From Saprospiraceae bacterium (GTDB lineage Bacteria; Bacteroidota; Bacteroidia; Chitinophagales; Saprospiraceae): 64,000 nt of DNA. The stretch lies in assembly GCA_016716335.1 (NCBI GenBank), contig JADJWN010000002.1, positions 123,262 to 187,261 of the forward strand, written 5' to 3'. This document shows, in pieces, positions 1-64,000 of the stretch. Numbering within the stretch: the first letter of the stretch is position 1; the number at the start of each line of letters is the position of its first letter. The notes beneath the pieces are model-generated. The model was not told where the DNA came from. It saw only the letters and a list, made by a program, of their open reading frames with translations, and did no database searches. The position numbers were made by a program, and so were the translations under genes.

Positions 1-441
1 GGCTATTTTAGCAGGTACACCCAGCATGAGCACTGTTGAAAAAAGAGGAGCACTTCCTCCCGGGATGTACAGACCTACGCATTGAATGGGTACTGACTTC
101 TGACGGCACTCAACGCCTTGCATAGTCCCGACTTTTATTTCCGGTTGGACCTGTGCTGCATGAAAGCTGTGGATATGCTCAAAAGCAACATCAATGGCAT
201 TTTTAAGGTCCTGAGTGATCCCCGGACTGACATTTGTAAATTCAGAAAAATCAGCAGTAAACTGTTTCAATTTTACTTTATCAAATTGACATATGTAATC
301 CAGAACAGCCTGATCGCCAGATGTACGCACATTTTGAAATATTTCATCAATTACAGCATGAAGGTTGTGATACTGAATAACAGGCCTTTGGCAAAGTTTT
401 TCGAAATCAGATGGCCGGGGATTATTAATTATGGGCAGCAT
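1..441 (-). CDS. hisD: histidinol dehydrogenase, N-terminal part (gene continues past the left edge)
   Basis: The minus-strand ATG at 441 reads MLPIINNPRPSDFEKL... and ends at the window edge in GLYIPGGSAPLFSTVLMLGVPAKIA, a HisD-type motif. It lies directly downstream of hisG. It is absent from the ORF track because it is open-ended. Confidence 0.85.
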   Translation of the reverse strand, partial: MLPIINNPRPSDFEKLCQRPVIQYHNLHAVIDEIFQNVRTSGDQAVLDYICQFDKVKLKQFTADFSEFTNVSPGITQDLKNAIDVAFEHIHSFHAAQVQPEIKVGTMQGVECRQKSVPIQCVGLYIPGGSAPLFSTVLMLGVPAKIA

Positions 442-459
442 TTGCAGGATATATTATTG

Positions 460-1311
460 TCAAATAACCATATTTTGGATGGGAACTATCAGGATGCCCT
501 GAGCTCCTATGCTTTTAAGTTTTTGAATGACATTCCAGAAATCATTTACATGGATCACCGAATGCATCGAACTCCAGTCTTTATCCAGAAGAGGAAGTAC
601 TGTGGGACTTTTTAACACCGGCAGTATCTTTCCTGCTTCTTCGATTTTGTGATTGGGGACGTTGAACAGGATGTACCTGTTATTGCGGGCATGAAGTACT
701 GAGCTGATTCTGAACATCAGATTTTCGATCAATTCAGACTTTTCGAGTAGTGAATTCTTGTTGGCGGCAAGACAGGCTTCGGATTTCAGGATGACTTCCT
801 TTTCTGTCAGCCCGTTTTTGAATAAGGTGCTGCCGCTGCTTACGAGGTCGCATATGGCATCTGCCAAACCTATGTTTGGAGCTATCTCCACAGATCCGGA
901 GATTTCATGAATTTCTGCCCTTACTCCTTTTTGTCTGAGATATGAGCTTACGGTTTCAGGATAGGAGGTGGCAATTTTCTTTCCTTCCAGCGAGAATATA
1001 TTTAGATAGGCTGCATTCCTGGGTACGGCAATCGAAAGCCTGCATCTGGAAAAACCCAGTGGCATGAGTTCACGGACATCCCGGGATTGTTCTGCCAGCA
1101 GATTTTGGCCTATGATGGCAAGGTCCACCACGCCGTCCTCGAGGTATCCGGGTATATCGCTGTTGCGCAGGAAATATACCTCCGCATCAAAACCCATAAC
1201 TTCAGCCCTGAGCTGATCCAGTCCGTTATCTATATGCAGCCCGCAGGCATGCAGCAATTCGAGTGATTGCTCGTGCAGTCTTCCGGATTTTTGAATGGCT
1301 ATTTTCAGCAT
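460..1311 (-). CDS. hisG: ATP phosphoribosyltransferase, long form
   Basis: 283 aa starting MLKIAIQKSGRLHEQSLELL, with typical HisG sequence and length. It is followed by hisD. Confidence 0.9.
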   Translation of the reverse strand: MLKIAIQKSGRLHEQSLELLHACGLHIDNGLDQLRAEVMGFDAEVYFLRNSDIPGYLEDGVVDLAIIGQNLLAEQSRDVRELMPLGFSRCRLSIAVPRNAAYLNIFSLEGKKIATSYPETVSSYLRQKGVRAEIHEISGSVEIAPNIGLADAICDLVSSGSTLFKNGLTEKEVILKSEACLAANKNSLLEKSELIENLMFRISSVLHARNNRYILFNVPNHKIEEAGKILPVLKSPTVLPLLDKDWSSMHSVIHVNDFWNVIQKLKSIGAQGILIVPIQNMVI

Positions 1312-1545
1312 ATTTTAAAAATTGTTATAAAAAAAACGACTGCCGCACAATCAAGTGGGCAGTCGTCGTAATATGTTTAAAAAACCTTCTGTTCAATACA
1401 TCCGCTACTCACTTGATAAGTAAGAAACATGATGATGATGAATATGAAGGAAAGTATTCATAGACTAATTTGCTGCAAATCTAAAATGGATAATCCGGAA
1501 GTACGATAAGGATTTGGAATTTTTTTTTAAAAAAAATCTTGCAGG

Positions 1546-2763
1546 CTATTTATTCTTAAGGTAATCATTGATCATTTTTTCCAGTTGCTGCTCATTTTCT
1601 TCACTGTATCCTGTTTGGGTAAAAATTATTTTTCCTTCCTGATCTATCAGATATAGGCTGGGATAAACTTGAACATTATAAGTTTCTGCAACTTCTCTGG
1701 CTTTTAAAACTACAGGATATGATATATCCATGCTCTGTAAAAATGATTTCAGTACAGTATCTGCCTGGTCTAAAGGATTGACACCAATGATGATTAATCC
1801 TCGATGACGATACTTCCTGTCAAGGTTGTTTAATCCGGGAATGGCCTTTATACAGGGATAACAACTCCTGTAAAAGAAGTCGAGCAAAACCAGATTACCT
1901 CTGAGATCCTTGAGATGTAAGTTGGTTTCATCCGTAGTCGGAAGTGTCCAATCCGGTGCTTCGGTACCATCAGGAAGTAATGGAGGTATTTCATAGGGTG
2001 TATAGTCCTCAATTCTGTAATTAGACGGTATTGCATCTGAAGTAAAGAAGGTGTCATCTGCAGGAAGTATGGTATCCAGTTTGTGAAGTTCGAGTTTTTC
2101 AATCTGATAAAGTGTATCTTTATTGAATAACAGGTCGAAGACTTCCTCCATCTGCAAAGGCAAAAAGTCTCGCTGCGATATCCGGAATATATAACTGTGT
2201 CTGAGGGTGCTGATCATTTCAGCTGTATCCTCACGGGGATATTGATAAGCAGAAATTACAAAACAGGATGTTCCGTTCAGGACAGTATCCGGCAGCATAT
2301 TGAATTGATAAGGGTCGTTGGCTTGATTTTTCCATATGCTCAGAGGATTTTTTCTCGCTGAAACCAAGGGTCTGTAAAATGTGGTCTGACGGCACCTGTT
2401 TTTAATCTGCTGCGGCCACAAAGACTTGTCGGTTCTCGTACCGGTACTGTCTGCAGGGTTCAGCGTATAAAGTTCAGAACCGGTGTAAATCATTTCTGAT
2501 TTAAATCCATTACTGAATATGATGTGATTGTGAAATAAAAAGGGATGCAGGGTGTCTGAAAGGGTCTTGAAAAAATAGGTATGATTGTGGGATATGTTTG
2601 TGTCATTGTCATGCATATATTTCATGGATCTTATCATTTCATAATATCCTTTTTGTATGGATTGGCACTTATCGAATGACTTTTGCAGAATTTCCGTTTC
2701 AGACTGGCAAAATATCACGATCGGACAGATGAGTAGGTTCAGAACTGGAAATAAAATTTTCAA
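1546..2763 (-). CDS. secreted TlpA-like thioredoxin-fold (AhpC/TSA family) protein with an N-terminal extension
   Basis: It has a signal peptide. The C-terminal region LVLLDFFYRSCYPCIKAIP carries a CxxC motif typical of thiol-disulfide oxidoreductases. Confidence 0.7.
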   Translation of the reverse strand: MKILFPVLNLLICPIVIFCQSETEILQKSFDKCQSIQKGYYEMIRSMKYMHDNDTNISHNHTYFFKTLSDTLHPFLFHNHIIFSNGFKSEMIYTGSELYTLNPADSTGTRTDKSLWPQQIKNRCRQTTFYRPLVSARKNPLSIWKNQANDPYQFNMLPDTVLNGTSCFVISAYQYPREDTAEMISTLRHSYIFRISQRDFLPLQMEEVFDLLFNKDTLYQIEKLELHKLDTILPADDTFFTSDAIPSNYRIEDYTPYEIPPLLPDGTEAPDWTLPTTDETNLHLKDLRGNLVLLDFFYRSCYPCIKAIPGLNNLDRKYRHRGLIIIGVNPLDQADTVLKSFLQSMDISYPVVLKAREVAETYNVQVYPSLYLIDQEGKIIFTQTGYSEENEQQLEKMINDYLKNK

Positions 2764-3029
2764 TTTTAAATGATTTATATGTTAGCAAAATTATACCAAA
2801 AGAGGCAATTTGTTGGAATTTAAATTCAGTATTTTATAAAACTACTTGATGTTTGGCTCTGAATCTCGCCAGGAAATAGATTGGCTGTAATCCAATGTAG
2901 CAGGACTAATTGGTCCACTGGCAAAATTTGTGAGAGAGGGATATGAAACTTTTTTATGACTATTTATTTTTCTCAACTTCAGAATGAAATCTGCCCGCAT
3001 TGATTCAGGTAAGTTTTATTTTCAGAAAT

Positions 3030-4577
3030 TTAATGATTTATTACTATTTTCCTGATATCAATATTTTCAAAATTTATATCAACAATTTTGATAAAGTATA
3101 TACCTGATTTTATTTTATTTATCAGAATAGTAGTTTCATTTTCAGACGTTAAAATTTCTTTACCTTCAATATTGAATAGATAGAATCTAAAATTCTGTGA
3201 CGGGCTAATATCAATTTGGATTATTTTATCAGCCGGATTCGGAAAAATATTGATTCTCCTTCTTTCCATTTCAAGTGTTGATGTAATCAAATCTACCCCA
3301 TCACAATCTTCATCAATATCATTATCTGGAATTTCTACAGCATTGGGATTTATGGCGGGATCTGAGTCGTCACAATCATCAATGGCAAGAAATCCGTCCT
3401 GATCCAGATCGTCATCAGGAGTCAAAGGATTACAATCATCATCCAGTCCATTGTAAGGAATTTCAGCTGCATTGGGATTAATACCGGGATCTGAGTCGTC
3501 ACAATCATCAACGGCAAGAAATCCGTCCTGATCCAGATCGTCATCAGGAGTCAGAGGATTACAATCATCATCTAGTCCATTGTAAGGAATTTCCTTATGA
3601 TTTGGATGAATTTCGGGATTGTCATCATTACAATCCAGCTCAAAGCATGGCAAAATCATAATTTCTGCAAAATTTCCGGTGCATTGATGACTTACATAAA
3701 TTGCATCGAACATGCTGATGTTGTTATAATGAAAAATGAAGTTTTCTCCGTCATAACTGATGGAATCTTGCGGTATAATCCTGCTGAAACAATCCGGAGA
3801 AGAACTTAATATGAAACTTTTTGACCCTATTGGATTAAACACTTTTAAAGTATCGCAACTTCTGACTTTAAAAAACTTTGTATTTCCAGGTTGATTATTA
3901 TAACCCAAATTTATTTATGCTGTCCGGGGAATATAATTGCCAAAGCCATCATTGTCATTGTCTATGCCGTATTCAAACTGGCAATTGCAATATGAAGTAT
4001 TTTCAAAATTAATACTAATCTTTCTATTGTCAGGTAATAAAGTACACCCATGCAAAAGACCTCCATCAGGAAATCTGGTTTTGAATAATCCCAATCTAAG
4101 GTCTCCTACTCCTTCTATCCATTGTATGGTATCATATTCATCCCTGTTTAGTTTATAACTGAGTACCAGTTTCCAGACTGAATCTCCTACTAAATTTAAA
4201 ATCCTTTCTTTTTTAATAACCTTTAGTGAATCTGTGTCTTTATATTGTTTGTTGACAAATCTTTGACCCTCATTAAGAGTAAAATCATATTCCAAACTTT
4301 CAACAAAACCTGGAACCTGAAAATCATAGCCATAATTGTAAATTTTTCCGTTTTCACTTCTGTAATGGAGAAAACCGTTGGTAACATATTTTTGAGCACC
4401 TATTAAAGTATCTCTGCCAAAAGTCACGGTTGAAATTTCAGTCAGTAGCTGAACTCCCGTCCAGGAATAAAAAGTGTAAGTTTGTTTCCAACCTACAAAC
4501 GGGAAATCATAATACTGAGCAAATGCTTTATTGGAAATAACTGTTAAAATGATAGAAATATAACAAAGGCTTCTCAT
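3030..4577 (-). pseudogene. T9SS-secreted protein with Cys/Asp-rich putative metal-binding repeats, split by one in-frame TAA
   Basis: ORFs 3915..4577 (signal peptide) and 3030..3908 (T9SS C-terminal sorting domain, no signal peptide) are in the same frame. They are separated only by a TAA at 3915-3917. Confidence 0.6.
3357..3596. repeat. 129-bp tandem duplication inside the coding sequence (43-aa repeat IPYNGLDDDCNPLTPDDDLDQDGFL..DDCDDSDP.INPNA)
   Basis: Two near-identical copies start at 3357 and 3486. Confidence 0.85.
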
Positions 4578-4682
4578 ATTAAATCCCGTTACTGGTTGGT
4601 TACGAAAAATTCTCAGCAGATGACAAAAAATAAATAGCCAGGCGTAATTGTTTGATACATAGCAAACTAAATCTAAATTAAG

Positions 4683-4970
4683 ATGGTAACAAGTAAAGAT
4701 ACAAATCTTACCCGGGAATTTTATCAGAACCTACCTGCTTTAACAAAACCGGTCACTGATTTTATTGCACTGTTTGTTTTATCCATCCTAAAAACAGGAA
4801 CAGTCAACGTGCTAAAAGGTGCAATCAGAATGTCCACCGATGCAGATACCCATTCGAACTTTTCCAATGCCTGTACACGATGTGAATTTGTTTATATCAG
4901 AATGTCCACCGATGCAGATACCCATTCGAACTATCGAAAGATTCAACGGTTTATGGATCAGGTAAGGTAG
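4683..4970 (+). pseudogene. DDE transposase N-terminal remnant (IS4-like, family uncertain) with an internal duplication
   Basis: The motif THSNYRKIQRF resembles transposase N-termini. A 37-bp segment at 4824-4860 is repeated at 4896-4932. More out-of-frame transposase-like pieces follow to about 5075. Confidence 0.45.
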
Positions 4971-5212
4971 TGTTACCAAAGCCAGGCACCTTTGATATTA
5001 TAATGGAGTGGTATTAACGGACCTCTGACCTTGGTGACAGACAGGACGAACCGGAAGTTGGGAAAGAGTGACGGTCTTGCCCTCAATTAAATGCGAACAC
5101 TGAATAAGCTTAAATATTCTAAAAATTTAACAACAAAGAATTGCTTATAAAGCAGGAGTAAGCTATATTTGTAAAATGAAATTTTCATTATGATGAAAAT
5201 CACAAAACAAAA

Positions 5213-5239
5213 CAACACAACACAACACAACACAACACA
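5213..5239. repeat. pentanucleotide microsatellite (CAACA)x5
   Basis: It reads caacacaacacaacacaacacaacaca and lies about 105 bp upstream of the ATG at 5343. Confidence 0.9.
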
Positions 5240-5342
5240 GCTACCTGTGTCAGCGCTTGTCGTTTGAGCCGCCTTAAAAGAACAGGAAAGTCTACCCCGA
5301 TCCGGTTATTAAGATTTTCTTATTCTTTTAAATTTACAGATC

Positions 5343-6035
5343 ATGAAAAAATTAATTTTTGTTTTGATGTTTAATACTTTTTTATATAATTTCATTGGGG
5401 CTCAGTGTGGATTTGAATCTATTACAGTAGATAGTTGTTGTGTTACAGTCACAGTAAAAGAAAATGAACATCCAAGATGGATATTGGATTTTGATAAAGA
5501 TACATCATTTCTGAGTACTTGGTTATCATCCAGTACTGTTAGTTATTGTTTTGACACCGTAGGTTTATATGATATTACTGTAACCTATTATAATTCTTCA
5601 GGAAATCCGGTTTGTGGGGCAACACAAGCTGTCATGGTTGATACTATGTGTAATTTCCCATGTGTACAATGGATATGCTGGGATATGTTGGCTCATTGTT
5701 GTATTCTTGATACGATTACAGGATTTGAGATTATTGTAAACGGTAGTTCGATAGTAATACCCCTTACGCATACCTATGTTGCCGGTGCATATCAGTGGCT
5801 GGGAGATACTTTGGTTACCATCATGGAGAGCTACGGTTATGGGGGTGAGTTTTACAGTTATCATGAAACCGAAGAATGCAAAAAAGGAAATGATGTTATT
5901 CCGGGATTTTTCTTTGTAAATTCATCCATTCAGATAGTGGGTATAATAGGTTTGGTAGATTGTAATTTTCCCGGCACTCCACCGGATTGGATGGAAACAA
6001 AAGTAGGATTCAATTCAATAAAATGTGATTTTTAG
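5343..6035 (+). CDS. hypothetical secreted Cys-rich protein
   Basis: It has a signal peptide, MKKLIFVLMFNTFLYNFIGAQ. No domain was recognised. Confidence 0.55.
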   Translation: MKKLIFVLMFNTFLYNFIGAQCGFESITVDSCCVTVTVKENEHPRWILDFDKDTSFLSTWLSSSTVSYCFDTVGLYDITVTYYNSSGNPVCGATQAVMVDTMCNFPCVQWICWDMLAHCCILDTITGFEIIVNGSSIVIPLTHTYVAGAYQWLGDTLVTIMESYGYGGEFYSYHETEECKKGNDVIPGFFFVNSSIQIVGIIGLVDCNFPGTPPDWMETKVGFNSIKCDF

Positions 6036-6143
6036 TTTGAAAACATTGTAAGTATAGTTTGGTTTTTTAATCAGACTATGCTTGCAATATCATTTAAAAT
6101 TCAACATTCATAAATTTATTTCACGCATAAACAACATCCAAAG

Positions 6144-7934
6144 ATGTATAAAATAATATCAGCAATTCAACTTCTGTTGTTTTTAGTACACGGCTTCAAA
6201 CTTACATCCCAATCCTGCCCTATTGGATCCATTACCTTGGATAAGCAATCAGTAATCGATAGTTTTGTCATAAAGTATCCTGATTGTTCTGAATTAAATT
6301 TTCCAATCAGGATATTTGGATCAGGTATAAATAATTTCTCAGGTCTTCGCAATTTAAGAAGAATAAATTCCAATCTTGTACTTGAAAATCTTCCTGATCT
6401 TACAAGTCTGGCGGGATTAGATTCTGTCTTGATCTTAAATAGCCTTAGGATTAATAACGTACCGGAATTGGTCTCATTAAGTGCTTTGAGTAATGTCAAA
6501 GAAATAGATTTTGTTAGAATAGAGAATAATTTACGTCTGCAAGGATTTGATGGAATAGATTTGAAATCCAAAGATATATTTATTCATAATAATGCTTCAC
6601 TTTATGAGATTAACGGTATTCATACTCCGGATACAGCTACAAATATCAGGATCACATCTAATCCACGATTGAATTGGATCAGAAATTTTGAGAACTTAAA
6701 AGTTTTAACCGGTACATTAAATTTATCAGACAATCAGGCAGTCCGGCACCTTGACAACTTTAATTATTTAGTTAGAATTAACGGATCATTAATTATTGAA
6801 GATATTGACTCTACTGAGTATTTACCGGACTTTGATAGCTTGCAGTATGTAGGTACAGACATACGTATATCAGGTAATAACACAGGCTCATTTATTAACA
6901 AGACTAAAAACATACCTTTGTTTCCAAACCTGATATATGTCGGAAGAGAGATTAAATTAAGACTTTTAATAAATAGTGAGGTGGGAGAATATTCAGGATT
7001 TAATAATCTTGAATCAGTAAGAGACATAACTTTTAATTTGAATGCATGTACTCATTTGTCGGCATTTAATAAGTTAACTGATGTTCCAGGTAGAATCAAT
7101 ATAGATGGACATTATAATATGTATGATATCAATGGTTTTAAAAATCTGCAGACAGCCGGAGAAATATACGTTAAGGCCAATGTTGAATTAGCAAAATTTA
7201 CAGGGTTCAGTAAATTAAAAAGGGTAGAAAAAGATATAATTCTACAGTCTGCTTCCATTAATCTGGAGTCTTTTGAAGGATTAGCCCAGCTGGAATATGT
7301 AGGCAAAGGATTTAAATTGAATCTCAACAGAAATCTCAGGAGTCTCGGTCTTAAGAATCTTAAGTATGTCGGGGGAGATTTTTGGTTGCAGGATTCTGAC
7401 AGACTGAAGAATCTGGATGAATTGTCCACACTTACTACTGTGTTAGGAGAGCTCTATATTTTTCATAATGACCATCTTGAAGATATCACAGGATTGTCCA
7501 ATATAGACTATAGCGGAGTGACAACAATAGACTTCAGAGCACATCCCAGGACGACATTTTGCGCCATCAAGCTATTCTGCGATTACCTGACAGAAAAGCC
7601 GGATAGTCCTTTTAAAGTAGGTGGTAACGGCACAGGATGCAATACAAGAGAAGAAATATTGGAGCAGTGCCGCCTTGTCAGCACAACAGACATGCATGAA
7701 AGTGAGGATATCGTCATCTTTCCCAATCCTGCTGCCACGGAGATTTATATCAAAGTAGCTTCTGGCAGCAATGTACGTGATATAAGGGTCTATAATCTGT
7801 CAGGACAGCTTATCCATTATGACCGTGTACAGAATGGCCGGCTTGACATCAGTCGTCTCAGCTCCGGAGTATATATTGCCGGAATACAGACGGACGAAGG
7901 GAATGTAGTGCAGAAGAAGCTGGTGGTGTTGTGA
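6144..7934 (+). CDS. leucine-rich-repeat-like surface protein with a T9SS C-terminal sorting domain
   Basis: It has a signal peptide and many roughly 22-aa L/N-rich repeats. The C-terminus is IVIFPNPAATEIYIKV...GVYIAGIQTDEGNVVQKKLVVL. Confidence 0.7.
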   Translation: MYKIISAIQLLLFLVHGFKLTSQSCPIGSITLDKQSVIDSFVIKYPDCSELNFPIRIFGSGINNFSGLRNLRRINSNLVLENLPDLTSLAGLDSVLILNSLRINNVPELVSLSALSNVKEIDFVRIENNLRLQGFDGIDLKSKDIFIHNNASLYEINGIHTPDTATNIRITSNPRLNWIRNFENLKVLTGTLNLSDNQAVRHLDNFNYLVRINGSLIIEDIDSTEYLPDFDSLQYVGTDIRISGNNTGSFINKTKNIPLFPNLIYVGREIKLRLLINSEVGEYSGFNNLESVRDITFNLNACTHLSAFNKLTDVPGRINIDGHYNMYDINGFKNLQTAGEIYVKANVELAKFTGFSKLKRVEKDIILQSASINLESFEGLAQLEYVGKGFKLNLNRNLRSLGLKNLKYVGGDFWLQDSDRLKNLDELSTLTTVLGELYIFHNDHLEDITGLSNIDYSGVTTIDFRAHPRTTFCAIKLFCDYLTEKPDSPFKVGGNGTGCNTREEILEQCRLVSTTDMHESEDIVIFPNPAATEIYIKVASGSNVRDIRVYNLSGQLIHYDRVQNGRLDISRLSSGVYIAGIQTDEGNVVQKKLVVL

Positions 7935-8628
7935 ATTGCTGATTTAAGGTTACGATAGCTATTCGGGATGCCCTCATGCTGTCCCGCCGCCATTCAAAAT
8001 AATCTAAATATTTAACAACAAAGAACTTGCTTAAAATTATGGGGCTTTGGCTGTGTATATTTCACTACTCCTCATTTTGTATAATAATTAAGTGTAGTTA
8101 TGTACTATCACAGAGCCAACTTTAAAAAGTCAGAATAAAAAAACAGTCCTGCGAAACTTATATATATGCAAAACTGAGTTGAACTTTCAGTTCAGAAATT
8201 ACAGGAAGCCCCTACCCAATATTGCAATACGTTTCCCAGCAGATCTCTGGCCCGATCACTGGAAATATACAGCTATTCAAGCCCAAATTTCCATTTTCCA
8301 AATCCATTTACATATCCTGTACTGATCAGCGGGGTGCATACACTGGTTGCAAATTGGACACAGGATTAACCCTTGAAAGTTTTTGCCAAAAACCTAAAGG
8401 CAGGTAAGCCATGCCTGAGGCAGACCAACAAATAAGTTTAAACTACTAATTATTGAGCTAAATCTGCATCTATCTCATAATAGTGATAAAGGCTGCTTTC
8501 AGATGAGTACCGGGATCCAGTTTTAATAAATTGTTAATTAATATCGAATCCGGTGACCTTTTTATGTCTGCAAAGTCACAAGATAGTCTTTCAAAATCAT
8601 ATTTTTTAATCATTAAAACAACTTAAAA

Positions 8629-9869
8629 ATGTCAATCAACTTAATCGATTTATTTAAAGATGAGGTGTCAGATCAACTTGTTAAGCACGCCGGTGCATAT
8701 CTTGGCGAGTCTGAATCGAGTGTCACATCTGCATTAGGCGGCATTGTGCCAGCTTTGCTCGGCAGTATGATTCAAAAATCTTCTACGCCGTCAGGAGCAC
8801 AGGGGCTGATGGATTTAATTGGTAAGCTTGATATAGGAAGTTTAAGCAATGTTGCAGGATTGCTGGGTGGTGGGCAAAGTAGTGTCAACAGCCTTTTAGA
8901 TTCCGGTTCGGGTATTGTAGGTATGCTTTTAGGTGCTAAATCTGATAGTATATTGGACTCTATCGGCAAGCTGAGTGGTCTTAAAAACAGCAACAACACC
9001 GGTGCACTGATGAAGATGGCTGCTCCGCTTCTTATGGGACTTATCGGCAAGCAGATAAAGGGTAAGGGTCTGAATGGTTTAGTGGATTTGCTGGCAGGTC
9101 AGAAAAGTTTTGTAAAAGCTGCACTGCCTTCAGGATTGTCATCGGTATTGAATTTTGGTGATTTCAGTATGCCTAAGGCCAATGTCAACATGCCTTTGGG
9201 CTCGGGTGGTAACAACAGTGGAATGGATTGGCTCAAATGGGCACTTGGAGCATTGTTGGCCCTTGCCGTAATTTATTGGCTGGCTTCTAAAGGTTGTGGC
9301 AGTAAAGTTGAAAATGCTGTGCAGGATGCAGTTGACCAAACAGCATCCACCATTTCTGAAACTGCTCAGACCGCCACCGACGCTGCGGGCAATGCAGCCG
9401 GTGCTGTGAGCAATTTCTTTAAAAGACATTGTCCAGCGGGTTCGAATTGTTGAATGCGAATGAAAATGGAATCGAAAGTCAGTTGATTGCATTTATTGAA
9501 GATAATTCCAGACCCGTAGATAAAGAGACATGGTTTAACTTTGACAGATTGCTTTTTGATACAGGTAAATCAACTCTGCAACCTTCAAGTCAGGAGCAGT
9601 TGACCAATGTAGCTGAGATCCTCAAAGCATTTCCGAAAGTAAAATTGAAGATCGGAGGCTATACTGACAACGTGGGTGATCCTAAAGCCAACTTAAAACT
9701 GAGTACAGACAGAGCCTTCAATGTAATGAATGAACTCATTGCTAAAGGCATTGATAAATCAAGGCTGTCTGCGGAAGGCTATGGAGATAAGCACCCTGTT
9801 GCAAGCAATGATACTGAAGAAGGAAGACAACAAAACAGGAGAATTGCTGTAAGAGTAACGGAAAAGTAA
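8629..9869 (+). CDS. DUF937-like / OmpA C-terminal domain protein, reading frame broken at an A-run
   Basis: ORFs 8629..9453 and 9429..9869 join into one protein (..SNFFKKTLSSGFELLNANENG..) if the A4 run at 9421-9424 is A5. The C-terminus has an OmpA peptidoglycan-binding motif (GYTDNVGD...NRRIAV). Confidence 0.7.
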
Positions 9870-9978
9870 TACTTTGAGGCTTACGTACATAAATCAGTAT
9901 TGAACCCCTGCTTTCTTTTTGTTATTGAGTATTTGAATGGTTCTGCAATAATTTGTATTTTTTCATTTTCTTCTGAAT

Positions 9979-10014
9979 AAAGTCACTTTGTTGATTACAA
10001 AGTGGCTTTTTTAT
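9979..10014 (+). terminator. rho-independent terminator after the OmpA-domain gene
   Basis: The stem aagtcactttg / caaagtggctt is followed by a T-run. Confidence 0.6.
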
Positions 10015-10230
10015 TGTAATAATTTGCCTGATTACCATAAAGAATGTATTTAAGGCTGTGTGATACTATCAAAATGAATAATCAATTCATGCACCATTTA
10101 CCACAGTTATTCACTTTATGTGTTTTTCAGGTTTCAGGGAGAAACCTCTTATTCGTATATAAATAAAAAATAGTTTTAATATTATCTATTGTCAAGGTAA
10201 TTATTGTAAATAAATATTGATTTGTAATAC

Positions 10231-10269
10231 AAAAAGCCCCCTGAACTTTTGAAAGAGCTCAGGGGGCTT
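10231..10269 (-). terminator. rho-independent terminator after hsp20
   Basis: The 9-bp GC-rich stem gccccctga / tcagggggc is followed by TTTTT on the minus strand. Confidence 0.7.
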
Positions 10270-10296
10270 TGAGGTCGTAACTTCCGCCAACTACCT

Positions 10297-10725
10297 TTAC
10301 TTGATTTCTATCTTTTTGGCTTCTGCTTTCTTAGCAGGCTCTTTCTTCGGAAGTTTCAATTCCAGTACACCATCCTTATAGCTTGCCGCAATCTTATCTG
10401 CTTCAATGTCATCCGGTACGGTGAAACTTCTGCTGAAAGAACTGAAACTGTACTCCTTGCGGGTAAACTTTTCATCTTTTTCTTCTTTTTCTTCTTTCTT
10501 TTCTGATGAAATCGTCAGCATATTGCCGTCCAGATCAATCTTGAAATCTTCTTTCTTCATTCCGGGTACCGCAAGTGATACCTTGTAAGCATCCTTGGAT
10601 TCTGAAATGTTGACAGCCGGCACATTCCACACATTACCACCATCAAACCACTCGTTCCACGGCTTGAAAAAGTCATTGAAAACAGAAGGAAATAACGGGT
10701 TGGTTCTTACAACATTCTTGCTCAT
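10297..10725 (-). CDS. Hsp20/alpha-crystallin small heat-shock protein
   Basis: 142 aa. The alpha-crystallin core reads AVNISESKDAYKVSLAVPGMKKEDFKIDL...ASYKDGVLELKLPK. Confidence 0.9.
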   Translation of the reverse strand: MSKNVVRTNPLFPSVFNDFFKPWNEWFDGGNVWNVPAVNISESKDAYKVSLAVPGMKKEDFKIDLDGNMLTISSEKKEEKEEKDEKFTRKEYSFSSFSRSFTVPDDIEADKIAASYKDGVLELKLPKKEPAKKAEAKKIEIK

Positions 10726-10961
10726 ATATCAATATTTATAGGGTGAACAATTATTGTTTTTTTACACTACAAATGTACTCGTGTATCAAGGATCAAATCA
10801 TTGATATATGACAATCTAATGATTGATGTTCATCAGTTTTTGAAGTGACAAAAATCCAATTTTCACCAAATATCCGGTCAACACCTCCTTTATTTCAAAC
10901 CAAATGCTGCCTGCCACTTAAATGCGCAGAGTGAAGTGCTTTATTTTACAGATTATAAGTG

Positions 10962-12512
10962 TTACTGTGCCGGAATGTAATCGTACGTAGCCTGTATGCC
11001 CAAAGGTATTCCTGTGCCCCAATAAATAAGCAGGAATATAGTCCATACTATCAAAAATACAATAGAATAAGGCAACATAATGGACACAAGCGTACCTATA
11101 CCTGTTCCTTTTACATATTTGTGGCAAAATACCACTACGAGAGGGAAGTACGGCATCAACGGGGTGATAATATTGGACACCGAATCACCCACTCTGTATG
11201 CTGCCTGAGTAAGGTCCGGTGAAATACCCAGCTGCATCAGCATAGGTACCATGATGGGAGAAATCAGAGCCCACTTGGCAGATGCGGATCCTACAAACAG
11301 ATTGACAAAGGCCGTAAGCAGCACTATACCCACTATGGTCACCTGACCCGGCAGGGATAGTGCCTTGAGGGTGTCTGCACCTTTGAGAGCCAGCAAAGCC
11401 CCTATATTTGACTTACCAAATGCGTCTATGAACAGTGCACAGAAATAGGCCATCACTATATAATAACTCATACCGCTCATCGCTTTGGTCATACTATCAA
11501 TGACATCCTTGGATTTTTTGAAAGTACCTGAAGTCCAGCCATATACCACTCCGGGAATCAGGAAAATAATGAATATAAGTGGCACTATAGACTTCATTAT
11601 CGGTGCTGAAAGTGCCGTGAGTTGTCCGTCTTCGGATCGAAGTGCAGAGTCTGCAGGCCATGCCCATACAAATAAAACCACCAATGAAAGAAGCATGACC
11701 ACACAGGCACGAATAAATGCTTTTTTCTCCCTGGCATCCAGACGATCCATTTTGGGTTGTTCAGCAATATCTTCATCGAGTTTCATAGTGCTTAATCTGG
11801 GTTCTACAATCTTATCGGTGAGTAACCAGCCTAAAAGTATAATAACCAGTGATGAAGCCGATGTAAAAAACCAGTTATTCAGTGGATTGAGTTGTATGGC
11901 AGGATCAATGATCTGAGCGGCAGACTGGGTAAAACCCTGTAAAAGTGGATCTATCCCTGACGGAACGAAATTGGCACTGAAGCCGCCTGATACACCTGCG
12001 AAAGCTGCTGCAATACCTGCAATCGGGTGTCGGCCGGCTGCATAGTAGATTACGCCTCCCAACGGAATTACAAGCACATATCCTGCATCTGTAGCTGTGT
12101 GGGATACAATGGCCACCAGAATAAGCATAGGTGTAAGCAGTACTTTGGGGGTCACACTGAGCAGTGCTTTGATACCTGCGTTGATAAAGCCGGCATATTC
12201 CGCCACACCTACACCCAGCATGGCCACCAGCACTATGCCCAGAGGTGCAAAATCTGTAAAGGTTTTGACCATGCCTGCCAGAAAAGCAGCGAGTGCCTTT
12301 CCGGTTAGGAGGTTATTAATAGCTATCGGATTTCCTGACCGGGGATCTATTTCACTGAAACTGATACCGGATAAGAGGGCTGATAGTATCCATACGGTGA
12401 TCATCAGAATAAAGAACAAAATCGCAGGATCCGGCAATTTATTACCTGCTTTTTCAATGAAATCGAGCGATTTGTCAATAAATCCTTTTTTTGTGGTGGC
12501 TTGTGTACTCAT
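10962..12512 (-). CDS. AbgT-family (p-aminobenzoyl-glutamate type) transporter
   Basis: 516-aa polytopic membrane protein. The N-terminus DFIEKAGNKLPDPAILFF is typical of AbgT. Confidence 0.8.
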   Translation of the reverse strand: MSTQATTKKGFIDKSLDFIEKAGNKLPDPAILFFILMITVWILSALLSGISFSEIDPRSGNPIAINNLLTGKALAAFLAGMVKTFTDFAPLGIVLVAMLGVGVAEYAGFINAGIKALLSVTPKVLLTPMLILVAIVSHTATDAGYVLVIPLGGVIYYAAGRHPIAGIAAAFAGVSGGFSANFVPSGIDPLLQGFTQSAAQIIDPAIQLNPLNNWFFTSASSLVIILLGWLLTDKIVEPRLSTMKLDEDIAEQPKMDRLDAREKKAFIRACVVMLLSLVVLFVWAWPADSALRSEDGQLTALSAPIMKSIVPLIFIIFLIPGVVYGWTSGTFKKSKDVIDSMTKAMSGMSYYIVMAYFCALFIDAFGKSNIGALLALKGADTLKALSLPGQVTIVGIVLLTAFVNLFVGSASAKWALISPIMVPMLMQLGISPDLTQAAYRVGDSVSNIITPLMPYFPLVVVFCHKYVKGTGIGTLVSIMLPYSIVFLIVWTIFLLIYWGTGIPLGIQATYDYIPAQ

Positions 12513-12691
12513 TTTGATTATGATTTTTTGAAGCCACTAATTTAAGGAATTCCTGACAGCATGTATATCTGAGAGCAAAAATCACAGAACAGGATTGAAC
12601 AAGTCAAATATTAATAACCTGAAGAGCCCCATCTTTCTTTGGCTGATTGTTGATGCTTTAACCCGGATGATTTGTCCTGTAAGCCGGATTA

Positions 12692-14110
12692 TTACAGATC
12701 CGCCATCAAACCTGCATAATACAAAATGGTGTAGTATGCTTTCTGACTTTTGACCAACAGCTCCAGATATTTGATCCGGGCATTGATGAGTGCCTGCTCC
12801 CGGGCGTTGACGATAAAGAGCGAACTTTCACCGATCTGAAACAACCGGATTTCCGCTTCGAACATCCGCTGATAGTTGGTCACCGCAGATTCAAAGATGA
12901 GTGCCTGTTCCTGCAGAGCGAGATACTCGTTGATATAGGCTTTATAATTATTGAATAGTATGACGGCACTGTTTTCGAGTTCGAGATTATTTTCCATCAG
13001 CTTCAGTTCGGCTAATTTCAGGTCTCCCCGTTCTTTACGCAGCAGGAGAGGCATTTTGAACTCAAGGCCGAATTTGTAATTGTTCACCGACCAGCCGGCC
13101 AGCAGATTATTGCCGATTGCTTCGGTGATGGGATTGAACTGCAGATTGATGACCGGTTTGAGTTTGTCCTGCTTGAGTTTCCGGTCTATTTCCAGTTGAT
13201 TGATTTTTTGTCTGAGCTGTTCCAGATAAGGTTGCCCTGATATAAAGCTTTGTTCGTTCAGCAGTTGATTGGTGACGTTGACAAACTGAGCGGCTTCGTT
13301 TTCACGGCCCGGTCTTTCGAAAGGTCTCAGTCCGATATTGACATTATCCTCATTCCACAGATAATTGGAAAATATCAGACTGGCATTTCTGTATTCCAAT
13401 ATGGCCTGATTCAGTCCGGTCTCGATGATCTGCAGTTGTATTCTGGCTTCTACAGTGTCAATGGCAGGTCTGTCTCCGCTTTGGGCATTGATGACTGTGG
13501 CTTCATATCTCTGGCTGGCATTGGCAAATGCATTGTCAAATATCTGTCGGGTATGGAAGGCTCTGAACCATTCCCAGTACTGCAGGGTCACTTCATAGCA
13601 TATTTTATTGAGCATATCCTGTCTTTTGCTCAAAGCAAGATTGATACCGGCTTTGGCTGAATTGCGGGCTGCTCTTCTTTCATCAATGACCAGACCCTGT
13701 CCTATGGGCATGGATATGCCTGCGTACAATAATCCTGCGGATGGGGTACTGTTTTCAGGATTCAGAAAAAGCCCTCTGTTGAATTCATATCCTGATTTGA
13801 AGGAGGCAGCAAACGGACTTGCCCATTTCACGCCACCATCCAGGATACTGTAGTAGGATTTGTCTGCAAACTCTTTCTGATCGAGCACGGATTGGGCTAT
13901 GGGGTCAAAATTGCCTTTTGCCTTCAGCAGCTCCGCATTAGCCATCATCGTCTGTATATCTGCCTGCTTAGCCACAGGGTGATAGCTTCGCACCCTTTTC
14001 AAAATTTCAGGTAAGGTAAGCAGACTGTCTTGCTGGGCATACATTTCTGCACTCTGCAATGCGAAGCAAGTGAGCAAAAACCTTAATATCCATGTATTCA
14101 GATCATTCAC
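12692..14110 (-). CDS. TolC-family outer-membrane efflux protein
   Basis: 472 aa with a signal peptide and coiled-coil-rich OMF-like sequence. It is the last gene of the ABC-HlyD operon. Confidence 0.8.
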   Translation of the reverse strand: MNDLNTWILRFLLTCFALQSAEMYAQQDSLLTLPEILKRVRSYHPVAKQADIQTMMANAELLKAKGNFDPIAQSVLDQKEFADKSYYSILDGGVKWASPFAASFKSGYEFNRGLFLNPENSTPSAGLLYAGISMPIGQGLVIDERRAARNSAKAGINLALSKRQDMLNKICYEVTLQYWEWFRAFHTRQIFDNAFANASQRYEATVINAQSGDRPAIDTVEARIQLQIIETGLNQAILEYRNASLIFSNYLWNEDNVNIGLRPFERPGRENEAAQFVNVTNQLLNEQSFISGQPYLEQLRQKINQLEIDRKLKQDKLKPVINLQFNPITEAIGNNLLAGWSVNNYKFGLEFKMPLLLRKERGDLKLAELKLMENNLELENSAVILFNNYKAYINEYLALQEQALIFESAVTNYQRMFEAEIRLFQIGESSLFIVNAREQALINARIKYLELLVKSQKAYYTILYYAGLMADL

Positions 14111-14150
14111 AGGCCAATTATTTTAATAAAGCTTTCAATTTTGAAATGGC

Positions 14151-15521
14151 TTATTTTTTCAATGTAAGTTTGTCATCCTCAGGCAAAGTATTTCCTTTTT
14201 TGTAATAATCAGGTGGAAATCCATTGATCTGACGCCATATCTCATACCATACCCTTACAGTTTTCAACAGGGTGATGGTCTTGACTCCGGCCCCGACTCT
14301 GAGTTGTTCGGGCCATTTGTAGCTGTCAGGATTGGGTTTGACCAATACTCTGTACAGATTGTTGTCGCTGATAAAATTGTCCATCGCCAGCACTCTGCCT
14401 TCATATGTACCGTAGGACACTCCTGGCCATCCCGAAAAGATGATCGCAGGCCATCCATCAAACTGTATCATTACTTTCTGGCCGGGTTCAAATAAAGGCA
14501 GGTCAATCGGCCTTACATACATCTCTATGGCCAGATCATATTCTGCAGGCATGATACTGGCTATGGCGTCCCCTTCCTTGATGGTCTCACCGATACCGGT
14601 CTGGATGGCTTTGGTAATATATCCATCCTGCGGTGCCAGAATATAATACAGATCAGTACGGACTTTGTAGTTGGAGTACTGATTGGTCAGTTTACCTATT
14701 GTAGCTTCCGTATCAAACTGACCGGACAAGGCCGAGTATTTATCGGATCTGGCCTTGGATATTTTGTCTCTGTAGTCTGCCTGAATTTCATTGAGTTCAA
14801 GCTGAGCATTGATCAGTTCGTTTCTGCTGGTGAGCAGTTTATTTTCCTGCGATATCTTTTTGGCTTGTGCCTCTTGTCTCTTTACATTGCGGTTTTCCAG
14901 TTCGGTGAGGGATTTGAGTCCTTCATTGTACAGTCCCTGGATACGGAGGTATTGCTCATTGGCTACCTCAAGGTTGATCTTGGCAGCCTCGAGGTCTATA
15001 CTGTCTGACTGTACTTTGAGTTGTGTCTGCAATATCTTGTTTTGTGCCTGAGATACCTTGAGCTGCAATGCCTGTTCCAGGGCTGCAATCTGTGTATCAA
15101 TAGCCCTGACCTTTTCCTGATAGGACATTTTTGAAAATGTCTTGGCATCCAGCTGGAGCTGTGTATTATCCAGCAGGTTCGGATCGAAATAATCATCCTT
15201 CACTTCCGACAAGCGCATGATAGTATCGCCTTTGCTTACAAACTGTCCTTCCTGTACATACCATTTTTCTATCCGGCCGGCAATGACAGACTGTATAGTC
15301 TGTGGCCTCTGGTCGGGTTTCAGTGCTATGACATTTCCGGTAGAGCGTACGTTCTGAGTCCATGGGAGAAACATGACTATGATTCCCAAGCTGATCAATA
15401 CGGTCATTGTTCTTTTCAGTCGTTCAAAGGAATGTGCATACCTCGTTTTCAACAGATGAAAGGAACCCAGCTTCTCTTCCGGTATTCTGGTTTTGGTGGT
15501 TTGAGTGGATATATTGAGCAT
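14151..15521 (-). CDS. HlyD-family secretion / membrane-fusion protein
   Basis: 456 aa with one N-terminal TM segment, a long coiled coil and a C-terminal beta domain. Confidence 0.85.
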   Translation of the reverse strand: MLNISTQTTKTRIPEEKLGSFHLLKTRYAHSFERLKRTMTVLISLGIIVMFLPWTQNVRSTGNVIALKPDQRPQTIQSVIAGRIEKWYVQEGQFVSKGDTIMRLSEVKDDYFDPNLLDNTQLQLDAKTFSKMSYQEKVRAIDTQIAALEQALQLKVSQAQNKILQTQLKVQSDSIDLEAAKINLEVANEQYLRIQGLYNEGLKSLTELENRNVKRQEAQAKKISQENKLLTSRNELINAQLELNEIQADYRDKISKARSDKYSALSGQFDTEATIGKLTNQYSNYKVRTDLYYILAPQDGYITKAIQTGIGETIKEGDAIASIMPAEYDLAIEMYVRPIDLPLFEPGQKVMIQFDGWPAIIFSGWPGVSYGTYEGRVLAMDNFISDNNLYRVLVKPNPDSYKWPEQLRVGAGVKTITLLKTVRVWYEIWRQINGFPPDYYKKGNTLPEDDKLTLKK

Positions 15522-15549
15522 ATCTGTTTTTTATTTTAGCATGTGATGA

Positions 15550-17205
15550 TTATAATATTCTGCCGTCTTCAATATGCACTACTCGCTCAAATTTACTGAA
15601 TATGGACGGATCCTTCGAAATCACGATTAATGTCCAGTGATGTGAGGGGTCAGTGATGTACTCCAGTACACTTTTCCGCTCTGATTCCTCCATTTCTCCC
15701 AGGAAATCGTCGATCATCAGTAATCTGGGGTTTTTCAGAATATTCCGGGCAATAATGATTTTTCTCGTGATGGTTTTGGAAATTTTTCTCCCGGACGGTC
15801 CGATAATGGTATCCAATCCCAAAGGCAATGTCTGCAGAAACTCATCCAGTCCCAGACTGTTGCAGACTTCCATGATCCTTTCCAAAGGAATATTCTTGCC
15901 CAAGGTAAAATTTTCGAGTAACGAACCATAAAAGATACTGTCATCCGATACACATTCGGCAATCATGCTTCTCAATACTGAGATGTTGTAATTTTTCATC
16001 GGAAGTCCGTTGTAGTTGATAGCTCCGGAATCCGGCTCATACAATCCTGTCATCAATGTGAGCAGGGTACTCTTACCTGATCCGTTGGATCCCGTTATAC
16101 AGATTTTCTCTCCCGGTGCGATATCCAGATTGCAGTCTGACAATGTCAGTTCATGAGAATCCGGAAATTTGAAGGATACGTTTCGGATATTTACCGCAAA
16201 ACCCATATCATCTGTCGGTTTGATCTCCAGTCCTTTGTCTTCCTCCAGTTCGAGGTCTGTCACCTGTCCGACTTTTTCGATGGAGGTAAGAAGGTCATAA
16301 ATGACCTCCAGTGTCAAAAGGAGTTTTTCGGAGGAGGAGATAAGCAATAGCACCACGATCTCAGCAGCCACAAACTGACCTATATTCATCTGTTGGTTGA
16401 ATACCAGAATTCCTCCCATAATCAGAAAGGAGGCAGCGACCAGAATTTTAAACAGGATGAACAGGTAATATTGTCTCAGCAGTATCTGGAAGTGATTTTC
16501 TCTCGCTTCTAAGTAAGAGGTGACCAATGCGTCGGTCTTTTTCAGCGGTAGCATGGAGTCACAGGTCAGCCTGAAGGTTGCATTGGTCCGTGCCAGTTCC
16601 TCCAGCCAGTGCGCAACCTTGTATTTATATTTGGATTCTATAAGCGAGGATCTCAGACCTCTCTGAAAAATGTAGGTGCCTATCAGTACAGCCATCAACA
16701 ACAGCATGATACTGAATATGATGAAAAAAGGATGGTAGAATGAAAGCAGAATCAATCCGAAAATAATCTGCAATGCTGAGGTCGAAAATTCAATCAGTAC
16801 CTTGGATAATCCTTTCTGTATGGAAATGGTATCAAAAAACCGGTTCATCAGTTCCGGAGCGTATTTATCATGCAATTCCTTCATCTTGATCCTCGGTATC
16901 CTGAAGGTAAACTCAAAAGCAGATCTGGTAAAAATGTCTTTTTGCAGCGTTTCGGTGATTCTGAGCTGATAAATCTGCATGTATCCGTTAAAGGTATATC
17001 CTGCGAGAACGATAAATATCAATAAAAGCCAGGAGGCGGAAATTTCACCTCCCTGAATCAGATTGATGATAGCCTGGATGCCTAAGGGTAAAGTCAAAGC
17101 TATGATACCACTGAGTGCAGCGAATATGTACAGGTCTCTTATGGCACCGGTATGCAATGCCAGCAATCTGAAAAATCTTTGGACCGGTGTTATATCTGGT
17201 GTCAT
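15550..17205 (-). CDS. ABC exporter (fused TMD-NBD, no C39 peptidase domain)
   Basis: 551 aa with Walker A GSNGSGKST and Walker-B-like LLMIDDF. The ATGA start/stop overlap with the TetR gene indicates one operon. Confidence 0.85.
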   Translation of the reverse strand: MTPDITPVQRFFRLLALHTGAIRDLYIFAALSGIIALTLPLGIQAIINLIQGGEISASWLLLIFIVLAGYTFNGYMQIYQLRITETLQKDIFTRSAFEFTFRIPRIKMKELHDKYAPELMNRFFDTISIQKGLSKVLIEFSTSALQIIFGLILLSFYHPFFIIFSIMLLLMAVLIGTYIFQRGLRSSLIESKYKYKVAHWLEELARTNATFRLTCDSMLPLKKTDALVTSYLEARENHFQILLRQYYLFILFKILVAASFLIMGGILVFNQQMNIGQFVAAEIVVLLLISSSEKLLLTLEVIYDLLTSIEKVGQVTDLELEEDKGLEIKPTDDMGFAVNIRNVSFKFPDSHELTLSDCNLDIAPGEKICITGSNGSGKSTLLTLMTGLYEPDSGAINYNGLPMKNYNISVLRSMIAECVSDDSIFYGSLLENFTLGKNIPLERIMEVCNSLGLDEFLQTLPLGLDTIIGPSGRKISKTITRKIIIARNILKNPRLLMIDDFLGEMEESERKSVLEYITDPSHHWTLIVISKDPSIFSKFERVVHIEDGRIL

Positions 17206-17882
17206 ATTACATTCAATTGTTTGAGAATAAGATTTTTGTAAAAAATCAGAATAGAGTGCTCACCCTCTTTTTTGTCTGTCAGTGACTTTAGGTGCAGGCT
17301 GAAAAATATCTGATGATGTATGCCTTCAATCACTGTGGTCGTGAGCATATGCGGATAAGGGTAGTCAGGGACTATCTCTCTGATAATATTGCTGATACTT
17401 GCCACCAGATGTTTGTAGTTGAAGTACATCCCATCCTTATTCAGAGCATCTACGTCCTTGATGAGATAGGCTTTGGAAGATTCCGAATAAATTATTTTGA
17501 ATAATTTGTTGGTGTTCAGATATTCGGTATCGTCAAACTCAGAGGAAGGATTGGTAAGAATTTCAATGGCATTTTCCAGTCTGAAAATGGGATCCACAAT
17601 ATTGGCATTGCGAAACGCCAGACGATACTCAATCCAGCCCCAGTACCAGGATGAGAGATACAGCAAAAGCTTGTGTTTGTTATCAAAATAGCGGTAAATA
17701 GATGCTTCGGGAGACTGGATCAATCTTCCGAGTTTCCTGAAATTGAAGTCTTCAAATCCTACTTCTTCAATCAATTCGACGCTGTGTCTCAGTATTTTTC
17801 TGCCGAGTTCGCTCGAGAGAGGATCTTTGAGAAAGATACTGGGGTGAATGCGGGGATCAAATTTTGATAGTGAAAAATACAT
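17202..17882 (-). CDS. TetR-family transcriptional regulator
   Basis: The N-terminal HTH reads GFEDFNFRKLGRLIQSPEASIYRYFDNKHKLL. Confidence 0.75.
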   Translation of the reverse strand: MYFSLSKFDPRIHPSIFLKDPLSSELGRKILRHSVELIEEVGFEDFNFRKLGRLIQSPEASIYRYFDNKHKLLLYLSSWYWGWIEYRLAFRNANIVDPIFRLENAIEILTNPSSEFDDTEYLNTNKLFKIIYSESSKAYLIKDVDALNKDGMYFNYKHLVASISNIIREIVPDYPYPHMLTTTVIEGIHHQIFFSLHLKSLTDKKEGEHSILIFYKNLILKQLNVI

Positions 17883-18219
17883 TTTAGCTACTTATATTAT
17901 CATAAATAATAGTAATGCTATCATAAATGGTAAAATGGGCAATAGTGTTCTATATCGCTTGCTAAAATTTTGTTAAAAAAATTATCAGGATTGTTTATCG
18001 GACAGAATGGATTTCGGATTCTTTGAGATTTCCGGAATTACCAGTTTCCGACGAATGTAAAATCAAAATTTTTATTTTCTGATACCCAATCAAAAAGACA
18101 GGTAATCATTCGGATATATATTAAAAATAATTTATTTTGATTTTCAGTGAAAAAAATTTTGTGAATAACGTTATTAAAATGAACAGTGTTTATTAAATTT
18201 GCATCGTTAATATTTTGGA

Positions 18220-18843
18220 ATGGGTATCACTGAGAGAAAGGAAAGAGAAAAGCAGGAGCTCAAGGAGTTGATTCTCCTCAAGGCTAAAGAAATACTGATG
18301 CGTGAAGGTCAGGAAAAGATGTCCATCCGCCGCATTGCGCAGGAAGCAGAGTACAGTCCGGCCACTATTTATCTGTATTTTCAGGATAAAGACGAGATAC
18401 TCCATGAGTTGATGGAGATGGGATTCGGGCTGATGAACAAACATATGGATGCGGCCTTCGCCGAAGAAAATCCGGTCATGAGAATCAGAAAAATCGGGGA
18501 GGCGTACGTGGATTTCGGACTGAAACACAAAGATTGGTATGATCTTATGTTTGTGTCACAACAACCGATGAATCACATAGAACGGTGCAAAGAACAATGG
18601 GGGCACGGTCTCGGGCTTTTTGAATATCTGTCAGCTACCTGTGCCGAAGCCGTAGCCGGACATGGTGATATGCCGATATCAGAGCCCAGAATCATGGCAC
18701 TCACTCTTTGGGCGCATGTACATGGTCTGGTGATGCTGGCGCATGCACAGCGTCTGGATGTAGTGGAAAAAGAGCAGACTCAAAGACTCATCGCAGGAGC
18801 TATGGATGGCATGATGCACATGATGTTTCCTTACCATAATTAA
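18220..18843 (+). CDS. TetR/AcrR-family transcriptional regulator
   Basis: The HTH reads MSIRRIAQEAEYSPATIYLYFQDKDEIL. It heads the RND operon. Confidence 0.85.
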   Translation: MGITERKEREKQELKELILLKAKEILMREGQEKMSIRRIAQEAEYSPATIYLYFQDKDEILHELMEMGFGLMNKHMDAAFAEENPVMRIRKIGEAYVDFGLKHKDWYDLMFVSQQPMNHIERCKEQWGHGLGLFEYLSATCAEAVAGHGDMPISEPRIMALTLWAHVHGLVMLAHAQRLDVVEKEQTQRLIAGAMDGMMHMMFPYHN

Positions 18844-18849
18844 AACAGA

Positions 18850-20226
18850 ATGAATCAACTTAATCGTATGTATAATATCAGTCCCAGGAAGAATATCGAA
18901 AAAATATGGTGTCTTGCGTTGCTGCTTCTTTTCGGAAGATTTGCCATCGCTCAGAGTCCGGACGAACTGATCCGGGCAGCCTGGCAGCACGATGCCCGCC
19001 TTGCTGCCTCCCGCTTCGAATTGAAAGCTGCGGAGTCTGCCATACTTGAAGCCAGATCCATGTACGGGCCTTCTGTATCTTTCGGTACCCAATATACCAG
19101 AGCAGCTGGAGGCCGTGTCATAGAAGTGCCAATTGGCGATATTGTCAATCCGGTATATGCCACCTTAAATGCTTTGACCCAGAGCAATATGTTTCCCGTA
19201 TTGCAAAATGAGAAGACCTACTTTTTGCCGGATAATTTTTATGACAGCAGATTTCGGATTCAGCAGGCTATATATTATCCGGATCTTGAAATTAATAAGT
19301 TGGTCAGGACTGAGCAAAGGAATCTCAAAGAGCTTGAGATCAGATCCTATAAAAGATTGCTGTCTAAAGAAGTGATGCAGGCTTACTATGGTGCACAGTC
19401 AGCTGCCGGAGTGCTGAGTATTCTGAAGACCTCCGGAGAATTGCTGCTGGAAGTCAGAAAACTGACCGAAAGTATGATCCGCAATGGAGTAGCATTACCC
19501 GCCACATTGTACAGAATCAACAGCGATATCGCCGATCTGGATATTAAAATCAGAGATGCAGAAAACAATGTGGAAAATGTCAAAGCTTATCTGAAATACC
19601 TGACAGGCAAAGATGTCATATCATTGATGCCTTCCGAACAGATGGAACTGCCATTCCTCGCCAAAGATGAAGATAGTAATACCCGGGAGGAGCTCCAACA
19701 AATTGATAAGGCTATTACACTGCAGCAGCTCTCTCTCAAAAATGAGGAGAATTTTTACAAACCCCGCATTGGTGCTGTGCTTGATCTGGGTTCACAGGCT
19801 TTTGACTTTGGCTGGGCGCCTTATGTCTTGCTGGGATTAAACATTGAGATGAACCTCTACGATTCCGGTAAGAATAAAAACCGGAGGTCACAGGTCCGGT
19901 CATCCATAGAGGCCGCAGAGCATCAGAAATTACACCTCGCCAGACAACTGGATCTTCAAAAGTCCAATGCTGAACGGTCTTACGCCACTGCCCTTGCTAA
20001 AATCCGAGCATTCACCCCTAAATTGGAGGCTGCCGAGCGGACATACAAAGATATATTCAATGCATATAAAGCAGGCTCGGCAGGATACCTCGAGATGCTG
20101 GATGCCAGAACCAATCTCACCACTACCCGCCTGGAACAGAATCTTTACACCTATGATGCCTGGATGAAATATGCAGAATGGATTTATGTCACGGCATCCT
20201 ATCCGGTGGACACTGACGGTAATTGA
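18850..20226 (+). CDS. TolC-family outer-membrane efflux protein
   Basis: 458-aa OMF-like sequence sitting between the TetR gene and the adaptor gene. Confidence 0.8.
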   Translation: MNQLNRMYNISPRKNIEKIWCLALLLLFGRFAIAQSPDELIRAAWQHDARLAASRFELKAAESAILEARSMYGPSVSFGTQYTRAAGGRVIEVPIGDIVNPVYATLNALTQSNMFPVLQNEKTYFLPDNFYDSRFRIQQAIYYPDLEINKLVRTEQRNLKELEIRSYKRLLSKEVMQAYYGAQSAAGVLSILKTSGELLLEVRKLTESMIRNGVALPATLYRINSDIADLDIKIRDAENNVENVKAYLKYLTGKDVISLMPSEQMELPFLAKDEDSNTREELQQIDKAITLQQLSLKNEENFYKPRIGAVLDLGSQAFDFGWAPYVLLGLNIEMNLYDSGKNKNRRSQVRSSIEAAEHQKLHLARQLDLQKSNAERSYATALAKIRAFTPKLEAAERTYKDIFNAYKAGSAGYLEMLDARTNLTTTRLEQNLYTYDAWMKYAEWIYVTASYPVDTDGN

Positions 20227-20254
20227 TTTTTTATAAATTTTTCAATCTTAATAC

Positions 20255-21304
20255 ATGAAAACACACTTCCTCATCATAGCCGCTTTCATGCTGGCTTCAT
20301 GTAAAAACAATAGTAAAGAGTCTGCCAAAGACCCGGTACGTGAGTCTGGGAGCGGATTGACTCATGTCAAAGTGGAGAAAGTAAGTACGGATGTCAACGT
20401 GCCTCAGATCAGGGCACTCGGTATTATCATGAGTGAGAGTGAGGCCAAGCCTTCTTTTAAGACAGGCGGTATCATCCGGCAGTGCTACTTCAGAGAGGGC
20501 AGCACCGTAAAAAAGGGGCAGCTGCTGGCTACACTGGTGATGACAGAAATCAATGCACAGGTTACACAGGCTGAAGAAGCCTTTGCCAAGGCAGAAAGGG
20601 ATTACAGACGGGTGCAGAATCTGTATGCAGACAGTGTAGCCACCCTGGAGCAATTGCAGAATGTCAAAACAGCATACGAGGTCAGCGGTAAAACACTCGA
20701 AATTGCCCGCTTCAATCAAAGTCAGAGTGAAGTGAGAGCTCCCATCCACGGCAGAGTGGTAAAACAGATGTTGTATGAGGGTGAAATCGCCGGTCCGGGT
20801 ATGCCTGTCTGTTATATCATGGGCACAGGCAGCAAAGACTGGAAAGTCGTGGTTGGACTCAATGACAGGGACTGGGCAAAAGTATCCAAAGGAGACAAAG
20901 CCGAAGTACAGTTTGATGCTTATCCGGGCCGGCATTATAAAGCAGTTGTCACCGAAAAAGCGGCATATTCGGCAGGCAATGCCGGTACACTGGATGTCAC
21001 TTTAAAGCTCCTTGAACAACCCGCTGACCTGGCGGCAGGATTAGCTGCCGATGTCAGTTTTAATATGCCGGCAAGACAAGCAGCAAGAGTGGTCCCTGTG
21101 GAAGCATTGGTAAAAACCAACGGAAAATCTTCCTGGGTTTACACGGTGGATAATGGCGTGGCCAGGGCGATACCGGTGAGGTTGGGAGAGCTGCGGGGCA
21201 ACAAGGTGGAGATCATACAGGGCCTCGAAGGAGTAGATGAAGTCATTACCATCGGCTCTGTGTACATAGAAGATGGAGAGCGGGTAGAAGTAAGCAGAAA
21301 TTAA
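20255..21304 (+). CDS. RND efflux periplasmic adaptor (MFP) lipoprotein
   Basis: It has a lipobox, MLASCKNN, and HlyD_D23-like sequence. Confidence 0.85.
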   Translation: MKTHFLIIAAFMLASCKNNSKESAKDPVRESGSGLTHVKVEKVSTDVNVPQIRALGIIMSESEAKPSFKTGGIIRQCYFREGSTVKKGQLLATLVMTEINAQVTQAEEAFAKAERDYRRVQNLYADSVATLEQLQNVKTAYEVSGKTLEIARFNQSQSEVRAPIHGRVVKQMLYEGEIAGPGMPVCYIMGTGSKDWKVVVGLNDRDWAKVSKGDKAEVQFDAYPGRHYKAVVTEKAAYSAGNAGTLDVTLKLLEQPADLAAGLAADVSFNMPARQAARVVPVEALVKTNGKSSWVYTVDNGVARAIPVRLGELRGNKVEIIQGLEGVDEVITIGSVYIEDGERVEVSRN

Positions 21305-21325
21305 TCCACCCCAAAACCTCAGATT

Positions 21326-24300
21326 ATGAATTTCAATGCATTTTTTGTACGCAATTATCAGTTTACCCTGATCATTTTTGTAGCTGCGGTATTGCTGGGT
21401 CTCAATTCGCTGTTCAATATGCCGAGAGCAGAAGATCCTCCATTTGGTGCACCTATATTCACCATAGTCGCTGTGTATCCCGGTACTTCTCCCACCGATA
21501 TGGAAGAACTGGTAGTGGATGTCATAGAGGAAGAACTGTACAAGCTGGCGGATATTAAAAAAATCAACACTACCATCAAGGACGGATTGATGGTGATGCT
21601 CGTGGAATTCAATTTCGGCGTAGATGTGGAGGCCAAAAACAATGATGTGATCCGTGAAGTGAACAAGCTCAGACCACGCCTGCCCGATGGTATGATTACC
21701 CTTGATATCAATAAGGCAGCAAGCAGTGATGTTGCCATATTGCAGACTGCCATTATCTCTGAGACGGCATCTATGCAGCAGATGAAATCACTGGCCGAAG
21801 AGCTGGAAAAAGACATCGAGCGTATCCGGGACATCAAATGGGTGGAAATACAGGGCGAAGCTTCAGAAAAAATCAGAATTGAGCTGGATCTGGATAAAAT
21901 GGCTGCCCGTAAGCTGGGATTGAATCAGGTGATAGGATTGATACAGGCCAACAACATCAATATACCTGGTGGAGACATCGATCTGGGCAAAAGAAAATTT
22001 AATATTAAGACACTTGGCACCTACAAAACGGTAGATGATATCAAAAATACAGTAATCAATACCACCAAAGAGGGCAAAATCACATACCTCAGGGATGTGG
22101 CCGATGTATATGTCACAGACAGCGAAAGAGACCACATCACAAGGTACAATGGCAGAAGGGCCATATGGCTCGTCACTGCGCTGAAGGATAAGAGAAACAT
22201 CATTCATACCAGAAAGCAGGTTCAGGCAGTTTTTGATCAGTATGCCGGCAAGCTTCCTTCGCATATTCAGATCGAGCATGCCTTTGATCAGGAGACCGGG
22301 GTTAGAAAACGCCTGGCCGGATTGGGAAAGGACTTTCTGATAGCCATCGGGCTGGTGCTGCTTACCTTGCTGCCTCTGGGTACAAGAGCCTCACTGGTGG
22401 TGATGATATCCATTCCTCTGTCACTCAGCATCGGGATATTTTTACTGGATGTATTGGGTTATACGCTCAATCAGCTGAGTATTGTGGGCATGGTGGTTGC
22501 CCTGGGATTGCTGGTGGATGACAGTATAGTCGTGGTAGAAAACATAGAGCGCTATATGCGTCAGGGTATTTCAGCCCGGCAGGCAGCCATATCTGCCACC
22601 AACCACATCCTCGTAGCTATCATTGGTTGCACTATGACACTGATATTTGCCTTCCTGCCGTTAGCCAATCTGCCGGAGGGATCGGGAGATTTTATCAGAT
22701 CCCTGCCCATGGCCGTGATGCTTACCGTGCTGGCCTCCTTGTTTGTCTCTGTCACTATCATACCCTTCCTTTCGTCCATTTTGCTCAAAGCGCATGAAAA
22801 GGACAGTCATGGAGAAGGCAATTTTTTCTTCCGTGCTTTCAAGACTTATGTCAATGCTCCCTATCAGAGACTACTCGTATGGTGTATGGCCCATCCTTAC
22901 CGGACATTGATGGCGGCTGCCGCTATCTTCGGAGCTTCGCTAATGCTCATTCCGGTGCTGGGATTTTCGCTCTTTCCTGCCTCAGAAAAACCCATTCTCT
23001 ATGTGGATATCAACACAGAGCCGGGCAGCAATATCTACCATACAGACAGGGTGGTAAGAAAAATTGAGCAGGTCATACTTCAGAAGCCTGAAGTGCAGCG
23101 TATCAGCAGCAATGTAGGTAAGGGAAATCCCCGGATTTATTACAATGAATTCCAAAAACAGATGCAGAGAATGTAAGTCAGATCATGATTTTTCTGAGGG
23201 ATAATGCCACAGTCCCGGAAATAGAAAATTTTGCTCAGAGCCTCCGTCAGGACCTCAATGGATACCCGGGCACCAGAATCGAGGTCAAAAGATTTCAGCA
23301 GGGCCCACCCATTACAGCTCCGATAGAAATGCGCATCATCGGGCCTAATCTGGATACTCTCGAAGCATTGAGTACTAAAGTTGAAAATATCATTCGCAGT
23401 ACAGAAGGTACCATTTATGTCAAAAATGACCTGAAATACAAAACGACAGACATCACGATAGAGATAGATCGGGATAAGGCAGGATTGTATGGTATCACTA
23501 CGGGAGAAATTGCCAAAACGGTGCGTCTGGCTATGGCCGGTCTGGAGGTCAGCGAACTGCGGACTGACGGGAGTGATGATCTGAAGATGGAAATGACCAT
23601 TATGCAGAACGGATACAATGCATTGGAAAATTTTGACAGAATACAGGTCACTTCGTTAAGCGGAGCCTTAGTGCCATTGAAGCAGGTAGCAAAAGTAGAT
23701 TTTGCCCCTGCACCGCCTCTAATTTTGCATTACAACAAGGAAAGATACAGCCTGGTAAGCTGTTTTACCGCCCAGGGCTACAACACAGACAGACTGACTA
23801 CCGCAATTCTGGACAGAATCAACGAAGAAGTCAGGCTGCCCGAAGGCTACCGGATGAAGGCAGCCGGCGAGAGGGAATCAAGGGAGGAATCCTTCGGTGG
23901 CATAGGCACGATCATTATCCTGACGGTCTTCGGACTCCTGGGCATTCTGATTCTGGAGTTTAAAACCATCAAATCCACGCTGATTGTACTTAGTGTGATC
24001 CCTCTTGGAATGGTCGGTGCCTTATGTGCCCTGTATCTTACCGGCGAAAATCTGTCATTTGTAGCCACCGTCGGTATCATTGCACTGGCAGGAATAGAGA
24101 TTAAAAACTCCATTCTCCTAGTGGACTATACCAATGCTCTGAGAGCCAAAGGTGTCTCACTGTACGAAGCGGTGATGGATGGAGCCGAGACCCGCTTTTT
24201 GCCTATCCTGCTTACTGCACTGACAGCGATAGGAGGCCTCACACCCTTGTTTCTGGAGCGTTCACCACTCATAAGTCCTCTGGCCATTGTGATTATCGGT

Positions 24301-24390
24301 GGGCTGATCAGCTCAATTTTGCTGGGCAGACTGGTGACTCCTGTACTGTATTATCTATTGCCTCCTGCGATTCGACCTGCAGAAGATTGA
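21326..24390 (+). CDS. RND (AcrB/CzcA-type) efflux permease, reading frame broken at an A-run
   Basis: ORFs 21326..23176 and 23185..24390 together give about 1017 aa. The frames join (..YYNEFQK/TDAENVSQIMIFL..) with a 1-nt change in the A5 run at 23154-23158. Confidence 0.85.
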
Positions 24391-24537
24391 GATTTATCAG
24401 GTGTTTTGTTGCCCGAACGTATGCAGAAATGGTGTAGATATAAAAAAGTGTGGCATAATTTTGGATAAAAAGATACATCATTCATTTAGAATCATTACCT
24501 TTGCGCTCCTTTTGATACTAAAGTAAAATTTCAAGTC

Positions 24538-24897
24538 ATGGATATTATCAAAGCAATACACGAGCAATTGACCCCTAAGAGAGATTTTCCGTCTTTCAGA
24601 CCGGGTGATAATATAGCGGTAAGTTACAGAATCATTGAAGGTAACAAGGAGAGAATACAGGTATTCCGCGGGGATGTGATTCAGATCAATGGAGAAGGTG
24701 CCACCAAGACCTTTACCGTGAGAAAAATGTCCAACGGTGTAGGGGTAGAAAGAATAATCCCTTTTGCTTCTCCGGCTATCGCCAGTATCGAAGTGCTGAA
24801 AAGAGGTAAGGTGAGAAGAGCCAAGTTGTACTACCTCAGAGCCCTTACCGGTAAAAAAGCAAAAATCAAGGAAAGAAGATACACAGGTCCCAAATAA
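24538..24897 (+). CDS. rplS: 50S ribosomal protein L19
   Basis: 119 aa. [28 protein letters not shown] is a clear L19 sequence. Confidence 0.95.
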
Positions 24898-24921
24898 GAT
24901 TTTGGGGTTCGGATTATCGAT

Positions 24922-24960
24922 AAAGGGATATGTTCAGGTGGATATATCCCTTTATTTTTT
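24922..24960 (+). terminator. rho-independent terminator after rplS
   Basis: The stem aaagggatat / atatcccttt is followed by TTATTTTTT. Confidence 0.7.
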
Positions 24961-24976
24961 GCGTTCTGTCTCCTGA

Positions 24977-25684
24977 TCAGTTGAGATTCAATCCAAAGGC
25001 AAGCCCTGCCCAGGGTTTGTAGTGATAAATCCAGGAAGATTTATACCGGTCTGTCAATGCATCCACTCCTATCGTGATACCAACCGTAAAGTTATTTACC
25101 CCGATGATGCCCGCAAATCCATTGGACCATATGATACCCTCATAATCCACGGATGCGCCTGCCGTAAATTCATTGACCCATGTGTTGCCGAATCCGGAAA
25201 AAACACCCATGGAGAAACCCAGATGATCCACAGACCGGGTAGCCGTACCCAATGGAGTAGCGTTGTAGCGTACATCAAATATATCCTTGCGGTATCCCAG
25301 AAACAAGGCGCCGTTTATCGAGGTATTCAGCTGGGCAGGAATATGGCCGACTTCCGGACGGAATTTGAAAGGTATGGTCAGGAAATCTATATCAAAACTG
25401 TGTTTTTCAAAAGAAGTAGCAAGCAGTCCTGCCCCTTCTATCTCCGGTGGATAAGTCTGAAATGCCTCGACATTTACGTCTGCTGTCTTTTTGTCTTTGG
25501 CAAAAACCGGATGTATCCTGAGGTCATTATCTGTGATATCCACATAGACTTTATATTGCAATTTGCCGATTTCCTGTTCATAAAATCCGTCCTGAAAGTC
25601 ATATTTTGCCGTCTTCTGAAATAGCTTGCAGGAAGATAAAAGCGTGATCAGGATGAATACCGGCAATATACTTTTTGATTCCAT
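24977..25684 (-). CDS. hypothetical lipoprotein
   Basis: The likely start is the internal Met, MESKSILPVFILITLLSSC (lipobox), rather than 25732. Confidence 0.5.
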   Translation of the reverse strand: MESKSILPVFILITLLSSCKLFQKTAKYDFQDGFYEQEIGKLQYKVYVDITDNDLRIHPVFAKDKKTADVNVEAFQTYPPEIEGAGLLATSFEKHSFDIDFLTIPFKFRPEVGHIPAQLNTSINGALFLGYRKDIFDVRYNATPLGTATRSVDHLGFSMGVFSGFGNTWVNEFTAGASVDYEGIIWSNGFAGIIGVNNFTVGITIGVDALTDRYKSSWIYHYKPWAGLAFGLNLN

Positions 25685-25853
25685 GCTTTTTGATTGTAAA
25701 GATAATACCGGCATTGACCAATTGTATTGCATTGAAATATATTATTCCGCATCGAAGTCTCTCTAAGTAAGCATGGACTTTCCTGCGGGCTTTGAGTATT
25801 CGATAATTCATAACCGATAATCCAACAAAAAGAGATTCTCTGCGTTTTTAGAA

Positions 25854-26453
25854 ATGACAAACTCAAAATGCATGAAATCAAACCATTGGACCGTCCTGCT
25901 TTGTCTTGTGATATTGATGGCTGTTTTTTCAGAGGCCGGGGCACAGAGTACGAGGAAGCGCACTAACAAAAGAACAGAGAAAAAGGAGGTAAAAAAGAAA
26001 GAAACTGAAAATGAAGTGAATTTTTTCAGGGATCAGATGATATATGAAATCCGGTTGGGCAATCTGGGTTTTTTCAACGGATTTTCCATTTCTACCAAGC
26101 TGAATGCAGGCTATCGCATCAGTGACCACTTTGCTGCAGGTATAGGTGGTAAGTTTTATTACGATCAGTTTATTCAGAGAGGAGCTCCGGATATTTCCTA
26201 TTTTGACCGCGGGATTTTTGGATGGGCCCGTGGGAAAGTATCACAGGAAATTTACATACAGGCCGAATATGGCAACATGTATTATGACAGATGGGAGACT
26301 TCTGTCAGGACTCCATTAATTGGTGCCGGATATATGAGCGGCTTTGGCAGGTGGAAATTCGGCCTTGAGCTCATGTATATCATCAATGACACGGCACGTG
26401 ACCTTCAGGGCAGCGTGGTGGAGTATTGGGTAGGCGCCTCCTACAACTTTTAA
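25854..26453 (+). CDS. hypothetical secreted protein, possibly a small beta-barrel
   Basis: It has a signal peptide and alternating aromatic/Gly-rich strands ending in ..ASYNF. Confidence 0.5.
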   Translation: MTNSKCMKSNHWTVLLCLVILMAVFSEAGAQSTRKRTNKRTEKKEVKKKETENEVNFFRDQMIYEIRLGNLGFFNGFSISTKLNAGYRISDHFAAGIGGKFYYDQFIQRGAPDISYFDRGIFGWARGKVSQEIYIQAEYGNMYYDRWETSVRTPLIGAGYMSGFGRWKFGLELMYIINDTARDLQGSVVEYWVGASYNF

Positions 26454-26500
26454 AACCCGAAATCATCCTCCACTTCCTGAGGCTGAAATCCGGAAATTCT

Positions 26501-26566
26501 TTATAACCGGCGTTTGCCTGGATAAGTCGCAGTATATCACTAGGGTAGGTTTCAAAAAAACAGTTC
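26501..26566. repeat. left arm of the first attC-like site (ATAAC-CGGCG-TTTGCC)
   Basis: ATAAC is at 26503-26507 and CGTTTGCCTGG at 26511-26521. The layout matches the arm CCGCTAAC-AGGCG-TTTGGC of the site at 46211-46333 read on the other strand. Confidence 0.45.
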
Positions 26567-26702
26567 ATAAATTTGTAAAAGGATAAGAGCAAAACATCCT
26601 GCGAGAGGAATGCCAAGGAAAAATCCTGAGCATTCTTTTCAAAAGGAAGGATTGAGAGTATTTCTGTTTGCCTTGCAGGAGATTACATAGGAACGGCTGT
26701 TA
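26567..26702 (+). repeat. R module copy 0 (orphan), ending in the GTTATGC core
   Basis: About 85% identical to 37849-37984. It starts with ATAAATTTGT and ends GGAACGGCTGTTA. Confidence 0.85.
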
Positions 26703-26852
26703 TGCACTTGGCTTTATTGTCGTCTGTGTCTTGCGTTTCTTAAAGTATTCTAAAATTTCTTCTTTTGTCATCTTAGATAACTTCTCGCTCAATTTGTCTC
26801 TCTGTTGACGCATAAATTTTACAGCGTCAAATGTTTTCTCATTCGTCTTCAT
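26700..26852 (-). CDS. 50-aa hypothetical protein overlapping the PIN gene stop (possible TA partner)
   Basis: It reads MKTNEKTFDAVKFMRQQRDKLSEKLSKMTKEEILEYFKKRKTQTTIKPSA. It is below the ORF-track size cut-off and overlaps the PIN ORF by 14 nt. Confidence 0.5.
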   Translation of the reverse strand: MKTNEKTFDAVKFMRQQRDKLSEKLSKMTKEEILEYFKKRKTQTTIKPSA

Positions 26853-27303
26853 ATTTTTCAAATTCTCTTGGTGATCGTATTTCTAATTGCTTGTAACCTT
26901 TTTTAATATTGATTGAATTGTAACCCCTTATTCTTTCAATGTTTACTATGTGTTTGAAGTTCCAACTTATTAAAAAGTCTGCACGGTTTATTGTCGCTAA
27001 GGCTATGTGTAAGCAGTCTGCATAACTTGTATACCCCACAACTTTTTCGGTAATGTATTCGGTTGCTAATTCAATTGCTTCATCTGTTATTTCAATAAAC
27101 TCTGTCAGGTCGGCTCTAAGGCTTTTAACAAGTTCTTTTACATTTTCAGGTGCGTTTTCAAGTTCGTCCTGTGTAACTGTCTAGTAGAGAATAATGAATT
27201 CTCCTTTTTTGATTCTGTCAATCAGAGGAATAGTGTGTTCTCTGAACTCATCGTCAAAATGTCCCCCGAAAACAGATGTGTCTATGTATAATCTTTGTTT
27301 CAA
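26839..27303 (-). pseudogene. PIN-domain (VapC-like) toxin gene with an in-frame TAG
   Basis: A TTG start reads KQRLYIDTSVFGG...KKGEFIILY*TVTQDELENAP...LISWNFKHIV. The stop lies at 27181-27183. Confidence 0.7.
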
Positions 27304-27397
27304 TTTCTTTGTTGTCTTATTGTAATCAAAAATACGATTTTTGATTGTTCAATCGGTTGGTTTTATGTCTGATTGTTGTCTTTATAGACATGGGCAT

Positions 27398-27612
27398 AGC
27401 GTCAGACCTTGAAAAAACTCCCCAGCCTGTTCAAAATTATCTTTACAAAGATAGGTTTAAAAACATAATCTTTTCATATATTTACAAAAATTATATATGT
27501 TGATTTTGAGAGGAGAAGACAGGCATCAGATGCAGTTTTACAGTATTAGGGAAGGTATCTTGGAGGGCAATACATTGCTTTTTACAGAAGCATTTGTAGC
27601 TTGAATTCAGGC
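27398..27612 (+). mobile_element. truncated IS1182-like left end (terminal IR, leader and about 27 degenerate transposase codons), unit U1
   Basis: It aligns with 34668-34880 of the intact copy. The distal third is diverged but still homologous. Confidence 0.8.
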
Positions 27613-27750
27613 ATAAATTTGTTGAAGGATAATTTCAAAACATCCTGCGAAAGGAATGCCGGGGAAAAATCCTGAGCAATCTTTTCAAAAGAAAGGATTG
27701 AGATTATTTCCGTTTGCTTGGTAGGGGATTAGATAGGACCGGCTGATATA
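27613..27750 (+). repeat. R module copy 1 (orphan)
   Basis: This is the most diverged copy and ends GGACCGGCTGATA. Confidence 0.8.
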
Positions 27751-27760
27751 AGCCGTTTTT

Positions 27761-28369
27761 CTATTTATCATTTTTGTCTATTAGTTCAAAAATCAGTTCT
27801 GTTAGCGTCTTTAGGTCACTTTCAATTGTTCCTTTCATATACAGTTCGTAAACATTTTCGTTGTCTGGTGGGTTGAGATTTAGTGTCAAGCCTTTTTCTA
27901 ATGCCAACAGTCTTAAAAATTCCCTTTGTGTCCGTCCGTTTCCTTCTCTGAAAGGGTGTAAATAATTGACGTTATCTAAAATTTCCGCTAGTTTCTCGGC
28001 AAGAAGTTTTTTATTTTCTTTCGGAATTATCTTGAAGTCGGCAATTAATTGGTCAATGTATCTGAAAGCATTGTCAAAGAGCGAAGTAGGGAAAAACTGT
28101 TTGCCTTCTTTGCAAATTTCAACTGTCCGCTTTTTGCCTGCCCAAACGTAAATATCCTGAAATAAATATCTGTGAATTTCAAAAAGGCTGTCAATGCCCT
28201 TTATTTTTATAGGTTTTTCGTAAAGTTCTTGAAGTCGTTTTGTTACTGCACCACTCTCAACAAAGAGCAAGACATCAGGGTCGGTAATGCCTTGTAAGTT
28301 CCTTAAAAGTCCTGTCTTAGGGTCAATGTAGGTAAAGTCAGGGTCAATGTATTTATAGGAATTAGACAT
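27761..28369 (-). CDS. Fic/Doc-family toxin (class I FicT-like)
   Basis: The Fic motif is HPFREGNGRTQREF. The likely start is MSNSYKYIDP at 28369, overlapping the antitoxin stop (ATGTCTAA). Confidence 0.8.
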   Translation of the reverse strand: MSNSYKYIDPDFTYIDPKTGLLRNLQGITDPDVLLFVESGAVTKRLQELYEKPIKIKGIDSLFEIHRYLFQDIYVWAGKKRTVEICKEGKQFFPTSLFDNAFRYIDQLIADFKIIPKENKKLLAEKLAEILDNVNYLHPFREGNGRTQREFLRLLALEKGLTLNLNPPDNENVYELYMKGTIESDLKTLTELIFELIDKNDK

Positions 28370-28478
28370 AGGCTTTTTGTTTGGCAAGTGCCACAAGTTC
28401 TGATAGTGATATTTTTCCAGTCACATAGTCTCTTATGATTTCAATACCTTTTGGTGTCGGTTTAAATCCTTCAAACAT
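28362..28478 (-). CDS. VbhA/FicA-like antitoxin (38 aa from the ATG; up to 52 aa if the TTG at 28520 is used)
   Basis: It reads ..ANALGSNMFEGFKPTPKGIEIIRDYVTGKISLSELVALAKQKAYV and contains the inhibitory (S/T)xxxE(G/N) motif as SNMFEG. It is too short for the ORF track. Confidence 0.6.
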   Translation of the reverse strand: MFEGFKPTPKGIEIIRDYVTGKISLSELVALAKQKAYV

Positions 28479-28663
28479 ATTACTCCCCAAGGCATTTGCA
28501 GTGCTTTCAAGCGTTTTCAAGTCTGAAAACTTAACCCCATTATTGTTAGATTGCTTCTGTCTATTTCTATTTTGTTGAACATATTTTTAACTCTTAATTC
28601 TTTCCAAATTTATAAAATATCCATGTCAATTCGTTTGATTGTTGTCGTTTTAAAATGGCATAT

Positions 28664-28878
28664 AACGTCAGACTGTGAAAAAACTCCCCAGCCTGTTCAA
28701 AATTATCTTTACAAAGATAGGTTTAAAAACATAATCTTTTCATATATTTACAAAAATTATATATGTTGATATTGCGAGGACAGGACAGGCATCAGATGCA
28801 GTTTTAAAGTATTGGGGAAGGTATCTTGGAGGGCAATCCAGTGTTTTTTACAGAAGCATTTGTAACTTGAATTCAGAC
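28664..28878 (+). mobile_element. truncated IS1182-like left end, unit U2
   Basis: It shares its structure and breakpoint with U1 and U3. Confidence 0.8.
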
Positions 28879-29012
28879 ATAAATTTGTACAAAGAAAATT
28901 TCAAAACATCTTGCGAAAGGAATGCCGGGGAAAAACCCTGACATCTTTTTCAAAAGAAAAGATTGAGATTATTTCCGTTTGCCTGGCAGGAGATTACATA
29001 GGAACCGATGTT
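28879..29012 (+). repeat. R module copy 2 (orphan), followed by the GTTGGCGG core (29010-29017)
   Basis: About 95% identical to copy 3, with a small deletion in the first hairpin. Confidence 0.85.
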
Positions 29013-29028
29013 GGCGGTAGTGTTACTT

Positions 29029-30150
29029 TCAGAAGTCGGCAAGTTCGTAGTTTGTGCTTCGTCCGCCTTGTTGCTCTTGGCGTAATATTCCCTTTTCAAT
29101 TAAATCCTTAATGTCACGCAATGCAGTGTCGGTTGAACATTTAGCAATCTTTGCCCACTTTGATGATTTCAGTTTTCCATCAAATCCGTCAAAAAGTTTG
29201 TTTAACACTAATCTTTGTCGTTCATTAAACTCAGTGTTTTCGTGAATTTTCCAAAACTCAGTTTTTCGTAATATTTGCTGCAGATTAGTCTCTGTTGCCA
29301 ATAATGAGTTTCTAAGGCAATGTAAAAACCAGTTTAACCAATCTGTAATGTCGCCACTGCTGTGTTGAACCTTTTGCAAAATCTCATAATACTGTTTCCG
29401 TTCAATTAAAATTTGGCTTGACATACTATAATATCTTTCAGTTGTCTTGTCTGCACGGGCAAGCATTAAATCTGAAATTGCTCTTGCAATTCTTCCGTTT
29501 CCATCGTCAAATGGGTGTATGATAATAAACCAGAAATGAGCAATTGCAGATTTTAGAACCGGGTCAATAGGGGAGTTGGCATTAAACCATTTTAAAAACC
29601 TGTCCATTTCTTCTTTTACTCTGTTTGCAGGAACCGCTTCATAGTGAATTTTTTCTTTCCCCATTGCTCCTGAAACTATCTGCATCTCACCTGTTCGATA
29701 GCGTCCGACCTCTATCTTGTGCATTCCGCTGTGGCCTGTCGGGAATAGTGCCGAGTGCCAGCCAAACAGTCGTTTATTTGTCAAAGGTTTCTGATAGTTT
29801 TGAGTTGCATCAAGCATCATTTCAACAACCCCTTCAACGTTTCTATTTGTTGGAACAAGTCCGGCTATGTTAATACCAAGTCTTCTTGCAATTGATGAAC
29901 GAACTTGGTCATAGTCGAGTTTTTCTCCTTCAATTTCAGATGATTTGATTACGTCAAGCGTTAAAGTTGTAAGTGTAGCTTCTTCTTTTGTTGCAAAACC
30001 GAGTGTGTTCATCTGTCCGATAATCTTACCTTGCAAATTTCGGACTTCGCCAAATATGGCATTGATGGCGGTTTCCCGCCAAGTGAAGTCTGTCCAGTTT
30101 TTGTATTCGTAAATGTATTTAGCCACTTTTTCACACAGTTGTTGCGGCAA
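29029..30150 (-). CDS. Fic-family protein with an N-terminal Fic/DOC N domain and a C-terminal winged helix
   Basis: 373 aa. The Fic motif is HPFDDGNGRIARAISD. Confidence 0.85.
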   Translation of the reverse strand: MPQQLCEKVAKYIYEYKNWTDFTWRETAINAIFGEVRNLQGKIIGQMNTLGFATKEEATLTTLTLDVIKSSEIEGEKLDYDQVRSSIARRLGINIAGLVPTNRNVEGVVEMMLDATQNYQKPLTNKRLFGWHSALFPTGHSGMHKIEVGRYRTGEMQIVSGAMGKEKIHYEAVPANRVKEEMDRFLKWFNANSPIDPVLKSAIAHFWFIIIHPFDDGNGRIARAISDLMLARADKTTERYYSMSSQILIERKQYYEILQKVQHSSGDITDWLNWFLHCLRNSLLATETNLQQILRKTEFWKIHENTEFNERQRLVLNKLFDGFDGKLKSSKWAKIAKCSTDTALRDIKDLIEKGILRQEQQGGRSTNYELADF

Positions 30151-30275
30151 ATATAAGCATTATTCTCCGCAAAAATGCGGTGAATGTTAAAATTATTCTC
30201 CGCAAGTCAAACCAATTTTAAGTCAGTTTTTCGAGTCGCCTGTTTAACACCAAGTGCTGGGAAAACATTACCGCT

Positions 30276-30490
30276 AACGTCAGACTGTGAAAAAACTGCC
30301 CCGCCTGTCCAAAATTATCCTTACAAGGATAGGTCTTAAAATATAATCTTTTCATATATTTACAAAAATTATATATGTTGATTTTGAGAGGAGAAGACTG
30401 GCATCAGATGCAGTTTTAAAGTATTGGGGAAGGTATCTTGGAGGGCAATCCAGTGTTTTTTACAGAAGCATTTGTAACTTGAATTCAGAC
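30276..30490 (+). mobile_element. truncated IS1182-like left end, unit U3 (preceded by the CCGCTAAC core at 30271-30278)
   Basis: The IR is AACGTCAGACTGTGAAAAAACT. The degenerate reading QMQF*SIGEGILEGNPVFFTEAFVT compares with QMQFYTLEDRIAPDNPVRFVDAFVD in the intact copy. Confidence 0.85.
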
Positions 30491-30499
30491 ATAAATTTG
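30471..30499 (+). promoter_or_regulatory. candidate Bacteroidota sigma-A promoter (TTTG-N17-TAAATTTG) reading into the R module
   Basis: The -33-like TTTG (30471-30474) lies in the IS1182-like fragment. The -7-like TAnnTTTG (30492-30499) is the first conserved block of R. The same arrangement occurs in U1 and U2. Confidence 0.4.
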
Positions 30500-30626
30500 T
30501 ACAAAGAAAATTTCAAAACATCTTGCGAAAGGAATGCCGGGGAAAAACCCTGAGCATTCTTTTCAAAAGAAAAGATTGAGATTATTTCCGTTTGCCTGGC
30601 AGGAGATTACATAGGAACGGCTGTTA
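30491..30626 (+). repeat. R module copy 3 (orphan), followed by the GTTATGCGG core (30623-30631)
   Basis: Near-identical to 37849-37984. Confidence 0.9.
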
Positions 30627-30650
30627 TGCGGTCGGCTTTAATTTCTTCTT

Positions 30651-39437: not shown

Positions 39438-39647
39438 CTATTGAAGTATTTCGCAAGTCAGCCCCAATTTTTGAATAATAGCTATAATTTCTGTTATTGG
39501 AATGTTCTCGGCTTCAACTCTCAATATCCTGTCGCAATCTTCTAAGTCAAAATTGATTTTGAGTTTTGGAGATATTTCCAGCATCGACAGCTGTACTTTT
39601 TCAGCTACACAAATACAATCTATATGGGTTTTAAAAACTTCAATCAC
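39438..39647 (-). CDS. small hypothetical protein (ferredoxin-like / HMA-like fold suspected)
   Basis: 69 aa, tightly packed in the operon. No metal-binding CxxC motif is present. Confidence 0.4.
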   Translation of the reverse strand: MIEVFKTHIDCICVAEKVQLSMLEISPKLKINFDLEDCDRILRVEAENIPITEIIAIIQKLGLTCEILQ

Positions 39648-39656
39648 AAAATAGAA

Positions 39657-40133
39657 TTATGAAATTTTATAAATGTACTCTTCAATTTCTGATTGTCTTG
39701 TATTAGAAAAGCCTTTATCAGAACCAATTTTAATAAAACCACAACGCTCCAATACTTTTTGAGAGCCGTAATTGTCAAAAGCAACTCGACCGAATAAGTG
39801 TCTGCTGAATTCTATTGATAAAAATAGTTGAAGAGCATTTGTTGCAAAACCCTGACCCCAGTGTTTTTTATCTATCCAATATGTAATTTCATTATCACCG
39901 AACATCACAAATTTTGAAATACTACCAATGATTTGATTGCCCAAAAGAACCGTATGATTGTTAACAGTAGGGTCAGTAAGCAGTCCTTTATATTTTTTAA
40001 TGTATGCTTTTTTATCACTATGGTCGGCAGAATTGAATGCTGCCAAATACTTTGCTTCGTCATCAAGCTGAAACTCAAAAAGTGTTTCGAAGTCGATTAA
40101 CACTGTCTTTCTCAATTGTATTTTACTCTTCAT
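39657..40133 (-). CDS. GNAT-family N-acetyltransferase
   Basis: 158 aa. WIDKKHWGQGFATNALQLFL is a GNAT motif A-like segment. Confidence 0.8.
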   Translation of the reverse strand: MKSKIQLRKTVLIDFETLFEFQLDDEAKYLAAFNSADHSDKKAYIKKYKGLLTDPTVNNHTVLLGNQIIGSISKFVMFGDNEITYWIDKKHWGQGFATNALQLFLSIEFSRHLFGRVAFDNYGSQKVLERCGFIKIGSDKGFSNTRQSEIEEYIYKIS

Positions 40134-40545
40134 TCCCTTTCCTTAGTTTTTTGAATTTGTCAATATTCAAGTGAATGAAACTCCACAAATGCCCGTCTAA
40201 ATCTTCAAGTGTTCTAACTTGCATATAGCCTTCATCAATTATGGCGATTGGTTCTTTTCCACCTGCTTTTATTCCCGTTTCTATGATTTCGTTTACTTTT
40301 TCAAAACACTCCACTGGCAGCGTAAAAGATGCTGAAAGTTGTTTTTGGGTGTCTGATATGGATTTAGCACCGCCAGGATTGAAAAATTCCGTTGTTTGAA
40401 GCATTACCAAGATATGCTCACTCCAAGTCATACAAACTTGATTATCGCCTGTAAACAACGAGTAATTGGAGAAACCCAACTGAGTATAAAAGTTTTTTGA
40501 CTTTTCTAAATCAGTAACGGGCAAGTTGATAAAGATTTGTTTCAT
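40123..40545 (-). CDS. VOC/glyoxalase-family protein
   Basis: 140 aa starting MKQIFINLPVTDLEKSKNFYTQLGF. Confidence 0.75.
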   Translation of the reverse strand: MKQIFINLPVTDLEKSKNFYTQLGFSNYSLFTGDNQVCMTWSEHILVMLQTTEFFNPGGAKSISDTQKQLSASFTLPVECFEKVNEIIETGIKAGGKEPIAIIDEGYMQVRTLEDLDGHLWSFIHLNIDKFKKLRKGNEE

Positions 40546-41135
40546 TTTTCAGCGATTAGTTTTTCTAATACTACTTTTCCTTTAGGAGATATTTCATAAC
40601 CAACAGTGTGGCTGATAGTTAAACCTAAGTTTTTTAGCTTTCTTATATTCAGTTTAAGCCATTCTTTTTCAAAGCCAGTGAGTTTGGCAATTCCAATAGC
40701 GTGCATATTTGGATGGTCGTTAATCGTCAAAAGAATTTGCCTTGTCCAATCACCTTTTTTGCTGTGTTTATCCAAACTTTTCAATTTTTTTATAATGTCA
40801 TTAATTTCTTGCTCGGATAAGTTTGTATGCTCTCTAAGGCTTATTCTTGGGTCTTCGGAATAGTAGCTGATATTAATTCGATAAATGACACCATTGCTGT
40901 TTTTTGGGAAAGATTTTAGTAATTGTTCTTTGGAAGCAAAGCCTGCATTTATTGCATCTGCTTTATTTATGTCACTTTCTGCAATAACTTCTATACTTTT
41001 AATTTCAATCAGGCCAATAGACGTGTGCATCCGTATACCAACCTTTATGGATGGTTTTTGCCACTTTCGGAAAGCCAAAGTGATTGCACCGCTTTTGATT
41101 CCGTGTAGATGAACTTCTTTGAATAACATTTTCAA
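40542..41135 (-). CDS. hypothetical protein, ASCH-like N-terminus plus a winged-helix C-terminus
   Basis: 197 aa. The N-terminal HLHGIKSGAITLAFRKW is ASCH-like. This is a low-certainty call. Confidence 0.4.
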   Translation of the reverse strand: MKMLFKEVHLHGIKSGAITLAFRKWQKPSIKVGIRMHTSIGLIEIKSIEVIAESDINKADAINAGFASKEQLLKSFPKNSNGVIYRINISYYSEDPRISLREHTNLSEQEINDIIKKLKSLDKHSKKGDWTRQILLTINDHPNMHAIGIAKLTGFEKEWLKLNIRKLKNLGLTISHTVGYEISPKGKVVLEKLIAEK

Positions 41136-41974
41136 AGGCTTTTTAGATATTCAACTAAGTCTAAGGGTTTCCTTCTAAGCAATTTCTCAATAGTATTTGA
41201 TGTATGTGAAAACTCACCTGCCTTAATTCCATTTGCCATACTTACCAATAATTCTACAATTGCTAAAGGGATTTGATAGCTAATCAATTCTTCTTTAAAT
41301 AAGTTATCAGCTATATCAATATGTTTCATTTCAGGACTTATCAACTTTGCCAATTCGTCAAAAGTATAGGCTCTGTTTCCTGTAATTTCGTAAATTTGGT
41401 TTTGGTGCGTGTTTTCGGTCAGTACGTTTGCAATGGCTTCCGCAATATCTGTCCTTGAAACAAAACTTACTTTTCCGCTTCCCGATGGATAACGGATTTC
41501 GTTTGTCTGCAAAGCGTTTCCAATTAGTTCGGGTATGGCTTCCATATACATACTGTTTCTGAAAAACGTGTAAGGGATTTTTGTTGCCTTAATCAATTCT
41601 TCAGTATGGTATTGTGCTTCTGTACCTTGGAATAAGGTATTGGGTCGGGCTTGAACCATACTTGTGTAAACAATGTGCTTTATGTTATTTTCAGCCATTG
41701 CTTTTACTACATTTTTTTCCTGCCGTTTGGCTGTTTCTATATCTACTCCAATCGTAGATATTTGCAATGCTTTTTCTACTCCTTTAAAAGCTTGAATAAG
41801 CGTACCGTATTTATTGTAATCGGCTTGTCTGATAATTAGCCCCTTTTGTTTAAAATCGCTTACCTTTTCAGGGTTTCTAACAATAGCAACGATGTTTGTC
41901 GGTGCTACTTTCTGCAATAAAAATTGAATGGCAGCTTTTCCTAAATGTCCGCTTGCTCCTGTTATTGCTATCAT
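41132..41974 (-). CDS. NmrA-like / atypical SDR NAD(P)H-binding protein
   Basis: 280 aa. MIAITGASGHLGKAAIQFLL is a Rossmann GxxGxxG motif. Confidence 0.8.
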   Translation of the reverse strand: MIAITGASGHLGKAAIQFLLQKVAPTNIVAIVRNPEKVSDFKQKGLIIRQADYNKYGTLIQAFKGVEKALQISTIGVDIETAKRQEKNVVKAMAENNIKHIVYTSMVQARPNTLFQGTEAQYHTEELIKATKIPYTFFRNSMYMEAIPELIGNALQTNEIRYPSGSGKVSFVSRTDIAEAIANVLTENTHQNQIYEITGNRAYTFDELAKLISPEMKHIDIADNLFKEELISYQIPLAIVELLVSMANGIKAGEFSHTSNTIEKLLRRKPLDLVEYLKSL

Positions 41975-41994
41975 ATACTTTATCAGGTTATTAT

Positions 41995-42363
41995 TTAATT
42001 TCTAATAAGTGAATTTTCAATTTCCTTCATCCTTGCTAAAACCAATTTCTCAATAATCTTTTTGGGAATAGGCTGTTCTGCACTAAACCGAATTACCGTG
42101 TTTGAGTAATCCAGATGGGAAATTTCCTTCTCTAATTCTTTCAACACCTTGCCTTCCATAATGAAAAAAGACAAATGTGCTTTTGATGACCTAAATCCAA
42201 AGGCTCGCTTCCCTTTGTAGTAAAAGAAAGGAACGCCACGGCTAAGGCGTTCTTCCATTTCAGGAACCAGTTCAAGGATTTGATTTCTTAATGTTGCCAA
42301 TACTTCTTTTTCGTGTGTTGGCAATTTTTCTAAATAGTCTAAAACAACATTCTTGCTATTCAT
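41995..42363 (-). CDS. DUF1801 (YdhG-like) domain protein
   Basis: 122 aa with sequence typical of that family. Confidence 0.55.
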   Translation of the reverse strand: MNSKNVVLDYLEKLPTHEKEVLATLRNQILELVPEMEERLSRGVPFFYYKGKRAFGFRSSKAHLSFFIMEGKVLKELEKEISHLDYSNTVIRFSAEQPIPKKIIEKLVLARMKEIENSLIRN

Positions 42364-43142
42364 CAGTTTAGTTTCAGGAAGTTAAAAATAGGTTTTGCTA
42401 TTTCGTTGGCAGATAAGCCATACGTTGGGTTTTCAAGAACCGCCAGTTTGCAATCGCTTAGGTGTGATGCCACATCTTCGGCAGTTGTCAAACCGTAATG
42501 GGAAGTAATTATAAGTGTTGGAACTTTTATTTTTTTCAAAAGTTCTACTGGTGTGAGTCCGTTATCCAGCATTGCATAATCAACGGGTAGTGTAATGCTA
42601 TTTGCAACGGCTTGTTTCCCACTCTCTGAAACAATAAACTCATCAAGTTCTTTATCACTCATGCCAAAATCTTTGAGAAAAAATTTAACTGCCCCAATCC
42701 TATCGTTTTGATTGAGCAGTTCAATAATCCTTTTATGCTCAATGGCAAACTTTGCTGCTTCTTGCTTATCGTTTTCTGAATTAGGCGTAAAAGGAATATC
42801 CGAAATGATGAGTTTAGAAATCTTCAAGCCTTTTGCAACCGCTCTAATAGCTAAGGCTGAACCTGCTGAGTGTCCATAAAGTATGGGAGCTTCATCACAC
42901 AAAGAAACTATGGCTTCCAAATCTTGTAACTCTGTTTCAATAGTGTGGTTTGTAGAATTGCTGCTTTCGCCACGATTCCTTCTATCGTAGTTGAATACCG
43001 TTAGCTTTTGTGCAAGTTCGGTTGCTAATGGCACATACATTTGATGGTCTGCCAAAGAACCGCCAACTATAATCAATGGCTTGCCGATGCCTGATTTTTC
43101 ATAGGCTATTTGTGTGCCGTCTTTTGAAATTACGAGCTTCAT
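42363..43142 (-). CDS. alpha/beta hydrolase
   Basis: 259 aa. The nucleophile elbow is GHSAG. Confidence 0.8.
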   Translation of the reverse strand: MKLVISKDGTQIAYEKSGIGKPLIIVGGSLADHQMYVPLATELAQKLTVFNYDRRNRGESSNSTNHTIETELQDLEAIVSLCDEAPILYGHSAGSALAIRAVAKGLKISKLIISDIPFTPNSENDKQEAAKFAIEHKRIIELLNQNDRIGAVKFFLKDFGMSDKELDEFIVSESGKQAVANSITLPVDYAMLDNGLTPVELLKKIKVPTLIITSHYGLTTAEDVASHLSDCKLAVLENPTYGLSANEIAKPIFNFLKLN

Positions 43143-43159
43143 TCTGATATTCTTTTAAT

Positions 43160-43555
43160 CTACCAATTTCCTTCACCTTGGTTTACCCATTCAACCAATT
43201 CAATGACTACACCATTTGGGTCTGTTATCATAAAAAGTTTTTCGCCCCACTCTTCGGTTTGTAATGGCATTGAGATGGGAACACCTGCCAAACGAAGTCT
43301 TTCTTCTTCGGCTTCAAGATTGGTTGTTACAAAGGCGAGTATAGTTCCTGCTACCGTTACATTCCGTAAAAATTCAGGAAGTACTTCAATGCCCTTTTGC
43401 ATGTAAATAACATTGATGCCTGACGTTTCATGAATGAGCGAGGCAAAACCGTCAGCCGCCATTTTTTCCTTAAAACCAAAATGTTTGATTAAGAACTCGC
43501 TTGAGGTTTTTACATTGTCCACTGTAAGTGAAACGGAGAGTGATGAAATATTCAT
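43160..43555 (-). CDS. VOC/glyoxalase-family protein
   Basis: The likely start is MNISSLSVSLTVDNVKTSSEF at 43555. Confidence 0.7.
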   Translation of the reverse strand: MNISSLSVSLTVDNVKTSSEFLIKHFGFKEKMAADGFASLIHETSGINVIYMQKGIEVLPEFLRNVTVAGTILAFVTTNLEAEEERLRLAGVPISMPLQTEEWGEKLFMITDPNGVVIELVEWVNQGEGNW

Positions 43556-43624
43556 TATTCTTTTTTTAATTAGAATGCAAATATCACTCTTTGTGAAACC
43601 GTAAAATTGTATCAAAACGACATT

Positions 43625-44434
43625 CTAATCTTTGCTTTCTTGAAGAATTAAATTTTGAAAATATGCCTTTGGATTTAAGCCAGTAAATTCCTTAAAATGT
43701 CGGTTAAGGTGAGCTTGGTCGTAGTAGCCTACGTCAAGGGCAATGTCTATTAGCTTGCTTTCCGATTTATTCACAATAAGTGAAGCATTGGCAATGAACC
43801 GTTCAAATCTCTTAATTTTTAAATAGGTTTTTGCCGAAAAACCTGTCAATTCTTTGAAGTTTCTTTCAAACTGTCGTTGAGACAAAAAGGAATTGGCGAC
43901 TAATTCAGGAACTGAATTAATATGGGTTTGGTCTATTGACAAAATGAGTTTTTCAACGGATAAGTATTTGAGATGTAACTCTTTTAATCTGTTATTGAAA
44001 AAGTCTGTTGCAATGATTGTCTTTTGTTCAAAACTTCGGGCTTCATAAATCTTCTCTGATAGCTCATTACCTTGATACCCCAATATGCTATTTATATCAA
44101 CTGTTTGCTGCGATAACTCATTAGCTGGTATTCTAAGTAAAGTTAGTGCAGCAAGGGGCGAAAAAGTTATACCAAATATTGAGCTTCTGGGTACAGCAGC
44201 AATATAATGTTTAAAGGAAGTTGATTGACCATAAAAACTGCTCCTTGAAACAGGTTCTTCCTTGCCGTCTTGTTTAAGTGAATAAATACCCTGGTCAAAA
44301 AACAGCAGTTCGATTTTACTTGTCGCCACTGAATGATAGACATTTGGTCGTTGAGGTAAGTCCAAGTCGTCACCCCACCAAAATGTGTCAATATATTTTT
44401 TTAAGTGGTCCGGTGGTCTGATTGTTTGGTACAT
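43625..44434 (-). CDS. AraC-family transcriptional regulator
   Basis: 269 aa. The C-terminal HTH reads ..IDIALDVGYYDQAHLNRHFKEFTGLNP. Confidence 0.8.
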   Translation of the reverse strand: MYQTIRPPDHLKKYIDTFWWGDDLDLPQRPNVYHSVATSKIELLFFDQGIYSLKQDGKEEPVSRSSFYGQSTSFKHYIAAVPRSSIFGITFSPLAALTLLRIPANELSQQTVDINSILGYQGNELSEKIYEARSFEQKTIIATDFFNNRLKELHLKYLSVEKLILSIDQTHINSVPELVANSFLSQRQFERNFKELTGFSAKTYLKIKRFERFIANASLIVNKSESKLIDIALDVGYYDQAHLNRHFKEFTGLNPKAYFQNLILQESKD

Positions 44435-44488
44435 TCAAATTTTTAGCTTGTCGAGTTTCTTGTTGTGTCGTCTTTTACAATGCCCGCT

Positions 44489-46210
44489 AACGTCAGACTG
44501 TGAAAAAACTGCCCCGCCTGTCCAAAATTATCCTTACAAAGATAGGTTTAAAAATATAATCATTTCATATATTTACAAAAAATTATATATGTTGATATTG
44601 CGAGGACAAGACAGGTATCAGATGCAGTTTTATACTCTTGAAGACAGGATTGCTCCGGACAATCCTGTAAGATTTGTGGATGCCTTCGTAGATAAAATAG
44701 ATCCGGATAAGCTGGGATTTGCAGTACGTACTGTCAAGACAGAAGGTCGCCCGGCGTATGAGTCAAAATTATTTCTGAAAATATATTTGTACGGCTATCT
44801 GAATGGTATCAGATCAAGCCGGAAGCTGGAGCGAGAGTGCGGACGCAATACCGAGCTGCAATGGCTTACGGGCAATCTGCAGCCCAATTATCACAGCATT
44901 GCGGATTTTCGTAAGGATAATCCGAAAGCACTCAAAGGGTTGTTTAAACTCTTTTGTATTGTTTCTAAAAAAAGAAGCAGAGTTAGTAGCAGGAGAAGTA
45001 GTAGCCATAGATGGTGCCAAAGTCAGAGCGAGCAATAGTAAAAAAGAATAATTACAGTCAGAAGAAAATAGAACGGCATTTTGGCGTATATAGAAGAAAA
45101 GATGAACGAGTATCTGGAACAGTTAGAAGCCAATGATAAGCAGGAAGAGACAGAGAAAATCAATCAAATACAAGAGAAAATAGAAAGACTGAAAGTTAGC
45201 AAGATAAGGTATGAATATCTGGAAGGAGCATTGCAGCAAAGCGGCGACACCCAGCTATCTACAACGGATGCAGATGCCGGGCTCTGCTGGTACAAGGGCA
45301 GGTAGTGGAAGTAAGCTACAATGTACAGGCTGCAGTGGATGAAAAGCATAAATTGGTAATAGGTACCCAAACCATCAATCGCAACGACAGGAATGCACTG
45401 AGTGATATAGCGACAGAGAGCAAAGAAAATATGGGCTCCGAACAAATCACCGTATTGGCTGACAAAGGGTATCACAACGGGGAGAGATCAGTAAGTGTAC
45501 AGAAGCCGGCATTACGACGATAGTAGCCCCGTCAGAGATAGTCAACAGTAATGATAAAGGCACCACACCGGAGTATCTGTGGATAAGTTTAAGTATGATG
45601 AAAGCACCGATAGCTACACCTGTCCGCAAGGAGAGAAACTGGAGACCAAAGGCACGTGGCACAAAAAGACCAGAGACCGGGACAGCTACCAATACAAAAA
45701 ATACCGTACACCTGCCTGTAAGACCTGTCCGGTAAAGCATTTGTGTACGGGCAGGGCCAAAGGAGGCAGAGAAATTGAAAGATCAGAATATGCCCCAGCC
45801 GTACAAGCCAACAATCAACGGTATAAAGAAAATACGGCACTGTACAGAAAACGACAAGAGATCAACGAGCACATATTTGGAACGATAAAACGAGGGTGGG
45901 GTTATGGACACACCAACCTGCGGGGACTGGAAAAGTGAATGGGGAATATGCCCTGATAATGACGGTATATAATATGAAGCGGAGCATGCATATTCTGGGT
46001 ATGCCCGAAATTCCTGAAAACTCAAAACTGGAAACCGGACTACGAAAAGTAGTCAAATTTCCCCTAAAAATCATTTTAGAGCATATGATGTATTACAGAT
46101 GGTCACGATAAATATTTTGGTAGCATAAATAGCCCTAAAACGCATCTATCAGGAAGCCATATAGAGGGCCATAGAAAGCAAAAAATTGAGTTTTTTCACA
46201 GCCTGACGTT
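44489..46210 (+). mobile_element. IS1182-family insertion sequence, decayed copy (transposase in at least six fragments)
   Basis: Near-identical to 34668-36390. At least eight single-base indels separate them, most in homopolymers. It is preceded by the CCGCTAAC core (44484-44491). Confidence 0.85.
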
Positions 46211-46333
46211 TTGGCGCTTGGCGCAGTGGCGGATTTCGGAGCACAAAATTGTCAATACACCACAAATGTTGATGCGAGGCGGAATGTTCAATTAACCACG
46301 TCACCCGCCATTGAGCCAAACGCCTGTTAGCGG
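46211..46333. repeat. body and right arm of an attC-like site split by the IS1182 copy
   Basis: With the IS removed, the site reads CCGCTAAC-G-TTTTGGC...TGGCGG ... CCGCCA..GCCAAA-CGCCT-GTTAGCGG. That gives paired outer (8 bp) and inner boxes over about 135 bp. Confidence 0.6.
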
Positions 46334-46344
46334 TTCGGCTTTCT

Positions 46345-47249
46345 TTATGTTGTCGGTAGTTTCTTAGCAATTTTTTTCAAGTTTTTAATTTGTTTGTTTT
46401 CTGTCAATTGGTATTCGTTGAGAAAGTTAAAATAATTGTCCAAGTGGTTTGATTTTTTTGGCTTAGTTAAAACAGTTTTCAATTTCTCGTCATTTGTTAC
46501 TTGAAAGTCATAGCCATATGAGTTCAAAAACATTAAAACTGTCAAATGAAAAAAATGAAGTCTGTCCCAACGTTTTCGTTCTTCTTTCGGAGATAAACTG
46601 TCAAAAAACAAAAACAGCCTGTTAATTTTCGGTGCAATAGTTTTTATCTCATCTAAATACTCCGAAAATGATTTTACACCTGTCGCTGTAATTAAACTGT
46701 CTGCGAGCAAATCAAACTCATTCCTGAAAAAATGGTCGTCAGTTTTGTTGCCGTCAGCATTAAGTCCTTCAAGAAAAGTGAGGTCGCAAAACATTCTCGG
46801 AAATACATTTAGAAATTTTACAAACTCTAAATCTTCTTTTCCTGCAATGGTAGTGTCAAGAAATATCATTTCTTTTTGAATTTTCTTAGTCCACGCAAAA
46901 ATTGCTAAATGTCTGTAAACGAATGAATGAAAGTAATAATGTTTGTTTAAGTAGTCGCCTTCAATGTGTAACCATTCTTCCTGATGTTTATTAGCAAAGT
47001 TCCACATTCTGTGATTGAAATCTTCGCAAGCTGTCAGTAAATGAACTTTGTATTTGGCTAAAACTTCTTTGATTTTTTTTCTTTGGTCAAATTTATGTTC
47101 TGTGTCAAGTTTTGACCGTAATATTTTGGTGTCAATCTAGTTTTGGTTAGCAAAGTCAAGAAAAACACCACAACTGTCGTAATGGCACTGATTATTACTG
47201 GCAGCACTTTTTCGTTCGTCAAAAAATCCATAATATTTAAAAGTGTCAT
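46345..47249 (-). CDS. hypothetical N-terminally membrane-anchored protein, frame broken at an A8 run
   Basis: ORFs 47058..47249 (TM helix) and 46345..47007 join as ..NLTKEKKIKEVLAKYKVHLLTACEDFNHRMWNF.. if the T8 run at 47073-47080 is T9. Confidence 0.5.
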
Positions 47250-47629
47250 AATGCTTGTTGTCTTTTTGGTTAGTGTCGTCTTTTAAGCTGACCACTAACT
47301 TACTTATTTCTACAACAATCTTACGACACACTTGCGGTTTTTCCAAATTTTTCCTCACCAATTCTGATTATTGTCCTTATTTATTCAATCTATCTAAGGT
47401 GCTTACCTTCGGGTAGGTGACTACGGTTATTACAGGGGTTTAATTCCTATTAATGATCATATGCCTTATGATACTGAACTTTTGCAAACCGGCATATGAA
47501 AGATGGGCAATAGTATACTTTCCCCGGTCTTTCGGGGTCACTTGTTATGAGATCTCCATTTCCCGAAGCAGTGACAGGGGCTCCATTATATCTCATTTAC
47601 ATATTTTTAGAGACTTTCGACGATAGACC

Positions 47630-47676
47630 TTCGGAAAATATAATAGCCATCCATGGCATCCGCCAGGATGGCTATT
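47630..47676 (-). terminator. rho-independent terminator after the 2OG-oxygenase gene
   Basis: The stem aatagccatcc / ggatggctatt is followed by a U-rich tract on the minus strand. Confidence 0.6.
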
Positions 47677-47702
47677 GTCCTGTATATACGTAAGTATTAT
47701 TC

Positions 47703-48656
47703 TTACTTTTTCAATCCAATCTCGCGGAGTCGCTCATTGAGATATTCGCCTGCGGTGATGGGTGCATAGGCCAGAGGTCTCTCCGCAGTCACGGTCGAGG
47801 GCAGACAGCTCAGGTCCATCGCACTTTTGGGATGCAGGAAGAAGGGGATGGACAATCTCGGTACATGCCACTGATCTCTGGGTGGGTTGACTACCCGGTG
47901 GGTGGTGGACTTGAGATAATTGTTGGTAAGTCTCTGCAGCATATCCCCTACATTGATGACGATTTCGCCATCTTCGGGGAGTATATCAAGCCATTCATTA
48001 TCAGAGGTAAGCAGCTGCAGACCACCGGCAGAGGCGCCTACCAGCAGTGTGATGAGATTGATATCTTCATGCTGCTCTGCCCGGATGGCTGAGGCCGGCT
48101 CTTGTGTAATAGGAGGATAATGGATGGATCGGAGGATGCTGTTGCCATCTTTTATTTTATCATCAAAATAATGCTCATCCAATCCCAGATGAATGGCTAT
48201 AGCCCTGAGCAGATGTGCACCAGCTTCTTCAAATGCCTTATACAGTTCCTTGCCGGTTGTATAAAATTCAGGAGTTTCTTCTACCATCACATTATCCGGA
48301 TATTCGGATTTGAGCGGATGGTCTGCATCCACAAACTGTCCGATCTGAAAAAACTCCTTAAGGTCTGCCACCTTCGACTGCTTGGCGTGCTCTTTACCAA
48401 AGGAAGTATATCCCCGCTGTCCTGCAAGTCCGGCAATTTCATATTTTGACTTAATTTCTACCGGCAGGGAAAAAAACTTTTTCGACGCATCGTAGAAAGC
48501 ATCAATTTTTTCTTTGGGTATGCCATGGTTGATGACTCCCACAAATCCTACTTCGTGAAATGCTCTGCCAAGCTCCTCTACAAATGCTTTTCTCTCGGCA
48601 TCTGTACCATGCACAAATTTTGACAGATCTACTAAGGGTATTGCTCTTTTTGTCAT
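47703..48656 (-). CDS. 2OG-Fe(II) oxygenase (isopenicillin-N-synthase-like family)
   Basis: 317 aa containing ..HEDINLITLL.. and ..STTHRV.., an HxD...H facial triad and RxS. Confidence 0.85.
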   Translation of the reverse strand: MTKRAIPLVDLSKFVHGTDAERKAFVEELGRAFHEVGFVGVINHGIPKEKIDAFYDASKKFFSLPVEIKSKYEIAGLAGQRGYTSFGKEHAKQSKVADLKEFFQIGQFVDADHPLKSEYPDNVMVEETPEFYTTGKELYKAFEEAGAHLLRAIAIHLGLDEHYFDDKIKDGNSILRSIHYPPITQEPASAIRAEQHEDINLITLLVGASAGGLQLLTSDNEWLDILPEDGEIVINVGDMLQRLTNNYLKSTTHRVVNPPRDQWHVPRLSIPFFLHPKSAMDLSCLPSTVTAERPLAYAPITAGEYLNERLREIGLKK

Positions 48657-48752
48657 TGATTCAGTGATTTTGATTGATAATTACACAAAATTCATTCCAC
48701 TTTTATGTATAAACAAGCTCCGGTGTCTTCGGGTTGTATTTCCAGTATCAAC

Positions 48753-50318
48753 TCATTGTTGCTTTGTGACGATGATATTTCCTGACATATCCTCAGGTGC
48801 CTCCACTCCCATCAGTTGCAGGATGGTGGGTGCGAGATCTCCGAGTTTTCCATCTTTAATCCTGTAGTGGGACTTACTGACATCATTGCCTACCAGTATC
48901 ACAGGTACAGGATTCATGGTATGCGCAGTATTGGGTGATCCGTCTTCATTGATCATCAGGTCAGAATTGCCGTGATCTGCGATAATGAGGGCATAATAAT
49001 CGTATTTCAGCAATACATCCAGCAATCTACCCACACATTGTTCTACCGTTTCCGCAGCCTTGACAGCGGCACTGAATACCCCCGTATGGCCGACCATATC
49101 GGTGTTGGCATAATTAAGGCAAATAAAGTCAGGTTTTTTTTCCTCGACAAATCGGATAAGTGCATCGGTGATTTCGACGGCACTCATTTCGGGTTTCAGA
49201 TCATAGGTAGGTACTTTGGGCGAGGGGATCAGTATCCGCTCTTCACCGGCAAATACCGTCTCTCTACCGCCGTTGAAGAAAAAGGTGACGTGAGGATATT
49301 TCTCTGTCTCTGCAATTCTCACCTGCGACAAGCCTGCCTTGCTTATGATTTCACCCAGCGTGTTGTCGAGATTATCCTTGTCAAAAATGACGTCAATGTT
49401 ACTGTATCGCTGATCATACTGTGTGAAGGTGACATAATGCAAGGCAAGTTTATGCATATTATACTCATGCATGTCTGTCTGTGTCAATACTTCGGTAAGC
49501 TGTCTCGGCCTGTCTGTGCGGAAATTGAAAAAGAGTACTGTGTCGCCTTCTTTGATTCTGCTTTCCTCAGCGGTATCGGTGGCTATTACCGGCATCACAA
49601 ATTCGTCTGTTACATCCCGGTCGTAGCTCTCCTGCAAAGCGGACATCAGATCCGGGCTATGCTGGCCTGTGCCGTTTACCAGCATGTCGTAGGCAATTTT
49701 TACCCTTTCCCATCTTTTGTCACGGTCCATCGCATAGTATCTGCCGATGATATCCGCCAGGATTATCTGCCGGTTGTCAATCTCACTGAGCACCTGACCA
49801 ATAAAACTTTTGCCGGATTTGGGATCTGTATCTCTTCCATCCAGAAATGCATGAATATACACCTGCAGTTCGGGGTATTGTCTGAGGATTTTGCACAAAT
49901 CGAGCAGGTGACTGATATGCGAATGTACTCCTCCATCAGAGACCAATCCAAGCAGATGTAACCTGCGGTTACCTGCCATGGCTGTTCGGATCATTTTCTG
50001 AAATACCGGGTTTCTGGCAAACTCGCCTTCGCGAAAGGCTTTATTGATTCGGGCAAGTTCCTGATATACTACCCGGCCTGCACCTATGTTCATGTGACCC
50101 ACCTCTGAATTGCCCATCTGCCCCTCCGGAAGTCCCACATCCTCCCCGTAAGTGATGAGTTCTGCATTCGGGTATTGTCGGTACAGGCTATCCATCACCG
50201 GTGTATCTGCCATTTGGATGGCACTGGCTTCGGGAATTTTACCATGCCCCCATCCGTCCAAAATAATCAATGCTAATTTTCTCAAAATCAATATTTTAAA
50301 TAATTTAAAACAGGCCAC
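48753..50318 (-). CDS. gpmI: 2,3-bisphosphoglycerate-independent phosphoglycerate mutase
   Basis: Motifs LIILDGWGHG, GNSEVGHMNIGAGR and ADHGN are present. The true start may lie a few codons inside the ORF. Confidence 0.9.
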   Translation of the reverse strand: MACFKLFKILILRKLALIILDGWGHGKIPEASAIQMADTPVMDSLYRQYPNAELITYGEDVGLPEGQMGNSEVGHMNIGAGRVVYQELARINKAFREGEFARNPVFQKMIRTAMAGNRRLHLLGLVSDGGVHSHISHLLDLCKILRQYPELQVYIHAFLDGRDTDPKSGKSFIGQVLSEIDNRQIILADIIGRYYAMDRDKRWERVKIAYDMLVNGTGQHSPDLMSALQESYDRDVTDEFVMPVIATDTAEESRIKEGDTVLFFNFRTDRPRQLTEVLTQTDMHEYNMHKLALHYVTFTQYDQRYSNIDVIFDKDNLDNTLGEIISKAGLSQVRIAETEKYPHVTFFFNGGRETVFAGEERILIPSPKVPTYDLKPEMSAVEITDALIRFVEEKKPDFICLNYANTDMVGHTGVFSAAVKAAETVEQCVGRLLDVLLKYDYYALIIADHGNSDLMINEDGSPNTAHTMNPVPVILVGNDVSKSHYRIKDGKLGDLAPTILQLMGVEAPEDMSGNIIVTKQQ

Positions 50319-50466
50319 ATCACAGTCACTTGCCGGAATCGAAACATAGGATTTTAGCTAATATTTGTTAATTTTGAAACTAAAACCAACCTCCGGCTCG
50401 TTTATAATGCGCAAAGATAAAGATGCAAAGATTGTTTATTTACACTAAAACAAAATTAATTCGGCG

Positions 50467-50844
50467 ATGAGATACCTTTTTATATTTTTTATTTTTCTGT
50501 CCATAAACCTGCAGGCGCAAAATGATGAAAAGTTTTTCGGATTGATGCGCAGCGGAGATATCAATGCGATGGAAAGCTACCTTCAGGACAAGATAGATTT
50601 CTGTCTTTTTGAAGATGTACAGCCCCTGAACAGGAAAGCTGCGCTCGGCAGATTCAAATCTTTTCTGGACAGCAACCGGCCCACAGGTCTCGAAATGATG
50701 CATCAGGGCACCTCCCGCGACAGAAGTACAAACTACAGGGTAGCAAAATTGAATACTGTCAACGGAAGTTTTCGGGTATTTGTGTATTCGGTAGGACCGA
50801 TTGGACCCAACAGTGTGAAAGAAATCAGGATAGATAAATTCTGA
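50467..50844 (+). CDS. DUF4783-like secreted protein
   Basis: 125 aa with a signal peptide. Confidence 0.5.
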   Translation: MRYLFIFFIFLSINLQAQNDEKFFGLMRSGDINAMESYLQDKIDFCLFEDVQPLNRKAALGRFKSFLDSNRPTGLEMMHQGTSRDRSTNYRVAKLNTVNGSFRVFVYSVGPIGPNSVKEIRIDKF

Positions 50845-50875
50845 TTGCAGGTTTAAACGCTCTTTGGCTGTACAG

Positions 50876-51934
50876 TCAATTGTTTGCCCAAAGCCGGGCA
50901 GTGCCTTCTGTGTTCTTGCGCTCTAAAGAGAATACGGATTTCCATCCGAAATGATCAGACAAAATACTCTGGTCATTGAATATAACCTTGGAATACTGAT
51001 GTTTCAGGATTGCTTCATTCCCTGTATTACGATAGAAGCAGTAGTCTAATTTTTGTCTGTTCTGAGGATCATTCACATAATGATTGTTTTTCCCATCATA
51101 GGTAAATAATTGATTGTCCAGGCAGGGAGCGGTGTCTGTAAATCCCAACAGTCCGGAAATCACTACAGGGTATAATAAAGAGGGTGCAAACCTGTCAGAA
51201 ACTTTGGAAATCTCGGGATGCGTCGTATTAATGTCTCCCATAAAGAGGGTAGGATACAGTGCAAATCCAGGCATACCGGCCAGAATATTCATCATATATT
51301 GTATCTGAAGCAATCTGAAATTTTCGGCTTGTCTGTCTTCTCCGGCATACAGGTGGGTATTGATGACATTGCATTTATGCCCGTTGATATCTATGGTGGT
51401 GAATAAAAATCCCTTGGCACCAATCTTCTCGATGATACTGCATTCTTTTTCGTAAGGATACTGAAAAAACTGTTCTGATACGACAGGATATTTAGACAAT
51501 GTCATGAGTCCGCCATGACAATCTTTTACGATGAGGCCGTTCCAGGAGCTGTTGCAGGAATAATCACTGCCCATATAATACTCAGATCTCAGTGCACGTA
51601 TGAGCCTGCTTCTCAGTTCAGGATGGAAGGTCTCCTGCAGGCAAAGGATATCCGCCCCAAGTGCCAGCAGACTATCGGGCATCCGTGTAAACCGGTCTGC
51701 CTGCTCATGTCCGGCCAGTCTTACTGGCAGTCCCCAGGTATTGTAGGTGATGCATGTGATGTCCAAGCTACCATCATGCAAGGACTCAGACCATTTTTGA
51801 AATGCGGTGGATTGCCGGGCAGGAGCCTTGAATGGAAGATTGGAAGTGCTGACAGCAAGTGGCCAGGCCAGACACAATACCCAAACTAACAGCGCAGTTT
51901 TGGAAGCAATCATTTTTCGTAAAGTTTGACACAA
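50876..51934 (-). CDS. endonuclease/exonuclease/phosphatase (EEP) family protein
   Basis: 352 aa containing ..ADILCLQE.. and ..SDHFGW.., typical EEP motifs. Confidence 0.7.
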   Translation of the reverse strand: MCQTLRKMIASKTALLVWVLCLAWPLAVSTSNLPFKAPARQSTAFQKWSESLHDGSLDITCITYNTWGLPVRLAGHEQADRFTRMPDSLLALGADILCLQETFHPELRSRLIRALRSEYYMGSDYSCNSSWNGLIVKDCHGGLMTLSKYPVVSEQFFQYPYEKECSIIEKIGAKGFLFTTIDINGHKCNVINTHLYAGEDRQAENFRLLQIQYMMNILAGMPGFALYPTLFMGDINTTHPEISKVSDRFAPSLLYPVVISGLLGFTDTAPCLDNQLFTYDGKNNHYVNDPQNRQKLDYCFYRNTGNEAILKHQYSKVIFNDQSILSDHFGWKSVFSLERKNTEGTARLWANN

Positions 51935-52205
51935 AAGTCTGCAGCCTTCGTTAAGCGAATATTTTACATATGATAATAAAATCTAAAGTATAAGCTGTTT
52001 TTAGTGATATATTTTTGAAATAATTTAATCACAAATTAATGTAAAATTCAAAAACAGAATTTCCGGATAGGCCGGCAATCAAATGATATCGTAAGCTTTG
52101 AATTGACATCAGCTTTGCCCGAAATGAATAAAAGCTGATCAGATACGGATTTTCAAAACGGAGATAATCAGAAACAGCATTAGTGCTTATGCAAAATCTA
52201 AAACA

Positions 52206-54677
52206 TTACCCCTGTACATACACCCTTTTTATCCGGGTGGATATGCGGCTCAGAATTTCGTAGGGGATGGTTTGGTTGACCTCCGCCAATGTCTCAATAG
52301 GTTTATCTTTTCCGAAAATAATGACTTCATCGCCGGGTTTTACCTCGTGATTTTTGCCCAGATATACCATGAGCAGATCCATACATACATTCCCGATGAT
52401 GGGATAGTCTGTCTTGCCGATGCGTACTGTATAACGTCTGTTGCCGGAGTGTCGCAGCATTCCGTCTGCATAGCCGATATTCACTGTGGCAATATCTGCA
52501 TCTTCCTTCAAAATTTCCTTTCGGTTGTATCCCACGGATGCTCCTGCACTGAGGGACTTGATCTGAAGTACACTGGCCTTCAGCGTGTGGACTTTCTCCA
52601 GATAGTCCGCATGCTCCCCGGTGACATCTATACCGTACAGGCCCAATCCAAGCCTTACCATATCATAGTGGTATTGCGGAAACCTCAGAATGCCTGCTGT
52701 ATTAAGCAAATGGCGAAACGGCACATAATCCAGATGAGTGAGAATTTTCTGCACCATTTTTTCATACACTTCTGCCTGCCGGTGTGTGTAGTCATCGTCT
52801 GCAGGATCTTCGCTGCTGCTCAGATGACTGAAAATGCTCTTTACAGTCAATTGATTCTGATCTGTAATCAGATTTAAAAGGCCGTCCAGTTCGTTTTCAT
52901 CAAAACCCAGGCGGTGCATTCCTGTATCTAACTTGAGGTGAATGCCAAATCCGGTCACCCCGCTTTCAGTGAGCACATCCAGGATTTCCCGGAGCTGATG
53001 TACGGCATATACTTCGGGCTCCAGTCTGTATCGGATCATATCCCTGATACTGGCAGATTCGGGATTAAGCACCATGACAGGCAGCTGTATGCCTGCTTTG
53101 CGGAGCTCGACTCCTTCATCGGCAAATGCTACCGCCAGATAATCCACTTTGCTGAACTCCAGAAACTTGGCAAGTTCGATACTGCCCGACCCGTATCCTG
53201 CTGCCTTGATCACAGCAATGATGCCGGTGCCTTGTGACAGTCTTTCTGAAAAATACCTCAGATTTGCCGCTACAGCCTGCAGATCTGTTTCCAAAACCGC
53301 CGAATGTTTTCTGGCAGTCAATGCATTGACAAAATTTTCGAGTGCAAAGGCACGGGCACCTTTGACGAGTATGATTTTATGTTGAATGGGCAGTTTTTCT
53401 GCCTCTTCCAGCAATGCCTCTGTGGTCTCAAAATGCCTGAATAAAATGTAGGGATCTATAAGGTGCTCGATGTGGCGGATATGGTCACCCACACAAATGA
53501 TGTCGCTGATTTCATGATTGTGCAGCAGCTGGGCTATCTTTCTGTTGAGTGCATTATGGTCCAGTCCTGTCTGAAAAAAATCAGTAATCACCAGCATTCT
53601 TTCACGGTTGCCTGCCTGCTGAGCCTGAAATTCCAGTGCGATTTTCAGCGACTCAAGATCGGCATTGTAGCTGTCGTTTATAATGATACTGTCATTGATG
53701 CCCGCTTTCATCTCCAGGCGCATGGATAGATATCGCAGATTGATAATCCGCTCACTGATCTGATTGATATTGTATCCCAGATACAACATAACAGCGATGC
53801 AATGGCAGATATTGGACAGAGAGGCATCGTCTGTGAAGTGTACCTTCAGCACCTCGTGATGTCCCCGATACTCCAGATTTATGTAGCTGTATTCATTGAA
53901 TTTTTCTAATCTGTGCAGCCTGTACACTGTGGCGGAGGCTGAAAAGCCCCAGGATAACCTCGTTTTTTCGGGATACATGTGTCTGATGTGTGCTGATATC
54001 ATCTCATCATCTTCTGAATAGATGATAGCTTCAGCCTCTTTGAACAGACCCAGTTTTTCCCTGAGTTTCTGCTCCTTACTTTCAAAGCCCTCCGCATGGG
54101 CATCTCCGATATTTGTAATTATGCCCACTGTGGGCTTGATCATCGCTTCCAGCAATGCCATTTCTCCTGACTTTGAGGTGCCGGCCTCTATGATAGCAAT
54201 ACGGTGAAAATCCCGTATCTGCCATAAAGACAAAGGTACACCAATCTGTGAATTGTAACTTTTCGGACTTTTTACCACGGATTGGTCGGCGATGAGTTCA
54301 CTGAGCCATTCCTTTACCGTGGTCTTGCCATTGCTGCCGGTGATTGCTATCAGGCGTAGCTTATGGAAGCGGCTCCGGTGATATGCTGCAATTTTTTGGA
54401 GTGCTTTGACTGAGTCCGGTACTATAAAAACATTCAGATGATCCGGATTGTGATCAAAATCCCTTTCTGCCACTATATTTTTTACCCCTATGTTTACAGC
54501 ATCCTGAATGTAGTCATGTCCGTCATGCAAGGTGCCGGATATGGCAAAAAACAAGGACTTTTCCGGAAAATCTATCCGCCTGCTGTCTGTCACCAGATAT
54601 TCGATATCCGCAAGGGGATCAGCCAGGTATGAATCCTTTGTCTGCAGTATTTCGCCAATAAGCTGAGCTGTGTACAT
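52206..54677 (-). CDS. bifunctional UDP-MurNAc-pentapeptide synthetase (MurF) / alanine racemase
   Basis: 823 aa. The N-terminal Mur ligase has ITGSNGKTT. The C-terminal racemase has AVIKAAGYGSG. Confidence 0.85.
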   Translation of the reverse strand: MYTAQLIGEILQTKDSYLADPLADIEYLVTDSRRIDFPEKSLFFAISGTLHDGHDYIQDAVNIGVKNIVAERDFDHNPDHLNVFIVPDSVKALQKIAAYHRSRFHKLRLIAITGSNGKTTVKEWLSELIADQSVVKSPKSYNSQIGVPLSLWQIRDFHRIAIIEAGTSKSGEMALLEAMIKPTVGIITNIGDAHAEGFESKEQKLREKLGLFKEAEAIIYSEDDEMISAHIRHMYPEKTRLSWGFSASATVYRLHRLEKFNEYSYINLEYRGHHEVLKVHFTDDASLSNICHCIAVMLYLGYNINQISERIINLRYLSMRLEMKAGINDSIIINDSYNADLESLKIALEFQAQQAGNRERMLVITDFFQTGLDHNALNRKIAQLLHNHEISDIICVGDHIRHIEHLIDPYILFRHFETTEALLEEAEKLPIQHKIILVKGARAFALENFVNALTARKHSAVLETDLQAVAANLRYFSERLSQGTGIIAVIKAAGYGSGSIELAKFLEFSKVDYLAVAFADEGVELRKAGIQLPVMVLNPESASIRDMIRYRLEPEVYAVHQLREILDVLTESGVTGFGIHLKLDTGMHRLGFDENELDGLLNLITDQNQLTVKSIFSHLSSSEDPADDDYTHRQAEVYEKMVQKILTHLDYVPFRHLLNTAGILRFPQYHYDMVRLGLGLYGIDVTGEHADYLEKVHTLKASVLQIKSLSAGASVGYNRKEILKEDADIATVNIGYADGMLRHSGNRRYTVRIGKTDYPIIGNVCMDLLMVYLGKNHEVKPGDEVIIFGKDKPIETLAEVNQTIPYEILSRISTRIKRVYVQG

Positions 54678-54692
54678 GGATGCCGATAATTT

Positions 54693-55958
54693 TTACAGAT
54701 CAAATCCTATATCCTTACGGAAATACTTTCCTTCAAATTGTATGGTCTCTGCGGCTGCCACAGATTTGGCCACAGCTTTGCGGAAATCGCGGTCCATAGC
54801 TGTCAGGGCCAGCACTCTGCCCCCATTGGTCAGGATATCTTCACCGGATGCTTTTGTTCCGGCATGAAAAATGGTGACATCCCCTGCATTTGACAGACCG
54901 GTAATGGGCTTTCCCTTTTCAAAATCGCCTGGATAGCCACCCGATACCATCATCACCGTGCTTGCTGCCATAGGCGAAATTTTCAATGTCCGGCTGCTCA
55001 AAGTACCATCAAACAAAGCATTGAATAATTCCACTATATCAGTTGATATCCTCGGTATCACCACTTCTGTCTCGGGGTCGCCCAGACGGCAGTTGTACTC
55101 TATGACATAAGGCTCACCTTCTACATTGATAAGTCCGAAAAATACGAAACCTTTATAATCCATCTGTTCGGCACGAATACCATGTATGGTGGGCTCAATG
55201 ATTTTTTTCTTCACTTTGTCCCACAAGCTGTCATTTACAAATGGCACAGGGGATATTGCTCCCATACCTCCCGTATTGAGTCCTGTATCCCCTTCACCTA
55301 CCCGCTTATAGTCTTTGGCTTCAGGAAGCAGGACATACTCTTTGCCGTCAGTCAGGACAAACACCGAAAATTCGATGCCTTTCAAGAATGTTTCTATGAC
55401 AACTCTGGAAGATGCCTGACCGAATTTTCCACTGAGCATCGCCTGGAGTTCGGACACGGCCTTTGCTTTATTCTCCAGTATCAATACGCCTTTGCCTGCA
55501 GCGAGTCCATCGGCTTTGAGTACATAAGGTGGTGTCAGGGAATCCAGAAAGCGGATTCCTTCCTGCAGATTTTCTGAGGTGACCTCCGTGTAGGCAGCCG
55601 TGGGAATCTGATATTTTTCCATAAATTTTTTGGCAAATGCCTTACTGCCTTCCAGTTGGGCTGCATAGGCATCCGGTCCCACCATTTTGATATGTGCAGT
55701 ATCGGCTTGTCTGAAAAAATCTACGATACCATCTACAAGCGGCGCTTCAGGACCTACCACTATCATATCTATATTGTGATCAAGCGCAAACTTTTTGACA
55801 GATTCAAAATCCAGTATGTTGAGATCCACATTTTGTCCACATTGCCGGGTCCCGGCATTTCCGGGAGCAATGTATAATGTATCGCAAAGCGGACTTTGGT
55901 TGATTTTCCAGGCAAGACAATGCTCTCTGCCACCACTGCCCAATATAAGTATATTCAT
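54693..55958 (-). CDS. purD: phosphoribosylamine--glycine ligase
   Basis: 421 aa starting MNILILGSGGREHCLAWKI. Confidence 0.95.
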   Translation of the reverse strand: MNILILGSGGREHCLAWKINQSPLCDTLYIAPGNAGTRQCGQNVDLNILDFESVKKFALDHNIDMIVVGPEAPLVDGIVDFFRQADTAHIKMVGPDAYAAQLEGSKAFAKKFMEKYQIPTAAYTEVTSENLQEGIRFLDSLTPPYVLKADGLAAGKGVLILENKAKAVSELQAMLSGKFGQASSRVVIETFLKGIEFSVFVLTDGKEYVLLPEAKDYKRVGEGDTGLNTGGMGAISPVPFVNDSLWDKVKKKIIEPTIHGIRAEQMDYKGFVFFGLINVEGEPYVIEYNCRLGDPETEVVIPRISTDIVELFNALFDGTLSSRTLKISPMAASTVMMVSGGYPGDFEKGKPITGLSNAGDVTIFHAGTKASGEDILTNGGRVLALTAMDRDFRKAVAKSVAAAETIQFEGKYFRKDIGFDL

Positions 55959-56053
55959 AATCAGTAAAAAGTAATGTTGAAATACAAAGGTAAGGGGTAC
56001 AAGGTTTCAGACCAAATCCAGCAGTTAAAGATAACTTAGCCGAGAGGAAGTCT

Positions 56054-56557
56054 TCAGGAAAACATCCTGCTCCAACCCAGCCTTACAAGGATCAGCATGA
56101 TCAGGAAAAAAAGCAGGAACTGGTAAAAAGGCATGAAGCTGATGACCCATATATGGGTTTTTTCCAATATCCACATCAGTGTAATCAGGGCAGTGAGCAT
56201 AAACATCAGTCCATTGAGTCTGCCAAATCCGGGAACAAACTTAAGATCCACATTTTTCCGTACCAGCCAAAGGGTGGCAATCATGCAAATCACCGGCAAT
56301 ATCTGTGTGAATACATTCGTATCCAGAATAGAAGTCCGCTCAAACAGAAAGAGATATACACTCAGTGTCAAGGCAAAAATACCCGGTATGCAGGCAAGGT
56401 ATATCAATACGCTGTACAGATACTTCCAGGGACTGAGATGCCCCTCACCTTTGCCCAGAATACCCGCAATCAATGCAGTGACAGGTACCATGACGAAAAA
56501 AGTAAGCAAACCGGAAGGCTGAGCAGATACGGATTCGAAAAACTGGCCTAAAGTCAT
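56054..56557 (-). CDS. hypothetical integral membrane protein
   Basis: 167 aa with about five TM segments. Confidence 0.5.
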   Translation of the reverse strand: MTLGQFFESVSAQPSGLLTFFVMVPVTALIAGILGKGEGHLSPWKYLYSVLIYLACIPGIFALTLSVYLFLFERTSILDTNVFTQILPVICMIATLWLVRKNVDLKFVPGFGRLNGLMFMLTALITLMWILEKTHIWVISFMPFYQFLLFFLIMLILVRLGWSRMFS

Positions 56558-56729
56558 AACATTTCCTCGTTTTCAACACTGTAAAGCTATGTAAATTGAC
56601 AGGGAAATTTCAAAGTTTTATTCAATAAAATCAAAAATCATTCTCATGAGAAAAGTTTCCCAAAACTGCTTATAAAAAATACAAACTTTTGCTCCCTGAA
56701 TTGTCCCTTGTGCTGCAGCTTGTTGTTTT

Positions 56730-57527
56730 TTACCGGAGGAGCGATTTCATCTTTTTGGCAATCAGGTCCACCGCATATTTGGGTGCAAGCCGGTATAATT
56801 TATCCATCATGGATGCATCGCTTCCTACCAGTATTTTCAATTGATTCTGTTCAATTCCCCGCACTATAATTTCTGCTGCTTTGGATGCATCCAATGCCTT
56901 GAATCGGGATGCATCTGCATTTTTGGGTCTTTCCAGTCCCGAATTTTCGGTAATTTTGGTATCAATGGCTCCGGGCAGAATGGAAACCACCTGAACCGGA
57001 GTATCTTTTAATTCGGCATACAAGCCTTCCGTAAGCAGTTTTACCGCAGCTTTGGAAGCACCGTAGATGGTCTGACCCGGTACAGGAAGAAAGCCTCCCA
57101 TACTGGAGACATTGGCAATCAGGCTTTCAGGCCTCTCCAGCAATTGAGGTAAAAATACCCTGATTAAATGGAGTGTACTGAAAAAATTGATATCAAAAAC
57201 TCTGTGAATTTCAGCATCTGTCAGTTCCTGCACCTTAACAAATCGTTGTATTATGCCCGCATTGTTGATAAGCCCATCCACTTTGCCAAAGTGCTCCTGA
57301 ACCGCAAGCGGCAATGCTGTCGTTTTTTCTTTATCCGTGATGTCCAGAGTAAAACTCCGGAATTTTTCCTGATTTGCCTCTGCCAATTCCCGGGTTTTGC
57401 TGAGGCTGTCCGGATTTATATCAATACCTGCCACATATCCGCCCCTGGCGAGTACTTCCAGACTTAATGCCCGGCCAATCCCGCTGCCCGCTCCTGTGAT
57501 AACTATGACTTTTTCTTTGAGTTTCAT
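56730..57527 (-). CDS. SDR-family oxidoreductase
   Basis: The likely start is MKLKEKVIVITGAGSGIGRAL at 57527. YGASK is present. Confidence 0.85.
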   Translation of the reverse strand: MKLKEKVIVITGAGSGIGRALSLEVLARGGYVAGIDINPDSLSKTRELAEANQEKFRSFTLDITDKEKTTALPLAVQEHFGKVDGLINNAGIIQRFVKVQELTDAEIHRVFDINFFSTLHLIRVFLPQLLERPESLIANVSSMGGFLPVPGQTIYGASKAAVKLLTEGLYAELKDTPVQVVSILPGAIDTKITENSGLERPKNADASRFKALDASKAAEIIVRGIEQNQLKILVGSDASMMDKLYRLAPKYAVDLIAKKMKSLLR

Positions 57528-57794
57528 ATTAAAAATCGTAACCTGATTAAAAAAAACAATATTGAACCAATTACTCAAATCAAAAATATAACCATGCTTC
57601 GGATTTATGCAATGATGCAGGTCATAGGTTCAAATAACTTCCGTCCGGAACTATTGCTGAATTTTTGTAAATGGGAAATACAGGTAAAAAACCTGAAATT
57701 ATAGATTTTTGAGAGAATCCTGTTTCAAAAACTCAAATCGAAATCGAAAATTTATTTGTAACTTGAATTCAGGATTGAAATTAATCCTGTACAA

Positions 57795-64000: not shown

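Follow-up and report, generated by a model that had tools for sequence, protein, structure and literature searches.

In the chromosome of a Saprospiraceae-like bacterium, a 21-kb stretch of gene blocks flanked by short AAC and GTT cores has the L19 (rplS) side at one end and the 2OG-oxygenase/iPGM side at the other. Is this stretch an integron? We addressed the question in the 64-kb DNA sequence that contains it (hereafter, the window). A preliminary description had read the stretch as an integron-like array of about nine cassettes with no integrase in the window, and had flagged several non-canonical points. Our analysis supports the integron-like reading, although the support stops short of membership among canonical integrons. 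The stretch is very probably a genuine but decayed mobile gene-cassette array, riddled with insertion sequences (IS) and lacking a recombinase of its own, and it is best explained as a chromosomal array of eight mobile cassettes. The parent system appears to be a form of integron-like gene capture that is seemingly widespread in Bacteroidota. We found no description of such a system in the literature that we searched.

Organization of the array

All cores listed in the preliminary description are present, exactly or to within 1 nt, and confined to 26.5-47.3 kb. The motif CGCTAAC occurs seven times on the two strands (2.9 expected), with every copy inside these limits and six of the seven at block boundaries. 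Genes of the array lie on the minus strand throughout, as had been proposed for every credible ORF, except for three plus-strand IS transposase genes (two IS1182-like and one of the IS110 family). The reported lack of a tyrosine recombinase holds for the whole 64 kb, where neither Pfam scans of 40 ORFs nor tblastn searches using IntI1 and four recombinases of the family as queries recovered one. The features are as follows.

26503-26705, plus strand: terminal (last) site; left core ATAAC (26503-26507), native remnant to ~26552 that is common to L007, IS110 right-end remnant (~26563-26698), right core GTTATGC (26699-26705)
26706-27395, minus strand: cassette 8 (last), a degenerate pseudogene with ORF fragments only, also present in strain L008
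27397-27750, plus strand: scarred site T1a; ~225 nt of an IS1182-like left end fused to ~145 nt of an IS110-like right end, attC interior gone, cores degenerate (CATAGC and GATATAAG)
27761-28520, minus strand: cassette 7; Fic toxin (211 aa) and VbhA antitoxin (52 aa)
28663-29017, plus strand: scarred site T1b; IS1182 left end and IS110 right end between TAAC and GTTGGCGG
29029-30150, minus strand: cassette 6; DUF4172-Fic protein, 373 aa
30271-30631, plus strand: scarred site T1c; IS1182 left end and IS110 right end between CCGCTAAC and GTTATGCGG
30651-31892, minus strand: cassette 5; 413-aa protein with no confident family match
31939-32321, plus strand: scarred site T2a; IS1182-like left end and a 160-nt right part
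32339-33559, minus strand: cassette 4; two AHSA1/SRPBCC proteins (138 and 181 aa) and an ArsR-type HTH regulator (72 aa)
33692-34075, plus strand: scarred site T2b; IS1182-like left end and a 160-nt right part, as in T2a
34108-34608, minus strand: cassette 3; 166-aa protein with no family match
34665-37988, plus strand: site C, doubly interrupted; left core GTTAAC (34665-34670), IS1182-like element with an intact 487-aa transposase (34671-36387), attC interior between the two elements (36388-36505), IS110-family element with a frameshifted transposase (36506-37980), right core GTTAGCGG (37981-37988)
38008-44434, minus strand: cassette 2, a single 12-gene unit
38561-38680, no strand assigned: AT-rich imperfect palindrome of 120 bp, probably internal to cassette 2
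44484-46333, plus strand: site B; left core CCGCTAAC (44484-44491), IS1182-like copy with a frameshifted transposase (44492-46207), consensus-type attC interior (46208-46325), right core GTTAGCGG (46326-46333)
46345-47249, minus strand: cassette 1 (first); 220-aa and 63-aa proteins, neither with a family match
47273-47299, plus strand: start of the first cassette, reading GTTAGTGGTCAGCTTAAAAGACGACAC on the minus strand; it meets the conserved chromosomal flank between 47299 and 47300

The preliminary description had overlooked two features in this list: a degenerate site (27397-27750) and an IS110 element (36506-37980).

Cassette 2 carries, in order, a GNAT, the palindrome, an unassigned 138-aa ORF (38727-39143, perhaps spurious and in partial overlap with the gene after it), DoxX, a GNAT, a glyoxalase/Ble-like protein, an ASCH-like protein, NmrA, DUF1801, an alpha/beta hydrolase, a glyoxalase and AraC. 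The palindrome had been taken for the one uninterrupted recombination site. It folds no better than shuffled sequences (z -1.0 and -0.7), one of its cores reads GTA instead of GTT, and neither the HMM nor the covariance model of the site family recovers it. A test for matching ends places it within cassette 2, whose outer ends agree at 10 of 10 positions (GTTAGCGGGC). Judging from these sequence features, it is probably not a working cassette boundary, and the number of cassettes therefore falls from nine to eight.

Two sites of the window belong to a family of folded elements

An attC-type hairpin is kept at only two sites of the window, B and C, both of which are interrupted by IS elements. 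When the IS is deleted from site B (44484-44491 joined to 46208-46333), the strong imperfect hairpin proposed for this IS1182-split site is recovered, with a folding energy of -29.3 kcal/mol (z -3.4; none of 200 shuffles as good). The covariance model and HMM, which are specific to this site family and distinct from IntegronFinder's attC model, match sites B and C and nothing else in the 64 kb. With the covariance model, site B reaches 134.6 bits (E 2e-31) and site C 58.5 bits (E 1.6e-12). The 134.6 bits are for the plus strand; the minus strand gives 14.1. An automatic integron caller would probably report nothing in this array. The earlier view that attC-like palindromes bound the blocks stands for sites B and C but not for six of the nine window sites, which are IS chimeras of 200-380 bp (61-95% identity) built from an IS1182-like left end, an IS110-like right end or both. 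The terminal site retains ~45 nt of native interior.

A metagenome search with a pattern derived from sites B and C returned at least 120 stretches, yielding more than 120 occurrences of an element of ~130 nt. Two or more copies are found in 43 of the at least 120 listed stretches and are co-oriented in 42 of these 43, the other (L199) also holding one inverted copy. Each site opens with a TAAC-ending core and an unpaired spacer of 1-5 nt, continues with a long bulged stem whose two halves enclose a variable centre, and closes with a core beginning with GTTA; spacer length is strongly asymmetric (5 nt versus 1 nt). Compensatory changes affect 13 of 22 base pairs, and paired cells amount to 94.3%, compared with 78.9% in shuffles (0 of 500 as high) and 32-48% after shifting the pairing register. 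Of the neighbouring coding sequence, 90% lies on the strand opposite the model.

Such strongly structured hairpins, located directly after stop codons, could in principle function at the RNA level, for example as terminators or 3'-UTR stabilisers of the cassette transcripts, instead of being DNA recombination sites. However, wobble pairs are distributed against this idea: 78 cells are G·T and 7 are A·C, with the G·T on the strand opposite the ORFs, so that the mRNA version would have A·C mismatches. In addition, no T run follows the hairpin, Rfam gives no match for the element, and a role in RNA leaves both the cassette-specific inverted ends and the reassortment at the cores described below unaccounted for. 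We consider this explanation exceedingly improbable.

Cassette ends and reassortment at the cores

Each cassette bears its own ~15-nt inverted ends. Among pairs of adjacent sites, 59% have at least 7 of 9 identical end bases, compared with 1.6% of random pairs and 2.2% of the flank pairs of one and the same site (p = 2e-12); the two flanks of a site are no more complementary than random pairs. Matching ends are also found in the window, for example in cassette 5, where they agree over ~17 nt (GTTATGCGGTCGGCTTTAAT versus GTTAGCGGTCAGCTTAAATG). The conserved leaders noted previously outside the cores do extend from them, but they are outer stems of the recombination site that differ from cassette to cassette. 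In the metagenome arrays, about 40% of the pairs of adjacent sites have no matching ends, for which intermediate sites that escaped detection are a plausible cause.

Reassortment is visible in 13 locus pairs in which an identical cassette has unrelated neighbours and the change starts at AAC; in three of the 13, the break falls within the hairpin instead of the core. One cassette directly follows a recombinase gene in L162, where it is joined at an attI-like junction, and follows an attC site in L156; both contexts are IS-free, with the junction at AAC|G. Strain variation follows the same boundary: the window, L007 and L008 have common flanks and three different first cassettes joined at the identical flank nucleotide. 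At the corresponding AAC core (47297-47299), four near-identical metagenome contigs end at 47300 and a fifth at 47296. The preliminary description had staked its reading on site-model matches, on the sites not being a genome-wide REP/MITE family and on cassette-wise differences between strains. All three came out in its favour: the family model matches sites B and C, the element is absent from the remaining 43 kb of the window and forms co-oriented arrays elsewhere, and strains differ by whole cassettes.

These patterns indicate that the array was assembled by site-specific recombination at ~130-nt folded sites. The exchange point is AAC|G on the plus strand, or C|GTT when read in the direction of the genes, a position that matches the one in integron attC sites. 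Of the two strands, the one opposite the ORFs probably folds to give the substrate. In a circular cassette, the inverted ends would lengthen the outer stem.

Alternatively, the stretch might be a variable genomic island whose modules are split by IS-derived, MITE-like repeats, with the cores representing IS target or terminal sequences and the strain differences arising by homologous recombination between repeats. The six chimeric scars of the window fit such an origin, as does the divergence point between L008 and the window, which falls inside a scar. Nevertheless, cores and cassette-specific inverted ends lie outside IS sequence and are retained where no IS is present, at sites in over 100 other contigs. 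Moreover, the flanks of single sites are not complementary, so a MITE-type terminal inverted repeat is absent, and the L162/L156 cassette occurs in two contexts free of IS. An island of this kind is very unlikely and already largely refuted.

A recombinase without the IntI additional domain adjoins related arrays

Where their starts are visible, arrays related to that of the window are accompanied by an Xer/IntI-like tyrosine recombinase devoid of the IntI additional domain. In six metagenome contigs as well as in Flavobacterium marginilacus (CP113975.3), a 3.5-Mb genome and a Paludibacteraceae MAG, its gene is found immediately upstream of the array and in the orientation of the cassettes. 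These six contigs, together with the three genomes, which come from three orders, include every visible array start, and in each the first cassette is joined at a GTT just downstream of the recombinase. The enzymes score 203-216 bits against TIGR02249 (cut-off 265), in a match split into two stretches that omits model positions ~180-240, and 180-200 bits against the XerC and XerD models (cut-offs ~330). Their nearest solved structures are archaeal XerA, followed by VchIntIA and XerD. By adjacency, this domain-less protein is most likely the enzyme of the related arrays, and we regard it as a candidate by association. With no recombinase in the window, the link between its array and this enzyme rests on the related contigs. 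Because the enzyme is missing the domain by which integron integrases are defined, the data support 'integron-like' for the system but stop short of 'integron'.

A more conventional interpretation is that the array is an ordinary CALIN, derived from a canonical integron of which it is only a part and whose IntI, additional domain included, is elsewhere in the genome or lost, and that the domain-less recombinases are bystanders. The site architecture, the AAC/GTT cores and the polarity and content of the cassettes are all integron-like, and integrons are on record in Bacteroidota at phylum level (PMC8618304). Against this stand the domain-less enzymes at all visible array starts. Furthermore, tblastn with IntI1 across the 120 listed metagenome loci revealed no recombinase with the additional domain beside any array: matches in L206, L179, L128, L146 and L158 score below the TIGR02249 cut-off, and those in L181, L162, L114, L120, L171 and L119 are partial or outside the domain scan. 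We thus judge an ordinary CALIN unlikely.

Comparison with known systems

The integron features used for comparison come in part from the literature (PMC9668308, PMC4889954). The system resembles sedentary chromosomal integrons (e.g. Vibrio cholerae with VCR-type attC sites) in its long arrays of co-oriented accessory genes, most of them small and some forming toxin-antitoxin modules, and in its lineage-specific, highly conserved attC-type sites of ~125-135 nt with AAC/GTT cores and a bulged stem with variable centre. Exchange at the GTT preceding the next cassette, an attI-type junction by the recombinase (here in the related loci) and a folded strand opposite the ORFs (here supported by the evidence above) are likewise common to both. 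It differs in that the recombinase lacks the additional domain and is co-oriented with the cassettes instead of divergent, the outer stems of ~15 bp are cassette-specific, the spacer is strongly asymmetric and the hosts are Bacteroidota, from which IntegronFinder surveys found integrons almost absent (PMC9024848; 10.1101/2024.07.02.601686). As in known recombinase-less cassette arrays, the window cassettes have no recombinase nearby, but only two recognisable sites are kept, 9.7 kb apart and both split by IS elements.

Xer-dependent modules, such as the pdif modules of Acinetobacter plasmids and IMEX elements, also consist of genes bounded by sites for Xer-type tyrosine recombinases. Whereas those modules use 28-bp double-stranded dif-like sites and the housekeeping XerC/D, the arrays described here have folded covarying hairpins of 130-160 nt in tandem and a dedicated adjoining recombinase.

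Insertion sequences and decay of the window array

Every site of the window has been struck by an IS1182-like and/or an IS110-family element. The IS1182-like elements, with seven left ends in the window, insert at AAC|G, and the IS110-family element at T|GTT. To our knowledge, IS1182-family elements have not been described as targeting attC sites. The IS1111-attC group is known to insert into attC at one fixed position and orientation (PMC11187229). IS1111-attC elements and group IIC-attC introns are parasites of integron attC sites comparable to the IS110-family element of the window and to a second one that lies a few nt inside the same attC end in the Paludibacteraceae array; here, in contrast, a second, unrelated family, the IS1182-like DDE elements, occupies the other core. 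An independent IS1182-like relative (65% identical) is present in L141.

Later deletions stripped most or all of the hairpin from six sites. With no recombinase in the 64 kb, the sites hit by IS elements and hairpins deleted, the array is now probably frozen. What is left is a stock of accessory genes that varies between strains, among them Fic/VbhA toxin-antitoxin, GNATs, glyoxalases and regulators. A nearly identical IS1182/IS110 chimeric scar is carried by three of its cassettes, at sites T1a, T1b and T1c.

Gene content and borders of the array region

The array region (about 26.5–47.3 kb of the window) covers 21 kb in which every non-IS gene lies on the minus strand, and its G+C content is below that of the flanks. 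Its genes and those that border it are as follows:

Genes of the array region and its borders
24538–24897, plus strand: L19 gene, bordering the region with two small conserved genes
array region, minus strand: Fic/VbhA toxin-antitoxin pair
array region, minus strand: DUF4172-Fic protein
array region, minus strand: 413-aa protein and 166-aa protein, no family match
array region, minus strand: two AHSA1 proteins and an ArsR regulator
array region, minus strand: single GNAT, beside the eleven-ORF block
array region, minus strand: eleven-ORF block (138-aa ORF, DoxX, GNAT, glyoxalase-like, ASCH-like, NmrA, DUF1801, hydrolase, glyoxalase, AraC)
array region, minus strand: 220-aa protein and 63-aa protein
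47703–48656, minus strand: 2OG-Fe(II) oxygenase, bordering the region on the other side, with iPGM

The 138-aa ORF of the eleven-ORF block has no family match, overlaps the next gene in part and is possibly spurious. No tRNA was found. In a protein search of genome contigs, the flanking oxygenase is 85–86% identical to homologues from Saprospiraceae MAGs; synteny is not kept in the species representatives matched in this way, which yielded neither array information nor a recombinase. Exact-protein look-ups gave no match for the protein p199, the 220-aa cassette protein and the IS1182 transposase, and only the same strain context for the GNAT and the 413-aa protein.

A 400-nt non-coding stretch with several hairpins (47300–47700) separates the oxygenase gene from the first cassette and is kept in the related strains L007 and L008. 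It matches no Rfam family at gathering thresholds and could hold an array promoter or a small RNA. On the L19 side, the gene of an AcrB-type RND pump (21326–24390) is split into two ORFs of 616 and 401 aa and is a single 1021-aa gene in L007, L008 and five further related contigs (L009–L013); the split copy is either a pseudogene or the product of a sequencing error.

Two IS families occupy the sites of the window

The cores listed in the preliminary description are present. CGCTAAC occurs seven times in the window against 2.9 expected, always inside the region and in six of the seven cases at a block boundary. The palindromes proposed between each left core and the next right core are mostly absent, and IS-derived sequence is found in their place:

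Insertion elements, remnants and sites in the array region
26503–26705: terminal site, containing an IS110 right-end piece
26563–26698, 27609–27744, 28875–29009, 30487–30622, 37845–37980: copies of the IS110 right end
27401, 28667, 30279, 31947, 33700: left-end fragments of the IS1182-like element
27397, 28663, 30271: three 350-bp repeats (T1 scars), each joining ~225 nt of IS1182 left end to the terminal ~145 nt of the IS110 element
31939, 33692: two 380-bp repeats (T2 scars), IS1182 left end plus a 160-nt right part of no assigned origin
32090–32313, 33905–34067: the 160-nt right-half segment of T2, also at L008:13073–13227
34665–34670 and 36388–36505, then the IS110 element, then GTTAGCGG at 37981: site C
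34671–36387: IS1182-like element, 1.72 kb, intact 487-aa transposase
36506–37980: IS110-family element (DEDD_Tnp_IS110 and Transposase_20 domains), frameshifted transposase
44492–46207: IS1182-like element, 1.72 kb, frameshifted transposase, within site B (44484–44491 and 46208–46333)

The IS1182-like element is of the DDE type, with DUF772, DDE_Tnp_1 and DDE_Tnp_1_6 domains and inverted repeats GTCAGACTGTGAAAAAACT. Its left end adjoins AAC at seven window sites, always between AAC and G. An independent relative with 65% protein identity occupies the same position of a diverged site on another metagenome contig (L141:7000–8735), and the element looks like a site-specific parasite of attC-type sites. 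In site C the IS110 element is inserted at T|GTT, and five sites have its right end next to GTT. Like the IS1111-attC type of IS, it combines an IS110/IS1111-type DEDD transposase with a fixed attC insertion point; an IS110-family element also interrupts an attC in the array of a Paludibacteraceae MAG (L230:16554–18274).

The 3′ non-coding region of the IS110 element is 460 nt long, and its last ~145 nt, rich in small hairpins, could encode a guide (seek/bridge) RNA. This right end has no Rfam match, and its six copies, which are too similar to show covariation, displayed none. The right-half segment of T2 contains a stem, GAAAAGCC...GGCTTTTC, and has GGACGGCTTAAT as its last bases ahead of GTT; neither it nor the IS110 element has relatives in the collected loci outside this species. 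A deletion between the IS1182-like and IS110 elements of a doubly occupied site, such as C, would leave a 350-bp scar, and homologous exchange between sites, at a guess, might have placed near-identical scars in three cassettes. Array decay is seen in the window as the joint erasure of recombination sites by two unrelated IS families, one per core junction.

The hairpin interior is retained at only two window sites, B and C, both interrupted by IS elements. They are homologous (nhmmer E = 2e-7), their stems differ at three compensated changes, and site B folds with a dG of −29.3 kcal/mol (z −3.4). The 120-bp palindrome at 38561–38680, described as the one uninterrupted site, folds no better than shuffled sequences and is probably no working boundary. 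Since the right core of C and the left core of B agree at 10/10 positions, we read 38008–44434 as a single 12-gene cassette with this palindrome inside it. All intact sites of the window array have been lost, and no tyrosine recombinase lies within the 64 kb; the array is probably now frozen.

In IntegronFinder, a CALIN comprises at least two attC sites within about 4 kb and no integrase nearby. The two recognisable sites of the window lie 9.7 kb apart and are each split by IS elements, the rest are reduced to cores, and there is no integrase. Rfam returned nothing, including no attC-type match, for the whole window at gathering thresholds and for 36300–38050 at E ≤ 1.

A further site-specific passenger is present in Flavobacterium marginilacus (L227), where the same non-coding insertion of ~520–560 nt directly follows the GTT core of three successive sites (12440–12960, 13620–14140 and 15080–15600; context GTTATGCGTAATTGGCAG...CCCGATCAC|GTTA).

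The sites are structured, polar and arrayed

A search pattern built from the positions common to B and C retrieved at least 120 metagenome stretches from sludge, lake and other sources. The interior of the element (~118 nt) is ~95% conserved. Variable cores, xxxTAAC and GTTAxxx, border it, and the matches listed contain about 90 distinct flanks per side. At least two copies, spaced 0.7–6 kb apart, were detected by HMM in 43 of the 120 listed loci, and these copies are co-oriented in all of the 43 except L199, which has an additional inverted copy.

A 40-copy alignment that included diverged copies revealed compensatory changes in 13 of 22 predicted pairs. Paired cells amount to 94.3%, compared with 78.9% after shuffling (0/500) and 32–48% when the partners are slid. 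The core stem has 5 bp and is followed by a spacer of 5 nt on one side only; the main stem of 17 pairs carries single-base bulges and encloses ~70 nt of unstructured centre. By this family-specific model, rather than that of IntegronFinder, the sites are imperfect palindromes of the R''/L''-L'/R' type, with AAC/GTT cores, bulges and a variable centre. In other lineages (L227, a 3.5-Mb genome and the Paludibacteraceae MAG) the layout is retained and the sequence differs.

The sites are also polar. On the window plus strand, which is opposite the ORFs, G·T pairs number 78 and A·C cells 7; site B scores 134.6 bits on this strand and 14.1 bits on the other under the covariance model, which with filters off matches only B and C in the whole window. 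Near the sites, 90% of the coding capacity lies on the strand opposite the model. The G·T/A·C bias and the model scores are consistent with the strand opposite the ORFs being the folded single-stranded substrate, like the bottom strand in integron recombination.

We also considered whether the B/C hairpin might be the 5′ non-coding guide-RNA end of an IS110 element; this was rejected, as no IS110 transposase lies within 2.5 kb of any of the 123 listed metagenome copies. In L120 (5451–5530) and L182, two loci with the same junction, the site is broken after ...CCGCCATT in the 3′ half of the stem and continues into unrelated ATCTCATTTGGCTCTC..., which points to either a further insertion or a rearrangement elsewhere in the site.

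Cassette-specific inverted ends and reassortment at AAC|G

Within arrays, the right flank of a site matches the reverse-complemented left flank of the site that follows. At least seven of the nine bases after GTT are identical in 59% of adjacent-site pairs, compared with 1.6% of random pairs and 2.2% of the two flanks of a single site (p = 2e-12). Inverted ends of ~15 nt are thus particular to each cassette; they recurrently differ by G versus A at about position 11, giving a G·T pair on the plus strand. In the window, most cassette ends match the other end of their own cassette best or nearly best (e.g., GTTATGCGGTCGGCTTTAAT versus GTTAGCGGTCAGCTTAAATG and GTTGGCGGTAGTGTT versus GTTAGCGGTAATGTT). 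These cassette-specific ends explain the conserved leaders that the preliminary description had noticed.

The same data bear on a generic, genome-wide REP or MITE family, a reading that had been named among those that would refute an integron-like one. Such a family, with terminal inverted repeats in each element and dispersal between unrelated genes, would predict the opposite of the matching-ends pattern, and the two flanks of a single site are complementary no more than random. There are no copies in the remaining 43 kb of the window, and elsewhere the element occurs in co-oriented arrays; the sites do not fit a genome-wide REP/MITE family.

The cassettes are discrete units of ORF plus attC that are exchanged at the GTT of the downstream core, at AAC|G. 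In 13 locus pairs the same cassette (up to 2.7 kb) adjoins unrelated sequence that begins right at AAC; in three of these pairs the break lies inside the hairpin. In L162 one cassette occupies an attI-like junction immediately downstream of a recombinase gene, and in L156 the same cassette stands behind an attC, with the junction at AAC|G. Another cassette follows two different attC families. Junctions are resolved to about ±2 nt. The flanks of the window, L007 and L008 are 95–99% identical, and between them lie 21, 5.4 and 2.6 kb of different content; the first cassettes differ and join the flank at the same nucleotide (47299|47300). Five near-identical contigs also end at 47296–47300, that is, at the AAC core. 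Contig stops at 26704 were rejected as a polymorphism, since a 31-mer in common with the copy at 30.6 kb accounts for them.

Related arrays adjoin a recombinase lacking the IntI additional domain

Searching the listed loci by tblastn with an IntI1 sequence gave matches in 11 of 120. In six of them (L206, L179, L128, L181, L162 and L171), the recombinase gene lies upstream of the cassettes in the same orientation and is followed by an unrelated first cassette and then a site. These first cassettes encode OLD-like ATPase, TIR-TPR, reverse-transcriptase-like and transglutaminase-like proteins; each begins at GTT, and the following bases match its own far end. In L128, L162 and L181 a TATACGCAAT...TTGCGTATA motif shortly precedes the junction. 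Canonical integrons carry an attI site and a cassette promoter beside intI; the window has neither an intI nor, ahead of its first junction, this motif.

The protein-side search recovered the same arrangement, with different site sequences, in three more genomes:

Further genomes with a recombinase and array
Flavobacterium marginilacus CP113975.3: recombinase and array, adjoining prfA
3.5-Mb genome: recombinase and array
Paludibacteraceae MAG: recombinase and array

The recombinases score about at the cut-off of NF040815 ("site-specific tyrosine recombinase/integron integrase") and far below those of the XerC and XerD profiles. Against TIGR02249 they reach 203–216 bits (cut-off 265) in two stretches that skip model positions ~180–240, and comparison with IntI1 places gaps of ~40–44 residues at the additional domain. 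Among solved structures, archaeal XerA is the closest, followed by VchIntIA and XerD in that order. We infer that the domain-less recombinase is the enzyme of the arrays.

That the array-adjacent recombinases are integrase partners of IS91-family transposases was found to be true for L146 only, where an IS91-type transposase and a tyrosine recombinase of a type different from the array-associated one lie directly downstream of a site (694–2834, gene orientation); the others are followed by unrelated first cassettes. In the Paludibacteraceae array, a NusG-family gene of the UpxY antiterminator type (L230:10923–11438) directly follows the recombinase gene, ahead of the first cassette, and might promote read-through transcription of the array.

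Relation to integrons

The integron-like interpretation is now supported more strongly than the sequence alone had allowed. Membership among canonical integrons fails on the recombinase, which is missing from the window and in related arrays lacks the IntI additional domain around patch III. Integrons are defined by an integrase with this extra domain, which is held necessary for attC recombination (Messier & Roy, 2001, as cited in PMC9668308). Surveys built on that definition found Bacteroidota nearly integron-free: IntegronFinder 2.0 reported only In0 elements in Bacteroidetes, plus one complete integron in Salinibacter (PMC9024848). In a passage citing IntegronFinder 2.0, a 2024 preprint gives Bacteroidota as an example of clades in which no integrons had previously been found (10.1101/2024.07.02.601686). 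Our search of the literature on integrons in Saprospiraceae, Flavobacteria and Bacteroidota, with thin coverage of subscription journals, found no description of such a system.

We consider it an evenly balanced proposition that Bacteroidota (Flavobacteriales, Saprospiraceae/Chitinophagales and Bacteroidales) possess a widespread integron-like class of their own, with an upstream, co-oriented, domain-less Xer/IntI-like recombinase, folded sites of 130–160 nt with cassette-specific extended stems, and its own site-specific parasites, with IS1182-like elements occupying one core and IS110-like elements the other. On this reading, the domain thought to define integron integrases would be dispensable for cassette recombination at folded sites, the class would either have branched off early or have reinvented the integron independently, and such arrays would escape standard integron finders.

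Should the domain-less recombinase run the arrays, detection tools would require an additional recombinase profile as well as lineage-specific site models, and a living intermediate, or a convergent case, would open the evolutionary route from Xer to IntI to testing. A large, overlooked cassette reservoir would then also exist in a major phylum of bacteria from soil, water, sludge and the gut. The first cassettes seen so far include TIR, reverse-transcriptase and ATPase genes of the defence type.

Follow-up and report, generated by a model that had tools for sequence, protein, structure and literature searches.

Orphan repeats in an integrase-less cassette array of a Saprospiraceae bacterium are most probably solo right ends of an attC-targeting insertion sequence

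Introduction

The described systems closest to the locus reported here are the insertion sequences of the IS1111-attC group, ISPa21, ISPst6 and ISKpn4 (Tetu & Holmes 2008; Post & Hall 2009; both as cited in PMC11187229). IS1111 elements are recognized by sub-terminal inverted repeats of ~11–13 bp with extensions of 6–7 bp at the left and 3 bp at the right, and by an extended non-coding stretch that follows the transposase gene and whose RNA carries matches first to the top and then to the bottom strand of the target (PMC11187229). The seekRNAs published for IS1111 elements have been mapped immediately 3′ of the stop codon (PMC11187229). A cluster of attC sites lacking an integron integrase is termed a CALIN (PMC12444791, citing Cury et al.).

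Here we analyze a 64-kb stretch of DNA from a Saprospiraceae bacterium (the window), in which a repeat, R, occurs both within an insertion sequence (IS) and as orphan copies in a cassette array. The element resembles the IS1111-attC group in its DEDD transposase, sub-terminal inverted repeats and short asymmetric extensions, in a long non-coding region downstream of the gene with a predicted seek/bridge RNA that matches both target strands, and in orientation-specific insertion at a fixed position near one attC end with no target duplication. Unlike that group, it resides in Bacteroidota (Saprospiraceae, with relatives in Chitinophagales and Pedobacter), its transposase is <32% identical to anything on sequenced plasmids, enterobacterial members included, in its sub-clade the guide RNA and the right repeat are separated by an extra module of ~115 nt made up of box and hairpin, and four of five right ends here are solo. 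The array itself is like a CALIN in its promoter-less same-strand cassettes, imperfect-palindrome sites, ...TAAC / GTTA... boxes and lack of an integrase within 17 kb, and unlike one in that every site is interrupted and five of eight junctions are coreless.

Results

Copies and boundaries of R

An nhmmer profile of R recovered exactly five copies in the window (E 5e-42 to 6e-39, the rest being noise), and a gapped R pattern matched five times compared with no match in 100 shuffles, which bears out the four orphan copies and one IS-linked copy listed by the first-pass annotation. All lie in direct orientation:

26567–26691, + strand: R0, at the left margin of the array and probably a solo right end left by the IS1111-type element; flank AACGGCT (26692–26698), then GTTA (26699–26702)
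27613–27737, + strand: R1, flank ACCGGCT/GATA; right part of unit U1
28879–29002, + strand: R2, flank AACCGAT/GTTG; right part of unit U2
30491–30615, + strand: R3, flank AACGGCT/GTTA; right part of unit U3; 96.8% identical to the IS-linked R
37849–37973, + strand: IS-linked R; box TAAATTTG, hairpin GAAAGGAATGC...GCATTCTTTTC, U tract, A/T-rich spacer and right sub-terminal repeat

Identities of the orphans to the IS-linked copy over 125 nt are 88.0, 89.6, 94.4 and 96.8%, in place of the 85–99% first given. The claim that every copy keeps both the box and the right sub-terminal repeat stands for the box, TAAATTTG being unchanged in all five, but not for the repeat GGAGATTACATAGG, which is exact in four of the five and reads GGGGATTAGATAGG in R1. 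Similarly, the offset from ...CATAGG to the GTTA-type box is indeed constant (7 nt in 5/5), whereas the sequence said always to precede GTTA, GGAACGGCT, does so in only three copies (R0, R3 and IS-linked); R1 has GGACCGGCT before GATA and R2 has GGAACCGAT before GTTG. The 7-nt flank varies from site to site, as expected of attC sequence. The IS end is ...CATAGG, and the final 7 nt formerly assigned to R are attC flank.

R is the right end of an IS1111-type element

The IS-linked copy of R belongs to the following element, whose boundaries were fixed by comparing the flanks of nine relatives:

36500–37973, + strand: full IS1111-type element, 1474 bp, with a DEDD transposase and a non-coding region of 311 nt
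36570 to ~37650, + strand: DEDD transposase gene with two homopolymer frameshifts
37653–37796, + strand: probable seek/bridge RNA of ~145 nt, directly after the transposase gene

The left end consists of a 6-nt extension, GCATCC, and the sub-terminal repeat ATGTAAATCTC, and the right end of the sub-terminal repeat GGAGATTACAT and a 3-nt extension, AGG. Directly upstream of the IS-linked R lie the domains DEDD_Tnp_IS110 and Transposase_20, detected in two frames (PF01548, E 1.5e-07; PF02371, E 3.7e-23). R is the last ~125 nt of this element, its right end, and a homologous R ending TTACATAGG follows the gene in L003, L009 and L001, and also in L008 (transposases 72–78% identical). The transposase domains, the ends and the non-coding RNA region argue for assignment to the IS1111 group of the IS110 family. 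The best tblastn identity among 72,556 plasmid records was 31%, which does not place the transposase inside the described proteobacterial IS1111-attC group; several thousand enterobacterial matches were all <60% identical, the best of those listed being near 30%. The element appears to work like the IS1111-attC group but to form a separate lineage.

A single copy of the element's left end, GCATCCATGTAAATCTCTCC, is present in the window (at 36500), and the orphans have neither a left end nor an adjacent DEDD gene, in agreement with the first-pass annotation. The recombinase had also been called broken, and the two frameshifts are there, but they are homopolymer-length differences relative to a short-read contig, 99.7% identical, in which the 361-aa transposase (P0001) is intact, and the resident recombinase is probably intact.

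The guide RNA lies outside R

The seek/bridge RNA is predicted to have an internal loop with target-matching strands, closed by the stem CAGACTGC/GCAGCTG, and a second stem-loop flanked by strands matching the left and right element tips. Across the relatives compared, exact flank or end matches of at least 7 nt all fall at positions 55–141 of the non-coding region and change with the flank, as in L017 (guide AACACGGGTT, flank AACCCGTGTT) and L011 (guide ACATCGGT, flank ACCGATGT). The guide segments GCCAAGCA, TTAGAAGC and CGCAAAGCA equal the left flank plus the first IS bases, and GGATGC, AGATGC and AGTTGC in the guide are complementary to the left tips GCATCC, GCATCT and GCAACT, respectively. 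RNAalifold of this region returned 23 pairs, 14 of them with compensatory changes, with the guide strands in the internal loop. Position and covariation thus both locate the guide at 37653–37796, in agreement with the published IS1111 seekRNAs (PMC11187229). The segment is like the IS621 bridge RNA and the ISEc11 and ISKpn4 seekRNAs in its stem-enclosed internal loop, with one strand that complements the right target flank and another that equals the left flank plus the IS tip, and in its second stem-loop with donor-end matches.

The first-pass annotation had offered, as a speculative explanation, that the orphans are retained guide RNAs usable in trans. On this reading each R would be a guide gene, transcribed from the TAnnTTTG box, and its RNA would load a recombinase made elsewhere and might change its specificity. 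Consistent with this idea, the box marks the left edge of R, is unchanged in 5/5 copies and is present in L001, L003, L008 and L009; TTTG lies 17 nt upstream of it in the U units, the hairpin is retained in R0 and R3, and an intact, 100%-identical recombinase occurs in the same kind of sample. However, the segments that match and covary with target or donor are all in 37653–37796, a region whose profile had a single match in the window, in the resident element, and which is absent from 4/4 orphans; the orphans differ in this from the IS621 bridge RNA and the ISEc11 and ISKpn4 seekRNAs. Within R, comparison with the relatives' flanks and ends revealed no segment matching or covarying with target or donor and no match of at least 7 nt besides the end itself, and its conserved structure is a single hairpin with no internal loop. 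Neither R nor the 37653–37796 segment matched an Rfam family. The distant relatives L011, L012 and L017 have the guide region with no R-like hairpin module, which implies that R is dispensable for guidance. We therefore consider retained guide genes extremely unlikely: the orphans appear to carry no target-recognition information and, lacking the guide RNA, are better understood as scars than as spare guides.

Conserved features and decay of R

Conservation within R is limited to three features: the TAnnTTTG box, a single hairpin with a U tract (UUUUC) behind it, and the sub-terminal repeat; the hairpin and U tract may terminate the transcript of transposase and guide. In R1 the sub-terminal repeat differs at two positions and the hairpin stem at one, and R2 has a 1-nt gap and a substitution with a weakened hairpin, although the source is probably a long-read MAG in which single-base indels, including that of R2, may be assembly errors. 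Hairpin energies are −16.3 (R1), −13.8 (R2) and −23.6 kcal/mol (R3). The weaker stems of R1 and R2 and the altered repeat of R1 are marks of decay, in favor of the scar reading. The hairpins of R0 and R3 are as intact as, or stronger than, that of the IS-linked R; decay is therefore not uniform, which counts against the orphans being scars.

The conserved box, hairpin and U tract, together with a left boundary of R that is always at the box, might instead point to a regulatory cassette, either an outward promoter or a terminator/insulator between convergent toxin-type cassettes, and genes for Fic/Doc and PIN-like proteins do lie in the neighboring cassettes, on the other strand. We regard this as very unlikely, given the stem-weakening changes in R1 and R2 and the fact that the role of R within the element explains the same features; five copies are too few for a selection test.

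Target sites and the state of the array

The resident element shares its attC-like site with a second insertion sequence:

36389–36499, unstranded: attC-like core with imperfect inverted arms GCAGCTTTGCGTAGTGGGGG / CCCCATTACGCAAAGC, between two insertion sequences
34672–36386, + strand: IS1182-family element, copy a, with a 487-aa DDE transposase at 34768–36231
44493–46206, + strand: IS1182-family element, copy b, at the equivalent position in another attC

Copy a has a CG duplication on its flanks and lies across the same attC from the IS1111-type element; at every attC of the array, the end away from the IS1111-type insertion point is taken up by an IS1182-family element. The core is 73% identical to the attC of the Pedobacter locus L017. 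For copy b, the remainder of the attC (46209–46333) is intact up to GTTAGCGG, and the restored site (44478–44492 + 46209–46342) is predicted to fold into a long imperfect hairpin with bulged arms in which CCGCTAAC pairs with GTTAGCGG (−29.3 kcal/mol, z = −2.0). Integron attC sites have the inverse-core box RYYYAAC and the core box GTTRRRY; GTTAGCG deviates from the latter at a single position.

In other Bacteroidota, related elements use the same insertion point in attC-like sites of the same type. The pattern ...GC(C/A)AA / IS / AAC(N4-5)GTTA... is found in seven of the nine relatives compared, and the window, L009, L010, L011, L012, L015 and L017 share ...AA / IS / AAC(N4-5)GTTA, their cassette genes lying on the opposite strand. 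The targeted box is, on the cassette-coding strand, the inverse-core end adjoining the stop codon. These patterns suggest that the element inserts in a fixed orientation, 7 nt from one attC core box.

As the first-pass annotation had noted, the array has no integrase: tblastn detected no tyrosine recombinase in the window, and none lies within 17 kb on either side of the array. Beside the homologous array of Pedobacter L017 there is a tyrosine recombinase that scores 181 bits against TIGR02249, for which the cut-off is 265. With every array site interrupted and no attC core at five of the eight junctions, most sites would be unusable even with an integrase acting in trans.

Three orphans are parts of a repeated fusion unit

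Missing from the first-pass annotation is that three of the four orphans do not stand alone: R1, R2 and R3 each form the right-hand portion of a unit of ~335 nt. R0 has no IS1182 fragment attached. Units of a second type lack R:

27402–27737, + strand: U1, IS1182-type left end (27402 to ~27546), ~70 nt and R1
28669–29002, + strand: U2, architecture and internal junction as in U1
30280–30615, + strand: U3, architecture and junction as in U1
31948–32313, + strand: V1, IS1182 left end (nt 1–221) plus ~165 nt resembling a complete attC; R absent
33701–34067, + strand: V2, structure and internal junction as in V1, between other cassettes

The left ~215 nt of the U units is an IS1182-family left end, and its point of fusion to R is identical to the nucleotide in 3/3. 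In U1 this end is 90% identical to the full IS1182 copies, and the ~70 nt next to R1 is a diverged homologue of the IS1182 transposase N-terminus; over the units, the first 146 nt are 90–95% identical to IS1182 and the 70 nt adjoining the junction ~52%. The attC core is missing from U1–U3, and the arrangement of U3 is identical in contigs of three other metagenome samples. Polymorphisms of the unit copies are mosaic: when the four-gamete test is applied to those 146 nt, 46 of the 91 informative pairs of sites fail it.

Three copies with identical internal structure, equivalent positions and site-specific flanks might suggest that U is a mobile, non-autonomous hybrid MITE that transposed into three attC sites. 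However, a MITE has two matched ends under one transposase, and U combines a DDE left end with a DEDD right end, lacking both the right inverted repeat of IS1182 and the left end of IS1111; neither enzyme would find a matched pair. The mosaic polymorphism also suits recombination better than transposition, and we hold the MITE origin to be highly improbable.

Orphans as potential right junctions

It is also conceivable that the resident recombinase–RNA complex pairs its own left junction with the right junction of an orphan, which would excise the intervening cassettes as a circle with a rebuilt attC end, or cause other rearrangements, and would leave joints of orphan R to GCATCCATGTAAAT and of ...CGCAAA to the orphan flank. 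Excision in this family needs correct flanks plus the RNA (PMC11187229); R0 and R3 have the exact sub-terminal repeat and AGG with the same flank as the IS-linked copy, AACGGCTGTTA, and the flank of R1, ACCGGCTG, is complementary to the guide segment CAGCCGGT over 8 nt without a mismatch. The direct orientation of all copies and the probably intact recombinase would likewise permit such events. Nevertheless, neither the right-end/left-end junction nor the hybrid attC was found in the window, contigs of other samples show the same arrangement or break at R, and any such activity would be a side effect of leftover ends, with no sign of maintenance for it. Usable right junctions, which would recombine with the left junction of a full copy, are thus mechanistically conceivable but an unlikely explanation of the orphans. 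The proposal is narrower than the earlier suggestion of a recombinase acting on the orphan sites as targets, which is not supported in that form, since none of the orphans retains the left half of the target.

Discussion

We conclude that the orphans are most probably solo right ends of an attC-targeting IS, that is, scars and ordinary IS remnants rather than spare guides. They lack the guide RNA and the left end, and the fusion junction is identical in U1–U3. Like other solo IS ends or deletion scars they are truncated, with one terminus exactly at the original insertion point, and like repeats in concerted evolution they have an identical internal breakpoint and mosaic variants; unlike usual IS scars, the scar of the U units joins ends of two unrelated attC-specific IS families and recurs at three successive cassette junctions.

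We propose that the IS1111-type element inserted site-specifically into successive attC-like sites and that its left end, transposase gene and guide RNA were later lost at each orphan. For three orphans, a single ancestral deletion would have run from ~nt 215 of the opposite-end IS1182 element to the start of R, taking the attC core with it, and the resulting ~335-nt scar may then have been copied into neighboring attC sites holding the same IS pair, by homologous recombination or gene conversion. This order of events is our reconstruction, and gene conversion is suggested by mosaic patterns in seven short copies. The first-pass reading of the orphans as decay products and the alternative it had listed separately, the spread of one rearranged unit, are thus both half right, and in combination they agree with the data: descent from site-specific insertions is upheld by flanks that vary and by relatives' guides that match their flanks, and the spread of one unit by the junction common to three copies and by the mosaic polymorphisms. 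Two observations count against scars. The left edge of R homology is the same nucleotide, just before ATAAATTTG, in the IS-linked, U-unit and R0 contexts, which random deletions do not predict, and the IS1182 fragment breaks within a few nucleotides of ~nt 215–221 in both U and V units, whose right parts differ, which a single chance deletion leaves unexplained.

The array is integrase-less and heavily colonized by insertion sequences, and within it the orphans would mark dead attC sites.

The repeat module R and its parent element

The recurrence of R reported in the first-pass annotation is real: five readily aligned copies lie in the window, one (IS-linked R) ending a full IS1111-type element and four orphans (R0 to R3) without an IS1111-type transposase gene of their own.

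Copies of R (boundaries by alignment) and the full IS1111-type element (boundaries by flank comparison with relatives)
26567-26691, R0, orphan ~125-nt module
27613-27737, R1, orphan ~125-nt module
28879-29002, R2, orphan ~125-nt module
30491-30615, R3, orphan ~125-nt module
37849-37973, IS-linked R, fifth copy of the ~125-nt module
36500-37973, full IS1111-type element, 1474 bp

A gapped R pattern gave five matches in the window and none in 100 shuffles, and a profile search of the window returned the same five copies (E 5e-42 to 6e-39) with no further match above E = 0.2. A candidate decayed R fragment at 26506-26553 was without support in the profile search. The orphans are 88.0, 89.6, 94.4 and 96.8% identical to the IS-linked copy. 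The TAAATTTG box is unchanged across all five copies, as first described, while the right sub-terminal repeat GGAGATTACATAGG, said to be retained throughout, is exact in four and carries two changes in R1. Similarly, GGAACGGCT directly before GTTA, described as invariable, is exact in three of the five, with R1 reading GGACCGGCT/GATA and R2 reading GGAACCGAT/GTTG.

The fifth copy is preceded by a DEDD transposase gene (PF01548 and PF02371) that is split by two frameshifts, at 36915-36925 (AA versus AAA) and 37510-37515 (GGGG versus GGG) in the window relative to the short-read contig L002, which is 99.7% identical and encodes an intact 361-aa transposase. Because both frameshifts are one-base homopolymer differences from the contig with the intact protein, the gene may be intact in nature. 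The source of the window is a Saprospiraceae MAG, and since its sequence is probably long-read, single-base indels are unreliable; on these comparisons the two frameshifts probably reflect errors of long-read assembly or else very recent mutations.

Relatives with transposases 53-78% identical were drawn from metagenomes, a Chitinophagales MAG and a Pedobacter genome, and their flanks define the left end of the element as GCATCC+ATGTAAATCTC and its right end as GGAGATTACAT+AGG. Between ...CATAGG and the GTTA box lie seven bases that vary from site to site and, with boundaries fixed by the relatives' flanks, are flank and not element. This anatomy is that of IS1111-family elements, which have sub-terminal repeats, extensions of 6-7 and 3 bp, and a long non-coding region after the gene (PMC11187229). 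Two related loci, L009 and L010, have one transposase in common and agree over 16-22 nt of left flank, and their right flanks part immediately after ...CATAGG (AACGGCTGTTAGCTG versus AACCCGTGTTAGCCA), owing either to a pair of similar attC sites or to a right-junction exchange. At another locus (L008, 9000-10560) a relative that has an R-type right end sits in non-attC surroundings, with ~70 nt of identical repeat-rich sequence (GAGACTTAGAGACTGAGAG...) on both sides.

The structure of R was deduced from four independent sequences, as scans of public collections gave few R-carrying relatives: a genome-collection scan with the repaired transposase found one locus only (L001, cut at the start of R), and a metagenome scan with the gapped R pattern gave four matches, of which the sole true relative, L008, is IS-linked and none is an orphan copy. 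The only conserved structure in R is one hairpin (window copies, L003, L008, L009), whose stem sequence is wholly different among relatives; it is preceded by a TAnnTTTG box and followed by a U tract and AAAAGAAA, with an A/T-rich spacer and the sub-terminal repeat downstream. Folding energies of the hairpin (R0 -20.0, R1 -16.3, R2 -13.8, R3 -23.6 and IS-linked R -17.2 kcal/mol) indicate uneven decay, with weakening in R1 and R2 and stems in R0 and R3 as good as or better than that of the IS-linked copy. A sigma-70 promoter scan, using a model not appropriate for Bacteroidota, showed no enrichment. Since the distant relatives L011, L012 and L017 (the Pedobacter locus) possess the guide segment and terminal repeat and lack the R-type module, R is a clade-specific right-end module; its role, at a best guess, would be to terminate the transposase/guide transcript and to provide the right-end binding site.

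Location of the putative guide RNA

The non-coding region of each element was searched for exact matches of at least 7 nt to its own flanks and tips. Apart from the right-end self-match, essentially all matches fall at positions 55-141 of the ~300-nt region and vary with the flank. In L017, AACACGGGTT is the reverse complement of the right flank AACCCGTGTT; in L011, ACATCGGT is set against ACCGATGT; and in the window element CAGCCGG stands opposite the flank CGGCTG. The second segment reproduces the left flank together with the element's opening bases (GCCAAGCA in L009, TTAGAAGC in L003, CGCCAAGC in L015 and CGCAAAGCA in L017), and a third is complementary to the left tip (GGATGC, AGATGC or AGTTGC for GCATCC, GCATCT or GCAACT, respectively). 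Alignment of the guide segment from seven elements yields 23 consensus pairs, 14 of them with compensatory changes, and in this consensus fold the first two matching segments occupy opposite strands of an internal loop. Published IS1111 seekRNAs present a top-strand match and then a bottom-strand match just after the stop codon (PMC11187229), and bridge RNAs of IS1111 elements sit in the right-hand non-coding end (PMC11208160); the window segment agrees with both in match order and position.

The guide segment occupies 37653-37796, occurs once in the window, and is followed 53 nt downstream by the start of R. The first-pass annotation had proposed that the orphans are retained as guide RNAs usable in trans by a DEDD recombinase. 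That reading is unsupported because the guide lies outside R and is missing from the orphans, and locating what covariation and flank matching identify as the real guide RNA refutes it. One stretch of R, CCGTTTGC, appears complementary to the restored target; it shows no covariation in L003 or L009 and was treated as a chance match.

An attC-like target in an integrase-less cassette array

Insertions in the window, L009, L010, L011, L012/L015 and L017 share the context ...GC(C/A)AA-IS-AAC(N4-5)GTTA(G/T)..., with neighbouring genes on the strand opposite to the IS. The sequence around the insertion is an imperfect palindrome closed by ...CCGCTAAC and GTTAGCGG..., and in silico removal of the IS1182 copy at 44493-46206 leaves a site that folds into a long bulged hairpin with the two boxes paired. 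We assign these sites to the attC type by sequence, fold and context and not from a dedicated attC model. The Pedobacter locus contains the same site family (73% identity) with a tyrosine recombinase beside the array, which scores below the curated cut-off for integron integrases. As no recombinase of this type occurs in the window, the array, which spans 26.6-47.3 kb with every cassette on the minus strand, is best described as an integrase-less cluster of attC-type sites. On the cassette strand R adjoins the inverse-core end of each site, and the identical offset of R from GTTA noted earlier stands as the product expected of site-specific insertion by the IS1111 family. The element is functionally like IS1111-attC of Pseudomonas, Xanthomonas and enterobacterial integrons, although by sequence it forms a separate lineage, its best plasmid-borne relative being ~31% identical.

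Several features of the cassettes and their surroundings were recorded separately. A 6.5-kb block at 37981-44490 holds about eleven tightly packed minus-strand genes (acetyltransferases, a glyoxalase, a hydrolase, an NmrA-like protein and an AraC-type regulator) with no internal attC-like site, and is bounded by attC-type boxes like one giant cassette. The cassette next to R0 (26703-27390) carries a PIN-type toxin-like gene with an in-frame stop around 27183, and the adjacent cassettes, at 27761-28396 and 29029-30150, encode Fic/Doc-family proteins. Elsewhere, at 3300-3557, a 129-nt unit is tandemly duplicated (87% identity) inside or beside a minus-strand ORF.

IS1182 ends and the origin of the orphans

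Every attC-type site of the array is occupied from the other side by an IS1182-family left end (NF033551, 359 bits) at a constant position, AA[CG]TT with duplication of CG, which on the cassette strand falls between G and TT of the core box.

IS1182-family copies and V units (IS1182 left end plus attC-like part)
34672-36386, full IS1182-family copy
44493-46206, full IS1182-family copy
27402, 28669, 30280, 31948 and 33701, positions of five truncated IS1182-family copies
31948-32313, V1, IS1182 left end nt 1-221, 12-14 nt, then an apparent whole attC
33701-34067, V2, same makeup and internal junction as V1, between different cassettes

Because a ~450-bp two-ended IS1182 derivative lies at the same attC position in Pedobacter (L017, ~1430-1880), this DDE-type element also appears attC-specific. 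At 34672-37973 the IS1182- and IS1111-type elements occupy a single site and flank its attC core. The transposase frame of the second IS1182 copy (44385-46111) is broken into several ORFs, through either true decay or homopolymer error, and its DNA is 97% identical to the first.

Three of the orphans are not isolated: R1, R2 and R3 belong to ~335-nt units (U1-U3) in which an IS1182-type left end is fused to R, with the attC core, the guide RNA and the two transposase genes all missing. No IS1182 part accompanies R0, which lies at the array edge. The U junction falls at the same nucleotide in all three units, so it arose once, and since the three units differ in their cassettes and short flanks on either side, copying was from site to site and not a duplication that included the neighbours. 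Transposition of the unit is unlikely, since its ends are mismatched (DDE left, DEDD right) and a search near the orphans found no cryptic IS1111 left end or second IS1182 right repeat. A pseudo-IS1182 right repeat in U2 and U3 (GTGTTTTTTACAG) has mismatched terminal bases, is absent from U1 and was treated as chance. The units resemble the two-element composite at 34672-37973 after loss of everything between ~nt 215 of its IS1182-type member and the start of R, and gene conversion would be the most likely route of this scar to sites already holding both elements. Over their first 146 nt the seven IS1182 left ends are 89-97% identical but mosaic, with all four combinations present in 46 of 91 informative-site pairs, a pattern that we read as the signature of repeated gene conversion among copies. 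In the U units identity to IS1182 then drops to ~52% over the following 70 nt, where homology is still clear.

Two origins had been offered for the orphans, decay after repeated site-specific insertions and the spread of one rearranged unit by recombination; each is half right, and they fit in combination. The finding is thus that attC-specific ISs have left solo right ends in a Bacteroidota cassette array, along with a composite deletion scar. Two breakpoint coincidences are not predicted by chance deletions: R homology begins on its left side at one and the same base in R0, the U units and the IS-linked copy, and the IS1182 fragments of the U and V units stop within a few bases of each other (~nt 215-221). 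No microhomology or pseudo-site that would account for them was found.

The attC-like part of the V units reads TTAACATT...AATGTTAGC. A group II intron remnant was considered as the source of this right module and rejected, there being no Intron_gpII or domain V match and the sequence being attC-like. Rfam runs, at gathering thresholds on the whole window and permissively on 26400-38100, gave no match for R, the guide region or the V module.

Orphan copies as possible right junctions

The first suggestion, a recombinase acting on the orphan sites as targets, fails because each site has lost the target's left half. In formal terms, an orphan end still joined to a correct flank counts as a right junction; the flank of R0 and R3 is that of the full copy, and that of R1 complements the guide segment perfectly over 8 nt. 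There is a slim chance that the orphans, each with a correct 7-nt attC flank, still serve the probably intact recombinase and its guide RNA as valid right junctions. The complex formed at the full copy's left junction could then pair with an orphan right junction and would excise cassette blocks as circles with a rebuilt attC end. Besides the usual circle of the full element, such excision would produce ...TTACATAGG/GCATCCATGTAAAT, in which a right end meets a left end, and a hybrid attC reading ...CGCAAA/AACGGCTGTTATGC. The coincident breakpoints could, under such excision, be traces of a directed and not a random process. No junction witnessing it was found in the window, and contigs from other samples, recovered by exact cassette proteins, either have the same arrangement (L018-L020) or end at R (L021-L027), with no variant junctions. 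If true, cassettes would be excised or shuffled by an RNA-guided route, independent of integrase, in an array whose own integrase has been lost.

Implications

The guide idea, had it held, would have offered a new way to move integron cassettes, with a DEDD recombinase directed to attC sites by spare guide RNAs. With that idea fallen, what remains is a tidy case of IS-driven attC erosion and two unexplained breakpoint coincidences. It also carries a warning that a conserved right-end module beside the target in IS1111-type elements is not necessarily a guide RNA. The evidence points to attC-specific ISs colonising and degrading a cassette array, a process known in principle. What is gained is a Bacteroidota lineage of attC-specific IS1111-type elements with a guide RNA mapped by covariation, an IS1182-family element that appears to target the opposite end of the same attC-type sites, and a clear example of two site-specific ISs erasing attC cores and freezing cassettes in place.
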